Positions 1 to 64,000 of a stretch of 64,000 nucleotides of DNA are shown here, piece by piece (within the stretch, counting starts at the first letter, position 1; the number at the start of each line of letters is the position of its first letter). The notes under the pieces are model-generated. The model did not search any database and was not told the origin of the DNA. It worked only from the letters and a program-made list of their open reading frames with translations. Source of the stretch: Pirellulales bacterium (GTDB lineage: Bacteria > Planctomycetota > Planctomycetia > Pirellulales > JBBDJB01). Position numbers and translations under genes: made by a program. The DNA is taken from NCBI GenBank assembly GCA_040880125.1, contig JBBDJB010000032.1:11090-75089 (forward strand), read 5' to 3'.

Positions 1-811
1 TCCGCCAAGGGCCGACGAGCGAGGCGTATCGCTGCACCAAGCCGGTGCGAATCGCCCAACGATGGGCCGATTGCCGCAAGTCCGCAGCGGCCTGTCCCGC
101 TGCCAGGATCGGCCGGGAGACGACCGGGGCGTCCAGCCAGTCGGCGATGGTCCGGGCGGCCGCTTCCCTTTGCGAGGCCGGCTGGCGCAGCAGCTCGCGG
201 TCGTACACCGCATCGTAATCGGAAAGGTACGGAGTCGCCGGATCGACCGCCGCGGCTGGCCGCCCGTAAATGTCGCGTGCGCTGAGTTCTGCAAAATCGT
301 AGCCGAACGTGCGGGCTTCTCTGATTGCGACAGTGCTCGCCTGAAGTGAGACGTGGCGCTCCGGAGCGGGCGGAGCCCCGGTCAGAGCACGGGAGTTGCC
401 CAGCGGGGACGCGCTGGACCGGGCGTTTTGCACTTGCTGCTTGATTTCGTCGCCCCACTTGGTCAGTTCGACCAGCACGCACGACGGAACGCCCACGTTG
501 GCGGCAGCGTAACCGCCGAGCGGCGCGACCTCGGCCGAATCGAGCGGCCACATCGGCGTCGTGCGGAAGACATACGGCTCTGGATAATTGGCCGTTGATG
601 GAACCGTCACGGGCGATGCGGATTTGTTCGGCGCCGACGTGTTGAGGAACGGACGGTTGCAGCCCCACTCCGACGCATCGACCAGCAGGCAGCTTTCCGG
701 GACGAGGCTGAGGTGCTCGACTTCAGCTTGGCTGCCGGACACGCCCGCGGGACCGACGATCAACGAACACACCGTGACCAGATGAGCAACCAGTTCGCCA
801 GTGGGGATCAT
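1..811 (-). CDS. hypothetical secreted protein (C-terminal part lies beyond the window edge)
   Basis: My own translation of the minus strand starts at ATG 811-809, with GGAGG 8 nt upstream. It runs stop-free to position 1 (MIPTGELVAHLVTVCSLIVGPAGVSGSQAEVEHL...). Third codon positions are G/C-rich and the N-terminus is hydrophobic. It is absent from the ORF track only because no stop lies inside the window. No family recognised. Confidence 0.55.
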   Translation of the reverse strand, partial: MIPTGELVAHLVTVCSLIVGPAGVSGSQAEVEHLSLVPESCLLVDASEWGCNRPFLNTSAPNKSASPVTVPSTANYPEPYVFRTTPMWPLDSAEVAPLGGYAAANVGVPSCVLVELTKWGDEIKQQVQNARSSASPLGNSRALTGAPPAPERHVSLQASTVAIREARTFGYDFAELSARDIYGRPAAAVDPATPYLSDYDAVYDRELLRQPASQREAAARTIADWLDAPVVSRPILAAGQAAADLRQSAHRWAIRTGLVQRYASLVGPWR

Positions 812-1841
812 GCGGAATATCCTCCGGGGATTGGACCCGCGGCACGTGTGGGAGCAATAGAGCCGCGGTGGGATGAACGGATCGAGTGTGCGCTAGGGGT
901 CGCAGTGTTCGGTATCGGAGACTGCCGCTTAGGGTCATTAGGTAAACAGCACATACGCGGCAAGCGGCGTAGAGTATCCGCCCGCTTCTGGCGACGGGGG
1001 AAAAGCGGGAAAGCTTCGTGAAGGCGCCGCGCGTATCGCTCGTAGCGAATGGCGCGGGCGGTCTAATGCCAGAGGCAGGGCAACCAGTGGAGAACCACAA
1101 CGGCAACGACGGGCAGGACATTGGCCTTCGCGCCGAATCACCACAGTAAAGGCCCGTTCGATTCGATTCGAAATGATATAAAATATGTTCGAAGTTATTG
1201 ACTCCGTCAGCAAGTTCGGTAGAATCTGCTGCGGAGATTTCTCTGCAATACTTTACCATAGGCGGCTTCCGGAATCGCAGAAATTGAACGGTTACCGCGA
1301 GAGGAGCATTGCCTTGGAATGGGTGTATTTATTCAGTAGGAATGCCGTTCGTGGCAGAGGACGCGGCAAGCGGTGAACGGGCCGCAATCGGGAGCGACGA
1401 CGGAATCACAATAGGGAGGACTTTTTCAACGCAGCAGAAACTCGGGTGTTGCAAAAAGGTGCCAGTTCGCGCGACTGGCGCCGGGTGGGGAGGCTGCCTT
1501 TTGCAACAAACGTGGGGCCCCCCCTGAAGGGCGCGTTGCAAAAATCGCGTGGCCACAGACTTCCCGTCTCCGTGGTTTTGATGGACCGCACCCAGCACGG
1601 CCTCAACGCGGCTGCGAGACTTTTCCATCCCGACAAGCTGGAGAAGATAGGTCGAAATCTCCGATAGGTAAAATCAGCGAAGCAATATTTTCTTGGGGGC
1701 TTGAAATGGACGCGAGCCCTCCGGTGGCCCAGTCAACCAACGGAGTGCGATGGCGGCGGCTCGTCGCAAGGTCGGTGCTAATGCCGACTTGCTCCGTGAC
1801 GAGCGGCCGCGTGACGTCCTTCTCAACCGCCCAGGAAAACC

Positions 1842-2438
1842 ATGAGCGAGAAAAAGCCCCACTACTTTCTCTTCGTCACCGGCGATCACGGTGAGTCGGG
1901 CGAGAGCCTTTGGAAGTTTGTCCTCCAGCCGGTCGAAGGCGACTCGAAGATGGTCGTCTCTGATCGCGAGCCGGAGGCCGTCGGCGAACGGCTCGAGCTT
2001 TTGGCCCTGGTCCGCGGACTGGAGGCGCTCGATCAGCCATCCCGCGTGACGCTGGTCACCGAGAGCCGCTACGTCAGCCGCGGCGTGCAGTACGGCCTGG
2101 AAGAATGGCGTGAAAACGCCTGGATGTGGGAGCGGTTCGGCTGTTTGGTGCCAATCAAGGACCGCGACCTCTGGCAACGGGTCGATCAGGCGTTGAAGTT
2201 TCACCGCCTGGAGTGTCGCACGTGGCGCGTCGACGCGGCGCACAGTTCTGCCGCAGCGGCAGCCGCAGTCTCGGATGCCCCACGGCCGCATTCCCCGCGT
2301 GTCCGCCGGGCGGCGCAGTCTCGACCCGGCTGGAGCCAGCGGATCGCCGCCGCAGTCGGGAGCTGGCGGCCACGTTGGGCCACAAGACCGACCGGATGGG
2401 TAAATGCAGGTAGCGTGGGCAATTTGGGCGCAGTTTGA
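1842..2438 (+). CDS. RNase HI-like protein, possibly catalytically degenerate, with a C-terminal Ala/Arg/Pro-rich tail
   Basis: ATG at 1842. GERLELLALVRGLEAL...VTLVTESRYVSRGV...KDRDLWQRVDQAL parallels E. coli RNase HI NNRMELMAAIVALEAL...ILSTDSQYVRQGI...KNVDLWQRLDAAL (quoted from memory). TESRYV replaces TDSQYV, and the C-terminal GH...D.LA segment is missing. Confidence 0.65.
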   Translation: MSEKKPHYFLFVTGDHGESGESLWKFVLQPVEGDSKMVVSDREPEAVGERLELLALVRGLEALDQPSRVTLVTESRYVSRGVQYGLEEWRENAWMWERFGCLVPIKDRDLWQRVDQALKFHRLECRTWRVDAAHSSAAAAAAVSDAPRPHSPRVRRAAQSRPGWSQRIAAAVGSWRPRWATRPTGWVNAGSVGNLGAV

Positions 2439-2739
2439 CCGCAGCACGCGCGGCCGTGAGAATGGACATCCAGACCTGCAGCCGTGGCGTGCGAAAGCGA
2501 AAAAATTCGCATGAATTCAGCCCCGGCACTCGTTTTACCGCTACCGGCTGAAACTTACGATTCCAGCTACTAAGACAAGGGTCTGCACCACAGCCCACCC
2601 GACAGGGGCTCCGGCAGGAAGCGACGTTAACGAAACCGAACGAGAACGGACCCAATCGAACGAGGGGCGAAGCCACCGCGGCCGGAGAGCCGCACAACGG
2701 GCGGCCGCCAGTTGGTCGAATGGGCCAAGCGAGGAGGAT

Positions 2740-4948
<2,209 letters not shown>

Positions 4949-4962
<14 letters not shown>

Positions 4963-4986
4963 AGCAGGCCGAGAATCCTGAAGCAG
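4949..4986. repeat. perfect 19-bp tandem duplication GCCGAGAATCCTGAAGCAG x2 straddling the glgB stop codon
   Basis: Read directly: copy 1 is 4949-4967 and contains the TGA at 4960-4962. Copy 2 is 4968-4986, immediately adjacent with no mismatch. Confidence 0.9.
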
Positions 4987-5129
4987 ATAGGTGAGGGCAT
5001 GGCACCCAGCGGACGAAAGTCCTCTCGCCGGTCTCGCATTGGGAGAGGGGTTGCACGGTGGCACAGATACTCCTGTCCGTGCGCCGTGCCAGATTCATTT
5101 TGCAGTTCCGGCGGCAAAGCCAGTTGTCA

Positions 5130-7631
5130 CTACCGCGACACCGAGTCCAGCGATCGGGCAAACTCCAGATGCTCCTCTTGATGGATCTCGTTGAGCAACG
5201 AGCTGAGCACCTGCTGACGCATCTCTCTCCGCTCTTGCTGATAGGCGGAGCGCTGGCCGAGCAAAAAGTCCTCGTGAAGCTGCTCGATCGGCGTGACGTG
5301 GCTGGCCAACCGGACCACGTAGGCCACCGTTTCAGGATGATTCGTCGCCACGGCAAACTCGCCCTCGTCCAGCCCGAACACGGTCTGCATGAAGTCCGGT
5401 CCCGCCGCCTCGACGCCCTCGATTTCATTCAGGCGGTAAGTGATCTCCGGCCGCGTGGGACTCAGGGCGCCCATCGTCAGCCACGAAAAGGGGTCGGTTT
5501 GAATGACCTCGTAACCTTCCGCTGCAGGATAGAGCTCGGCCAGCGGGACGGTGCCGGTGCGGGCCGTGTCGGCCATCTTCTCCGCCGCCTGTTTGGCGAG
5601 TTCGGCCGCCTTTTGCATCTTCCACTGACGCACGACTTGGTCGCGCAGCTCGTCCAGTTTCGGAACGTAGCCGGGCTCATCGGCCGTCTTGTAGATGACG
5701 TAGCGGTTGCCGATCAGATCGGTGTCCGAGGCCTCGGCCGACAGCGGCCGGTACAGCGGCAGCGGCGGCTGGTCCGTGAACGCGCGATACGCGACCTGGG
5801 TCCCTTCGTCGATGATGTTCGCCTGCCCCAGCGGCGTAGAGACAATTTCAAAGTAAGAGCCTCGCACGGGCGGCTCGATCGAAAGACCGGGATGATCGAT
5901 CAGAGCCTGCAAGTCGGGCGGCTCCGGCTTGGGAGTCTGCTCCTGGCTGGGCGCTTGCGAATCGGCATTCTCCGCCTCGCTCGCTGCCCGGTCGACGTTC
6001 TCCAGCTCCCAGGCAATCAGATCGTTGTAGTAGATGTTCAACGCCGAAATGACCGGCTCCAGCGCCCGTTCCATTTCGGCCGGGGCATTCTGCCGGGCAA
6101 GCGTGCGGCGGATCTCATCGCGGACCTCTTCCAGCGGTTGGTATTCGACCGGTGGCGCGGACGGCGGCGAAGTGGCGCCGCCATCCGGCGCATCGATGGT
6201 CGGCGGCTGCAGCGGCGTGGGCGGAGCACCGGGCAGATCGTCCTGCGGGCGCGGCTCGGGAGTATCCAGCGCGTCGGGAAGCGACAAGGCCGGAGGAGAC
6301 TGGCTCGTGGGCGCCTGCGTATCGATCACCGGAGCATTTGCTTCCTGGGCAGGCTGATTGAATGCGGTCACATACTGCCAGTCGTCCGGCCGTGCGGCCG
6401 ACGTATCGTCCGCCTTCGGCTCGGTGGGCGATGCGTCTTCCGGCGACTGCGGGGCAGCGCCCTCGGGGGCAGTGTCTTCCGGGGCAGTGTCTTCCGGGGC
6501 AGTGTCTTCCGGAACAGTGCCCTCTGGCGTGGCGCTCTCGGGCGGAGCATCCTCTGCGGGAGGCGCACTCTCGACCGAATCGGCCGTTTCCGCCGGGGCG
6601 GATTCTTCCGCGGGCGGTGCTTCAGTTTGCGGTGCTGCAGCGGCGGGCTGCTCGGGAGCAGGTGGAGCACCCTCGAGCGGTGGCGCGGCCTGGTCGCCGG
6701 CCGGTGTTTCGTCCTCCAGCAGGCTGGCACGCTCGAACAGGTACTTGTTGTTCTCGTAGTACGTGGCGATCTGTTCCTCGGAGATATCGGCCGCGATCTG
6801 GTCGATGAACGTCTCGATGTCGGCCTTCACCGCCTTCAACTCGACCCGGCGGGGCACACGGAAGGCGGGAGTCGGCGAAGGCAGCTCAGTCCCCTGCGCG
6901 ACGTCCGGCCGGGGCTCGAACTGATTGTATTGTTCAAAAAACTCCTGGACTTGTGCGTCCGTAGGATCGGATACCTCGTCCAGATAATCTTCGGCCCGAA
7001 CCGGCACCAACTCGGCCACGACCCGGTCGTTGACGCGCAGCCACTGCGTCCATCGCGCGGCTGGCGGTACGCCGTCGGCGGCAATGATATAGTTCCGCAC
7101 CAGGTTCCAGGCGAGCAACTCGCGGCGGAGCGCCTGAAAGATCGTCCGCATGGTGACCTTCTGGCGATCCGACAGTTGCATATTGTCCGTAATCCCGCGA
7201 AGCTGCGCCGCGGTGACACTGTTATTGGTAAGCTGCTCCAAGTAATGGTTGATGGCTTGGTCGGAGACGACGTACCCCACGTCTTCGGCCTTTTGCGCGA
7301 GCAGCACGGTGTTCAGTACAGACTCCTCGGTTGCCGGTCCGCCCACCAGCTCCACCTGCGGCGGCTGACCGCTGGCCATCGCACCGAGTTGAGCGGCTTC
7401 ATAGAGAAAGGCGTTCAGGACCCGGCGAAGCATGAGAAGCTGGGACATTTCCAGATCGCGAATTTCGCCGCTGTCCCACTCAGCGATCACCGGATTTTGT
7501 GGTGCCGTATCCCCGCCGCCCATCAGTTGCATAAGCGAGTCGCCGATGGTGAATACCAGCATCAGGGCGACGCCGAACACGACCAGCATCGCTTTTTGGT
7601 ATTTGCGAAAAACGCTAAATGGACTGGCCAT
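5130..7631 (-). CDS. PpiD/SurA-N-terminal-domain-like periplasmic chaperone with a large acidic Pro/Ala/Glu-rich insert
   Basis: The N-terminus MASPFSVFRKYQKAMLVVFGVALMLVFTIGD is the membrane-anchored start typical of PpiD-like proteins, and the flanks are helical and chaperone-like. I did not see a clear parvulin motif. The 875-aa plus-strand ORF over the same DNA is Arg-rich antisense shadow. Confidence 0.7.
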   Translation of the reverse strand: MASPFSVFRKYQKAMLVVFGVALMLVFTIGDSLMQLMGGGDTAPQNPVIAEWDSGEIRDLEMSQLLMLRRVLNAFLYEAAQLGAMASGQPPQVELVGGPATEESVLNTVLLAQKAEDVGYVVSDQAINHYLEQLTNNSVTAAQLRGITDNMQLSDRQKVTMRTIFQALRRELLAWNLVRNYIIAADGVPPAARWTQWLRVNDRVVAELVPVRAEDYLDEVSDPTDAQVQEFFEQYNQFEPRPDVAQGTELPSPTPAFRVPRRVELKAVKADIETFIDQIAADISEEQIATYYENNKYLFERASLLEDETPAGDQAAPPLEGAPPAPEQPAAAAPQTEAPPAEESAPAETADSVESAPPAEDAPPESATPEGTVPEDTAPEDTAPEDTAPEGAAPQSPEDASPTEPKADDTSAARPDDWQYVTAFNQPAQEANAPVIDTQAPTSQSPPALSLPDALDTPEPRPQDDLPGAPPTPLQPPTIDAPDGGATSPPSAPPVEYQPLEEVRDEIRRTLARQNAPAEMERALEPVISALNIYYNDLIAWELENVDRAASEAENADSQAPSQEQTPKPEPPDLQALIDHPGLSIEPPVRGSYFEIVSTPLGQANIIDEGTQVAYRAFTDQPPLPLYRPLSAEASDTDLIGNRYVIYKTADEPGYVPKLDELRDQVVRQWKMQKAAELAKQAAEKMADTARTGTVPLAELYPAAEGYEVIQTDPFSWLTMGALSPTRPEITYRLNEIEGVEAAGPDFMQTVFGLDEGEFAVATNHPETVAYVVRLASHVTPIEQLHEDFLLGQRSAYQQERREMRQQVLSSLLNEIHQEEHLEFARSLDSVSR
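6451..6525. repeat. 15-bp tandem repeat (GGGGCAGTGTCTTCC x3 perfect, flanked by degenerate copies) encoding PEDTA pentapeptide repeats on the minus strand
   Basis: Perfect copies sit at 6466-6480, 6481-6495 and 6496-6510. Degenerate copies sit at 6451-6465 and 6511-6525. The protein reads TVPEDTAPEDTAPEDTAPEGAAP. Confidence 0.85.
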
Positions 7632-7681
7632 GGGGAGGATTCCTGGCTAAAGCAAGGCGACGGTCAGCGCGGCTGTCTCAC

Positions 7682-7709
7682 TTGACAGGAGCTTGGCCGG
7701 CCTATTAAT
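7682..7709 (+). promoter_or_regulatory. sigma70-like promoter candidate (TTGACA ... TATTAAT) in the divergent ppiD-like/topA intergenic region
   Basis: TTGACA lies at 7682-7687 and TATTAAT at 7703-7709, giving a 15-16 nt spacer. It sits ~355 nt upstream of the topA ATG. This is pattern only; promoter rules for this phylum are uncertain. Confidence 0.2.
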
Positions 7710-8063
7710 GAATTGGCTCCGATCAAGTCAACCGGAAGGTACGTGATTGTAAGTTTGATCGACGTAAAGGCAATCCCAAAAAGGAGTGTGGTGAAATTGG
7801 CCGGCGGCCCAAGGCATCCGATGGCCCGTGCGTCGCCAGAGTGCTATGCTCGCCCTGACGTGCCGCGGCACCCGGGTTTCTTCAAAAGCGAAGCCGCGCG
7901 GCCACCCAATGAGAGGCCGCCCAAAACGGTCGTATCGAGTCTCGGAACGCAAGCGATAAGTCGACACCCCCTCGACGACAAGCCGTGCTGCCATGTGGGG
8001 CCCGATGGCTCCTGGCACGGTGCTGGAAAGTAACAAGCAAACCTCCGTATCCCCGAAGTTTCA

Positions 8064-10796
8064 ATGGCCAAAAAAGCTAATAACCACGGCACCAGATCGC
8101 TGGTGATTGTCGAGTCGCCCGCCAAAGCCCGCACGATCGAAAAAATCCTGGGGAGCAACTTCAAAGTTGCCGCCAGTATCGGCCATGTGCGCGACCTGCC
8201 GCAAGGCGCCAAACAGGTGCCGGCCAAGTACAAGGGCGAGGACTGGGCGCATTTGGGCGTGAATGTCAACGAGGATTTCGACCCGATCTACGTTGTTCCG
8301 CCCGGCAAGACCAAGCAAATCGCCAAGCTCAAATCGCTGTTGAAAGAGTCTGACCAGCTTTATCTGGCGACCGACGAGGACCGCGAAGGCGAGGCGATCA
8401 GTTGGCATCTGTGCGAACTGCTTAAGCCGAAGGTGCCGGTTTACCGGCTCGTTTTTCACGAAATCACGGAGGAGGCGATCCGCGATGCCCTGTCCAATCC
8501 GCGAGATGTCGACGACCGGCTCGTGCGGGCGCAAGAGACGCGGCGGATCTTGGACCGGCTCTACGGCTACGAGGTCTCCCCGCTGCTGTGGCGCAAGGTT
8601 CGCCCCAAGCTCTCCGCCGGACGCGTTCAGAGCGTTGCGGTGCGGCTTATCGTCCAGCGCGAACGGGAACGGATGGCATTCGCTTCCGCGACGTACTGGG
8701 ACCTGCTGGCCACCTTTGCCGCCGAAGCGGGCCAGCCGTTCGATGCCACACTAATCTCCGTCGACGGGCGGCGCATTCCCGCCGGTAAGGATTTTGATTC
8801 GGCAACCGGTCAACTCAAGGACAAGAACCTGTACTTGCTGCAGGAAGGTGATGCCGCGGCGCTGGTCGAGCGGCTGCGGAATGCAACCTTTCGCGTCGTC
8901 GGGCTGGAAGTGAAGCCTTACACGTCGCAGCCGTACGCTCCGTTCACGACCAGCACGTTACAGCAAGAGGCAAATCGCAAGCTCGGATTCACGGCTAAGC
9001 GGACGATGCAGATCGCGCAGAGCCTGTACGAGACTGGCCACATCACCTACATGCGAACCGATTCGACGAACCTGGCGAGGGTGGCCGTCGACGCCGCCCG
9101 CGATCTGGTGGCTTCCGAATACGGGCGCGACTATCTGCCGGACTCGCCGCGGACTTATAAGTCGAAGGTGAAGAATGCCCAGGAGGCACACGAGGCGATT
9201 CGGCCGGCCGGGCATCCCTTCGAACTGCCTTCGGCAATGCGGTCGCAGCTCAACGCCGAAGAGTTCAAGTTATTCGAGCTGATTTGGAAGCGGACCGTGG
9301 CCAGCCAGATGGCCGACGCCCGCGGCCGGCGGATTGCCATCACGATCGAGGGCGACGGCTGCCGGTTCCGCGTGAGCGGTAAAACGGTCGACTTCGCCGG
9401 TTACCTGCGGGCGTACGTCGAGGGTTCGGACGATCCCGATACCGAACTGGCCGACAAGGAAACGCTGTTGCCCGACGTCCAAGAGGGGCAGCAGCTCGAT
9501 TGCCGAAAGCTCAAGCCCGTCGGCCACACGACGCAGCCGCCTGGCCGGTTCAGCGAAGCGGCGCTCACCCGTTCGCTCGAGGAAAAGGGCATTGGCCGAC
9601 CCAGCACCTATGCTTCGATTATCGAGACGATCCTGGCGCGGGGCTACGTGTTCAAAAAGGGAACCGCTCTGGTGCCGACGTGGGTGGCGTTTTCCGTTGT
9701 GAAGCTGTTGGAGGATCACCTGCCGACATTGGTGGACTATCAGTTCACCGCTCAAATGGAGGACGACCTGGATACGATCAGCCGCGGCGAGAAGGGGCCG
9801 ACGGAGTATCTGACCCGGTTTTACTTCGGCAACGGGCAGGTGGGCCTCAAGCCGCAGTTAATGAACAAGGTGGAAGAGATCGACGCGCGGGGCATCAGCC
9901 GCATTTTCATCGGCAAGCCGGACGATGGCGAAGAGATCTACGTACGAGTGGGCCGCTATGCTCCGTTTATCGAACAGGGCGAGCGCCGCGCACCACTGCC
10001 GGAGGATACGCCGCCGGACGAGGTGAACGTCCAGACGGCGCTGAAGCTGCTTGAACAGGCGAGCCTGGCCGACGAGCCGCTGGGCATCTGCCCGGATACG
10101 CATAAGCCGGTTTATTTGAAGGTCGGGCGATTCGGACCCTACGTGCAACGAGGCACGCCGGACGATGACGAGAAACCGCAGAACGCCTCGCTGCTGAAGG
10201 GGATGTCGCCGGAGGCTATCGACCTGGAAACCGCAATCAAGCTGCTTTCGCTGCCGCGGAATCTGGGCGATCATCCCGAAACCGGCCAGCCGGTGATGGC
10301 GCACAACGGTCGGTTCGGCCCGTACGTGAAAAGTGGCGACGAAACCCGCTCGTTGCCGGCGGAAACGTCACCGCTGGAAGTGAGTCTCGACGAAGCGCTA
10401 AAGCTGCTGGCGCAACCCAAGACGCAGGGGCGCCGCCGAGGCGGCGCGCCGCAGGCGATCAAGGAGTTCGAGAAGTCGCCGGTCACTGGCGAGCCGATCA
10501 AGCTGCTCAGCGGCCGCTATGGACCGTATGTGACCGACGGCACGACCAATGCATCGCTGCCGAAGGATCGAGCTCCGGAGGAGCTGACGTTCAAGGAAGC
10601 GCTTGATCTGCTGGCCGCCCGGGCGGAGCTCGGACCCTCGAAAAAGAAGGCGGCCCGAAAGAAAAAATCCTCCGGCAATAAGAAGACGACCGCTAAGAAG
10701 AAGACTTCCACCAAGTCGGCCAAGAAGTCGGGCACCGCAAGCAAGAAAGCCGCGAAGAAGAAGACCTCCAAGGGGAGCACGTCGCGCAAATCGTAG
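8064..10796 (+). CDS. topA: DNA topoisomerase I with a C-terminal lysine-rich tail
   Basis: 910 aa. It has a TOPRIM start (LVIVESPAKARTIEKILG, ATDEDREGEAISWH), the active-site region HITYMRTDST, repeated C-terminal GRFGPYV/GRYGPYV motifs, and a terminal KKKAARKKKSSGNKKTTAKKKTSTKSAKK tail. Confidence 0.97.
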   Translation: MAKKANNHGTRSLVIVESPAKARTIEKILGSNFKVAASIGHVRDLPQGAKQVPAKYKGEDWAHLGVNVNEDFDPIYVVPPGKTKQIAKLKSLLKESDQLYLATDEDREGEAISWHLCELLKPKVPVYRLVFHEITEEAIRDALSNPRDVDDRLVRAQETRRILDRLYGYEVSPLLWRKVRPKLSAGRVQSVAVRLIVQRERERMAFASATYWDLLATFAAEAGQPFDATLISVDGRRIPAGKDFDSATGQLKDKNLYLLQEGDAAALVERLRNATFRVVGLEVKPYTSQPYAPFTTSTLQQEANRKLGFTAKRTMQIAQSLYETGHITYMRTDSTNLARVAVDAARDLVASEYGRDYLPDSPRTYKSKVKNAQEAHEAIRPAGHPFELPSAMRSQLNAEEFKLFELIWKRTVASQMADARGRRIAITIEGDGCRFRVSGKTVDFAGYLRAYVEGSDDPDTELADKETLLPDVQEGQQLDCRKLKPVGHTTQPPGRFSEAALTRSLEEKGIGRPSTYASIIETILARGYVFKKGTALVPTWVAFSVVKLLEDHLPTLVDYQFTAQMEDDLDTISRGEKGPTEYLTRFYFGNGQVGLKPQLMNKVEEIDARGISRIFIGKPDDGEEIYVRVGRYAPFIEQGERRAPLPEDTPPDEVNVQTALKLLEQASLADEPLGICPDTHKPVYLKVGRFGPYVQRGTPDDDEKPQNASLLKGMSPEAIDLETAIKLLSLPRNLGDHPETGQPVMAHNGRFGPYVKSGDETRSLPAETSPLEVSLDEALKLLAQPKTQGRRRGGAPQAIKEFEKSPVTGEPIKLLSGRYGPYVTDGTTNASLPKDRAPEELTFKEALDLLAARAELGPSKKKAARKKKSSGNKKTTAKKKTSTKSAKKSGTASKKAAKKKTSKGSTSRKS

Positions 10797-10887
10797 TGGA
10801 CTGGACGTCGGGCCCAACGGCTGCCGAAAGACGCTGTCGTGGCGCTTTTCAACCTCGCCAAGTTCGGAGCATAGCTCCTCACCACTC

Positions 10888-10919
10888 GCCAACACAACGA
10901 TTCGCGTCGTTGTGTTGGC
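10888..10919. terminator. perfect 13-bp stem hairpin between convergent topA and the giant gene (candidate bidirectional terminator)
   Basis: GCCAACACAACGA-ttcgcg-TCGTTGTGTTGGC, read directly. It lies between the topA stop (10796) and the giant-gene stop (10966). There is no U-tract on either side, so function is inferred from position only. Confidence 0.45.
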
Positions 10920-10965
10920 ATCACCTCCATGCGATGCAGCAGCCGGTTGCACAATCAACAGCGTG

Positions 10966-13900
10966 CTAACTTCCGCTGCCGACCGCCGGAAGGCGTACTG
11001 TCGATGCATCGACCGGCGCGGTGCCTCGCCAGCCGCGATGCACAATCGCACCCAGGCTCAGAGCGATGATGATCCAGCCGACAAAGCCCGGCGCGAGAAA
11101 CAGCGACCAGAACAGGCCCCCCAGCACTCCCAGCGCGTGCGGCCACCGCCAGTACAGATCGGCCCGTAGACCGCGGCGGTGCAATAGTACGCACACTTCC
11201 AGGGCCACCACCAGGGCCAGTGCGGCCAGGATGCGTCCAAACAGATTCGCGCTGCGCACATCGTCGTAGTGCATCGTCACCGTCTCGACGCCGCCCTGGA
11301 ACATACACCGCGTGGTCTGCCCCTGCCCGTCGCGGGAAAGTCGCCACAGTTCGGCCGGTTCGTCGGCGATCTGCTGGCTGCCCCGCACCTGTGCCCATTG
11401 GTCGCTCGTTTTGAGTCGCTGAGCAACGTCAGCCTGCTCGGCGGCCACGGCATCGGCGAGCGAGCGCTCGATAATCGCGTCCGGGTTGGCGGCCGCCTCG
11501 CGTGCCACTTCCATGCGAGCCAGCTCGAGCCGCCGCGACCACGGCACGTACCACCGGCGAATCACGTCGGCGGGTTGATCGGCGGCCGTTTCCGCCGCCA
11601 GTTCGATCAGCGAAGCCGTGCTCTCCAGACGCAGCACCGACTGCCGCAGTCGGCTGATCGGCTGCGCGTCGGCCGTTTGCCCGCTCCCGGCCGAAGCCGG
11701 ATTATGGACCGTCCACAGAGTCCGCTCGACCTCGATGGCGGCACTTTTGCCTTGCTGGTCGGCGGATAGCAATCGCGGCGCGTGAAGTCGCAATCGGCCG
11801 GGCAGCTCGGCCACGCCGGTCCGATCGAGGGCGAACACCACCTCCACGCGCTGCGGCAGCGACTGAGGGCCGAGCATCATTCGCCAGCGCTGCGGATCGA
11901 CCGGCTCGAGCGTTGCCGGCAGCCCCGCCACGGTGGCGCAGATCAGTCGACCGCCCTCTGGCAATTCCAGGACGCATGAGGCCCGGCCGGCTGGCTCCAG
12001 GTCGAACGTCGCCACCCCCTGGTACGAACCATCGGCTTGCACGGCGGCACGCACGTCGGCCAGGCGGATTTGCGCCACTGTCGGCGGCGGAGTAGACTGC
12101 AGCACGGCCTGATATTGGCCATCGAGCACCTGGTAAACGGTGCGGTTGGCATTTCGCTCCGTGCCGAGATGGTCGGGCAGTTCCGCCGCGCGCAGGCCTC
12201 GCGTGTCCCAACTGACTTGCTGTAGATCGGACTGCGTGGGCAAGACGACATACTGCTCGACGTTGTCGATGCTCTGCAGCTCAACCCGCGGCACTCGCAC
12301 GCGCTGCGTGGGAGTGAGCGAAACAGCGGCGCGGACTCTTACGAGCCGTTGCTCGCCGATCGGCGATCGCGGGCGGATGGTCAGTTGCCGGCGGTTGTTG
12401 CCGGGCAGATTTACGACGTGCACGGAGGCGGCGGGTTCAACCGTATAGGCGGACGCATCGCTGCTGCCCCACCAGGTCGGTACGTTCAGACGGACGTGGT
12501 CGAGAACGCCCTCCGCGATGTTCAGCCGGCAGATCCACTCGGCCTGCCATCGGCCTCCGGTGAATCGCAGGGCCGTCGCCGTGGCAGCGGAAGTCTGCGG
12601 CCGGTTGGGGGAGATCGAGAGCGTCACGTCGCCACCAGAAGCCACCGCGAACGCTCCCACCAGCCGCGCGTCAGGAAATGTGCCGTCGCCTGGCTGGACT
12701 TGCTCCACGGGAGAAAGTGACTCTTGCTCGGGAACATTCACAAGCACTTCCGGCCGGCGGTAAACTCGCAGCCGCGAGGACTGCACAAGCCAGGCGCCTT
12801 GTGCGTCGGAAGCCGGAAGTACATCGATCCGCGGAACCGTGAAGTCGCTCTCCAGCGGCAGGTCCATACGGCCACGAACAGTCAACTGTGGGACATTGAC
12901 CGGTGGAGTGTCAAGCAAGACCGTCAGCAAGCCGCTTTGGTCGTCTCGCCACCAATGGGCCGGCCGCGAGACGCCCTCATCCACGACCGCCACGTCATTG
13001 ACCGAGAGCTGCTGGGGAATTGCGACGGTGTATTGAAACTCCGGCCCCGCGGTACTGATCGTGGTGAGGTTCATCTCGTACTTGGCTTCGCCGCGGCCCA
13101 GACAGACCGCCATCTGCTGTTCAATGGCGGCTTGCCCGGCACGAGGACGCGTGGCCAAACTCCAGTCCACGCCGCCAGCGGGCAGTTGATACGCCAGCGA
13201 CGGAGTCTCGCTGGCGGCGCCCCAGGCGGCGGAAAACTCCGATATGCCCACCGCAGGGAGCGAGTCGTTCTGCGGACTCTGGAATTGAAGTTCGGGGCCG
13301 ACCGAGACCGCGAGCAACCGCCGCGTCCGCTGCATCGACTCCAGGGAAACGTCCGGCAAATGGTAGTGTCCCACGCCCGAGGCACCGCTGAGACGAAATC
13401 GCAGATCCACCGTGGCGCGATCGGTGATGGGGCGATCCCATCGCAGGACAAACTGTTGGCGTTCGCCGACCAGCGTCCGCTGGCTGGTGATCGCCGACTG
13501 CTCGTCGATCGGCAGCAGCGACAGCCGCGGGTCGGCCGAAACATTCAATTGCCGAACGCTCCCCTCCAGGACGTTGAGCTTCCACCGGACGCGAAGCGTC
13601 ACCGCGCCGGGCCGGATGTCCAGCCATTGAAGCTCTTCGACTTCCGCGGCGGCCCGCTGGCCGTTGGTCGGAGCGAGACTCGGCCAGCCGACGGCGAGTG
13701 TATCCGTCGAACCGAGTTCCGCAGTCAATACGCCGGTGTCTGGATCGATTGACGTAGCGCCTCGGGCGGTTTCAATTTCCACGCCGTACGCGTCGTCGGG
13801 TATCGACAATACCAGCCGCGAAGCGGGCACGGGCGGAATCGGCAGCGTGAAGCCGCTGGTTGACTCCTCGATCTTCGTACCAGGCCGAAGCAACACGGAG

Positions 13901-16900
13901 ATACGATACCGGCCCGGTTCCGAGACGGGAACGACGATGCCGCTTCCGTCGGGGCCGCTTTGCGGAGTGGCGCGCCGTCCGTCCAACCGCACGGCATCGA
14001 GCGAGTCGGCCAGGGTGCCGGCATCGAACGGCAGCGAGACACTCGCCGGCCGTCCCCAGACGACCAGGTCGTAATCCGCTTCGAGTCCTTGCGGAGTGAG
14101 GCTGTCGTGTGCCTCGTTCCACTCCAGCGATCCGCGATAGGCGGCGCCGGTGATCATCCAATCGCGCGGCACGTCGGAAGGCGCCGCCCGCTGCTGAAGC
14201 GCCTTATAGAACTCCTCGGATAGGTAGTACTTGCCGCCGATCGGATCGCCATTGGAGTCGGTGGGGATCAGCAGTCGATGTATCGTTGGCGCGGCAGCAG
14301 TTGCCGAGTTTCGATCCGACGCGGATTGGCCGAGTTGTGGAGCACCAAGTGCCGCTTCGCCGGGCAGTACGGAGACCCCGATCGCGAGGAACAGAACTGA
14401 CTGTACCAGCACAAACTGGGTGGAGCTCGCTTCCGACTCAATGGTGGCGGGAATGCGGCTCGGCCGAAGCCGCAACAGGCGGATCAGCCCACCGGCCAGC
14501 GTACCCATGAAGACGCCGGTGGCTAGACTAGCATATGCCTCTGGAAGCAGCAGGGCCGCGGTCGCGGCGCATCCCGCGAGGACGAACAACACCAGCAGCC
14601 GCTCGGCGATCTTCCAATATACGACGGCGGCAATCGCCAGAAATAGCACCAGGCTGAGCATGCTGACCGCCTGCTCTCGCACGACGCGTACGCCGGCCGG
14701 CTCGCCGGCCGCGTTCTCTACCCGGTAGATCTGCCACCCGGTGACGTCGGGCGCAGCCGGCCAGTTGGCGGCCCACGGGGAGACCGCGCGGGCCAGCTGC
14801 TCGGGGTGCGCGCCACTTGTTACATCACCGAAGGGCATCGCAGTGGCCATCGAGACGTCGCTATCAGCGACGGCGGGCGCCTGTTCGGCGTCAGCCGGTA
14901 GTCGCCCCAGCGGCCCGAATAGACGCTGGCTCCAAGACATCCGCTGGTCGGGTCGGGCGGCGATCGAATCGGTCGCCACGTAGCCCGGCGGCAGCCATAG
15001 TGTCCAGTCGCTTGCTACGATCGGCAGGTCAATGCTCGGGATGCGCGGTTTGAACGTGTTGAAGATCCGCAGCGGCCGGCCACCACTCACGTAGTGCAGC
15101 GACACGACGGGAAACCGCTGGCCGACCGGCAGGTTAAGCTGAAATCGCCGTGGATACTCGCGAATCTTGGCTTGGGCGACCTGCTCGCCGTCGATCCACA
15201 CTGCCTGCAGCTCGGAACCCACCGGCACCGACAATTCGACTTGGCGTCGTCCGGCGTTCTCGATGCGGAAGCTAGCGAAGTGGGCCGCCGTGCCGTCCGG
15301 CATGCAGCGAGTGTCAAGACTGCACTTCCAGACCCAGGCCAGCGGATGAGCTGCCGACTGCGGCGTCGGCTCCAAGGTTACTGCCGCGGTCGCTTGATCC
15401 GCGACGTCGCGCGAGGGAACATATCGGAATGTCGCCCGGGCGGTGGGGAACTGTTGCGGCAGCGTCAACTCGGCGGGCATTGGCTCCAGCCGATGATTGT
15501 GGATCAATGGCCGCGCGTCGCCATCGACAAAGATCGTCAGCCGTCCGGTCTGTTCCGTCGCGTCGGGTAGCGATGCCAGGCGGACGTCCACGGATTGGGT
15601 GAACGGCAACGTGCGCTGTGCCCGCACTGCAAACGGAGTGGTCATGGGCCGGCGGAGCGCCAGTTCCCAAGTTTCACCTTCCGCCGCCGCGTCGCCGGAC
15701 GAGGCCGGATCACTCACCCGCTCGGCGGTCAGTTGGGAAGCGGGTTCACCCACCAGCGACCACTTCAGCGGCGGACCGCCGGCGTGGCTGAACTGCACCA
15801 GCACGCGGTCCAATCTGGACGAAGCCGGCGTGCACGTCAGCCGGTGGGCTTCGACGAGCGAGTCGCCCTCGATGCGGATCTCGGTATCGACCTGACCTGT
15901 GAACACGGGCGTTTCTTCTTGCAACGAGAATCTCGCCGCCTCGGCCGCCGAATCGAGCGGAAACAGTAGGCCGTCGGTGCGTACTCCAAACAGGGTCGCC
16001 TCGATGTCTCCCAGTTCGGCCAGGTTGATCAGAGACAGCGCCTGGTCCCGATCGTGTCGGAGCTGAAACGGTGCGGCCGCGCGCACCAGCATCAGCTCCC
16101 GCATTTGGCTCACGTTTTCAAAGGAGAGCATCCGCAACTCGGCCACAGGAGTGGCCTGCGCAAGATTCCCACGGCGCAATCGACCCCGGATTACCACCCG
16201 CAATGGACGTGAGGGCCCTAGCGCCTGGGCCAGTTGGATGCTTAGCGTCCGGCGGCCGTCGGATGCCTCTTCGAGGCTCCAGTCGCCGAGTGCCGATTCG
16301 GGCAGTGTCTCCACGGTGTCGACGATCCATTGCGACAGAACGCGTGCACTCAACTGGAACGACTCGGAGCGACTGGTCTGAAACTCGGCGATCGTTCGGC
16401 CGTTGATCTCGTGCTCGGCGATTTCGGTGGTTGTGCCCGCCAGCACCTCTAATCGCGGCTCAACCCGGCTGACGCGCACCTCTGCGGTGGCGTCCGGTCC
16501 GAACGCCTGTAGTTCCAGCGACGTGCCCGACCGGGTGCCCGTCAACGGCTCCACGTTCGTCTGACGGCATTGGATCGGGAGGATTCGATTCAGGACCAGA
16601 GGCTGCGGCACGACGACCTGCAACTGGCCTTCGGTCCAGAAAGCGTCGGCCGCGCGGATACGGGGGAGCCGCCACGCCGCGTCGGTGACCAGGGGCGCGA
16701 TCGCCGAGATAAAGACGCGGCCCGAGCCCTGGATCGGTTCGGGAAGTTCCAGCACGATGCGCGTTCGCTCGGCGCCTGCTTCGGTGACGTCGGTCCAGGG
16801 AATGTCCGCGTCACGGTACTTGGCGGCGACCAGCCGCAACGTCGGATCGGCTTCAATGATTACCTGATAGATCGGGTGTCCCTGCGTCTCGAGGGAGATG

Positions 16901-17715
16901 CGACCCGAGAGCGTTAACCCCTGCGGAGAGAGGTCGTACGTCAGCAGCTCTCGGGCTGAGAGCCAGCTCGGTTTACTGTCGGTCGTTTCCGGCTCGATGC
17001 GCAGTACCAGTCGATCGGCTCCGCCCAACTCGATGTGCCAGAGTGCCTCTTTTGCCTCCTGGTTAGCGGCGGCTTCGGGATGGGGAGAGAGCTTCTCGAC
17101 GAAGCCCCCCTCCACGGCCGGCGCCATTCCGTGAGGCAATCGGAGCCGAATTCGCTTCGCCGGCACCGGGGGGAGTTGCGCTTCGAATACCAGTTCGCCA
17201 AACGCGTCGCGGCGCCCTTGCAGCGACCAGCCAAACTCGAGCGTGTCCGTTTTCTCGACCAGGACGGACGGCCCGTGCTCCCGAGTGAACCCCAGCAGCG
17301 CTTCGCGCTGGTCCGACTTCCACTTCGGTTCGAACGCAGGGAGCGAAAACAGCCCGAGGCGAAGAATCCGCGGCTGCGTGGCGTCGTGCACGATTGTCAA
17401 CGACGCAGCGCCGTCGACGAGTTGATCGTCGGCCAGACGGGCCTCGAAGCGGGCCTCAATTATTCGCGTCGAGGAGAGCGACTCGGCGCGCGAGCCATTT
17501 TGTTCCGCCTGGCGCACGAGCTGCTCGAATTGTTCGACGTCGATCGGCAGATAGCGCTGGTCGCCCAGCGGCCATTTTTCGGATTGATCGGCCGGAGCAA
17601 AGACGCGATGGTATCGCAGCGACTCAACCGTCTGCGCCTCCTGGGCGCGGCAACAGTTCGCCAAGAGCAACACGCCGACCAGCGCCGTGCTCGCGATCAT
17701 CCGTCGGCGCATCAT
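10966..17715 (-). CDS. giant hypothetical envelope protein (~2,249 aa) made of two tandem paralogous ~1,100-aa modules
   Basis: The ORF is open to 18246, but the plausible start is ATGATG at 17715. That gives MMRRRMIASTALVGVLLLANCCRAQE (signal-peptide-like) and makes an ATGA overlap with the upstream stop. By eye there is a mid-protein cluster of 4 hydrophobic helices (nt ~14350-14680) and a C-terminal cluster of 3 helices. No known domain recognised. Confidence 0.85.
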   Translation of the reverse strand: MMRRRMIASTALVGVLLLANCCRAQEAQTVESLRYHRVFAPADQSEKWPLGDQRYLPIDVEQFEQLVRQAEQNGSRAESLSSTRIIEARFEARLADDQLVDGAASLTIVHDATQPRILRLGLFSLPAFEPKWKSDQREALLGFTREHGPSVLVEKTDTLEFGWSLQGRRDAFGELVFEAQLPPVPAKRIRLRLPHGMAPAVEGGFVEKLSPHPEAAANQEAKEALWHIELGGADRLVLRIEPETTDSKPSWLSARELLTYDLSPQGLTLSGRISLETQGHPIYQVIIEADPTLRLVAAKYRDADIPWTDVTEAGAERTRIVLELPEPIQGSGRVFISAIAPLVTDAAWRLPRIRAADAFWTEGQLQVVVPQPLVLNRILPIQCRQTNVEPLTGTRSGTSLELQAFGPDATAEVRVSRVEPRLEVLAGTTTEIAEHEINGRTIAEFQTSRSESFQLSARVLSQWIVDTVETLPESALGDWSLEEASDGRRTLSIQLAQALGPSRPLRVVIRGRLRRGNLAQATPVAELRMLSFENVSQMRELMLVRAAAPFQLRHDRDQALSLINLAELGDIEATLFGVRTDGLLFPLDSAAEAARFSLQEETPVFTGQVDTEIRIEGDSLVEAHRLTCTPASSRLDRVLVQFSHAGGPPLKWSLVGEPASQLTAERVSDPASSGDAAAEGETWELALRRPMTTPFAVRAQRTLPFTQSVDVRLASLPDATEQTGRLTIFVDGDARPLIHNHRLEPMPAELTLPQQFPTARATFRYVPSRDVADQATAAVTLEPTPQSAAHPLAWVWKCSLDTRCMPDGTAAHFASFRIENAGRRQVELSVPVGSELQAVWIDGEQVAQAKIREYPRRFQLNLPVGQRFPVVSLHYVSGGRPLRIFNTFKPRIPSIDLPIVASDWTLWLPPGYVATDSIAARPDQRMSWSQRLFGPLGRLPADAEQAPAVADSDVSMATAMPFGDVTSGAHPEQLARAVSPWAANWPAAPDVTGWQIYRVENAAGEPAGVRVVREQAVSMLSLVLFLAIAAVVYWKIAERLLVLFVLAGCAATAALLLPEAYASLATGVFMGTLAGGLIRLLRLRPSRIPATIESEASSTQFVLVQSVLFLAIGVSVLPGEAALGAPQLGQSASDRNSATAAAPTIHRLLIPTDSNGDPIGGKYYLSEEFYKALQQRAAPSDVPRDWMITGAAYRGSLEWNEAHDSLTPQGLEADYDLVVWGRPASVSLPFDAGTLADSLDAVRLDGRRATPQSGPDGSGIVVPVSEPGRYRISVLLRPGTKIEESTSGFTLPIPPVPASRLVLSIPDDAYGVEIETARGATSIDPDTGVLTAELGSTDTLAVGWPSLAPTNGQRAAAEVEELQWLDIRPGAVTLRVRWKLNVLEGSVRQLNVSADPRLSLLPIDEQSAITSQRTLVGERQQFVLRWDRPITDRATVDLRFRLSGASGVGHYHLPDVSLESMQRTRRLLAVSVGPELQFQSPQNDSLPAVGISEFSAAWGAASETPSLAYQLPAGGVDWSLATRPRAGQAAIEQQMAVCLGRGEAKYEMNLTTISTAGPEFQYTVAIPQQLSVNDVAVVDEGVSRPAHWWRDDQSGLLTVLLDTPPVNVPQLTVRGRMDLPLESDFTVPRIDVLPASDAQGAWLVQSSRLRVYRRPEVLVNVPEQESLSPVEQVQPGDGTFPDARLVGAFAVASGGDVTLSISPNRPQTSAATATALRFTGGRWQAEWICRLNIAEGVLDHVRLNVPTWWGSSDASAYTVEPAASVHVVNLPGNNRRQLTIRPRSPIGEQRLVRVRAAVSLTPTQRVRVPRVELQSIDNVEQYVVLPTQSDLQQVSWDTRGLRAAELPDHLGTERNANRTVYQVLDGQYQAVLQSTPPPTVAQIRLADVRAAVQADGSYQGVATFDLEPAGRASCVLELPEGGRLICATVAGLPATLEPVDPQRWRMMLGPQSLPQRVEVVFALDRTGVAELPGRLRLHAPRLLSADQQGKSAAIEVERTLWTVHNPASAGSGQTADAQPISRLRQSVLRLESTASLIELAAETAADQPADVIRRWYVPWSRRLELARMEVAREAAANPDAIIERSLADAVAAEQADVAQRLKTSDQWAQVRGSQQIADEPAELWRLSRDGQGQTTRCMFQGGVETVTMHYDDVRSANLFGRILAALALVVALEVCVLLHRRGLRADLYWRWPHALGVLGGLFWSLFLAPGFVGWIIIALSLGAIVHRGWRGTAPVDASTVRLPAVGSGS

Positions 17716-20700
17716 GAGTTCGATTCCGACGGCTGAAGCGTCGCTGTGGAGCCGGGGGGATGCTCGGCGACGGGCGGAGCGAGGCTTTCTGTGCTTTGGA
17801 TCGGCGACGCCATCGAACTGGCACTTCCGCGGACCACCACCGGCGCCTGACGTTGCCGCGTCAGGACCAATTTGAGCAGCGTCGCCAGCACGGCCAGCAG
17901 CAGTCCCAATGTGGCCGCCTGAGCGATGAGCATCGCCGGCTCGGGGTACACCAGTCCCAGCGCCATCAGGGCCAGTGCTCCGGCTAACAACACGCCCGGA
18001 TGCCGGCTGGCACGTACGTACAGCAGCAACAGTCCCATACCCAGCGTGACGGCGGACGCGAGCAATACAATCAGCGAGCGATCGGCCGTCGAAATTCGTA
18101 GCGGTTGGACGTTCTTCAACGAACTGAATAGGTACCGATTGGTGGTCGAGGGAACGCTCGTGCCGCGCTGGGCCCCCACCCACGTTTCCAACTGCGACTG
18201 CTCCATCAGCGGTTGCCGGCCCCAGTACAGCCCCCGCCAGTCCCACAAGAACTCGCGCGCAAAGTCAGCCGGCATGACCACGACGTGCAAGTCGTTGGGC
18301 AGCACGACCTGCCAGTAGATGTGCCGGATCCAGATATCGTCGGCCGGCCGCGATGGTTCCAGCACAAGCGGACCATTCGAGGCCCCGCCGCCCTGCATGT
18401 GGTAGCGGAGCTCCAGCAGATACTCTCGCTGCGTCGGGGACTCGGGCAGAGGAACCGTCAACCGGCGCTGCTGGGGCATCAGCGCCAGACGCTCACTGTC
18501 CAGCTTCGCCTCGATAGCGTCTTCTGCCACTCCTTCCGGCAGGAGGACCTCGAAGCTCGGCTCATTCGTCGTGAAGCGAAACGTGGCTCGATCCTGTCGG
18601 GCTGTGGCGGTCAACCAGCTTTGCAGCCAGGCTCTTTGCACCACGGTAGAGCCCTCGCTTCGCGGTTGTATAAGATGCGCTACCAGCGGAACGTGCAGCG
18701 CCCGGCTCGCTTTGCTCAGCCGCAATTCGCGGCGCCGGGTGGTCGCCGTTGCCGACGGGTTCACCTCCGCCCAATCCGTGGCGGAAGTCGTGACCTCCGT
18801 CCCCTCCGCTGGCAGGATCGTCACACCGTTACTGCCGAGTGTGCCGTCGGCCGGCATCACCAGCGGCGCCGGCAGTCGAGTGCTCTGCTCGGGCCGCAAC
18901 AGCGGACCACCGAACGCATACGAGACATTCACGGTGAAAGCGCCGATGCGAGGCTCCTTCAGAGTAATCTGAACCAGCGTATGTTCGGAGTCGCTGTTCG
19001 CCTCCGTGTTCTCACGCACCGTCACCGGCAAGAGCGGCTCGCCGTCGATGCTGATTTCCAGCCCGCCGGCCGCTGCCAGTTCCGGCGGAACTTCAAGGGA
19101 AAGCTTGTCCACCGGCTCATAAGCGACGCGATAGGTGAACGTCTGTGCCACTCGGCCGCCGGTAGGATTAATAGTCACGTCGCTTTGCGCGTCGACGTTG
19201 ATCGCCTGCTCGTAAACCCGCACGCGTGCGGCAAATTCCGCCGCTTCGACGTCTCCCAAGAAGTACAACGGATTCTGCTGACGAGGCGGCAGTTCGATCC
19301 GCGGCGCGCTCTGCTGCGGCGAAAGCCCCACCATCGCCTCGGTTTGCGGGATCAGTTCTACGTTGTCGTCCGGAAGTACTACCACGATCGACCGCGTTTG
19401 CGAATCGGCCACCGGTCGAGGCAGAGGCAACCGGGCAGTGCTGTCGTCTCTGTCGACCGCTCGTCGCGCGCTGAACGTCAAGTCAATCTGCCCGATCGAC
19501 GGCTGCAGAAGGGGAACGGTCAATCGATCACCATCGGCTGGCGGAATGGCGTCGATGTCCACCAGATTGGCCGGCCCGATCGTCTCCGCGTCAACTTCCC
19601 AGCCAGCCATTTCGATTTCGACCTGAAACGCCTTGTTCCCTCGCACCGTGTAGCGTAGCCGCGCCTCCAGTCGGGCCTGCTCCTCGCCGATCAGCAGCAC
19701 GTACTGCGGCTCCACCCGCACGGTCCGCTCGCGCGGTGCGAGCCTGGCAGTGAGTGAGAATGGCTGGCGAAAGTACTCGAATCCGGCGGCCAGATCTTCG
19801 CTGCGGAGCGACTCCGGCAGCGTCTCGACCTGGTAGGCGCCGCGACGCTGCTGCCAGAGCACATGCCAGTTGCCGACGCGCTCCACGGCGATATGGCCAT
19901 ACTGGCTGACCGCCCCCAGCACCTCGAAACCGGCCAGCTCAAGCGGCTGCTCCGGCGTCGCCGAGCGATGCGGCTGCTCGGTCACCAGCCGAATCGTCAC
20001 CGGACCGGCCGTGGCTGAATCAAGACGCACATCGACAATGCCGCCGTCTTCGGAAGTAGAGGAAGGCGCGATCGCATAGTCGCGCTCGCCGTCGCTTACC
20101 AACTCGGCCCCCGGCGGCAGTCGAACTTGAAGATGGTCGAATGGACCGCCGAAACTGCGGACCGTCAGATCGGCTTCGGTGTGAACACCGCCGCCATCGA
20201 TCCGGCAGAGAATCTCGCCTTTCGCCTCGAGGCGCAATCGGGCGCGGGGCGCCGGTTCATTTGGTCGACTCCATCCGATTTCAAATTCCCCGCCAATGCC
20301 GTGCGCCACCAATTCAGTCGAATTGTCATCGCCTTTGGGATTTGATTCAACGAGCGCCGCTTCGTCGCTCACTCGTGCTTCGGCACCGGTCAGGTCGACG
20401 TTCAAACGGAGCTCGGAGGCCACGGCGCGCGGAAGATTGAGTTGCAACACGGACTCGCCTGCCACCCGTTTGACCGGCGCGAGAACGGTCCACGACAGCG
20501 TTCGCGACTGCCCCGCCTCGCCACGCATCCAGAGCAAATAGCTGGCCGAGTCATCGTCGTAGTCGATAAACGCATCTGGCGCGTCCAGCGGCTGTTTCGG
20601 CGCAACGCGACGCATGCCGATGGGAATCCCGACCGTGCCGGTGGTGTTCAGCAGCACCTCCATCACGATCGTCAGTTCCGCGCGGTCGCCGTGGACGGCG

Positions 20701-21176
20701 CCTGTGATATCCAGCCGCTGCATGCTGTAGCGCGGTGTGGCGCTGCCGCGGTTCATCTCGCCCTTCAGCCGGATCGCCTCAAGAAAGTCCTCGTAGGCGT
20801 ACTGCAAGACTTTTTGGAGTTGACCGTTGCCGTCCGGTAACAGAAAGGTGTCCGGCTCGGTCCGCTGCACCACGCTTTGGGAATCGGCGCCGCCAGAATC
20901 GGCCGGCTCCATGACCGTTGGCGGCAGCACGGGGCTAGGCGGCGCCGCCGCCGGCTGCGCAGACAGCGAACCTGCCGGCCATGCCATCCACAGCAAGATC
21001 GCCACTGCCAATTTAATCGAGTACCGCACGATCACGGACCCTCGCAGCAAGCCGGTACGGTCGTTGGCCGGCGCCAGTAAGAATGCGTCTCCGCCAAAGG
21101 GGAGAACAAAGACGAGAGTGCAAAGGTTCGCCCGCTTGATCCACCCACTGAGCGAGCCGCGGAAGCCGGGCAGCAT
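17712..21176 (-). CDS. giant hypothetical envelope protein (1,105-1,154 aa), single module paralogous to the two halves of the downstream gene
   Basis: Coordinates are those of the maximal ORF. The likely true start is GTG at 21029, with GAGGG 9 nt upstream, giving MRYSIKLAVAILLWMAWPAGSLSA|QP (signal peptide). The C-terminus has three hydrophobic helices (LIVLLASAVTLGMGLLLLYV, GVLLAGALALMALGLVY, AMLIAQAATLGLLLAVLATLL). No known domain recognised. Confidence 0.85.
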   Translation of the reverse strand: MLPGFRGSLSGWIKRANLCTLVFVLPFGGDAFLLAPANDRTGLLRGSVIVRYSIKLAVAILLWMAWPAGSLSAQPAAAPPSPVLPPTVMEPADSGGADSQSVVQRTEPDTFLLPDGNGQLQKVLQYAYEDFLEAIRLKGEMNRGSATPRYSMQRLDITGAVHGDRAELTIVMEVLLNTTGTVGIPIGMRRVAPKQPLDAPDAFIDYDDDSASYLLWMRGEAGQSRTLSWTVLAPVKRVAGESVLQLNLPRAVASELRLNVDLTGAEARVSDEAALVESNPKGDDNSTELVAHGIGGEFEIGWSRPNEPAPRARLRLEAKGEILCRIDGGGVHTEADLTVRSFGGPFDHLQVRLPPGAELVSDGERDYAIAPSSTSEDGGIVDVRLDSATAGPVTIRLVTEQPHRSATPEQPLELAGFEVLGAVSQYGHIAVERVGNWHVLWQQRRGAYQVETLPESLRSEDLAAGFEYFRQPFSLTARLAPRERTVRVEPQYVLLIGEEQARLEARLRYTVRGNKAFQVEIEMAGWEVDAETIGPANLVDIDAIPPADGDRLTVPLLQPSIGQIDLTFSARRAVDRDDSTARLPLPRPVADSQTRSIVVVLPDDNVELIPQTEAMVGLSPQQSAPRIELPPRQQNPLYFLGDVEAAEFAARVRVYEQAINVDAQSDVTINPTGGRVAQTFTYRVAYEPVDKLSLEVPPELAAAGGLEISIDGEPLLPVTVRENTEANSDSEHTLVQITLKEPRIGAFTVNVSYAFGGPLLRPEQSTRLPAPLVMPADGTLGSNGVTILPAEGTEVTTSATDWAEVNPSATATTRRRELRLSKASRALHVPLVAHLIQPRSEGSTVVQRAWLQSWLTATARQDRATFRFTTNEPSFEVLLPEGVAEDAIEAKLDSERLALMPQQRRLTVPLPESPTQREYLLELRYHMQGGGASNGPLVLEPSRPADDIWIRHIYWQVVLPNDLHVVVMPADFAREFLWDWRGLYWGRQPLMEQSQLETWVGAQRGTSVPSTTNRYLFSSLKNVQPLRISTADRSLIVLLASAVTLGMGLLLLYVRASRHPGVLLAGALALMALGLVYPEPAMLIAQAATLGLLLAVLATLLKLVLTRQRQAPVVVRGSASSMASPIQSTESLAPPVAEHPPGSTATLQPSESNS

Positions 21177-21556
21177 CCCAGGAGTTCAGGCACCGGATTG
21201 CGGTCCAACACGACCGGACCATCTACCTGAAATACCTGCGTTGCTCCTCCATCCAGTCTACACAGGCGTTAAGTTCGCTTAAAGCGTCAAATCCGCTCCC
21301 CGGGACCGGTTAGCACCCCCTGAGGCGGTCTCCGGACACTGTGGGCCCAAGTCTATCGTCTCGCCAGCAGTCTCCCGGCCGTTGCCCTGCACAAAAAATC
21401 CGTCAACGTCTTTTTTGCAGCCGTTGATGTTCGCAAGTGGATGCTGCATCCCATGGAGGTGATGCCAAAATGAACCCGCAAGGCGATAATTTGCGAGCGC
21501 TGTGAAGAGCTTTGCTCCGAAATTGGCGAACTTGAAGAACGACGTGGCGGCGTATT

Positions 21557-22330
21557 TCAACAGCCGGTGAGGTGTGAGGCGATCTGTGCGTGCAGCGACT
21601 CGGTGGCAGCGGCGAGAAAGGCCGGCCGCCACAGATCGAAGGGCCCACCGTCGCGAGCCGTGACCACTCCGCCCGACTCGCAGACCGCCAACACGCCGGC
21701 GGCTACGTCCCAGGGGTAGATTACCGCCGCCCAATAGCCGTCGATCCTTCCGGCGGCGAGATAGCAGAGGTTCAGCGCGGCGGACCCCATTCGTCGAATC
21801 GCCTGGCAATGTTGAGTGATCTCGACCAGGTCCCGCATATCGACCGATTCGGGCTTCACTTTGGGGGGAAGGCTGATCGCCAGCATCGCCTGGCCAATTT
21901 GTTCGACTCGGCTCGTGCGCAGTTGAATTCCGTTCAGGTATGCACCCCCTCCACGAATCGCCGTGTAGCACTCTTCGGCGACCGGATCGTAAACGGCGCC
22001 GGCCTGCACGACGCCGTCTCGCTCGACGGCCACGGAAACGGAGTACTGCGGCAGCCCGTGGACGAAGTTCGCGGTGCCATCGAGTGGATCGGCTACCCAG
22101 CAGTATTCGGCGTCCGGACGCTGCGTTGCGCCCTCTTCTTCCCCGACAAATCCATGAGTGGGGAAGGCCGTCTCGACGATACGGCGGATCGCGCGTTGCG
22201 AGGCCAGATCGGCCTCGGTAACCAGGTCCGAGGGGCCTTTTTCACGGACACCCAATGGGCCGCGGAACTGTTGGATCGCCTTGCCGCCGGCGCGCGCGGC
22301 CTCTTCGCAAACGTTTACTAATTGGGACAT
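21557..22330 (-). CDS. inositol monophosphatase family protein (SuhB/CysQ-like)
   Basis: Motifs FVGEEEG, WVADPLDGTANFVHGLPQYSVSVA and WDVAAG are present. The start is moved to ATG 22330 (MSQLVNVCEEAARAGG); the track ORF begins at an upstream GTG. Confidence 0.9.
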   Translation of the reverse strand: MSQLVNVCEEAARAGGKAIQQFRGPLGVREKGPSDLVTEADLASQRAIRRIVETAFPTHGFVGEEEGATQRPDAEYCWVADPLDGTANFVHGLPQYSVSVAVERDGVVQAGAVYDPVAEECYTAIRGGGAYLNGIQLRTSRVEQIGQAMLAISLPPKVKPESVDMRDLVEITQHCQAIRRMGSAALNLCYLAAGRIDGYWAAVIYPWDVAAGVLAVCESGGVVTARDGGPFDLWRPAFLAAATESLHAQIASHLTGC

Positions 22331-22419
22331 TACGTCATTGCACCTCGGAATTGTGCAACTGGCCACCACGCGCGGACCGATTATAAAGGGTGCCGGACAG
22401 TCGTGCTATCGGTGAGGTC

Positions 22420-22668
22420 GCGCCGCGAAGCACCTAGAGGTCTGGCGAGAACGAATTGGGCGGCGACAGAAACTTTTTTTTGTCGTAAAGACTGGACAAG
22501 CGCCGCCAAGCTGATACGATGATAAGCGAATTGAGAGACTCAGTCGAACGCAGTAAGTTTTGTTCATCGTAGCGGAATCATTCCCTGTAATAATTCGCGT
22601 TTCGACCAGGCCTCTTCTCTGTTCCGGCCCCGTCGTCTTACCTCGTGTGAGCGGCGGGGTTTTTTTTT
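22420..22668 (+). ncRNA. candidate small RNA or 5' leader ending at a strong intrinsic terminator (5' end unknown)
   Basis: No plus-strand gene lies upstream, yet a canonical terminator sits at 22628-22668. The interior has alternative 7-bp pairings: ACGATGA/TCATCGT and GCGAATT/AATTCGC. No Rfam family recognised by eye. Confidence 0.25.
22628..22668 (+). terminator. Rho-independent terminator (8-bp GC-rich stem followed by T9)
   Basis: CCCCGTCG (22628-22635) pairs with CGGCGGGG (22552-22559 offset corrected: 22652-22659), with one G-U pair. A run of 9 T follows at 22660-22668. Confidence 0.6.
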
Positions 22669-22682
22669 GACCACGTGCTGGC

Positions 22683-23429
22683 ATGTCCGAAGCGAGTCCT
22701 CCTGCTCCCGCCACGTGGACACTGCAGGACACCCGCGCGCAGTACATCGCCGGCGAGTTGCGCGGAACAGTCGATCTGACCTCCCCGCGGCCAGGCCTGT
22801 CGGGGCTTTCGCTGCGAGGACAATCGCTGCCGGGAAGCATTTTGCAGGTCGCGTTCGATCCTGCAGCTTCGGACAGGTCAGCCCGTTTGTCCGACGCCTA
22901 CATCCGCCGGTCGGACCTGGTCGCCACCTACACATCAACGGAGGCGTGTCCCTTCCGGACGCAAATCTATTGGCGCGCCGTGGCGGACAATGCTGCGCTG
23001 ACCGCGCTCGACCTGATCATCTCGGTACAGACGCATTTGCTCGACACACGCCCGGTACTGCAAGCCAGTATATCTCTACCGGGCGAGCTGCTCCGTTTGC
23101 GCGAGGGCGGTGATGGTCACTTCGAACCGGTGGAGTGTCGTAGCGCGGCGGACGATGCCGACGCCCCCGGATGCTTTCTGTGGCGGATAGCCGGTTCAGG
23201 CCTCAGCTTCGCCGGAATGATTCACCCGGCGGATCGGCGGAGTCTTCACATCGAGCGGGACGGCGAACAAACCCGCGTGCGGTTCAGCCTCTTCTCGTGC
23301 TTCTTAGAGAAGGGGGTCATCCTGCGAGCGCGCCTGCGCGGAGTATTCCTCCCGCGCGAGAGCGAGGATGTCGCCGCAGTGAACTGGTACCGCGAGCTGG
23401 TCGCGGCGAAGCCGCCGCTGACCACCTGA
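22683..23429 (+). CDS. hypothetical protein
   Basis: 248-aa ORF starting at an ATG, with coding-like composition. No motif recognised. There is no SD, and the ATG lies only 14 nt after the terminator T-run, so the start is uncertain. Confidence 0.55.
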   Translation: MSEASPPAPATWTLQDTRAQYIAGELRGTVDLTSPRPGLSGLSLRGQSLPGSILQVAFDPAASDRSARLSDAYIRRSDLVATYTSTEACPFRTQIYWRAVADNAALTALDLIISVQTHLLDTRPVLQASISLPGELLRLREGGDGHFEPVECRSAADDADAPGCFLWRIAGSGLSFAGMIHPADRRSLHIERDGEQTRVRFSLFSCFLEKGVILRARLRGVFLPRESEDVAAVNWYRELVAAKPPLTT

Positions 23430-23498
23430 TCGAAGGTCCGTTGATGATCGTCCGCGCCGCCGCAGTCGGAATTTGTCCGGTCATGCGACCAATGTCGG

Positions 23499-24671
23499 CT
23501 ATTGCTGCGGGGGCTGCGTCTGTGGCTTGCAATAGGAAAGCGCAAGCAGGGCATATCCTGTGACGAGATTTGGGTCGCCTTCCAGCCAGCGGTCGTTCTC
23601 GTTCACCCATGAGCCGTCGGGCCGCTGGCGCTTCGCCAACTCTTCTACCAGATCCCGTCGCCAATTGTGCCGGTCACCGCTGCCTTCCACGATCACGTCC
23701 TCGCCGATTGCCTCGAGGGCTTTGGCAAACGTGTGATAGTAGTAGTAGAGTCCGGCATTTCCCATGCCCGGGTTCTCATCGAGCGCGTAGTGCTGCCGGG
23801 CCCAGTCGTATGCGGCCTTGACGCGCATATCTTCGGGTCCGACACCGGCGTAGATCATGCTCTTCAGTCCGGCGTAGGTCATCGAACCGTAACTCCGCAG
23901 CCCGCCGCTAGTCGTCTCGCCGGCCTGGCTCTGACCGCCCGCGGCGATCGTGTAGTAAAAGCCGCCGTCAGGATTCTTCGTGCTGAACTCGGTGGTGTTG
24001 TGCTCCGATTCGAGGTTCTGGCACCGCGATACGAACACCAGCGCTGCTTGAAGATGTTCGTCATCCGGGCCGTTGCCGGTGGCCTTGAGTCCTTCGATCA
24101 GGAAACTGGTGTTCGACAGATCAGGTCGGGAATGACTGCCGTATCCGGCACCACCGTAGCTGGGGCTGGAGATGTCGTGGCCCTCTTGGGCATCCCATTG
24201 AATGCCCTTGATAAACTTTTCCGCCCCGTCCAGGAGCTCGTCGTAGCGGCCGTCGCGATTGGCCTCGTTGAAGCAGAGGATCGCCAGGCACGTCTCGTAA
24301 TTTCGGTGCCGCGAGCCTTCGGCGTAGATTCCGCCGTCGTCGTGGACGAAGCCTTTTAGGTACTCGAGGCTTCTCGCGATGAGCGGGTCTTCCGCCGTGC
24401 GTCCAGTGCGAAGCAGGGCAGTGGTGGCCAGTGCCGTGATGGCCGGTCCCGCGTGACTGCTGTAGGAGCCGTCCTCGGCCTGCCCCTGGTTTTCCAAATA
24501 GGCGATGGCCTTGGCGACGGTTTGCTCGTAGACGGCCGGATCGGGCCCAGCGACCGGCTCAGGATCGGCGGCTTGCGCCAATGCGTTGCCGGTGCAGGTT
24601 TGCCAGGCGAGAACCGCCACCAAGCCGCAATAGGCTAATATGGCGAAACGTGAACCGAGGTACCATCGCAT
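23499..24671 (-). CDS. secreted prenyltransferase/squalene-oxidase-repeat (alpha-alpha toroid) protein
   Basis: The start is moved to ATG 24671 (GGAGG upstream), giving MRWYLGSRFAILAYCGLVAVLAWQ (signal peptide). Repeated DGS(Y/W), DGG(I/F)Y and GGAGYG-type motifs are typical of terpene-cyclase/prenyltransferase repeat proteins. Confidence 0.8.
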   Translation of the reverse strand: MRWYLGSRFAILAYCGLVAVLAWQTCTGNALAQAADPEPVAGPDPAVYEQTVAKAIAYLENQGQAEDGSYSSHAGPAITALATTALLRTGRTAEDPLIARSLEYLKGFVHDDGGIYAEGSRHRNYETCLAILCFNEANRDGRYDELLDGAEKFIKGIQWDAQEGHDISSPSYGGAGYGSHSRPDLSNTSFLIEGLKATGNGPDDEHLQAALVFVSRCQNLESEHNTTEFSTKNPDGGFYYTIAAGGQSQAGETTSGGLRSYGSMTYAGLKSMIYAGVGPEDMRVKAAYDWARQHYALDENPGMGNAGLYYYYHTFAKALEAIGEDVIVEGSGDRHNWRRDLVEELAKRQRPDGSWVNENDRWLEGDPNLVTGYALLALSYCKPQTQPPQQ

Positions 24672-24817
24672 GAGAATCCTCCCTCTCTCCGCTTCCGCTG
24701 CTGAGCGCATGTAATTCGGCCGAAAAGCCGCTCCAACCGTACCGTCACTCCAATTTTAGCCCGCGAAGGGGAAAAGGATAATTTTTACTCGCAGGTATCC
24801 TCGCCCCTAGCAGTCTG

Positions 24818-25105
24818 TCAGCGGACCACGGCCAAAATCTCGTCCTCGCTCATGATGAGCAGTTCTTCGTTGTCAACGACGACTTCGGTGCCGGCCCAGC
24901 TACTGAACAGCACCCGATCACCTTCGCTGACTTCGTGCTTTGCCCGGGCTCCGTTGTTCAATAATTTTCCGTCGCCGACGCTCAAGACCTTTCCCTGGCG
25001 TGGCTTTTCGCGTGCCGAGTCGGGAAGCACAATTCCCCCGGAGGTCTTCTCTTCCGATTCGAGGCGCTTGACCACCAGCTTGTCGCCGAGGGGCACGACT
25101 TTCAT
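24818..25105 (-). CDS. groES: co-chaperonin GroES
   Basis: 95 aa: MKVVPLGDKLVVKRLESEEKTSGGIVLPDSAREKPRQGKVLSVGDG...EILAVV. No groEL follows it in this window. Confidence 0.95.
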   Translation of the reverse strand: MKVVPLGDKLVVKRLESEEKTSGGIVLPDSAREKPRQGKVLSVGDGKLLNNGARAKHEVSEGDRVLFSSWAGTEVVVDNEELLIMSEDEILAVVR

Positions 25106-25232
25106 GTTGTAACGCTCCTAATTGAACCTGATTTCCACAACTCAATCTGTCGCTTTCGCTCGACAAGCCGCTAATTGTCTCGCGCCCAGGAAAGTGGCAC
25201 AAGCCACAAACTGCCGCCGGAGGCGCGAGAAT

Positions 25233-25261
25233 TTGACACAGATCGGCCAGCGTTTTACATT
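25233..25261 (+). promoter_or_regulatory. sigma70-like promoter candidate TTGACA-N17-TACATT upstream of the PSCyt/DUF1553 gene
   Basis: TTGACA is at 25233-25238, followed by a 17-nt spacer and TACATT at 25256-25261. It lies ~60 nt before ATG 25322. Pattern only. Confidence 0.3.
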
Positions 25262-25321
25262 GACGATTCGCAGTGAATGCACTGGCGATGACACTTTCGA
25301 GCGAGCCGCCCGGATTCCGAC

Positions 25322-27883
<2,562 letters not shown>

Positions 27884-27941
27884 GTCGGCCGCAGCCAGCA
27901 GGTTTTATACCGTGTTCGAACCGACAACGCCAAATAACGCA

Positions 27942-29363
27942 ATGCGCTTGCCACATCGACAGCCGCTGTTCACGCGGCGCGACGCCCTGATCCGCGGTGG
28001 TGCCGGTTTCGGTGCGCTTGCGCTGGCGGAGTTGTTCGGCGCATCGATCGACAGTCAACTAGCGCGGGCGGCCGTTCCGCCTCGGCCGCATCATCGTCCG
28101 ACGGCCAAGAACATCATCTTCCTGTTCATGGAGGGCGGGCCCAGTCACATCGACACGTTCGATCCGAAGCCGAAGCTGAACGAGCTGGCCGGGCAGCCGT
28201 TGCCGGAGAGTTATGGTCGGGTAATCACGGCGATGGGCGAAAGGGGGGCGCCGCTGTTGGCCTCGCAGCGAAAATGGAAGCAGCAGGGCGAGAGCGGCCT
28301 TTGGGTGTCCGATTGGCTACCGCACCTGGCCGAGTGCGCCGACGATCTGGCGGTCGTTCGCTCGTGCTGGTGCGACGGGCTGAACCACGTGGGCTCCGTC
28401 TGCCAAATGAACACCGGCTCGACGCTGGCCGGTCGGCCGTCGCTGGGAAGCTGGGTCAGCTACGGGTTGGGGACGGAGAACAACAACCTGCCGTCGTTCG
28501 TGGTGTTGCTTGATCGCGAGGCGATTGTCAGCGGGGGACCGCGCAACTGGGGCTCCGGCTTTCTGCCCGGTATGTACGACGGCACGCAGCTTCAGACCGG
28601 TGACGAACCGATCCCGAACCTGCACTCGCCCGAGAGCGTCAGCGATGCGCGGCAGCGGCGGAAGCTGGATCTGCTCGGCGAGCTGAATCGGGAGAATCAA
28701 GCGCAGCACCCGCTGGCCGACGCGTTGGAAGCTCGCATCCGCAGTTATGAGCTGGCATTCCGCATGCAGGCCGAAGCGCCCGAGGCGGTCGATCTGACGA
28801 AGGAAACCGCCGAGACCCGTACGCTGTACGGGCTGGATGACGAGCAGTCGGGGGCGATGGGGCGCAACTGCCTGTTGGCACGTCGGCTCGTCGAGCGCGG
28901 TGTCCGCTTCGTGCAGGTGTACCACGGCGCCGGCAGCCGTTGGGACGCGCACTCAAACATCGAGTCGAATCACACGACGCTCTGCCGCGAGATGGATCTT
29001 CCCGTGGCGGGATTGCTGAAGGATCTCAAGCGACGCGGATTGCTTGATGAAACGCTGGTGGTCTGGGGTGGTGAATTCGGCCGCACGCCAATGAGCGAGA
29101 AGGGCAACGGCCGCGATCACAATCCCACCGGCTTTACCATGTGGATGGCCGGAGGCGGTGTCCGCGGCGGTCAAGCAATCGGCACGACCGATGACTTGGG
29201 CCTGCACGCCGTCGAAGATCGGCTTCACATCCACGACCTGCACGCCACGATGCTCGATCTGTTGGGCGTAGACCATTCGCGGTTGGTGTATCTGCACAAG
29301 GGGCGTCCGGAACGGCCGACGCTCAACGAAGGCGGCGCCTATCGGCAAATCCGCGGCGTATAG
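27942..29363 (+). CDS. DUF1501 (sulfatase-fold) protein with a twin-arginine signal
   Basis: MRLPHRQPLFTRRDALIRGGAGFGALALAELFG is a Tat motif. An alternative GTG start exists at 27912. GGEFGRTP and DHN motifs are present. This is the usual partner gene directly downstream of DUF1553 proteins. Confidence 0.9.
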   Translation: MRLPHRQPLFTRRDALIRGGAGFGALALAELFGASIDSQLARAAVPPRPHHRPTAKNIIFLFMEGGPSHIDTFDPKPKLNELAGQPLPESYGRVITAMGERGAPLLASQRKWKQQGESGLWVSDWLPHLAECADDLAVVRSCWCDGLNHVGSVCQMNTGSTLAGRPSLGSWVSYGLGTENNNLPSFVVLLDREAIVSGGPRNWGSGFLPGMYDGTQLQTGDEPIPNLHSPESVSDARQRRKLDLLGELNRENQAQHPLADALEARIRSYELAFRMQAEAPEAVDLTKETAETRTLYGLDDEQSGAMGRNCLLARRLVERGVRFVQVYHGAGSRWDAHSNIESNHTTLCREMDLPVAGLLKDLKRRGLLDETLVVWGGEFGRTPMSEKGNGRDHNPTGFTMWMAGGGVRGGQAIGTTDDLGLHAVEDRLHIHDLHATMLDLLGVDHSRLVYLHKGRPERPTLNEGGAYRQIRGV

Positions 29364-29624
29364 CAGGTCTTCGCTTGTCAAATTGAGCCACAGTGGTTCG
29401 CCCGGTTGGTCGCCGTTTGCCTTTGCCGGCCCGGGCAAGGTATGCTCTGAAGGGATTCGCGCTGGCCGCAGATGCTGGCGCGGCTCGTAAATTTCGGGAA
29501 CGTTCACTCCTCTCTTTCCGCCAATTCGCGGCAGGTGAACGTCCCGCATCGCGCAGTAATTCAGATGTCTCGTGGGCGTCCCGTGAGTATCGCGAAGGCG
29601 ATTCGGCTCGAAGGAGTACTTGAT

Positions 29625-32501
29625 ATGCAATGCACCAGATACGCGTGGGCGGCGATCGTCATCGGCCTTGGCGCTGCGCTTGCGATGGCAGTCACGCCCG
29701 CCACTGCGCAGCAGTCGGCCGACGCGCAGGTCTACGACGTGATTATCCGAGGCGGGACCATCTACGACGGCACCGGCGCGCCGGGTTTTCGAGGTGATGT
29801 CGCGATCCAGGGAGAACGCATCGCCGCCATCGGCGATCTGGGGGATGCGCACGCGGAAACCGTGATCGACGCGGAAGGCATGGCTGTCTCGCCCGGCTTT
29901 ATCAATATGCTCAGTTGGGCCACTGAATCACTACTGGTCGATCCGCGGGCGATGAGCGACATCCGTCAGGGAGTAACGCTGGAGGTCTTCGGAGAAGGCT
30001 GGTCGATGGGGCCGCTGAGCGACGAGATGCGGCGCGACCTCGTCGCGAGGCAGGGTGATCTGCGGTACGAGGTACCCTGGACGACGCTTGCCGACTATCT
30101 CCGGTATCTGGAGCAGCGCGGCGTGGCTGTGAATGTCGCTTCGTTCGTCGGCGCGACGACGGTGCGGATTCACGTGCTTGGATACGAAGATCGGGCGCCG
30201 ACCGACGAAGAACTTCAGCAGATGCAGCGGCTGGTGCGGGACGAGATGCACACAGGTGCGCTCGGTGTCGGCACCTCACTTATCTATGCGCCCGCCTTCT
30301 ATGCGGAGACGCCGGAGCTGATCGCGCTGTGCAAGGTCGCCGCCGAGAATGGGGGAATGTACATCTCCCACATTCGCAGCGAAGGCAACCGGCTGCTGGA
30401 GTCGATCGACGAGCTGATCGAGATCGCGCGCGAGGCGAAAATCCCCGCGGAGATTTACCATCTTAAGGCCGCCGGCGAAGCGAACTGGCACAAGCTCGAT
30501 CAGGTGATTGCCAAGGTCGAGGCCGCCCGTGCGGATGGGCAGTACATCACCGCCGACATGTACACCTACCCGGCCGCCGCAACCGGGTTGAACGCCACCA
30601 TGCCGCCCTGGGTGCAAGAGGGCGGCTTTGAGCAATGGCGCAACCGCTTGAAGGATCCGGTCGTGCGCCAGCGCGTTGCCAATGAGATGCGCACGCCGAC
30701 CGACGATTGGGAAAATCTGCTGATGATGGCCGGATCACCCGAGAAGGTGCTGCTGGTCGGCTTTAAGAGCGAAATGCTCAAGCCGCTGACCGGCAAGTCG
30801 CTGGCCGAAGTCGCACGCTTGCGAAACCAGACGCCGGAGGAGACCGCCATGGACCTGGTGGTCGAGGACGGCAGCCGCGTGGAGTGCGTCTACTTTCTGA
30901 TGAATGAGGAAAACGTCAAGAAGAAGGTCGCGCTGCCGTGGGTCAGTTTCGGCTCGGATGCATCGACCCCGTCGGCCGAGGGAGTGTTTCTCAACTTCAA
31001 CCCGCATCCGCGCGCGTACGGGACGTTTGCCCGGCTGCTGGGCAAGTACGTTCGCGAAGAGCAGGTGATCCCACTGGAGACCGCCATTCACCGGATGACG
31101 GGGTTTCCGGCCTCGAACCTCGGCTTGCGGCGGCGGGGACGCATCCAGAAGGACTATTACGCCGACCTGGTCGTGTTCGACCCAGCCAAGGTGATCGATC
31201 ACGCCACGTACGAAAAGCCGCACCAGTACGCAACCGGCGTGCGCGACGTGCTGGTCAACGGCGGCCTTGTGCTGGCCGGGGGCGAGTACACCGGCGCCAA
31301 GCCGGGACGGGCGGTCTGGGGCATCGGCCGCTGGCGGAATCCGGCCCATCGCAAGCCGGTCGAGGTATCCGAAAAGGCGGCCGCCATTCATCGCGCCGGC
31401 TTCGTCTTCGACGGGCACAACGATCTGCCGTGGCAGGTCCGTAACAAGGCCTCGCGGAACTTCAATCGTCTCGATATAGCCCAGCCGCAGGAGGCGCTGC
31501 ACACCGACATTCCGCGGCTGCGGGCCGGCAACGTCGGCGCTCAGTTCTGGTCGGTCTATGTCCCGGCGGAAACGGCCCAGCAAGGCACGGCCTTGCGCGA
31601 AACGCTCGAGCAGATCGAGCTGGTGCACGCGATGGTCGAGCGCTATCCGGAGACGTTTGCCCTGGCGCGGACCGCAGGCGACGTCGAGCGGATCCGCCAA
31701 GACGGCAAGATCGCTTCGCTGATCGGCGTGGAAGGTGGCCATTCGATCGAGGATTCGCTCGCCGTGCTCCGGCAACTGTACGAGCTCGGCGCGCGCTATA
31801 TGACGCTGACCCACTCCGACACGCTCAGTTGGGCCGACTCGGCAACCGACGAGGCTCGCCACGGCGGCCTCTCCGTCTTCGGGGAAGAGGCCGTCCGCGA
31901 GATGAACCGCCTGGGTATGCTCGTCGACCTGTCGCACGTCTCGGTGGAGACGATGCGCGACGCCCTGCGGGTGAGCGAGGCGCCGGTCATCTTTTCACAT
32001 TCCTCGGCCCGGGCGATTGCCGATCACCCGCGCAATGTTCCGGACGACGTCCTGCGGGAAACGGCGCGAAACGGCGGCCTGGTGATGGTCAACTTTTACT
32101 CGGGCTTTGTCGTCCCTGGGTCGGCCGAGCGGCGAGCGAATCTGTTCGACGTGCGCCGGGAGCTGCGGCAGCAATTCCCGGACGATGCCGACTTCGAGCG
32201 TGAGCTGGCACGCTGGCGAGTGGAGAATCCGATCGAGCCGGGGAGCATTCACGACGTCGTGGACCACATCGATCACATCGCCCGGGTGGCCGGAGTGGAC
32301 CACGTCGGCATCGGCTCGGACTACGACGGAGTCGACCTGCTGCCGGCACAGCTAGAAGACGTCTCCACTTACCCCCGCATTACGCAGGAGCTGCTCACCC
32401 GCGGCTACACCGCCGAAGAGATTCACAAGATCATGGGCGGCAATATGATGCGGGTGTTGCGGGCAGCGGAACAGGTGGCCAAGCGCTTCCAAATGCAGTG
32501 A
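29625..32501 (+). CDS. secreted fusion protein: N-acyl-D-amino-acid deacylase (D-aminoacylase, amidohydrolase fold) + membrane/renal-type dipeptidase (peptidase M19)
   Basis: The start is moved to ATG 29625 (AAGGAG 8 nt upstream), giving [30 protein letters not shown]. The N-terminal half has [15 protein letters not shown]...[18 protein letters not shown]. The C-terminal half has [46 protein letters not shown] and GIGSDYDG. Confidence 0.9.
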
Positions 32502-32556
32502 GCGGCCGCTGCAGCGTTGGCTGCTCGGGCATGCGTCCGCCGTGCGACTGGCGACA

Positions 32557-33888
32557 CTATTCGATGCGGTCAAGCGCTTCACCGAGCAGGGACGCGAAAT
32601 TGTCGAGCCTGTGCATCGGCTCGGCGATGCCGGGGTGAACGAAGATCCGTACGCGCTTGACGTAGTCGTCAAATTGTTCGCGGGCCAGCGTGCGGACGAC
32701 CGGCGACACGTCTCCCAGTTTTCGGTAGCGGTCTTCCTTGGCGAAGTAGACGTCGATATCGAATTCGACTTCGCGCTGGACCGGTGGGGCGTCAAAAAGG
32801 ATTTGATGCCCGGCCACCTCCTGGCCGAGTTCCGCACTGGCCAGCTCGGCGACCTGCTGGGCACACTGGACCAGCCAGGGATAGGGGCGGCGGGCCAGAC
32901 GCTGATACAGCGAGCGATCTTCAAAGATGCTGTACTGCGTCAACCGTTTGTACAGCCGCCGCGTGGGGCCGAACAGGTCGTCGAGCAGTTCGCCGGCCGG
33001 ACCATCGCCCGCCGCCTGGCGCAAAGCGGCGATCATCTCCTGCTCGGTGAGGCGAAAAAGCGCGTCCAGGTCCAGCTCCGAGTGCAGGATGTAAAACGCC
33101 CGCTGCAGCATGGCTGTCGCCGAGCGCACTCCGTGGTGCCAATAGACTTCGCTGAACATCACGTAGCGGGCGAAGACCATCATCTCGGCGGCGGTTTTGC
33201 CTTTCTCCGTGATGGCCAGGGCCGTTCCGTCCTCGCTCAAGCACAAGCTGCGAATGAGCCGTGACTGATCGAAGTTGCGCCCGTACGGCACGCCCGCGTG
33301 CAGGCTGTCGCGCATGAGGTAGTCCATCTTGTCCACGTCGATGGGCCCGGACAGAATGCTGCGCAGCATCAGGGACTTGCTGTCGCCAGCCTCGCCGGAG
33401 AGCGTTTCCACGATTTCGCGGGGCTGGATTCCCCACTTGTCGCGCAACACGTCGACCAATTCGCCTTCCAGAAGAAAGCTGTTGGCGAACACCTCGTGCG
33501 AAGGGACGTCCGGGAGGTGAAGGTCCTCGATCGGGTGGCAGAACGGCCAATGCCCCAGGTCGTGCAGCAGCGAAGCGGCCAGCAGCAACTCCGCATCGTG
33601 GGGTCCAATCGCCGCGGCAAATCTCACGTCGCCCGCTAAAGAGCGAAGGTAGAGCAGCGTCAGGCGATACACGCCCAAGGCGTGCTCAAAACGGGAATGG
33701 TGGGCGGCCGGGTAGACCAGCCCCACCAGCCCGAGCTGGCTGATTCGGCTCAAGCGGCGGAACTCGGGCGCGTCGATGATCTGGCGTACCCGGTCCGTCA
33801 TCGGTACATCCAGCTCCGGCGGAATGCGGATCAGCCCCGTGTGGCCGTCCAGCCCTGCAACTTCTGGAATTTCGCGGATCGTGGACAT
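32557..33888 (-). CDS. HD-domain phosphohydrolase (dGTPase/SAMHD1-like family)
   Basis: HSRFEHALGV, LLHDLGHWPFCH and DVDKMDYLMRDSLHAGVPYG match the HD dNTP-triphosphohydrolase-like signature. Confidence 0.85.
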   Translation of the reverse strand: MSTIREIPEVAGLDGHTGLIRIPPELDVPMTDRVRQIIDAPEFRRLSRISQLGLVGLVYPAAHHSRFEHALGVYRLTLLYLRSLAGDVRFAAAIGPHDAELLLAASLLHDLGHWPFCHPIEDLHLPDVPSHEVFANSFLLEGELVDVLRDKWGIQPREIVETLSGEAGDSKSLMLRSILSGPIDVDKMDYLMRDSLHAGVPYGRNFDQSRLIRSLCLSEDGTALAITEKGKTAAEMMVFARYVMFSEVYWHHGVRSATAMLQRAFYILHSELDLDALFRLTEQEMIAALRQAAGDGPAGELLDDLFGPTRRLYKRLTQYSIFEDRSLYQRLARRPYPWLVQCAQQVAELASAELGQEVAGHQILFDAPPVQREVEFDIDVYFAKEDRYRKLGDVSPVVRTLAREQFDDYVKRVRIFVHPGIAEPMHRLDNFASLLGEALDRIE

Positions 33889-33915
33889 GGGCCGCGCGGA
33901 GGAGACCGCGATGGA

Positions 33916-34713
33916 TTAGGCGAGGCTTTTGGCTTTGTACACGCTTCGGTAATGCGGAATATCCCCGAACTCGCCGAGGACGAGGTGCTGCTGAACTGAC
34001 TGGTGAAACCTTTGCGCGACCGGCGGAGCCGGCGGCGCCTCATAGACCGGGTGCAGGCCCATCGTCATTCGCAACAGAACGGTCACCACCAGATAAAAGC
34101 AGTAGTGGAAAAAGCCATTGCCCATGTCCAGGTCGTAACAGAGATAGGCCGTCGATGCGCCGAGAAAGAGATAAATCGGCGCGACGATGACCATCGACCA
34201 CACCTCCGGCTGAGACTCGCCGAAGAGGAGCGGATAAATGGAGGCATGCGCGGCCCACAGTGCCGCATAGATCGCCGAACAGACGGCGGTGCGAATTGCC
34301 AACGACATGCCGCTGTAGGCTTCCAGTTCTTCGTCTCGCAGAAAAGTGTAACCTGCCCAGCAAAGCGGAGGCGCTAGCAGCACCGCACCCAGCGCGAGAA
34401 AGGGCGTCTTGTCCTCCGCGCCGCGTAACAGCCACGCTGCCAATACCACAACCAGTACGGCACCGCAGATCGCCACCACCAAAACCGGCTGAACGGTGGT
34501 CTTCTTGCGAGCGATCGGCTTGAGAACGTACTGTCCCGCGGCGTCCTTGGCACCGGCCTCCGAATGCTCGGGAGAGTGAACGACGACCTCGTCACTGGCT
34601 TTGGGTATCGCAATCGCGTGCTTACACTTGGGGCAAGTACCGCTCTTGCCAGCGAACTTTTCGTTGACGTTAAAGCGAGCGTAACAACCAGGGCAAGTGA
34701 CTCGGATGGGCAT
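33916..34713 (-). CDS. zinc-ribbon membrane protein (hypothetical)
   Basis: The start is moved to ATG 34713; the track start is TTG two codons upstream. The N-terminal CPGC...CPKC forms a zinc ribbon, followed by 5-6 hydrophobic helices by eye. It lies 27 nt upstream of the HD gene on the same strand. Confidence 0.7.
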   Translation of the reverse strand: MPIRVTCPGCYARFNVNEKFAGKSGTCPKCKHAIAIPKASDEVVVHSPEHSEAGAKDAAGQYVLKPIARKKTTVQPVLVVAICGAVLVVVLAAWLLRGAEDKTPFLALGAVLLAPPLCWAGYTFLRDEELEAYSGMSLAIRTAVCSAIYAALWAAHASIYPLLFGESQPEVWSMVIVAPIYLFLGASTAYLCYDLDMGNGFFHYCFYLVVTVLLRMTMGLHPVYEAPPAPPVAQRFHQSVQQHLVLGEFGDIPHYRSVYKAKSLA

Positions 34714-34976
34714 GCGCAACTTCTTCGGGGCGACGGAAACTCAGGACGAAAAAAGACCGGCAACAGCAGGCAGTCCGATCGCGATTCGCTCCGGCGAATG
34801 CCTGTGCCGTCCGCGATTGGCTACGCCTTAGTTTCGCCTGCGGCCGCCACCGACGTCAACCGCGGCAGAAAAGCGCGTCGTGAGCCCGAGATATTAATCG
34901 CTTGCGTGGGGAAGCCGCGCCCGTGCACGTGCCAAGCATGAGACCGAGGCGATTGCCGGTGGCGGTCTGCTTCGTT

Positions 34977-36161
34977 CTAGCGCGCCGCCGATCGGCGACG
35001 TCGAAGTGCGGCAACAAGTGCAATCACAAGTCCGCTGCCGGCCAGCAGTCCCGTAGAAGGTTCCGGGATGGGAACTCCCTGCAGATCGACGTGCCAGCCT
35101 TCGATTTGCCCGGCGGGATTCCGGCCGAAGCCGGCGATGTAGCGGCCGTCGGGCGAGATGCTCCGTGCATCCACCAGCGTCCAGCCGCCCAGGTCCACGC
35201 CAAGATCGGTGAGAACCTCGTTCAGATTTCGCATTCCATTATCCGCGTCCCAGATGAAGGCGTCGCGCTCGAAGGGGGAACCTTCGCTGCGTACGGCGCT
35301 GAACCCGACGATGAATTCTCCATTTTCCGAAGCATCAAAAGCACGGCTTTGAAAAGCTCCGCCAGGCAAGTCGTCCAGCCCGACCATCCCCTCGGCTTCG
35401 GTCCAGCGGAACGCTTCCGGACCGCTCGCGGAAAGGCCTTCGCCGACGACGACCGTACCGTCCGGCGAGATGCCCTGCGCAAAGCTGGAAAACCCGCCCC
35501 CGGAAAGATCGCCGAGACCTTCCAGTCCGTCGGCCATCGTCCAGCGGAATGCCTCCGATCCATTGCCCGACTCCGATTGGCCGGCGATAACCGCCCCGTC
35601 CGCCGAGATGCCGCGGGCGTCGCTATGAAAAGTTCCACCGGCGAGATCGCCCAAGCCCACCAAACCGTCCTCATCCGTCCAGCGAAAGGCTTCGATCCCG
35701 GCGGCGACATTCGAGCGGCCCGCAATCACCGAGCCATCGCCGGAAATGGCAAAGCCGCGGGCGTTGAAGCCGCCCCCGTCCAAGTCGCCCAAGCCGACCA
35801 TTCCCTCGGCCATCGTCCAGCGAAACAGTTCCGTCCCATCGCTGGAGCGAGCTTCGCCGGCAATAACACTGCCGTCGCTGGAGATGGCACCCAGGTTGCG
35901 GCTGAAGACGCTGCTGCCCGGCAGATCACCCAGGCTCACCATTCCGTCTGCCATGGTCCAGCGGATCGCTTCCGTCCCTTCGAAGGAACTACTCCACCCG
36001 GAGACGACCAATCCGTCATCCGAGACGGCCATGCCGCGGCTGTCGCCTCCACCGGGCAGATGGCCGAGTCCCGTGAAGATGGCGGCGGGCGCGGCGGGGA
36101 TGTTCCAAATGGCGATCAGCGCTAAGCACGTCGTGATGATTACTTTCTTCGTTCCGGGCAT
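34977..36161 (-). CDS. HAF-repeat extracellular protein with a PEP-CTERM sorting signal
   Basis: It has a signal peptide and 6-7 repeats of ~45 aa (G.S.DGSVIAG......EAFRWT...GMVGLGDL.GG). The C-terminus is VPIPEPSTGLLAGSGLVIALVAALRRRR, that is PEP + TM helix + Arg cluster. Confidence 0.85.
   Translation of the reverse strand: MPGTKKVIITTCLALIAIWNIPAAPAAIFTGLGHLPGGGDSRGMAVSDDGLVVSGWSSSFEGTEAIRWTMADGMVSLGDLPGSSVFSRNLGAISSDGSVIAGEARSSDGTELFRWTMAEGMVGLGDLDGGGFNARGFAISGDGSVIAGRSNVAAGIEAFRWTDEDGLVGLGDLAGGTFHSDARGISADGAVIAGQSESGNGSEAFRWTMADGLEGLGDLSGGGFSSFAQGISPDGTVVVGEGLSASGPEAFRWTEAEGMVGLDDLPGGAFQSRAFDASENGEFIVGFSAVRSEGSPFERDAFIWDADNGMRNLNEVLTDLGVDLGGWTLVDARSISPDGRYIAGFGRNPAGQIEGWHVDLQGVPIPEPSTGLLAGSGLVIALVAALRRRRSAAR
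35260..36045. repeat. intragenic tandem ~135-bp repeats encoding the HAF repeats (approximate limits)
   Basis: The protein-level periodicity was seen by eye (the EAFRWT/ELFRWT/EAIRWT motif recurs 5x, plus degenerate copies). Nucleotide limits are back-calculated from residue numbers. Confidence 0.55.
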
Positions 36162-36791
36162 CGTACGCTGCCTTGTTCGAGTCGCAGTGGCGAAGAGTGC
36201 GAGTTTCCGGTGGACGTCCGGACGCGCCGGTACAGAATACCGACGGACCAGTCACTCTCCGGAGGGATCGCCTGAGGAAGTCTGTTCCGCTGCCGGTGCT
36301 GCTCGTTCGACCTGACGGAAAGCGGAGAAACGCGGCTAGCCCCACCGCACGAAGCGGGGAAGACAAGCAACTGGGCAGTAGTTCCAGCTTATTTGCCGGT
36401 GCGGAGCCGGTCAACCAATCCGCCGGGTGGCGATCCTCGCAAGCGCCAGTGCAGCGATTTTCAAGGCTCGTCGCCGTCCAACGGGGTCCGCACCCCCAAG
36501 CTCAGCGTATGGGCGAAAAGCTCATCCGCCGAGTACCGCGGCAACTCGACCTACCATTCGAGCTCGTCTGCGATACCGCGATCACCACCACAAGCGACAC
36601 CGAGAGAAGCTTGTCGATTCTGTGCAAGCTCCGGAAAAATCGTGGTGCGTGTGCGGCAGTCGAGTCGTGCCATGTTGCAAGGAAGCTTGTTGTATCCGGG
36701 CGGCGATAGTTGCCGCCGATCGATCGGCCAAGCTGATTTGACCTCGCTCGGACTAGTCGTGATACTGGCCGTGTCGAGGCCTCCCTACAGG

Positions 36792-36813
36792 TTGCATGCC
36801 CTGCGGCATGCAA
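36792..36813. promoter_or_regulatory. perfect 9-bp inverted repeat TTGCATGCC-N4-GGCATGCAA, 54 nt upstream of the sulfatase ATG (candidate operator or 5' UTR hairpin)
   Basis: Read directly. It lies in a 705-nt non-coding gap between divergent genes. Confidence 0.3.
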
Positions 36814-36866
36814 TGGCCAGTGCGTTGAAATTGAATTTCTACTGTGAGTACGATGAGCATCAGAAC

Positions 36867-38576
36867 ATGATATCGCAACACGTGATTCAATCGTTCCTAC
36901 GCGCAATCCTGATCGCGATCTGTGCCATCACCATCGCCAACACAGCCGCCGCCCAGTCTCGGCCGAACGTCGTGCTGATTATGACCGACGACCAGGGTTG
37001 GGGAGATCTGGGTATGAATGGAAATGACAAGATCCGTACGCCTCGGCTGGACGGCCTGGCCCGGCAGAGCGTTGTGTTCGACCGCTTCTACGTCTCTCCG
37101 GTGTGTGCCCCAACGCGGGCGTGCCTGATGACCGGGCGGTACAACTACCGTACGGGCGTGGTCGACACCTACATCGGTCGGGCGATGATGCACTCCGACG
37201 AAGTAACGATCGCAGAGATGCTCTCGGCCGCCGGCTACCGAACCGGCATCTTCGGTAAGTGGCACCTGGGCGACAACTACCCGCTCCGGCCCAACGACCA
37301 GGGCTTTGAGGACTCGCTCGTCCACAAGGGAGGCGGCATCGGGCAGCCTTCTGACCCGCCCGGCGGAGATCACTACTTCAATCCGACGCTGTATCGCAAC
37401 GGAGCGGCCGAGAAGACCGAAGGGTATTGCAGTGACATCTACACAACCGCGGCGATCCGGTTCATCGAGCAATCGGAGGATCGGCCATTTTTCGTCTACC
37501 TGCCATTCAACTGTCCGCACTCGCCGTTCGAGATCGCCGACCGATATGTGCAGCCCTACCTGGAAACGGGGCTCGACGAGCAGACGGCCAAGATCTACGG
37601 CATGGTCGAAAACATCGACGAAAACGTGGGGCGGTTGCTCGATGCTTTGGAAGCGAAAGATATAGCCGAAAACACGATCGTCGTCTTCTTGACCGACAAT
37701 GGCCCGAACGGGCAGCGCTACAACGGCAACATGAGAGGCGTCAAAGGAAGCGTCTACGAGGGCGGCATTCGCACCGCCTGCTTCGTTCGCTGGCCGACGG
37801 AACTCGACGCGGGGCATCGGGTCGACCAGATCGCCGCCCATATCGATTGGACGCCTACGCTCCTGGCGGCGTGCGGGGCGGAGCCGCCGGCGAATGTCCG
37901 GTTCGACGGCCGAAACCTGCTGCCGTTGCTCCGTGGAGATCGTGTCGATTGGCCCGAGCGAACGCTTTACCTGCAGTGGCATCGAGGCGATCAGCCGCAG
38001 CCGCTGCGGGCATTTGCGGCCGTAGGACAGCAGTATAAGTTAGTTCAGCCACGGGGTGTGCAGCCGGACGCGAACCCCGGCGACCAAGACTTACAGCTTT
38101 ACGATCTTCAAGCCGATGCGAGCGAAAGCCGCGACCTGAGCAAAGAAATGCCGGACCGTGTTGCCTCGATGAAGGAGGATCACCTGGCGTGGTTTCGCGA
38201 CGTGAGCGCCACGCGAGGCTACGATCCGCCGCGGATTCAATTGGGCACGCCGCACGAAGACCCGGTGGTGCTGACGCGGCAGGACTGGCGCGGGCCGCGT
38301 GCCGGGTGGGGAGACAACTCGCTGGGGCACTGGGAAGTTAAAAACGACGAGCCAGGCACATATCACATCACTGTGCGATTCGCGCCGGACGAGTCCATGC
38401 GGACGGCTTACTTCCGCTTGGGCGATGTCGAAGCAAAAGGCCACGTCAATGATGGTGAGCGGACTCATGCGTTCCACGTTTCGCTTCCTAGTGGAAGCCA
38501 ACGACTGGAGGCCTGGCTCGACAATGGCGACACAACGACGGGGGTGCAATACGTCGAGGTCGCGCGCGAGCAATAG
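36867..38576 (+). CDS. Cys-type sulfatase (arylsulfatase family)
   Basis: The start is moved to ATG 36867, giving MISQHVIQSFLRAILIAICAITIANTAAAQ (signal peptide). Motifs are PNVVLIMTDDQGWGDLG and the C-x-P-x-R signature SPVCAPTRACLMTGR. Confidence 0.92.
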   Translation: MISQHVIQSFLRAILIAICAITIANTAAAQSRPNVVLIMTDDQGWGDLGMNGNDKIRTPRLDGLARQSVVFDRFYVSPVCAPTRACLMTGRYNYRTGVVDTYIGRAMMHSDEVTIAEMLSAAGYRTGIFGKWHLGDNYPLRPNDQGFEDSLVHKGGGIGQPSDPPGGDHYFNPTLYRNGAAEKTEGYCSDIYTTAAIRFIEQSEDRPFFVYLPFNCPHSPFEIADRYVQPYLETGLDEQTAKIYGMVENIDENVGRLLDALEAKDIAENTIVVFLTDNGPNGQRYNGNMRGVKGSVYEGGIRTACFVRWPTELDAGHRVDQIAAHIDWTPTLLAACGAEPPANVRFDGRNLLPLLRGDRVDWPERTLYLQWHRGDQPQPLRAFAAVGQQYKLVQPRGVQPDANPGDQDLQLYDLQADASESRDLSKEMPDRVASMKEDHLAWFRDVSATRGYDPPRIQLGTPHEDPVVLTRQDWRGPRAGWGDNSLGHWEVKNDEPGTYHITVRFAPDESMRTAYFRLGDVEAKGHVNDGERTHAFHVSLPSGSQRLEAWLDNGDTTTGVQYVEVAREQ

Positions 38577-38614
38577 CCGGCGCTACGCCCCATCCGCGGA
38601 TTCGTCAAGCGTGT

Positions 38615-39594
38615 TTACGTGCCGGCCGCATCCGTGACGAGGTACTGCACGCTGAACATCTCGTTCGGATCCGTCCACACGGTGTGCACGCGAAAGCCGG
38701 CAGTTCGCGCCAACTCGCGGAAGCCCTCCAGATCGTATTTGTGGCTGCTTTCGGTGTGGATCGTCTCGCCAAGCGAGAAGGAGAACTCCGCATCGTCCAG
38801 CGTCACGACCTGATCTTCCAGGCTTATCAGGTGCATCTCCACTCGGCCGCGATCCGCATTGTATACAGCATGGTGTCGGAACCGCTCCGGGCGGAAATCG
38901 GTGTCCAATTCGCGATTGAGCCGGACCAAAAGATTCCTGTTGAACGATGCCGTGACGCCGCGATCATCGTCGTACGCACGTTCGAGCACGGCGGGACCTT
39001 TCTTCAAATCGGCGCCGATAACTAGACCACCTCCCGGCCCGCACTGCTCGGCCATCCGTCGCAACAGCCGCCCGGCGGCGTCGGGCCCGAAGTTGCCAAT
39101 TGTGGAGCCGGGAAAGTATACGACGCGGCGCGCGACGGTCCGGCGAGCGTCCGGCAGTTCGAACGGCCGTGAAAAGTCGGCACATACCGGCATCACGTCC
39201 AGATCCGGATACAGCGCGAGCAACTGCCCGGCAGTATGCTGCAAATGCTCGCCCGAAATATCGACCGGCACATATGCGGCCGGGCGCTTGATCGCGTCGA
39301 GCAGCAGCCGCGTCTTGATGCTGCTGCCGCTGCCGTATTCAATCAGCATGCAGTCCGACCCCAGCAGATCGACGATCTCGCCGACACGCTGCTGCATGAT
39401 CGAGAGTTCCGTCCGGGTCGGGTAGTACTCCTCCAGTTCGCAGATGCGATCAAACAGTTGCGAACCCCGCTGATCATACAGATACTTGCAGGGGATGCTC
39501 TTCTGCGGCTCGGAGAGACCACGCAGCACGTCCTGCCGCATCTGGCTGCGGCTTGGCTTTCGGTCCAGCATTCCGGTTCGCTTTTGCGATGGGT

Positions 39595-39598
<4 letters not shown>
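38615..39598 (-). CDS. egtD: L-histidine N-alpha-methyltransferase (ergothioneine biosynthesis)
   Basis: 327 aa from ATG 39598. Motifs: KSIPCKYLYDQRGSQLFDRICELEEYYPTRTE, IEYGSGSSIKTRLLL, YVPVDIS, YFPGSTIGNF. The start overlaps the egtB stop as ATGA. Confidence 0.9.
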
Positions 39599-40896
<1,298 letters not shown>

Positions 40897-41432
40897 GGTG
40901 CGTCTCCTTAGATGCCACGCGAAGGTGGCGAATGTGGGGGAGATATATTGAATTTGCCCAGTTCGATCGTAAACAATTCGATCAAAATACAACGACGTTT
41001 CTTGTTACCGCGACCCTTGCCGCAGCGCCTGACTGTGGGAAATAGCTGAAAGAGGGCAGCAAGCAGACGCGTTCGTATCGGCAGCAGCTTACGTGCCAAT
41101 CGAAATGGCATACGGCCCAGAGCGTTTCAAGCGGAAAGCGAACGCCGAAAATCCAAATCCGGGCTCACCCTAACACACGTCCGCGACGATTACCACCGGC
41201 GAGCGGGGCAAGTTTTCGTAGCGAATCCGGAGCCGCCGGCGACAAGCTGCCGCGTCAACTTGTCCAGGCGCCTGGGTGTTTCACGCGAGCTCTTCGGCCG
41301 ACACCGGATTGGCCGAAGGCGACCGAGGTAACTAGGATGGGGCGGGACTGTTCACGGTCGGATCAGACCTATCCGATTCAGGGAGAAGGACGAGGCGATC
41401 GCCGAACCAACGGCTATCCACTCAAGTGACCG

Positions 41433-41537
41433 ATGCCTGATCCAAACTACAGCGGCGAAGAGGCGGGCGGGTTTTGGCCGTGGATGATCGGCATCCTGCT
41501 AATTTTCATCCTGCTCGTCGCGTGGACCAGTTGCTAG
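41433..41537 (+). CDS. possible 34-aa single-TM mini-protein (speculative)
   Basis: ATG...TAG translates to MPDPNYSGEEAGGFWPWMIGILLIFILLVAWTSC. An in-frame stop lies two codons upstream of the ATG (41427-41429). There is no SD and it is too short for the ORF track. Confidence 0.2.
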   Translation: MPDPNYSGEEAGGFWPWMIGILLIFILLVAWTSC

Positions 41538-41600
41538 CGCGCGCGTTCGAGCGTCAGGCGGCGCGCCGGTTTGCGACGCCCGATGAGGTCGGGCACGGTC

Positions 41601-43958
41601 CTATTGATCGCCGTAGACCTGCGTGCTCTCTTCCTTGGTGACCGGGTCGGTTACTTCATCGGTTCGAACCTGCACGACCAAGCGTTGATCGCCCGGCTGA
41701 ATTCCTTTGATCTTCGCCCGATAGGTGACATCGGCCTTTGGCGCGAGCTTGCGCAGTGGTTCGAAGTGCAACTGGTTGCCCTGGATTTCAGATGCACCAG
41801 GGCCTTCGCCGCTGAGCAACTGCATGCCCGGCGGTGCGATAGCCACCACGGTGACGTTGGTGGCCTCTTTTGTGCCTTGATTTACCACGCGGATCTCGTA
41901 TTCTGTTTCGCCGCCGACCTCGATCGGGTCTTGCACATCGACCACCTCGAAGCGGATCGCCACCAGCCCCTTTACGCTTACCGTCTGGCGAGCCTCGCGC
42001 AGGAGTCCCCGATCGGCCTTGCCCTCGATCCGCAAAATCTGCTCACCGGCTTCCACCGGCAGCGTGACCAGTTCGACGCTGCCACTATCCTTGGCGGGCA
42101 GCGCATCCAGTCCCCAATAGACGGCATGGCTGGCTTCATCGTATTGCCCATGGTTGTTCGCCCGCACGAACTTCATTCCCTTGGGTAGATACGTCACCAG
42201 TTCGACGTCCTGTGCGTCGGCCGTGCCAGGATTGGCCACACCGACGGTATAGACTGCTTGGCGATCCAGATATCGGACGGCCGGTCCTTCGACGGTCACA
42301 TCCAACCCCGGAGCAACGACTTCCACGGCGAATTGACTGTCGACGCGTAGTCCTGCGTCGGCTTTGGCGGTCAGAACGCTGTCAATGCGGCCCTCTTGCT
42401 CGGCGGTCAGCACCAGGTCTAACTCCCGTGTTTCACCAGGTGCAAGTGTGCCGACTTCGAACTCCAGCGCCTGGCCCGAGGGATGTCGAACGCCAAGCGG
42501 CACGTTGTAAAGCAGCAACACTCCGGTGGCGGGTCCGCTGCCCGGATTGGAGATATCTATCTTGAGGAGCACATCTTCGCCGATCATCACCGGCCGGGAA
42601 TCGGAGACCTTAAGATTCAACTCCGGCTTGGTGGCGGTCACCCGAGCGGAAGCCTGCGTCTCGAACTGCACTCGTGCAACGCTGCCGATTTCGCCCTCCG
42701 CATGAGGCTGCAGTCGCATCTCCAGCGTGATTTCGCCACCCGGCTCGAGGGTGCCTTGCTCCCATACCAGTTGACCGTCGGGAGTCTCCGTCGCCTGTGG
42801 CGACGTACCGAGCAATTGCGTTCCTTCTGGAACAGTGTCGTATACCAATAGATTATGGGCGGGCACTTCGCCGTCGTTGCGAACCTGGATCGTGAAGCGG
42901 CACTCTTTGCCGACTTGTATTTCCGGAGGAGCGATTTTCGTGACCGTGATGGTGGGAATCTGTGGGCCTTCCAGCTTCTTCGCGCCGGGGCGACCCGTAC
43001 CGTCGGTTCCAGCCGCCGGGGCAAATCCGCTCTGCGCACTCGGCTGCCCGTAGGAGGCATCCGCAGTGAAATCGTTCGCCGCATCCGCAGCCGGCAATGG
43101 CTGGGCATGATGGACGTCGGCAGCAGGTAAGAGATGTTCTGGCTCACCGACCGCCGCGTTGCTGCCCGCTAGTTCGTCGGACGGTACGAACTGGCCCTGG
43201 TTCGAGGTCGAAAGTACTGTCGACTCCGCCGGCTGCCGCCCGGATACCTCCGGCAGCGTTCCCGTTGCGCCGCTGGCATCGGTGACGGATTGGCCGGTTG
43301 CAGCCGCTCCGATTGCCGCAGTTCGGGCCATCGGATTGGGTCGACCTCCCAGCCCGACCTGGAATGACGGTCCTGCAAGCTCCGGCGCCGTGGTGTCCTC
43401 AGCGAACGCTGCACTCGCCGGAGGTGCAGTGTAGCGTTCCTCCTCGCCGCGGTTCTGCCGGTATGGATTTTCGTTGATTTGATTTGCTTGCCGGACATTG
43501 CTCCCCTGGGGCGAGTTTGAAGAGAGTTGATCCGTGGCGGTGGTGCTTTGCTCAAGGCTGCTTGCCGATGGGATGTCGCTATCCGCGCCTCCCGCTTGAA
43601 CCGCCAACTGTTGCGGCTGTTGCATAGGGCGATGACTTTCGGCGTAGCGGTCAGTCCCACCAGAAAGTTGCAGATTCGCCGTCTCAACCCCTTGAGGCTC
43701 GTCGGATTCCGATGGAAGGCGCCGAGCATCGGCCGGGGGAGCAAAGGGGTTCTTCGTTTCGCCATCGTCGTCGGCGATCGCTCCGGGAGCCGGCGAAGGC
43801 GACTTTGGGAGCGTCTCTGGCGAGTCGGTCGCCTCCGTTTGTTCCGACTGCTTTTCGGAGTCCGAACGCCCGTAACGGGCCTGAGCGATCGCAATCAACC
43901 CCAGGGCGACGACGATCGAAAGAACAGCTAATCGGAGGATCAGACGCTTCATGGACAT
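41601..43958 (-). CDS. DUF11-repeat cell-surface protein (OmcB-like) with a long low-complexity N-terminal region
   Basis: It has an N-terminal anchor (MSMKRLILRLAVLSIVVALGLIAIAQA) and ~330 aa rich in Q/A/S/P/G. About 4 repeats of the DUF11 pattern follow (e.g. CRFTIQVRNDGEVPAHNLLVYDTVPEG, LKIDISNPGSGPATGV, YTVGVANPGTADAQDVELVTYLPKG, YEIRVVNQGTKEATNVTV). Confidence 0.85.
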   Translation of the reverse strand: MSMKRLILRLAVLSIVVALGLIAIAQARYGRSDSEKQSEQTEATDSPETLPKSPSPAPGAIADDDGETKNPFAPPADARRLPSESDEPQGVETANLQLSGGTDRYAESHRPMQQPQQLAVQAGGADSDIPSASSLEQSTTATDQLSSNSPQGSNVRQANQINENPYRQNRGEEERYTAPPASAAFAEDTTAPELAGPSFQVGLGGRPNPMARTAAIGAAATGQSVTDASGATGTLPEVSGRQPAESTVLSTSNQGQFVPSDELAGSNAAVGEPEHLLPAADVHHAQPLPAADAANDFTADASYGQPSAQSGFAPAAGTDGTGRPGAKKLEGPQIPTITVTKIAPPEIQVGKECRFTIQVRNDGEVPAHNLLVYDTVPEGTQLLGTSPQATETPDGQLVWEQGTLEPGGEITLEMRLQPHAEGEIGSVARVQFETQASARVTATKPELNLKVSDSRPVMIGEDVLLKIDISNPGSGPATGVLLLYNVPLGVRHPSGQALEFEVGTLAPGETRELDLVLTAEQEGRIDSVLTAKADAGLRVDSQFAVEVVAPGLDVTVEGPAVRYLDRQAVYTVGVANPGTADAQDVELVTYLPKGMKFVRANNHGQYDEASHAVYWGLDALPAKDSGSVELVTLPVEAGEQILRIEGKADRGLLREARQTVSVKGLVAIRFEVVDVQDPIEVGGETEYEIRVVNQGTKEATNVTVVAIAPPGMQLLSGEGPGASEIQGNQLHFEPLRKLAPKADVTYRAKIKGIQPGDQRLVVQVRTDEVTDPVTKEESTQVYGDQ

Positions 43959-44208
43959 AGTCCCGTGAAGAAGTGCGATGATGACGCGTCACAGCCGGTG
44001 CGGAACACCGCCTATACGGCTGAATTCGCGTTGCGCGCGAACTGCCGCACAGCGGCCGCCCTTGGCGGAGTCGCCTAACTAGCAGAATCTGGCGAGACGC
44101 GGAAGAGCAGTTGGCGTTCCTGCGAAGGGCCCCAACGTCTCGCGGACTGGCTTGTCGATGTGGACGATTGGGCGGATTATCGTAAACTTGGCACAAGGGC
44201 AGGAGATT

Positions 44209-44290
<82 letters not shown>

Positions 44291-44330
44291 TTGGCGGCTG
44301 CACTGCGGTGCGATGTGGCGCGGTTCCATG

Positions 44331-44768
44331 TCAGAAGTTGCAACTGGGGCGGTGCTTACGGCACGGCTGGGTTTGCCCCTGATTATGCTCCGGATCGACC
44401 GGTTTCGTGCAATTCGGTGCGAGGGACGGCGGTTTTGGCGCGAGCTGTTCGGCACCATATTCGGCACCACTCGGCACCATAGTGGGCACCACTTGCTGGC
44501 CGTTCTCGGCGTCGATGCCTACGGCGAATCGCGGCTCGCTTTCATCCGGAGACGGTGACGCGGCAGGCACGGCGGGCAAGGACTCCACGGCGGCAGATTG
44601 CTCCGCGACACCCAAATTGGTGTACGTGTTCATCGTCAAGTTGATGTCCGAATGCCTTGCCAGCAGCTGGGCCACCTTGGGGGCCACTCCGGAGCGAGTC
44701 AGTTTGGTGATGAAAGTCGTCCGCAGTGCGTGGAAGTCGACGACGCAGCCGTGGTGGAATGGCCAAAT
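44331..44768 (-). pseudogene. tyrosine recombinase/integrase remnant (C-terminal catalytic end only)
   Basis: My translation is ...IWPFHHGCVVDFHALRTTFITKLTRSGVAPKVAQLLARHSDINLTMNTYTNLGV. This carries the H-x-x-R ... H ... Y end of the tyrosine recombinase fold. An in-frame TGA at 44769-44771 cuts off everything N-terminal, so ~250 aa are missing. Confidence 0.7.
44448..44492. repeat. four direct copies of (T/G)GGCACCA spaced 10-12 nt, inside the integrase-remnant tail
   Basis: GGCACCA occurs at 44451, 44463, 44473 and 44485, read directly. Confidence 0.6.
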
Positions 44769-44943
44769 TCATTGGTCGCAGTCTCCGCTGCGTTAGCACC
44801 AGCGGCAAATTCGACCTCACCTGACGAGTAGGGGTATCATTTCGTCACTTCAACACCAGCCAGCGGTCGATATGACCGAGCCGCGCTAGATGGGCCGCTC
44901 TGGGATCGGTCGGAGGCACTAACCGCATCAGGCCGGATGGCGA

Positions 44944-47853
44944 TCAAATGGACGCGGACGGGTTAGTATCCGCTTGCACTTCGGCTCGAAGCCCCGCAAG
45001 CAGTGCTTGGAGCGCTTTGATTTCAACCGGCTTGACCAAGTGGTGTTCGAAACCAGCCTCCCTGGTACGCCGCCGGTCTTCCTCCTGCCCCCAGCCGGTC
45101 AACGCCACTAGAACGCACTGTTTGCCCGTTGGCATGTTCTGGATACGGTTGGCAACTTCATATCCGCTCATTCCCGGCATGCCTAAATCGAGCAGCACCA
45201 CAGATGGTTGAAAGGACTGGATCGCATCCAGTGCGGCAGGCCCATCGTGCGCCGTCTGCACGTGGTTCCCCAGTTTGCTTAACACCAACGCCAGACTTTT
45301 CGCGGCATCGTGATTGTCATCGACAACAAGCACACGGCTGCCCATGGCGAGGTCGCTGAGGAACCGGTCTACAACAGGACTTTCAATAACGGACGCCGCC
45401 TGCGGTTCCGCAAGCGGCAGGTGGACGATGAACTCGGCACCGCTACCTTCACCTTCGCTGCGGGCTTCGATCCAGCCGCCTTGCATTTCTACTAAACGTT
45501 TGGCCAACGCCAGACCGATCCCCAGTCCGCCTTGCGCCCGTTTATGGTCTCGGTCAGCTTGCGCGAACATGTGAAACAACTGCGGCAGCACTGTCGTTGA
45601 AATACCGACTCCCGTGTCACGAACGGAAATAGCCACCTCACCATTATTTGGTTCTGCGGAAAGCCAAATACTTCCACCAGCCTCGGTATACTTCGCTGCA
45701 TTGTTGAGTAGATTCGCGACAACCTGCGAGAGCCGAACAGGGTCCACCACGACGTTTAGCTGCTCCTCGGGAAGCGACAGAGTGAAGCTGTGTCCAGATT
45801 CCTCTATGAGCGGCTTACTCGTTTCGACGGCGCTGTGGAGTACTTCTGAAAGATCGAGCAGTTCGGGACGAAGTTCGATCTTTCCGCTGGTGATCCGGGA
45901 TACTTCGAGGAGATCGTCCACCAGTCGGACCATATGGTCGACCTGCCGCTCCATAATCTCCTGAATTGGGAGAGCATCAGAACTGACCGGCGTTGACATG
46001 CGTAGAAGCTGCAGCGAATTGCGGATGGGCGCCAGAGGATTTCGAAGTTCGTGGGCCAGCGTTGCAAGGAAGTCATTCTTGCGCCGATCCGTTTCTGCCA
46101 ACTCCGCGAGCCGCAGCCGCAGTTGGGCCTCAAGCTGCTTGCGCTCACTGATGTCCCTCACGATGCCCGTAAAGAGCCGTTGCGTTCCTAGGTTGAACGT
46201 GCTGACGGCCAGGTCCATTGGGAAGGTTGAGCCGTCTTTGCGCCTTCCTACCACCTCACGACCGATGCCAATGATTTTGGCCTGGCCGGTGGCGAGGTAA
46301 TTGTCGAGGTAGCCATCGTGCTGGCTGTGATAAGGCTCGGGCATCAACTCTTTGACGTTCTGCCCAATCACCTCCCTGCGCAGATAGCCGAATAGCATCT
46401 CCGCAGCCGGGTTGAATGATTCAATGTTGCCACGCTCATCAATGGTGATGATTCCGTCGACCACGTGATCCACCACGGACCGCATCCGCTCTTCGGCCTG
46501 CCGCAGTTCGCCCTCAGCCCGCCTCTGCTCGGTAATATCTAGCTCGGATCCGGCCATACGAACGGCCTGGCCGGATTCGTCGCGCCGCGCAATACCTCGA
46601 TCCAGAATCCATATCCAGTGTCCCGCTTTGTGCCGTACCCGGTACTCTTCTCTAAAGATTGGCACACGGCCCGTCAGGTGGGCCTGAAGGGCCGCCATGA
46701 CGCGGTCGTAGTCATCCGGGTGAATTCCGGCCTTCCATTCCTCCTCGCTATCGGAGACGTCGGCGTCCGACAGCCCTCGCAATTGCTTCCATCGTGGGGA
46801 GTACAGAACCCGGTGGTGAAGAAGATCCCAGTCCCAGATCGCCGCCTCGGCGCCCAGGAGGACGAGCTCGTATCGTTGCTCACGATCCCGAAGCGCGAAC
46901 TCGGCTTGCTTCCGTTCAGCGATGTCCTTTCTGAGGATGGACTCAAGCTCGGCCTGGCTTTGCTTGGTTGCCTGTGCGGCGCCGCTGATGCCGGTCGCCG
47001 TCCAAGTCAGCAGTACCAGGAGCATTGCCACCGTCGTCAGCAGCACGAGCGAAACGCCAAACGCAGTGTCATAGTACTCGGCTCTTTGTCCCAGCAGTCG
47101 CAGCCAGCCGATCAACAGCGGAAGGACGATGATCGGCAGCAAAAGCCTTCGGACAAGCATGCCGCCGGCGTCATCGCGGTACAACAAAGCTACCAGGCCA
47201 TGCCCCGGGACACTGGCAATCATACCGACGCCAAGTGCAGCGATGATGGTGCTCGATTGCCATGCAATGCCGGTCAAATGCACGACTGTGTAGAGCTTGT
47301 CCGAGCCGAACCAATACCCAATCAGCGAAAGAGAGGAGATGGCAATGGGTAGAATTGCCAGCGCGCTCGCGAACCGTTGCGCCCGTGCGCCGCCAGTGGC
47401 CAAGAACAACGCTATGCCGAGGATTAGGAAGGAGGTGGATGCCGGTGGCCCCATCCGCATCGGGCTGGCAGCAGCCCGTTGGCCCCACGGCCGATCGAAG
47501 AGAAGCGTGTCAATTCCGAGGTTAACACCTGAAACGTGCTGAAAGAGCGTCAGCCCACCGATCAAGGCTGCCGTGAGGGCCAAGACTTGTATCGTGCGGC
47601 TCCGATGGCGACCGCCTATGGCAAGCAAGACCAATCCTACGCCGATGAGGCTGGCGCAAACCGCGGTGTTGGGAAACATCGAGATGCCCGTGTCGGCCCA
47701 ATCCGTGAGCCTTGGGCGGCCCAGACCCCATCCGAGCAGAGTGACGGCGCCAGCTAGGATCGCGTAGGTCCCAGCACCTATCGACGCCCTTCTCGCCAGT
47801 TCAAATCGCGATTGCCCAAAGGCCGTCTGAGAGCGCTCGTCATCGGTTGTCAT
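44944..47853 (-). CDS. hybrid sensor histidine kinase/response regulator with a polytopic membrane N-terminus and PAS domains
   Basis: 969 aa with ~8 N-terminal hydrophobic helices and 2 PAS-like segments. The HisKA box is RKNDFLATLAHELRNPLAPIR. HATPase N/G boxes are NLLNNAAKYT and GGLGIGLALAKRLVEMQGG. The receiver is VLVVDDNHDAAKS...VLLDLGMPGMSGYEV...LVKP. Confidence 0.92.
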   Translation of the reverse strand: MTTDDERSQTAFGQSRFELARRASIGAGTYAILAGAVTLLGWGLGRPRLTDWADTGISMFPNTAVCASLIGVGLVLLAIGGRHRSRTIQVLALTAALIGGLTLFQHVSGVNLGIDTLLFDRPWGQRAAASPMRMGPPASTSFLILGIALFLATGGARAQRFASALAILPIAISSLSLIGYWFGSDKLYTVVHLTGIAWQSSTIIAALGVGMIASVPGHGLVALLYRDDAGGMLVRRLLLPIIVLPLLIGWLRLLGQRAEYYDTAFGVSLVLLTTVAMLLVLLTWTATGISGAAQATKQSQAELESILRKDIAERKQAEFALRDREQRYELVLLGAEAAIWDWDLLHHRVLYSPRWKQLRGLSDADVSDSEEEWKAGIHPDDYDRVMAALQAHLTGRVPIFREEYRVRHKAGHWIWILDRGIARRDESGQAVRMAGSELDITEQRRAEGELRQAEERMRSVVDHVVDGIITIDERGNIESFNPAAEMLFGYLRREVIGQNVKELMPEPYHSQHDGYLDNYLATGQAKIIGIGREVVGRRKDGSTFPMDLAVSTFNLGTQRLFTGIVRDISERKQLEAQLRLRLAELAETDRRKNDFLATLAHELRNPLAPIRNSLQLLRMSTPVSSDALPIQEIMERQVDHMVRLVDDLLEVSRITSGKIELRPELLDLSEVLHSAVETSKPLIEESGHSFTLSLPEEQLNVVVDPVRLSQVVANLLNNAAKYTEAGGSIWLSAEPNNGEVAISVRDTGVGISTTVLPQLFHMFAQADRDHKRAQGGLGIGLALAKRLVEMQGGWIEARSEGEGSGAEFIVHLPLAEPQAASVIESPVVDRFLSDLAMGSRVLVVDDNHDAAKSLALVLSKLGNHVQTAHDGPAALDAIQSFQPSVVLLDLGMPGMSGYEVANRIQNMPTGKQCVLVALTGWGQEEDRRRTREAGFEHHLVKPVEIKALQALLAGLRAEVQADTNPSASI

Positions 47854-48390
47854 GGGACATCTCGCGACTCCACATACGAACCATCTTGTTTAGCTCGCTC
47901 GCCGTTGCTTCGCCGGACCCCCCTAGCGATGAACGGCCGAGGGCCACACTTTCGCATTCATTTTGCTAAGGTTGAAGCAGCATATCAGCACGGCTTGCCA
48001 ACTACAACTTCCGCCATCGGCTTGCTGTGGGCTTCAGATCGTCGCTCGACGTTCCAGCATGCATTGACGGTATCACCGTTCACGAAGGATTCCGGCCGCT
48101 ACTGTTGCGCTACACCGTTCCATAAGGCTTCGATCGCCTCTGCGGAATTCGGCTTGCCTATCTGCGAAAGGTCACCCGTCGCGTTGGCAGGAGGCTGGCG
48201 GCGAAAAGCACGCCCACCTGTGCGTCCTGAGGGGCGTTTTACGTCGAGGGCGTTGCCTTGTTGTACGTGCGGAAAGGACGATGGAACGCCTATGCCGCTG
48301 GTGCCGCAGACACGGACCGTTAAGATGGTGTGGGACATATTCTCGTCGAACTACGATTCCACAATCCAGAACACGCAACGGAACTGAGCG

Positions 48391-49035
48391 ATGAAAGCAC
48401 ACCCGCTTCTCAGCATCGTTTTAGGGCTTACTATCGCTGGACCAGGCGCCATCTTCGCCGAAGATCCAGGCCGTGAATTCGCGCCAAGCAAAGACGAACA
48501 GCAGCTTCCGTTCGCCATGCACGCGAAGATGGAGCAGCTTCCACGAATCCGCGTCGGCCAGCAGGATGCAGATCTGATTGGCCGCGACAATCGGGCATTG
48601 CAGGCAGGGGTCGACTATATCGCGGCGCTCGGTGGCGGCGTCGTTGAGGTTGGCCCGGGCGAGTACGTGATGCACGATTCGCTACACCTGCGTTCGAATG
48701 TGACGGTTAAGGGATCACCAGGTCAGACGATCTTGCGCAAGGCAGTCGGCGTGGTTTCAACCTTGGCACTCGATGGCGACTTCGGCGAGCAACAGCTAAC
48801 GGTCGACGATCCGACGCAATTCGACGTCGGCTACGGCGTTGCGATTTGGGACGACAACGCCGGGGAAATGTCACTCGTACATTATCTCGATCTATCCGAC
48901 ACGTTGCAACTACGTTCATCGGTACACGAGATATCTAGCTGCAGGAAACAGATCTATCCAACCAGCGGCGTGATTGCCTTCACGGCCCTTGTTGACGAAG
49001 GACGATTGATCCGGCTCCGAGGTTCCTGCACATGA
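48391..49035 (+). CDS. truncated right-handed beta-helix (pectate-lyase-superfamily-like) secreted protein, probably a gene remnant
   Basis: It has a signal peptide (MKAHPLLSIVLGLTIAGPGAIFA). DNRALQAGVDYIAALGGGVVEVGPGEYVMHDSLHLRSNVTVKG is a typical N-terminal cap of this fold. Family-like sequence stops after ...GVAIWDDNAG (~nt 48865), and the ORF ends at 214 aa, far shorter than the fold requires. Confidence 0.45.
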   Translation: MKAHPLLSIVLGLTIAGPGAIFAEDPGREFAPSKDEQQLPFAMHAKMEQLPRIRVGQQDADLIGRDNRALQAGVDYIAALGGGVVEVGPGEYVMHDSLHLRSNVTVKGSPGQTILRKAVGVVSTLALDGDFGEQQLTVDDPTQFDVGYGVAIWDDNAGEMSLVHYLDLSDTLQLRSSVHEISSCRKQIYPTSGVIAFTALVDEGRLIRLRGSCT

Positions 49036-49357
49036 GCCACAAGGATTTTCAGCGTTGGCCGTGTACAGCTGTCGTACGGGCACGGGTTCGCTCCATGTCC
49101 AGAGGGTTCCGGCCGGTGGCTTGTGCTGTTCTACTTGCCAATCGAGCGAGAGCTGAAGCACTTTTTGTCGCACGTGTGACTACTCGAAGAGGAGTAAGCG
49201 TCTTCGGTGATTTAAAGACAAGTTGCTGGCGTGGCCTAGCTGAAGGTGGCAGAATTACAATTCCGAAGACGCCGGGGCACCATTCCGCGTGCCGGACCTT
49301 GCTTACCACAGTCGAGGCAAAGCTCGTAGTTCATCCTCAACCACGGATTCTCTCCCC

Positions 49358-50242
49358 ATGAATCGTTCCCTCCTCGCCGCTTCTGCGACTTCACTTCTAT
49401 TCCTCTGCAAGATCGGCAGTGCGCAGACGCGTACGTCTGACGTTCCCTACGTCGAGAACGGGCACGAACGCCAGGTTCTTGACATTTACACACCCGAAGC
49501 ACGGCCCGACGCGAGCCTCCCGGTCATGATATGGATTCATGGCGGCGGTTGGCAGGCCGGAGACAAGAGTGATGTCTCGCTGAAACCCAAGGTGTTGACC
49601 GAACGAGGATTCGTCTTCGTATCCGCGAACTACCGTCTGCTGCCGGAGGTGGAGATGGATGTTTTGATCCGGGATGTCGCGAAGGCGCTTGGCTGGGTAC
49701 ATCGAAACATCGCCAAGTACGGCGGCGACCCGAGACGCATCTTTGTCGGCGGACACTCCGCCGGTGCCCAACTCGCGGCGTTGATCTGCATCGACGATCG
49801 CTACCTGAAGGCGGAAGGCGTCTCCTTCGATGTCCTGCAGGGATGCATACCGGTGGACGGCGATACCTACGATATTCCCAACATCATCATGACGGCCGAA
49901 CACCGGCAGGCTCTCTACGGCGGCAAGATGTTTACGTTCGGCCATCGTCAGAAGTTTGGAAACGATCCGGAAAGGCATGTCGACTTTTCCGCGGTGACGC
50001 ACGTCGCGAATGACAAAAGCATTCCGCCGTTTTTGATCCTGTACTTTTCCGGCAATCCCGATACGACGGCTCAAGCAAGGCGTCTGGAAGCCGTGCTGAA
50101 GGAAGCTGACATTCAGGTAACGGCATATGGCAAGCAGGACAGCAATCATAGCCGCTTAAATGACGGCCTCGGTAAGTCTGATGATCCGGCAACGCAGGAA
50201 TTCTACAAGTTTCTTGACGCGGTCACCGGCAGTCAGTTGTGA
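49358..50242 (+). CDS. secreted alpha/beta-hydrolase (carboxylesterase/lipase-type)
   Basis: The start is moved to ATG 49358, giving [23 protein letters not shown]. The oxyanion motif is [15 protein letters not shown] and the nucleophile elbow is GGHSAGA. Confidence 0.85.
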
Positions 50243-50297
50243 AGCCTGACAAGATCGAACTGGTCTCGTTACCGGCTGGACCGTGACCCCAAAGAAT

Positions 50298-50727
50298 TCA
50301 CTTCTCGACGTCACCAACGCAGGTTTCCCTCAGAGCCAAGCCGCGCATCATCCTCGCGAGAATGTGCGTGACGACCATCGGCTCGGCGCGAAAGCCTGCG
50401 TCTTCAAAGAGCGCCACGACTGCATTGCGATTGGGATCCAGATTGAATTCAAGCACCCACCAGCAAAGCTTCCGGCGGCAGTTTCTCGCCGTGAATCAGC
50501 TTGTCCGCTTCGCCGAGCACGCGGTTAGACTCGCGGAATTCGTCGAACGAGGACGACGTCGGTTTGGCATTCAGAGCGGTATCCAGCGGCGGAGTATCGT
50601 CCCCGCGTCGAAACTCCCAGCTCCCTTCCAGCACGCATTCCCAGAAGTATTTCATCACGAACGGCGCCTCCGTGAGGAAACCGCCTTTACTGCCGGGTTG
50701 TACACCCGAACTGCCAGCTCGTTCCAC
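50298..50727 (-). pseudogene. hypothetical gene apparently split by a 1-nt frameshift
   Basis: Frame 1 gives ...MKYFWECVLEGSWEFRRGDD...IHGEKLPPEALLVGA*, with its stop at 50449. A second frame continues as LEFNLDPNRNAVVALFEDAGFRAEPMVVTHILARMMRGLALRETCVGDVEK*, with its stop at 50298. The junction lies in the run GGTGGGTG (~50454-50462). Family not recognised. Confidence 0.3.
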
Positions 50728-50790
50728 TGGTCAGGGACGAGACTGCCGGAAGGGATGCAGTTCTACAAACCAATCAGGCATCGCCACGCC

Positions 50791-53349
50791 TTACCCGGTG
50801 CTCTTCATGCCAAAGGCGATGCCATGTGCCGTCAGCGCGAGCAGCCGCTCCAGCGTCTCGTCCGAGTTGGAGGCTTCCGGCCGCTGCCGCCACTGCCGGA
50901 GAAACTGGATCTGCAGATAGTTTAGCGGATCGACGTAGGGGTTCCGCAGCTTGATCGACTCGGCCAGCACCGGGTTTCGCTCCAGCAACCGCCGTCGCTG
51001 TGAAACTTGCAGCACCATCGCGACAGAGCGCTGGTGCTCCTGTTCGATCCGCCCAAAGATCTCGTCGCGCAGCGAATGCGACTCGACAAGTTCGGCGTAC
51101 CGCCTGGCGATGTTCATGTCCGCCTTGGCCAGCGACATCTCGGCATTGTCCAGCAGCAGCGCAAAGAAGGGCCACTTGGCGTGCATGTCGCGCAGCCGCA
51201 CGAGTCCGTCTGGCTCCTCGTCAATGAACCGCTCCAGCGCGTGCCCGACGCCGAACCAGGCCGAGATCAAATGCCGCGACTGCGTCCACGCGAACACCCA
51301 GGGGATCGCCCGCAGGTCGGCGAAGCTGGCGGCTTGCTTGCGATGGCTGGGCCGGGAGCCGATTTTCAAATGTTGTACCAGGTCGATCGGCGTCGCCTGG
51401 CGGAAGTAGTCGAGAAACCCCGACGTCTCGCCCACCAGCCCGTAGTAGAACCGGCGTGACTCGTCCGCTAATCGCTCCATGGCGATTTCCCAGCGAGAGT
51501 GCTCTTCCGGGAGCTTCTCATCCGGCGAAGGCAGACACTCGGCGGCGATGACTGCGGAGGTGAGCTGCTCCAGGTTGCGGACGGCGATGGCGGGGCTGGA
51601 GTACTTGAGCGAGATGACCTCGCCCTGTTCCGTGATGCGGATACGGCCGCCATGCACTGCGGTGGGCGTCGCGCGGAGCGTCTCGTGGCTTTGCCCGCCG
51701 CCGCGGTCGATCGACCCCCCCTTGCCGTGAAAGAACCGCAAGCCAATACCCTGCTCGTCGGCAAGCGCCGCAAGTTGCCGTTCGGCGCGATACAGGTTCC
51801 AGTTGGCGGCCAGGTAGCCGCCGTCCTTGTTCGAATCGGAGTAGCCGAGCATCACCTCCTGCACATCACCTCGGTGACGGAGATGGGCTCGATAAACGCC
51901 GTCGCGCCAAAGATCTTGCACCAGGCCGCCGCAGCGCTTCAAGTCGTCGATCGTTTCGAACAGCGGCACTACATCCAGATCGCGCAGACCGGCGCTGTTG
52001 GCCAGATCGAGCAGCTTGCGCACGTCGGCTGTGCTGTGAGTCATGCTCAGTACGTAGCGATTCGACGCCCGCGCGCCGTACCGGGCTTGCAGATCGTGCT
52101 GCGTTCGGAATTGCTCTCGGATCGCGTTTTCGTCCGAATGCAGCTTGTCGCTCTCGTCCCGAAAGTCGAGCTCCGCCAGGTGGAAACCAAACACCTGCGA
52201 CTGCCGAATCAGCCGCGATACTCGCCCCAGGGCCGCACGCCGGGCGTTTTGCTGATACAGCCGGTCACGGATGTGCTCAAGATCGGCGACGAACTGGTCC
52301 GACGACTCGTATCCGCCTGGCAACTTGTCCGCGATCACCAGAAGCTGTTTACGAAATACCTCGTCCGGTTCGAGCGGCAGGCGCGAAACATCGATCTCTT
52401 CGGTGCCGCGCCGCAATCCTCGCTCGCTCGACGGTTCCTTACTTCCCATGGCATCATCATCCGCTGATCCGGACACTCGCGTTGAGATCGTGCCGGACTG
52501 GAGATCCTCAGTTACAAAATCGCCGTCCTGGCCGGTGTGGCTCAATTCCGCGAACAGCTTCGAGATTTGGTTACGATAAAAGCTCAACACTCGCTGCTGC
52601 TGCCACTGCATCGACTGGCGGCTGACCTCCGGCGTAACGTATGGATTGCCGTCACGGTCGCCGCCGATCCAACTGGCGAAGGTCAGGATCGGTCGCCCCA
52701 GCCGTACCGTTGGATAGTATTGGGCCAGTCCACGGTCGATGATCTGGTAGAAATCCGCCACGGCTTGGAAGATCGTGCGGTCGAAAAACGACAGCGCATT
52801 GTCGACTTCGTCCAGCGGCTCCGGCCGGCGACGACGGACCTCTTCAGTTTGCCAGAGCGACTCCAGAATCTCATCCGGATCGGCCGGCCACTCCCGCAGT
52901 CGCCACAGGTGATACAGCACGCTCTCGCGCGTCGCCTCCGTGGGATGAGCAGTCAGGACTGGTTCGATCTCGATCGAATCCAGCACCGCTTGCAGCTTCT
53001 CCGCGGTGACGCCCGCCTGTTTGAGCTCGCGCAAGATGCGATGCAGCGACTGCTTCGGCTCGGGGGCTTCACGCAGCTTGCGGATGCGTGCCCGTTCTTC
53101 GCACAGGTTCACGAGCTGAAAGAAGAGGCTGAACGCGTGCGCCGTCTGCTCGGCCTCGTGGATCGATAGCCCCTGGATGAGCTGCTGCATGTTGCCGGTG
53201 TGTTCCGGGTCGGGATTCCGCCGCATCCTCTTGGCCAGCTTCCGGGCCTGCTCGATATGTTGGTAGGCCGTCTTGCCTGCCTGCTCGCGAACGATATTCC
53301 CCAGCCGCGTGGTAATGAAACGAACCTCGCGGCGTAGTTGCCGATCCAT
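50791..53349 (-). CDS. ppc: phosphoenolpyruvate carboxylase
   Basis: 852 aa with VLTAHPTE, FHGKGGSIDRGGG, GYSDSNKDGG, and a C-terminal ...AFGMKSTG that corresponds to the canonical ...NTG end. Confidence 0.96.
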   Translation of the reverse strand: MDRQLRREVRFITTRLGNIVREQAGKTAYQHIEQARKLAKRMRRNPDPEHTGNMQQLIQGLSIHEAEQTAHAFSLFFQLVNLCEERARIRKLREAPEPKQSLHRILRELKQAGVTAEKLQAVLDSIEIEPVLTAHPTEATRESVLYHLWRLREWPADPDEILESLWQTEEVRRRRPEPLDEVDNALSFFDRTIFQAVADFYQIIDRGLAQYYPTVRLGRPILTFASWIGGDRDGNPYVTPEVSRQSMQWQQQRVLSFYRNQISKLFAELSHTGQDGDFVTEDLQSGTISTRVSGSADDDAMGSKEPSSERGLRRGTEEIDVSRLPLEPDEVFRKQLLVIADKLPGGYESSDQFVADLEHIRDRLYQQNARRAALGRVSRLIRQSQVFGFHLAELDFRDESDKLHSDENAIREQFRTQHDLQARYGARASNRYVLSMTHSTADVRKLLDLANSAGLRDLDVVPLFETIDDLKRCGGLVQDLWRDGVYRAHLRHRGDVQEVMLGYSDSNKDGGYLAANWNLYRAERQLAALADEQGIGLRFFHGKGGSIDRGGGQSHETLRATPTAVHGGRIRITEQGEVISLKYSSPAIAVRNLEQLTSAVIAAECLPSPDEKLPEEHSRWEIAMERLADESRRFYYGLVGETSGFLDYFRQATPIDLVQHLKIGSRPSHRKQAASFADLRAIPWVFAWTQSRHLISAWFGVGHALERFIDEEPDGLVRLRDMHAKWPFFALLLDNAEMSLAKADMNIARRYAELVESHSLRDEIFGRIEQEHQRSVAMVLQVSQRRRLLERNPVLAESIKLRNPYVDPLNYLQIQFLRQWRQRPEASNSDETLERLLALTAHGIAFGMKSTG

Positions 53350-53800
53350 CGAGCCCTCCAGATTGAGACAATGATTTGGGAGCGTAATCTTCCAAAGCTA
53401 TCGTGGACGCCTACGTAGTCGTGAGCCTTCGCCCGAATAACTGCCGAAATGCGAGTGTTACCTTCTATGCTATCCCTGCCGACAGCGCACGAGGTAGCTT
53501 AAGGTTTTTCGGTCCGTTCGTCAGGAGGGTCGCACCCCGGTCGACGGGGACATGTCGAGCGAGCGGCACGGTCCGTGCTGCTTTTGATACTCCCGAAGGT
53601 TCTCTAGCTTGTTCACGCTGCCGCGGACGCAGATCGTCCGCAGGCCTGGACCGCGCAGTTCGGCCGGGACCGGCTTCGGTTGACAATGCCGTGGTGCGCG
53701 GCTGGAAGGTAGCAGCCGCTTGCGGATGGGAATGCCTGCCCAGAACGGGCCGAAACATCGGCGAGCTCGCGTGAGGCGCACCGAGTTGCTGCTGAGCAGT

Positions 53801-54895
53801 TCAATACCGCAGGAAGGCGGCGACGTGGCCGACCTTCGTCAGGCCGGGCATCTCGTCCACGTAGTCGACCTGACCGCTGGTAAGTTCCACTTGTCGTGTC
53901 AGCGCGTCGACAAGATCGACTTCAAATACGGAGCTGAATCCACACAGTTGGCACGTTTGCGGCGTTCCGTGCACGAGGTGCTCGCACTTGCGGCATTGCG
54001 TTCCGGTGATGCGAGCATCACGGGTGACGATCATCGTGTCCACGCGTCCCGCCAGTGCCGCTTCCAACACGGCGGTGCCTCCCACGGCCCCGCGTCCGTG
54101 GCTCATGTACTCGTCCTTGATCCGCTGCCAAAGATTCCTTTCATCTTGCCGTTCTTCGGCAAAATACTCCTCGTACGCCTGCTCAATTAGCGCATCCTGT
54201 CCCCGGCCTAGGTCGAACGGGTCCTTCGCCACCACCAAATCGGCCAGATGCTGCGGCAACTCGCTCTCGATCTCCTGCATTGTTTCGCTGGAGCCGATCA
54301 ATACCACGCGCTGAAAGTCACGTTGCTTTTGCAGCCCGCTGAGAGCCTCACCGACGTCCTTAGCGTAATTGTTAAGGGCGTTCTCGCGGCGCCGCTCGTA
54401 CCGTTGTTGCGACCACCCGCCCTTGCGGACGTGATTCTTCACGCCGCCGCGCACCGTCGCCTCGACGTTCGCCGTTTCATTGGTGACCAGAAAGATTCGC
54501 GTTTTGTCGTTGTCGCACGAGACAAGTGCAAAAGTTTCATACTCGTCCTGCAACTCCGCCAAGGGTCGGATGTAGGGCGCGGCCCCCACGTGCATCTCGG
54601 TCGGCACTGGCATCGAAATCGGATAGCCGCGGACAAAGTCGAGCAGCGCGCAGGCGAACATGCAGACGCTCTCGGCGCGTTCAACGGAATGTTCTTCCAG
54701 GACACCGCGGATGAGCTTCATGTTCTCGTCGAACAATTCCAGTTCGGTCTGGTTATCTGCAAGGAGGTCGCGCAGCGACCGCTCCCGGGCCGCCAATGCG
54801 TCAAGTCCCTCCTCTCCGCAGAAGTAGGCGGACACGAAGTCACGGCCGTTGCCTCGCATTTCCGCCAATTCCCGAAGGTCGATGTTTTGCAGCAT
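53801..54895 (-). CDS. bacterial eRF1/aRF1/Pelota-like protein (baeRF1-type), GGQ loop replaced by GGW-SQQ, Zn-ribbon insert in the C-domain
   Basis: The start is moved to ATG 54895 (MLQNIDLREL), giving 364 aa. YETFALVSCDNDKTRIFLV...VKNHVRKGGWSQQRYERRRENALNNYAKDVGE parallels eRF1 FGFIVMDGSGALFGTL...[32 protein letters not shown] (from memory). The C-terminal ...VGHVAAFLRY parallels eRF1 ...GGIGGILRY. CRKCEHLVHGTPQTCQLCG forms a zinc ribbon. Confidence 0.8.
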   Translation of the reverse strand: MLQNIDLRELAEMRGNGRDFVSAYFCGEEGLDALAARERSLRDLLADNQTELELFDENMKLIRGVLEEHSVERAESVCMFACALLDFVRGYPISMPVPTEMHVGAAPYIRPLAELQDEYETFALVSCDNDKTRIFLVTNETANVEATVRGGVKNHVRKGGWSQQRYERRRENALNNYAKDVGEALSGLQKQRDFQRVVLIGSSETMQEIESELPQHLADLVVAKDPFDLGRGQDALIEQAYEEYFAEERQDERNLWQRIKDEYMSHGRGAVGGTAVLEAALAGRVDTMIVTRDARITGTQCRKCEHLVHGTPQTCQLCGFSSVFEVDLVDALTRQVELTSGQVDYVDEMPGLTKVGHVAAFLRY

Positions 54896-55249
54896 AAGTT
54901 GTAGTGCCGAGGAGTGGTGTGAACGGGACTCGCAATCCGGAGGACTTGCTGGCGAAGAATTTCGTGCCGCCACGCAAAAGTTGCCGTCTTGAAACAACGA
55001 TTGTGGCCGATGCCGGCAATTGCAAATGGAGTGCCAGCCGCCGCTGACCGGTTCGGTGGGCCTCGTCTGCAAGGGCTTATGAATGGATCCCGCCCCGGGG
55101 GGCGGCACGGCCCCCGTCAATCATGCCGACTCGATGGATGCTATGGCATCTATCTTGCACAAAACCACTTTCATTCGTCCGCTCTGGGTATCGCTGTGGC
55201 CCCGACCCGGGCCAACGCACACCACCTCGTTTGGTCGTTTCGGCAGATC

Positions 55250-55876
55250 ATGTTCGACTGGATAAAGAACATCACCGAGTCGCTGAGCTACTGGAGCCTC
55301 GGATTATTAATGATCCTGGAGAACGTTTTTCCGCCAATTCCCTCGGAAGTTGTCATGCCGTCCGCAGGTTTCGCGGCCCGAAGCGGTCAATTGTCCTTCG
55401 TGGGCGTAGTGGCGGTGGGGACGCTCGGTTCCCTCCTCGGAACCACACCCTGGTACTTCGCCGCCAAGTGGCTGGGAGAGGAGCGGTTGTGTCGTTGGAT
55501 CGACGCACACGGCAAGTGGTTGGCCATTAATCGCCGCGAAATGGAGCGGGCGATGAAGTGGTTCTCCCGCTGGGGAGCCACGGCAGTGTTCCTGGGCAGG
55601 ATGATCCCAGGCCTTCGCACACTAATCAGTGTTCCGGCCGGTTTCGCCCAGATGCCATTTGGGCGATTCCTTGCATTCTCGGCGCTGAGCAGTGCAGTCT
55701 GGAACGTGTCGCTCGCGTGGCTAGGTTGGATGTGGCGCGACAACTATCGTGAGATCGGCACATACGTGGGATGGATCGGCAGTGCCGTTATCTCCGGCAT
55801 CGCCATCTGGTGGCTGGCGCGACTGGCAAGAAGACGCGGGTGGTTCGGCCCGATCGCCCGATCATCGGATTCGTGA
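55250..55876 (+). CDS. DedA family (VTT/SNARE-associated domain) membrane protein
   Basis: The start is moved to ATG 55250 (MFDWIKNITESLSYWSLGLLMILENVFPPIPSEVVMP). GRMIPGLRTLISVPAG is a DedA signature. Confidence 0.9.
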   Translation: MFDWIKNITESLSYWSLGLLMILENVFPPIPSEVVMPSAGFAARSGQLSFVGVVAVGTLGSLLGTTPWYFAAKWLGEERLCRWIDAHGKWLAINRREMERAMKWFSRWGATAVFLGRMIPGLRTLISVPAGFAQMPFGRFLAFSALSSAVWNVSLAWLGWMWRDNYREIGTYVGWIGSAVISGIAIWWLARLARRRGWFGPIARSSDS

Positions 55877-55925
55877 CCGTGAAGTGTCCGGCCGGCGCTA
55901 CACGCGCGAAGCTGGTCAATGGCTG

Positions 55926-57488
55926 TCACCCAGTGGCATCCGGCCGCTCTCGTACGTGGCTGGCGTCGATGCTGCGCGGCAGCGGCAATCCCAATATGGA
56001 AAGGCAAAGCGGAGCCACGTCGACGGTGCGCGGTTGTTCCGGCAGCGCGATGCCCCCGGGCGCACCTGCGACGATCAGCGGGACTTGAGAATCGTCGATG
56101 TGCAGCGATCCGTGCGATCCGCCGGGATGTCTGGAGGTTCTGGGCGTATGTAGCTCGAATCCCGGCCGGGCCGTGATCCACAGATCGCCCGAAACGTCCT
56201 TGTGAAACGCCATCGCGATCCGCTCCATGGCGTTGGGGTACTCGCCGTATTGAAGCCTGCGATCGACGACATCTGCGTCAATCGCACGCAACTGGCCTTC
56301 CCATTGCCAATACCCGCCGTAAGCGTCGGATGCCATCGCATGGCCCTCGGAGACGGCACGAAAAGCGACTTCTCCCCGTTCGGAAGTGGCCACATGGAAA
56401 GTGGTGTGGTTCTCGTCATCAAGTTGCCCTCGCCAGATCACCTGGTCGATGCGGTCGTCAGCGAGCAGTTGATCCTTGATCTGGGCGAGCTTCGGCCAAT
56501 AGCCGCGACGCAGATAGATTTGCGCCGCCCTCATGTTGGGGCAAACCATCAGTTCGTCGTCGCTGTCCCAGGACTTGCCGGCATCGACCAGTTCGAAGTT
56601 CTGCAGCACCTCGTTCAGATCCACGGCTTCTCGGCCGGAGAGGTCGCGCATGTCGGTCTGCGAATGATCGCCGGTAATCACCACCGCCAATTCGCTCAGC
56701 ATACGCTCCAGGCCGCCAAGCTGGTCGATGAGCTTACCGAGCGTTTTGTCGATCGCCTGGAGAGAGTCGATCGCCTGCTGCGGGCCGACCTCGTGGCTGC
56801 GAAAGTCGTTGTCCGGAAAGTAGGCCAGCGTGAAGTCGGGCAGATCAGCCTCGGCAACCAATTCCAGAAGATACTCCGCGGTCGTCGAATCGTCGAAGCC
56901 AAACCGATGGAAGGGGCCGCCGGAGGCTTCGAGTTCTTCGTCCATCTGCTTCGGCTTGCTCGTGACGAAATCGCCCAGACACAGTATCCGCGGACCTCGC
57001 ACCGCTTCCCTCTTGGGCACGCCCGGTAGCAGGCGAAGCAGCCAGGGAACGTTCACCGCGTGTTCTGTATCGCCGCGGAACCAAAGGTAATTGATGCAAC
57101 CCGCGCGCAGTCCGGCGCGTTCAACGCGCTCGAATAGAGTCTCCTGCTTGAGGAGGTCGAGGTTCAGCTTCTTTAAGAAGTCATCGAAGAACTCACCGAT
57201 GCCCTTCTCGAGGATGATCCAGAAGTCGTCGCCGTAGTAGTAAACCGCATCCTCGGCTGTATCGTAGAAGTGTGCACCGGTGATTCCCGTATCGCGCGGA
57301 TAACAGCCGGTGACGATCCCGGCGGTCGCCGCGGGCGTGATCGAGGGAAAGATCGGCACGCATCCGGGATGCATCCAGCCGGCGTCAACCAGTCGCTTGA
57401 AATTCGGCAGCCGACCGTCTTGAAGCGCAGGCGCGACGACACGCGTGGCCAGCGCGTCGATCACAATCAGAAGTACTTTCTTGCGCAT
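55926..57488 (-). CDS. alkaline-phosphatase-superfamily enzyme, nucleotide pyrophosphatase/phosphodiesterase (NPP) type
   Basis: The start is moved to ATG 57488. The sequence MRKKVLLIVIDALATRVVAPALQDGRLPNFKRLVDAGWMHPGCVPIFPSITPAATAGIVTGCYPRDTGITGAHFYD matches the PF01663-type N-terminus. C-terminal GDHS and GSHGS metal-site motifs are present. Confidence 0.85.
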   Translation of the reverse strand: MRKKVLLIVIDALATRVVAPALQDGRLPNFKRLVDAGWMHPGCVPIFPSITPAATAGIVTGCYPRDTGITGAHFYDTAEDAVYYYGDDFWIILEKGIGEFFDDFLKKLNLDLLKQETLFERVERAGLRAGCINYLWFRGDTEHAVNVPWLLRLLPGVPKREAVRGPRILCLGDFVTSKPKQMDEELEASGGPFHRFGFDDSTTAEYLLELVAEADLPDFTLAYFPDNDFRSHEVGPQQAIDSLQAIDKTLGKLIDQLGGLERMLSELAVVITGDHSQTDMRDLSGREAVDLNEVLQNFELVDAGKSWDSDDELMVCPNMRAAQIYLRRGYWPKLAQIKDQLLADDRIDQVIWRGQLDDENHTTFHVATSERGEVAFRAVSEGHAMASDAYGGYWQWEGQLRAIDADVVDRRLQYGEYPNAMERIAMAFHKDVSGDLWITARPGFELHTPRTSRHPGGSHGSLHIDDSQVPLIVAGAPGGIALPEQPRTVDVAPLCLSILGLPLPRSIDASHVRERPDATG

Positions 57489-58039
57489 CAGCCACTGCTC
57501 AAAACATGCCAATTTGACTCCACTACGTCTGAAACCATCGTAGCGGAGCACCCCACGGTAGACCAGCGCACCACTGCGGCACAGACTTTCCGGCGGAATC
57601 AACCTGGTTGGGCCAAGAGCTCCCACCACGAAGCCGGATGCTCCATCAGCGGCCAATTTGCTCGGAATCGGACGAAGAGTCCAATAGTCCTCCTGTGGCA
57701 CGCCTTCAACCAGACAATGCCGGTGACCTGGCATGTACTTTGGCAGCGGCCAGTGTCACGGAAGCGCACGACACTGCGAGGCGCTATCCGAGAACTAGAC
57801 GAAAATGAGCTCGCCTGTTTGAACCAACTCACCGACGCTTCCACTCCACCGCGGGTGCTCATTCAGCAGCGCCGCTTGCTCGTGGATGGGGGATTTTCCC
57901 CTTCGTACGTGTCCGCGGGAGGAACATGAAAATCGGCTTGTCTCGGGTTTCGTTTGAACTGGTGTTGCCTGTTCACTCCACTGACCAGCCGATAAAATTA
58001 GGATTTCGCAGACGCGCGCGGTGGCATCCGAGATTGTTC

Positions 58040-61000
58040 ATGGCCAAAAAACGACCTGGCAACCCAAGCGAATCCTCGGAGCAAGGCACCGCCGGAACGG
58101 AAGCTGACCAGCCGACGGAAGTCTTGGACCAGAGAGACCAACGAATACGGCCCGAGAAACATTTCCCCGTCATTGGCATTGGTGCTTCGGCGGGGGGATT
58201 GGCTGCGCTGCGGCAGTTTTTCGCCAACGTCCCCGAAAACAGCGGCGTGGCGTTCGTGGTCGTGGTGCATCTGTCGCCCGAACACAAGAGCCATCTCGCG
58301 GAACTGCTCCAGCCGCACGTGAAGATGCCGGTCGAGCAGGTGTCCAAGACGCTGCCGCTGGAAGCGAACCACGTGTACGTGATTCCCCCGGGCGCGAATC
58401 TCGACACGATCGACACGCATCTGCGACTCAGCGAACTCGAGAAGCGGCGGCAAGAGCGGGCGCCGATCGATCACTTTCTGCGCACCCTCGCGGCAACCCA
58501 CGAAAGCTCCGCCATCGGTGTGATTCTCACCGGCACCGGCTCGGACGGCACGCTGGGAATGAAAGAGATCAAAGAGAAGGGCGGCCTGACAGTCGTGCAG
58601 AATCCAGGCGAGGCCGAATACGATGGAATGCCGCAAAGCGCCATCGCCACCGGGCTGATCGACCTGGTCCTGCCTCTGGCCAGCATCCCGGAGGCAGTGC
58701 TACGTTTCGTCCGTACGCAGCCGCAGATACCGCATGCGGAAGAGGACGAGTCGATGGCGGAGGAAACCCGGCGGCTGCTGCAAAAGATCTTCGCCCAGCT
58801 TCGGGCCCGTACGGGCCGTGATTTCAGCCGCTACAAGCGCTCGACGATTCTGCGGCGGATCCAGCGGCGGATGCAGCTTCGCCAGATCGAGCAGTTCTCG
58901 CGCTACCTCGAGACGGTGCACGACGAGCCGGATGAAATACGACGGCTCGCCGACGACCTGCTGATCACCGTCACCAGCTTTTTCCGCGACCGCGAGGTAT
59001 TTGAGAAGCTCGAGAAGGACGTCATCCCTCAACTGTTCGAGGGCAAGGGCCCGAAGGATGAGATTCGCGTGTGGAGCGTGGGCTGCGCGACGGGCGAAGA
59101 AGCATTCTCTGTAGCCATGCTGTTGCTGGAGGAGGCGCGGCGTCGCGACTGCCCTCCGCGCATTCAGGTCTTCGCCAGCGATCTGCACGAGCGTTCCCTC
59201 CGCCAGGCCCGTGAAGGGTTTTATCCCGGCGATGTTGAGACCGACGTCTCCCCGGAGCGGCTAAAGCGTTTCTTCGTCCACGAGGAGGGTGGTTACCGGA
59301 TACGCAACGAGGTGCGCGAGCTGGTGGTCTACGCGCCGCATAATCTGATGGGCGATCCCCCGTTCTCACGCCTGGACCTGGCTACTTGCCGCAATTTGTT
59401 GATTTATATCCAGCGAGACGTGCAGCGAGACATCATCGAACTATTTCACTACGCGCTTAAGCCTGAGGGCTATCTGGTGCTCGGTACGTCCGAGATGATC
59501 GAGGCAGGCGATCTGTTTCGAGTCGAGGACAAAAAGTGCTGCATCTATCGCAAGCGAAACGTTCCTGCGCCGGAGCCGAGGCTGCCTGTATTTCCCTTAG
59601 AGCGTTCTCGGAAGGCAATGCAGGACGGCCACGCGGATCCGCAAAGCGCACCGATGGCGTTCGGCGCGCTGCACCAGCGGATCGTTGAGCAGTACGCTCC
59701 GCCCAGTATTCTGATCAGCCCGGACGATAAGGTAGTTCACCTTTCCGAGCATGCCGGCCGCTATCTACTCACGCCCGGCGGCGAGCCGACGATGAACGTG
59801 TACCAGCTTGTGCGGCGGGAGCTCCATCTCGAACTGAGAACGGCTCTGGACGTCGCGCGCAGCAAGCACGAGCCCGTCACGACCCAGCCGGTGCTCGTCC
59901 GTTTCGATGGCGAGGCGCGCTTTGTGGTAATGCACGTGCGGCCGTCGGTGGAGCCGCGCCCAGACGAGTTCGCCGTGGTCCTTTTTGAGGGGCGGCCGAC
60001 TGCGGAAGTGCATGGCGAAGAGATGCACGCCGCTGGGCCGAAGAAGTCCTCCTCCCTGACAAACGACCAAGTGACCGACCACGCTCAGGATTTGGAACTG
60101 GAGCTGCGCCAGACGCGGCAGCGGTTGCAGGTCATTATCGAGGAGTACGAGGCCGGCCAGGAAGAGATGAGGGCCTCGAACGAAGAAATGCAGTCGACCA
60201 ACGAAGAGCTCCGTTCGATGATGGAAGAACTGGAGACTTCGAAGGAAGAACTGCAGAGCATGAACGAGGAGTTGCAAACCGTCAACCAAGAAAACCGCCA
60301 CAAAGTGGAGGAGCTCTCGCAGCTTTCGAGCGATCTGCAGAACCTGCTGGCGGCTACCGACATCGCCACGGTCTTCCTGGACCGCGAACTCCGCATCCTG
60401 CGGTTTACTCCCAGAGCCGGCGAGCTGTTTAGCGTGCGAATGACCGACCGGGGGCGGCCCCTGTCGGATCTAACGCATCGGCTCGGTTACGGAACATTGC
60501 ACGAGGATGCGGCGCAGGTGCTGGATAATCTGATCCCCATCGAACGCGAGGTCGAGGACGATTCCGGGCGGTGCTACCTGACTCGCGTTATGCCCTATCG
60601 CAGCCTGGAAGACCACATCCTGGGCATCGTCATTACACTCGTGGACATCACCAGCCGCAAAAAGGCCGAAGAAGAACTGGCGGCCGCAAAGGAGTACGCC
60701 GAGAGCATTGTGGAGACCCTGCACGAGCCGCTATTGGTGCTGGACCGCGATTTGAACGTCAAGTCGTGCAACTCGGCCTTTTATGAGCACTTCCAGGTAA
60801 GTCCGCTCAATACGGCGGGGAAGAAAGTCTACGAGTTGGGCAACGGGCAGTGGGATATCCCGGCGCTACGTAAGGTATTGGAAGATGTGCTGCCGACGAA
60901 TGAAGAATTCAACGAGTACGAGGTCACCCACGAATTCGACACGATCGGACGGAGGGTGATGCTGCTCAACGGCCGGCGGCTGGACAGCGTGCAGTTGATA

Positions 61001-62575
61001 CTGTTGGGCATCCGGGACATCACGGGGCGAAAGCTCTCCGAGGAGGCGCTGAGGGAGCGAGAGCAACAGTTTCGCACCCTGGTCGAGCAAGTGCAGGACT
61101 ATGCGATCTTTATGCTGGACCCCGAAGGCAGGGGAATCAGTTGGAACGAAGGCGTAGGACGCGTGCTGGGATTCGAGGAGTACGAATTCATCGGGATGGA
61201 CGTCTCCGCGAAGATCTTCACACCGGAGGACGTCGCCGCGGGGGTTCCGCAGGCGGAGTTCGATACGGCGATCGAAAAAGGCAAAGCCAACAATGATCGT
61301 TGGATGCGGCGCAAGGATGGCACCCTTTTCTGGGCCGCAGGCATTACGACGGCTCTGCGCGACGACGGCAATCTGCTCGGATTCATGAAAGTGATGCGGG
61401 ACCAGACCGAGCAGAAGCGATTGGAAGACGAGTTGCGGCAGGTTGCGGCGGAGATGTCCGATGCCAACCGGCGCAAGGACGAGTTCCTGGCGACACTGGC
61501 TCATGAACTGCGCAATCCGCTGGCTCCCATCCGGACCGGGTTGGAGTTGATCGCCACGGATCGCGAGAACTCGGCCGTCTTTGAAGAGACGCGGGCAATG
61601 ATGCAGCGGCAGACCGATCAACTGGTCACGCTGGTCAACGATTTGCTCGACATCTCACGCATCTCCCGGGGCGCATTCAAGTTGCGACGGAGCCAGGTGC
61701 CATTGAGCGACGTGGTTCGAAACGCCGTCGAAACCTCGCGGCCCCTCATTGGTGAAGCGAGACACCAACTTAACGTAAGTTTGCCGGAACACACCTGCAT
61801 TCTCCACGTCGATCCCAATCGACTGGCGCAGATTCTGGCGAACCTTTTGAACAATGCCGTAAAGTATACACCTCCGGAAGGGCATATTTCTTTGTGCGCC
61901 GAAGTTACGGATGCGGACGTGCTCTTTACCGTGCGGGACTCCGGCTACGGCATTCCGCAGGATGAATTGCAACATATCTTCGAGATGTTCGGCCAGATCG
62001 AACGGCCCGATCAGCAATTCACCGGACTGGGGATCGGGCCCACCCTGGCGAAGCAATTGGTAGAAATGCACGGTGGTGAGATCTCCGTTCACAGCGAAGG
62101 TGCCGGCAAGGGAAGTGAATTCAGCGTGCGCATCCCGATCGGCAATGGCGAGCCGTCCCCCGAGCCGCCGGCGGCGGCTCCAGTGCCGGACTCGCCGGCG
62201 AGAAAGCTGCGAGTTCTGGTAGTGGACGATAATCGCGATGCCGCAAAACTGCTTGGCACGCTCGTACGACGGCTGGGACACGAAGTTCGGTCCGCCACGG
62301 ACGGGCTGCAGGCGATCGAAGTGGCGTCCGAATTCCGTCCGCACGTGGTGCTGATGGACCTGGGCATGCCGAAGATGAACGGCTACGAGGCGGCCCAGCA
62401 CATCCGGTTGCAACACTGGGGACAGGAGATGACGCTCGTCGCCCTGACCGGATGGGGCCAGGACGAGGACCGCCGGCGGACGCAACAGGCAGGCTTCGAT
62501 CATCACCTGGTAAAGCCCGCGCAAATCGACGCCTTGACGGCAATTCTCGCGCAACATTCTGGAAAAACGGATTGA
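58040..62575 (+). CDS. CheB-methylesterase / CheR-methyltransferase / coiled-coil / PAS x3 / HisKA-HATPase / receiver megafusion kinase
   Basis: The start is moved to ATG 58040 (MAKKRPGN...). CheB-type: VIGIGASAGGLAALRQFF and VVQNPGEAEYDGMPQSA. CheR-type: FFRDREVFE...IRVWSVGCATGEEAFSVAMLL. Coiled coil: NEEMQSTNEELRSMMEELETSKEELQSMNEELQTVNQE. HisKA: RKDEFLATLAHELRNPLAPIR. Receiver: VLVVDDNRDAAKL...VLMDLGMPKMNGYEA...LVKP. Confidence 0.92.
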   Translation: MAKKRPGNPSESSEQGTAGTEADQPTEVLDQRDQRIRPEKHFPVIGIGASAGGLAALRQFFANVPENSGVAFVVVVHLSPEHKSHLAELLQPHVKMPVEQVSKTLPLEANHVYVIPPGANLDTIDTHLRLSELEKRRQERAPIDHFLRTLAATHESSAIGVILTGTGSDGTLGMKEIKEKGGLTVVQNPGEAEYDGMPQSAIATGLIDLVLPLASIPEAVLRFVRTQPQIPHAEEDESMAEETRRLLQKIFAQLRARTGRDFSRYKRSTILRRIQRRMQLRQIEQFSRYLETVHDEPDEIRRLADDLLITVTSFFRDREVFEKLEKDVIPQLFEGKGPKDEIRVWSVGCATGEEAFSVAMLLLEEARRRDCPPRIQVFASDLHERSLRQAREGFYPGDVETDVSPERLKRFFVHEEGGYRIRNEVRELVVYAPHNLMGDPPFSRLDLATCRNLLIYIQRDVQRDIIELFHYALKPEGYLVLGTSEMIEAGDLFRVEDKKCCIYRKRNVPAPEPRLPVFPLERSRKAMQDGHADPQSAPMAFGALHQRIVEQYAPPSILISPDDKVVHLSEHAGRYLLTPGGEPTMNVYQLVRRELHLELRTALDVARSKHEPVTTQPVLVRFDGEARFVVMHVRPSVEPRPDEFAVVLFEGRPTAEVHGEEMHAAGPKKSSSLTNDQVTDHAQDLELELRQTRQRLQVIIEEYEAGQEEMRASNEEMQSTNEELRSMMEELETSKEELQSMNEELQTVNQENRHKVEELSQLSSDLQNLLAATDIATVFLDRELRILRFTPRAGELFSVRMTDRGRPLSDLTHRLGYGTLHEDAAQVLDNLIPIEREVEDDSGRCYLTRVMPYRSLEDHILGIVITLVDITSRKKAEEELAAAKEYAESIVETLHEPLLVLDRDLNVKSCNSAFYEHFQVSPLNTAGKKVYELGNGQWDIPALRKVLEDVLPTNEEFNEYEVTHEFDTIGRRVMLLNGRRLDSVQLILLGIRDITGRKLSEEALREREQQFRTLVEQVQDYAIFMLDPEGRGISWNEGVGRVLGFEEYEFIGMDVSAKIFTPEDVAAGVPQAEFDTAIEKGKANNDRWMRRKDGTLFWAAGITTALRDDGNLLGFMKVMRDQTEQKRLEDELRQVAAEMSDANRRKDEFLATLAHELRNPLAPIRTGLELIATDRENSAVFEETRAMMQRQTDQLVTLVNDLLDISRISRGAFKLRRSQVPLSDVVRNAVETSRPLIGEARHQLNVSLPEHTCILHVDPNRLAQILANLLNNAVKYTPPEGHISLCAEVTDADVLFTVRDSGYGIPQDELQHIFEMFGQIERPDQQFTGLGIGPTLAKQLVEMHGGEISVHSEGAGKGSEFSVRIPIGNGEPSPEPPAAAPVPDSPARKLRVLVVDDNRDAAKLLGTLVRRLGHEVRSATDGLQAIEVASEFRPHVVLMDLGMPKMNGYEAAQHIRLQHWGQEMTLVALTGWGQDEDRRRTQQAGFDHHLVKPAQIDALTAILAQHSGKTD

Positions 62576-62641
62576 GAAGTACGGATCGAGACAAAAACGT
62601 ACGTTGACAAAATATCAGGCGGGATTTTGAGGAGCGACGGA

Positions 62642-63040
62642 ATGGTGGAACAGGATGTGACGGAGAAGATCGCCATCGCCCTGGCGGAGGATAATGCGGA
62701 TATGCGGCGTTTGATGGTGCGATTGCTCGACCATCTCGGGTACCACGTCGTCTGCGCAGCTTCCAACGGCGCGGAATTGCTGGAATCGTGCTTCGAAGGT
62801 AAGGTCGATGTCGTACTGGTGGACCTGGATATGCCACTCGTAGACGGATTGGAGGCGGCCGAGGAGATTTCACAGAAGGGTATCCCTGTCGTGTTGATCT
62901 CGGGGATGCCGGACTCGGAATATCTCGTGCTGGAACAGGAGCCGATCACCGTGCGGCTTTCTAAGCCGGTAACTTCCGAGGCATTGCAAGCAGCGATACA
63001 GATGGCGCTCGACAGCGGGCCGCCCCGCAAGCCGAGGTAG
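62642..63040 (+). CDS. single-domain response regulator (receiver only)
   Basis: The start is moved to ATG 62642 (GAGGAG 7 nt upstream). IAIALAEDNADMRRLM...DVVLVDLDMPLVDGLEAAE...LSKP is a receiver fold with the phospho-acceptor D in VLVDLDMP. Confidence 0.85.
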   Translation: MVEQDVTEKIAIALAEDNADMRRLMVRLLDHLGYHVVCAASNGAELLESCFEGKVDVVLVDLDMPLVDGLEAAEEISQKGIPVVLISGMPDSEYLVLEQEPITVRLSKPVTSEALQAAIQMALDSGPPRKPR

Positions 63041-63209
63041 CTTCGCGGCGGCGGACGGAGACGAAGTGCCCGCACGGGTGGGGCGTTTTTCCGGCGAGGC
63101 GTTCCGCCGACAGCGGGCCAGGTTGCCGATGGTCTGCGCGACGCCTACAATTCCCACGCCTCGATCTGGTGGCTTTGCGCTGTACTTGTCCTCACTCGGC
63201 AGCCGCGCC

Positions 63210-63587
63210 ATGCCCGACTACAAAAGCATTGACGTTCAACAGATTGGTCCGGTCACCGTCGTTAAGCCCAGCCTGGACCGAATCGTTCACCACGATGCCA
63301 TTCAAGCCATCTCCGACGATCTAATGGAGCTGGTTGCCACGGAGGCGGTCAACAACCTCGTGCTCTCTTTGAAGCGAGTCTCGCGTTATTCCTCCGAGGC
63401 GATCGGTGGGCTGATCCGCGTCGAGAAGCAACTGCGAGCCAAGGGCGGCCAGATGAAGCTCTGCATGGACGACGACCTGCGAGAGCTGTTTCGCATCGCC
63501 AGCCTGGACGGCACGCTCTTCGAGATCTTCGACTCCGAATCGGACGCCGTGGCCGCTTTCTTCGAGCACGGCCGCGACGTGCTGTGA
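63210..63587 (+). CDS. STAS-domain protein (anti-sigma-factor antagonist-like)
   Basis: The start is moved to ATG 63210. The 125-aa sequence ...IGPVTVVKPSLDRIVHHDAIQAISDDLMELV...NLVLSLKRVSRYSSEAIGGLIRVEKQLRAKGGQMKLC...LRELFRIASLDGTLFEIFDSE follows the SpoIIAA/STAS pattern. Confidence 0.75.
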   Translation: MPDYKSIDVQQIGPVTVVKPSLDRIVHHDAIQAISDDLMELVATEAVNNLVLSLKRVSRYSSEAIGGLIRVEKQLRAKGGQMKLCMDDDLRELFRIASLDGTLFEIFDSESDAVAAFFEHGRDVL

Positions 63588-63778
63588 TGTCCCCGGCAGG
63601 CTTTTGCTGAGGCGAAACGCCAGGCTGCCACTTGGACGCATTCACCGCGTACCGGTCACGCTAGCACCCCAGCGACTGCAGGAGCTGGGAGCGACGTTGT
63701 CGGCTTTCGCCGTTCACGATCGGCGGCCGCTTCGCTATAAGATACACTTGGGAACTGCCACGCACGCAAGGATGCGGA

Positions 63779-64000
63779 ATGAAGTGCTGGTCCGACGAGC
63801 GACGCGTTGTGGTCACGGGATTGGGCGTCGTCTGCCCGCTGGGGCTCACCCTCGATGACCTTTGGCGGTCGCTCACACAACCGCTACATACTCTATCGCA
63901 GTCAGTGGCGAACGGTGCGATTGCCGGCTTTCAGGGCCGGATCGACGACTTTGGGCCACTCACGCCGGTGGCTCGTAAATCGCTGCGCAAAGCGCTGAAG
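63779..64000 (+). CDS. beta-ketoacyl-ACP synthase family protein (N-terminal fragment, continues beyond the window)
   Basis: My translation from ATG 63779 is MKCWSDERRVVVTGLGVVCPLGLTLDDLWRSL...; RRVVVTGLGVVxPLG is the canonical KAS I/II N-terminus. The frame is open to the window edge. Confidence 0.7.
   Translation, partial: MKCWSDERRVVVTGLGVVCPLGLTLDDLWRSLTQPLHTLSQSVANGAIAGFQGRIDDFGPLTPVARKSLRKALK

Follow-up and report, generated by a model that had tools for sequence, protein, structure and literature searches.

Two overlapping giant genes of a Pirellulales bacterium encode three paralogous modules with predicted membrane anchors

What do two adjacent giant genes without a recognised domain encode, and is the resemblance between their parts real? 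The question is raised by a locus on contig JBBDJB010000032.1 (assembly GCA_040880125.1, Pirellulales bacterium), within a window of 64,000 nucleotides, the whole stretch of DNA analysed. A first-pass annotation of the window had described two minus-strand ORFs, A and B, and had proposed that A and the two halves of B (BN and BC) are three copies of one envelope module. The ORF coordinates place both where that annotation had put them (Table 1), and the two products together comprise 3,350 aa. The region is GC-rich. For A, a start at the signal peptide (GTG 21029) is given both by the alignment of the family and by the gene call in the database.

Table 1. Features of the A–B locus and its conserved upstream neighbour; positions are those of the window, residue numbers those of the protein named.
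Feature	Position	Strand	Details and basis
Gene A, module 1	17712..21029	minus	1,105 aa from GTG 21029
Gene A, alternative start	GTG 21035	minus	1,107 aa
Gene A, longest ORF	17712..21176	minus	ATG 21176, 1,154 aa; start without homologue support
A signal peptide, residues 1-22	20964..21029	minus	...AGSLSA|QP; hydropathy, AF2 helix 2-16
A Pro-rich disordered linker (23-58), then N-terminal hairpin + helix element (59-98)	20736..20963	minus	
A ectodomain, five tandem all-beta domains	18204..20735	minus	AF2 pLDDT mostly >90
A juxtamembrane W-rich helix + hairpin (943-983), three-TM bundle	17850..18203	minus	hydropathy, AF2
A cytoplasmic tail, residues 1061-1105	17715..17849	minus	disordered, not conserved
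ATGA junction	17712..17715	minus	A stop overlaps B start, tcATGAtg
Gene B	10966..17715	minus	2,249 aa, starts MMRRRM; fusion of modules BN + BC
BN signal peptide (1-25) + ectodomain (26-1010)	14686..17715	minus	hydropathy, hhalign
BN three-TM bundle, about 1016-1034, 1040-1058, 1062-1082	14461..14685	minus	hydropathy, hhalign
TM4 connecting helix (B 1101-1119, 19 residues) + 26-aa linker to BC N-terminal element	14281..14415	minus	hydropathy
BC ectodomain, hairpin/helix element + five all-beta domains (B 1146-2021)	11653..14280	minus	AF2
BC-specific helical insert (B 2022-2128, ~110 aa)	11332..11652	minus	AF2 BC model
BC three-TM bundle (B 2157-2230)	11026..11247	minus	hydropathy, AF2
Inositol-monophosphatase-family gene	21557..22369	minus	Pfam Inositol_P E 8e-64

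The relationship among the modules was analysed by profile–profile comparison of family alignments. With hhalign, all three pairs aligned colinearly and over nearly their full length, at E 3.7e-30 over 930 columns (A–BN), 1.8e-29 over 969 columns (A–BC) and 1.5e-37 over 1,021 columns (BN–BC); reversed-template controls gave E 0.03-0.06 at best, in the TM region only. HMMER searches revealed the same relationships, the BN-half HMM matching A at 8e-23 and the BC half at 5e-17, and the BC HMM matching the BN half at 1e-12. The paralogy of the three modules is thus highly significant by both methods, and the motif matches that the first-pass annotation had made by eye are not chance ones: the early F..L helix motif (YEDFLEAI/VEQFEQLV/EEFYKAL), the set LNLPRAVASELRLNV/LPPVPAKRIRLRLP/IPPVPASRLVLSIP, the late W.(L/V).LP motif (YWQVVLP/DWTLWLP/LWTV) and the hydrophobic end-cluster pair YPEPAMLIAQAATLG/LLPEAYASLATGVFMG each fall in aligned hhalign columns. 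Judged from these profiles, A, BN and BC are ancient duplicates of one module of ~1,100 aa. Each module is in turn made up of five ~170-aa tandem beta-sandwich repeats; hhalign self-matches pair residues 274-722 of A with 444-893 (E 3e-12, shift ~170 aa), and BC with itself at a shift of ~165 aa (E 3e-16).

Pairwise BLASTP of the same sequences was weak, with E 2e-4 for BN–BC and A–BN and A–BC scores inside the shuffle range, and long spurious ORFs arise in GC-rich DNA; both points would suit a reading in which chance or composition explains the likeness and neither ORF is a real gene. That reading is refuted by profile E-values of 1e-29 to 1e-37 against 0.03 in the controls, together with thousands of homologous clusters, high pLDDT, conserved synteny and a conserved ATGA junction, and we give it a negligible probability.

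AlphaFold2 (AF2) models of A and BC (pLDDT 86.3 and 79.7) share the same element order and an all-beta ectodomain, with inter-domain geometry that is moderately confident (pTM 0.52 and 0.40). Each module runs from a signal or anchor helix through a hairpin and helix, five beta repeats and a further hairpin to three TM helices and a short, unconserved tail; hydropathy and AF2 thus bear out the signal-like start, large ectodomain and C-terminal three-TM cluster originally ascribed to each. With a short h-region of ~12 aa, the A signal resembles cleavable Sec signals and is probably cleaved. Residues 18-58 of A have pLDDT below 50 and are followed by strands 61-65 and 71-75 and a helix at 79-93; this N-terminal element, with the family consensus EVxPxxYYLxDKxGxLQPVPGFxYEDF, aligns with its BN and BC equivalents (hhalign). 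The five beta domains of A span about 99-256, 257-434, 435-606, 607-790 and 791-942, and its TM helices 984-1004, 1011-1027 and 1029-1060. Few parts are as well conserved as the TM helices, TM1 and TM3 ranking with the best conserved segments of A (R984, S992, L996, Y1004, P1029, Q1037, G1042), while the tail has the lowest conservation in the protein and a pLDDT of about 35. In A, positively charged residues (RASRH and TRQRQ) stand on the sides of the membrane predicted to face the cytoplasm. W, P, G and L make up most of the invariant residues; A contains one Cys and B 13.

Gene B repeats this design twice. The BN bundle aligns to that of A, including common Y...PE...G positions (hhalign), and is followed by TM4, the 'signal' that module 3 has retained. 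The linker from TM4 to BC measures 14-29 aa in 17 of 24 B homologues, so that the BC module is membrane-tethered at both ends, by TM4 in front and by its own bundle behind. Juxtamembrane inserts differ among the modules: the helical insert of BC has no counterpart in A and forms a gap region in the hhalign alignments. Its helices (927-951, 954-981, 986-1005, 1009-1017 and 1025-1033 in BC-model numbering) include long ones of 25-28 residues. Among 23 B homologues, 22 are 2,126-2,564 aa long and one is a partial entry of 1,714 aa.

Ten TM helices for A and B together raise the possibility of a transporter or channel. The helices would form a bundle that conducts, or that transduces energy, and a substrate, for example a polymer entering the enlarged periplasm, would be captured or gated by the beta domains in the periplasm. 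The polar and small residues R984, S992, Y1004, Q1037 and G1042 in the conserved TM1 and TM3 speak for such a reading, and a pseudo-threefold pore could arise from three homologous bundles. However, conserved S, G and A are equally typical of plain helix packing, the loops between TM helices are just 3-8 residues long, no transporter-family similarity was found in Pfam, NCBIfam or the PDB, and the conserved neighbourhood contains no ATPase or other energising partner. We consider a transporter quite unlikely.

Gene organisation was compared across related loci. At 50% identity the family comprises 6,173 clusters at E<=1e-3 and 2,804 at E<=1e-30; in all sampled cases it is limited to Pirellulales-type planctomycetes, where it is widespread. 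A has more than 150 orthologues at 30-45% identity, and the A–B pair is retained even in a relative with 27% identity. The order A, BN, BC is found in 60 of the 60 loci with enough sequence. B is fused in 47 of these 60, and in 47 of 47 outside the MFD MAG series; the 13 exceptions are all MFD-series long-read MAGs in which B is broken at irregular positions. The 4-nucleotide ATGA overlap, by which translation of A and B is predicted to be coupled, occurs in 46 of 58 related loci, with a 1-nucleotide overlap in four more. The locus is a conserved two-gene operon. The 'multi-subunit envelope assembly' proposed at first pass is something we still infer, now on better grounds given the ATGA junction in these 46 loci and the invariant module order.

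The surrounding genes are an inositol monophosphatase (IMPase)-family gene, an unclassified 248-aa ORF and topoisomerase I, of which only the first two are conserved as neighbours across 80 loci. The IMPase-family gene, co-directional with A and some 0.4-0.5 kb upstream of it, is present in 57-58 related loci and scores below every NCBIfam equivalog cut-off. These two conserved neighbours yield no functional clue.

Searches for known families were uniformly negative. A and B matched zero families in Pfam-A 2025 and NCBIfam 20.0 at E<=1 and zero in PADLOC 2.0 and PHROGs v4 at E<=0.1, and the 27%-identical A/B pair (locus L081) likewise had no family match. The sole match of the A family profile among PDB chains had E 0.79 and fell on the TM region. 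Motif scans for thioester, HExxH and Walker motifs found none in A or B. From their sequences, then, A and B appear to carry no recognisable catalytic signature, which does not disprove an activity. Every homologue name seen was "hypothetical protein" from a MAG, and the databases and literature searched held no experiment, proteomic record or named homologue. For A and BC alike, Foldseek returned nothing beyond generic 'leg' proteins built of beta sandwiches (integrin alpha, ribophorin I/Ost1 and PIG-T), with the M1-peptidase N-domain also among the matches of both. The locus therefore keeps the status first given to it, that of having no tie to a characterised family.

The best Foldseek E-values for A and BC (1e-8 to 1e-10) were to integrin alpha chains, at TM-scores of 0.08-0.13, rmsd >24 Å and 8-11% identity. 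The integrin alpha leg (thigh, calf-1, calf-2) resembles the modules in being a string of beta sandwiches with a C-terminal anchor and a short tail, and integrin alpha works in a heteromer, as A and B may do. A and B could then be pictured as an integrin-like receptor or adhesin, sensing a ligand in the periplasm or envelope and passing a signal through the cytoplasmic membrane; this would be consistent with these matches and with the heteromeric, C-terminally anchored design that the locus suggests. Yet the TM-scores are about 0.1, and the N-terminal FG-GAP seven-bladed beta-propeller head of integrin alpha is missing from A and B in the Pfam search and from the AF2 secondary structure of A. 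Integrin alpha has one TM helix whereas each module has three, and the modules belong to bacterial proteins with a predicted periplasmic location and an anchor in the cytoplasmic membrane. The conserved neighbours include no kinase or regulator gene, and the cytoplasmic tails, being short, disordered and without conservation, leave nothing to signal with. Such a receptor seems to us very unlikely.

Ost1/ribophorin I matched both A and BC with Foldseek E 5e-8 to 2e-9, and it and PIG-T recurred with the highest target-normalised TM-scores, 0.2-0.3, a partial similarity. Ribophorin I/Ost1 (oligosaccharyltransferase) and PIG-T (GPI transamidase) are non-catalytic lumenal beta-sandwich subunits with a C-terminal TM helix that stand beside a multi-TM complex. 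By analogy, and given the common layout of lumenal or periplasmic beta-sandwich domains followed by a C-terminal membrane anchor, A and B might be accessory, substrate-presenting or scaffold subunits of a membrane enzyme complex whose catalytic partner is encoded elsewhere. Against this, the TM-scores are low and many unrelated beta-sandwich proteins match in the same searches; those subunits have two beta domains and one TM helix rather than five and three; the Pfam search found no ribophorin I match in A or B; and the conserved neighbourhood contains no gene for an STT3-type catalytic subunit, or any glycosyltransferase or transamidase. We regard this possibility as unlikely.

Two further systems share features with the modules. 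Alpha-2-macroglobulin/complement multi-MG proteins are also long beta-sandwich arrays, and 3prx, 2pn5, 7s63 and CD109 were weak Foldseek matches of low probability and TM-score; but A and B lack the CxEQ thioester (no C[GLA]EQ motif) and A2M/MG-type Pfam domains, and the modules are anchored by a three-TM bundle. BatD-type aerotolerance proteins, in which a signal peptide precedes beta-rich periplasmic domains and a C-terminal TM helix, have a layout like that of the modules. Pfam includes a BatD model, to which neither A nor B matched at E<=1, and no MoxR, DUF58 or VWA gene was found near the locus or among the conserved neighbours of the 80 loci. A and B differ from BatD in size and in their threefold paralogy as well.

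We propose, with a probability of roughly 45%, that A and B combine 1:1 into a non-catalytic structural scaffold at the cytoplasmic membrane, on its periplasmic face. The non-catalytic reading follows from the lack of any family match or catalytic motif, the W/P/G/L invariants and the non-catalytic fold neighbours. Topology rules would place all three acidic ectodomains on the periplasmic side, with their anchors in the cytoplasmic membrane; they predict seven membrane crossings for B beyond its signal peptide and no folded domain in the cytoplasm. A and B would be produced in equal amounts and assemble 1:1 as a pseudo-trimeric complex, as gene organisation suggests (ATGA coupling, invariant gene order and obligatory BN–BC fusion), with their TM bundles (3+3+3 plus the linking helix) packed together. 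Because the BC ectodomain starts so close behind TM4 and runs into a TM bundle of its own at the other end, both its feet would stand at the membrane, and BC would form an arch or loop, not a straight stalk, provided that TM4 escapes signal peptidase cleavage. A and BN, by homology, probably share this arch shape. Such a scaffold could act as a spacer in the envelope, as a frame that shapes or tethers the membrane, or as a platform on which other periplasmic components dock.

Planctomycetes follow the Gram-negative cell plan, though with a variable, sometimes greatly enlarged periplasm and a deeply invaginated cytoplasmic membrane, and their two membranes are pinned together by 'enigmatic' crateriform complexes, 'press-stud' contacts that were left uncharacterised and whose protein composition is unknown (PMC5394234). 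A more specific version of the scaffold, which we put forward as a long shot, is that A and B form a pseudo-threefold, arch-shaped periplasmic frame, rooted in the cytoplasmic membrane, that fixes or spaces this membrane with respect to wall and outer membrane; it might, for example, make up the 'press-stud' contacts of crateriform structures on the inner-membrane side, or help to set the sites at which the cytoplasmic membrane can invaginate. Beta sandwiches and TM helices are ordinary as building blocks; what we consider new is the family and its architecture, a ~170-aa domain repeated five times in a module that is itself present three times, with three 3-TM anchors. The A/B family merits at least a family definition, and its members, being huge, strictly conserved, coupled, membrane-anchored and without curated relatives, are concrete candidates for a part in crateriform or envelope architecture.

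Two long minus-strand ORFs, genes A and B, occupy 10966..21176. The start of A was assigned to the GTG at 21029, at the signal peptide, where its homologues (more than 150) and the gene call in the database likewise begin; the protein read from this codon has 1,105 aa. The start codon of B overlaps the stop codon of A (tcATGAtg); this ATGA overlap is present in 46 of 58 loci, with a 1-base overlap in four others. That the ORFs are spurious was rejected, given the thousands of homologous clusters and the conservation of the A–B overlap across loci. Scanning the 10–24 kb region for Rfam families and for promoters and terminators returned nothing informative.

Coordinates of genes A and B and of surrounding features
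Feature	Coordinates	Strand	Description
Gene A	longest ORF to 21176	-	1,154 codons counted from first ATG
Gene B	starts 17715	-	2,249 aa, beginning MMRRRM
Inositol-monophosphatase (IMPase)-family gene	21557..22369	-	Pfam Inositol_P, E 8e-64
248-aa ORF	22683..23429	+	beyond the IMPase gene and divergent from it
Topoisomerase I gene	8064..10796	+	downstream of B, convergent
875-aa ORF	5058..7685	+	
833-aa ORF	5130..7631	-	
403-aa protein	23499..24710	-	secreted

The first-pass annotation had claimed that the locus comprises three tandem paralogous modules of ~1,100 aa, namely A and the N- and C-terminal halves of B (BN and BC). Pairwise BLASTP aligned BN with BC at E 2e-4 over 155 residues only, and scored A against either half of B no better than shuffled sequences. 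These comparisons were too weak to decide the matter, and profile methods were therefore used instead. Homologues of A (109) and of B (24) were aligned, the B alignment was cut at residue 1095/1096, and the resulting family alignments were compared using hhalign, which revealed colinear, near full-length matches between all three modules: A with BN at E 3.7e-30 over 930 columns (77-1053 versus 58-1082), A with BC at E 1.8e-29 over 969 columns (4-1063 versus 18-1139), and BN with BC at E 1.5e-37 over 1,021 columns (10-1095 versus 20-1142). Reversed template alignments, in which composition is preserved and homology destroyed, gave a best E of 0.03–0.06, confined to the hydrophobic end. In HMMER searches, the BN HMM matched both A (8e-23) and the BC half (5e-17), and the BC HMM matched the BN half (1e-12). 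The hhalign alignments, reversed controls and HMMER searches thus confirm the three paralogous modules, and each of the motif pairs originally cited for them falls within aligned columns. No fourth copy was found in the 64-kb window with the module HMMs.

Alignment of the A profile with itself matched 274-722 to 444-893 (E 3e-12), and the BC profile gave an off-diagonal match to itself at E 3e-16, each with a shift of ~170 residues. AlphaFold2 models of A (pLDDT 86.3, pTM 0.52) and BC (pLDDT 79.7, pTM 0.40), built with the family alignments, predict an identical order of elements: a signal or anchor helix; a disordered linker; a short hairpin plus one helix with the conserved motif (Y/F)xVxxPxDxxGxxxxxP..(E/Y)(D/E)F; five all-beta domains of ~150–180 residues each, in which some strands reach 23–24 residues; a juxtamembrane hairpin; three TM helices; and a short disordered tail. 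Five ~170-aa repeats together with three homologous modules indicate a two-level duplication, with a ~170-aa domain present five times in a module and the module three times in the locus. The modules diverge mainly beside the membrane, with a short Trp-rich segment in A, a variable-length insert in BN (most B homologues are ~100–170 aa longer overall) and, in the AlphaFold2 model of BC, a ~110-residue helical insert.

Hydropathy analysis identified a signal peptide on both A and B, three hydrophobic helices in A (984-1060), and in B three helices at 1016-1082, one 19-residue helix at 1101-1119 (TM4) and three helices at 2157-2230. Once the signal peptides are cleaved, all three ectodomains, which are acidic (pI 4.9–5.3), would be periplasmic, and the positive loops of A (RASRH after TM1 and TRQRQ after TM3) would be cytoplasmic. 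B would cross the membrane seven times, with TM4, the 'signal' that module three has kept, returning the chain to the outside. TM1 and TM3 (A numbering) are among the most conserved parts, with R984, S992, L996, Y1004, P1029, Q1037 and G1042 near-invariant in this region of A, and an alternative to a structural role is that the ten TM helices of A and B together form a channel or transporter. Conservation is lowest in the tails, which are disordered. In 17 of the 24 B homologues, the segment linking TM4 to BC's conserved N-terminal element is only 14–29 residues long, and fully stretched would span at most ~5–10 nm. Because BC also carries its own TM bundle at the other end, it would not be a straight stalk; provided TM4 stays uncleaved, both of its feet would be at the membrane. 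A and BN probably share this arch-like shape by homology to BC and, more speculatively, the three modules could be arranged head to tail. Profile comparison, hydropathy and AlphaFold2 all support the original structural interpretation of the locus, and we regard the architecture and topology as highly probable.

The earlier view that A and B belong to no characterised family holds in Pfam, NCBIfam, PADLOC, PHROGs and PDB sequences. Neither protein had a match at E<=1 in Pfam-A or NCBIfam, or at E<=0.1 in PADLOC or PHROGs; the 27%-identical A/B pair of a distant relative, locus L081, likewise had none in Pfam, and the sole match in a PDB sequence-profile search (E 0.79) lay over the TM region. 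Literature searches found no description of the family. A defence system was rejected since PADLOC gave no match, and a phage origin since PHROGs gave none and BFVD matches were generic only (by Foldseek, the A model matched DUF11 and tail-fibre-type beta arrays). Thioester, HExxH and Walker motifs are absent from A and B; a thioester protease trap was rejected on the absence of its motif, and a further alternative is that A and B serve a membrane enzyme as an accessory subunit. Foldseek searches of the PDB returned the same set of neighbours for the A and BC models: integrin alpha chains (E 1e-8 to 1e-10, but TM-score ~0.1), Ost1/ribophorin I (TM-score by target 0.2–0.3), PIG-T, alpha-2-macroglobulin and complement proteins, and the N-domain of M1 aminopeptidases. 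A/B lack at least one defining feature of every one of these families. As judged from the predicted models, the matches mean no more than a generic string of beta-sandwiches anchored in the membrane at the C-terminus. Homology to integrins or ribophorin was not accepted, these being generic multi-beta-sandwich matches with TM-scores of ~0.1, and an integrin-like receptor is the weakest of the alternative readings because the tails are unconserved.

The A profile detected 6,173 clusters at 50% identity (E<=1e-3), 4,670 of them at E<=1e-10 and 2,804 at E<=1e-30; the best 150 representative matches were all taken up by A orthologues. Source names seen were all 'hypothetical protein', from MAGs labelled Pirellulales, Thermoguttaceae, Lacipirellulaceae, Pirellulaceae or Planctomycetaceae, and a homology search from the distant L081 protein with cluster look-up found no cultured or named member. 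Synteny was compared, as the first-pass annotation had proposed, in 80 loci from species-representative genomes, a sample biased toward close relatives by its query of 14 close sequences. The three modules are adjacent, in the order A, BN, BC and on the same strand, in all 60 loci long enough to tell, and BN and BC form a single ORF in 47. B is interrupted in the other 13, all of them 'MFD' MAGs (L007, L016, L018, L031, L046, L049, L053, L055, L058, L064, L074, L076 and L078). As the break positions are irregular and confined to this series, the breaks are probably assembly frameshifts and not natural splits. Gene calls in MFD assemblies are expected to fragment giant genes.

Comparison of related loci revealed only two conserved neighbours of A–B. 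On the same strand as A and ~0.4–0.5 kb upstream of it lies the IMPase-family gene, which scores below all NCBIfam equivalog cut-offs and keeps this position in 57–58 related loci. For the 248-aa ORF, searches of Pfam, NCBIfam, PADLOC and PHROGs came back empty; since 43 related loci keep it in position and orientation, it is apparently a genuine gene. Neither explains the A–B locus as a functional partner. The topoisomerase I gene is not conserved across related loci; a GNAT acetyltransferase (Acetyltransf_1; 55–62% identity between loci) instead lies just downstream of B in L081 (14999..15520) and in 15 of the 80 loci. L081 (GCA_054046845.1) also has four small, tightly packed, co-directional genes preceding A–B (1828..4605), which are absent from the window and from the other 80 loci: two encode membrane proteins that are paralogues of each other and show weak Spo0M-like similarity, one an Arrestin_N-like protein of 129 aa (E 5e-6), and the last a 257-aa P-loop protein with a weak AAA_16 match and Walker A GWGKST, the end of which overlaps the A start. 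Elsewhere in the window, the 875- and 833-aa ORFs overlap almost completely on opposite strands, with no Pfam match for either. The 403-aa protein has a weak match to the squalene-hopene-cyclase C-terminal domain (terpenoid-cyclase/prenyltransferase repeat; E 2.5e-6) and is found upstream in one related locus only (L031).

The operon layout, the conserved coupling and fusion, and the conserved TM bundles, without a cytoplasmic domain or catalytic signature, make a structural A·B complex the most likely reading. A and B would form a 1:1 hetero-complex with three homologous modules and a structural role at the periplasmic face of the cytoplasmic membrane; for architecture, topology and scaffold function taken together, we place the probability at roughly 45%. 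It is unlikely, on present indications, that A·B fastens or spaces the cytoplasmic membrane, for example at the 'press-stud' contacts of crateriform structures, the component proteins of which are unknown (PMC5394234). These data do not indicate a new mechanism; the novelty lies in the architecture and in the A/B family itself, which is real, large and unclassified.
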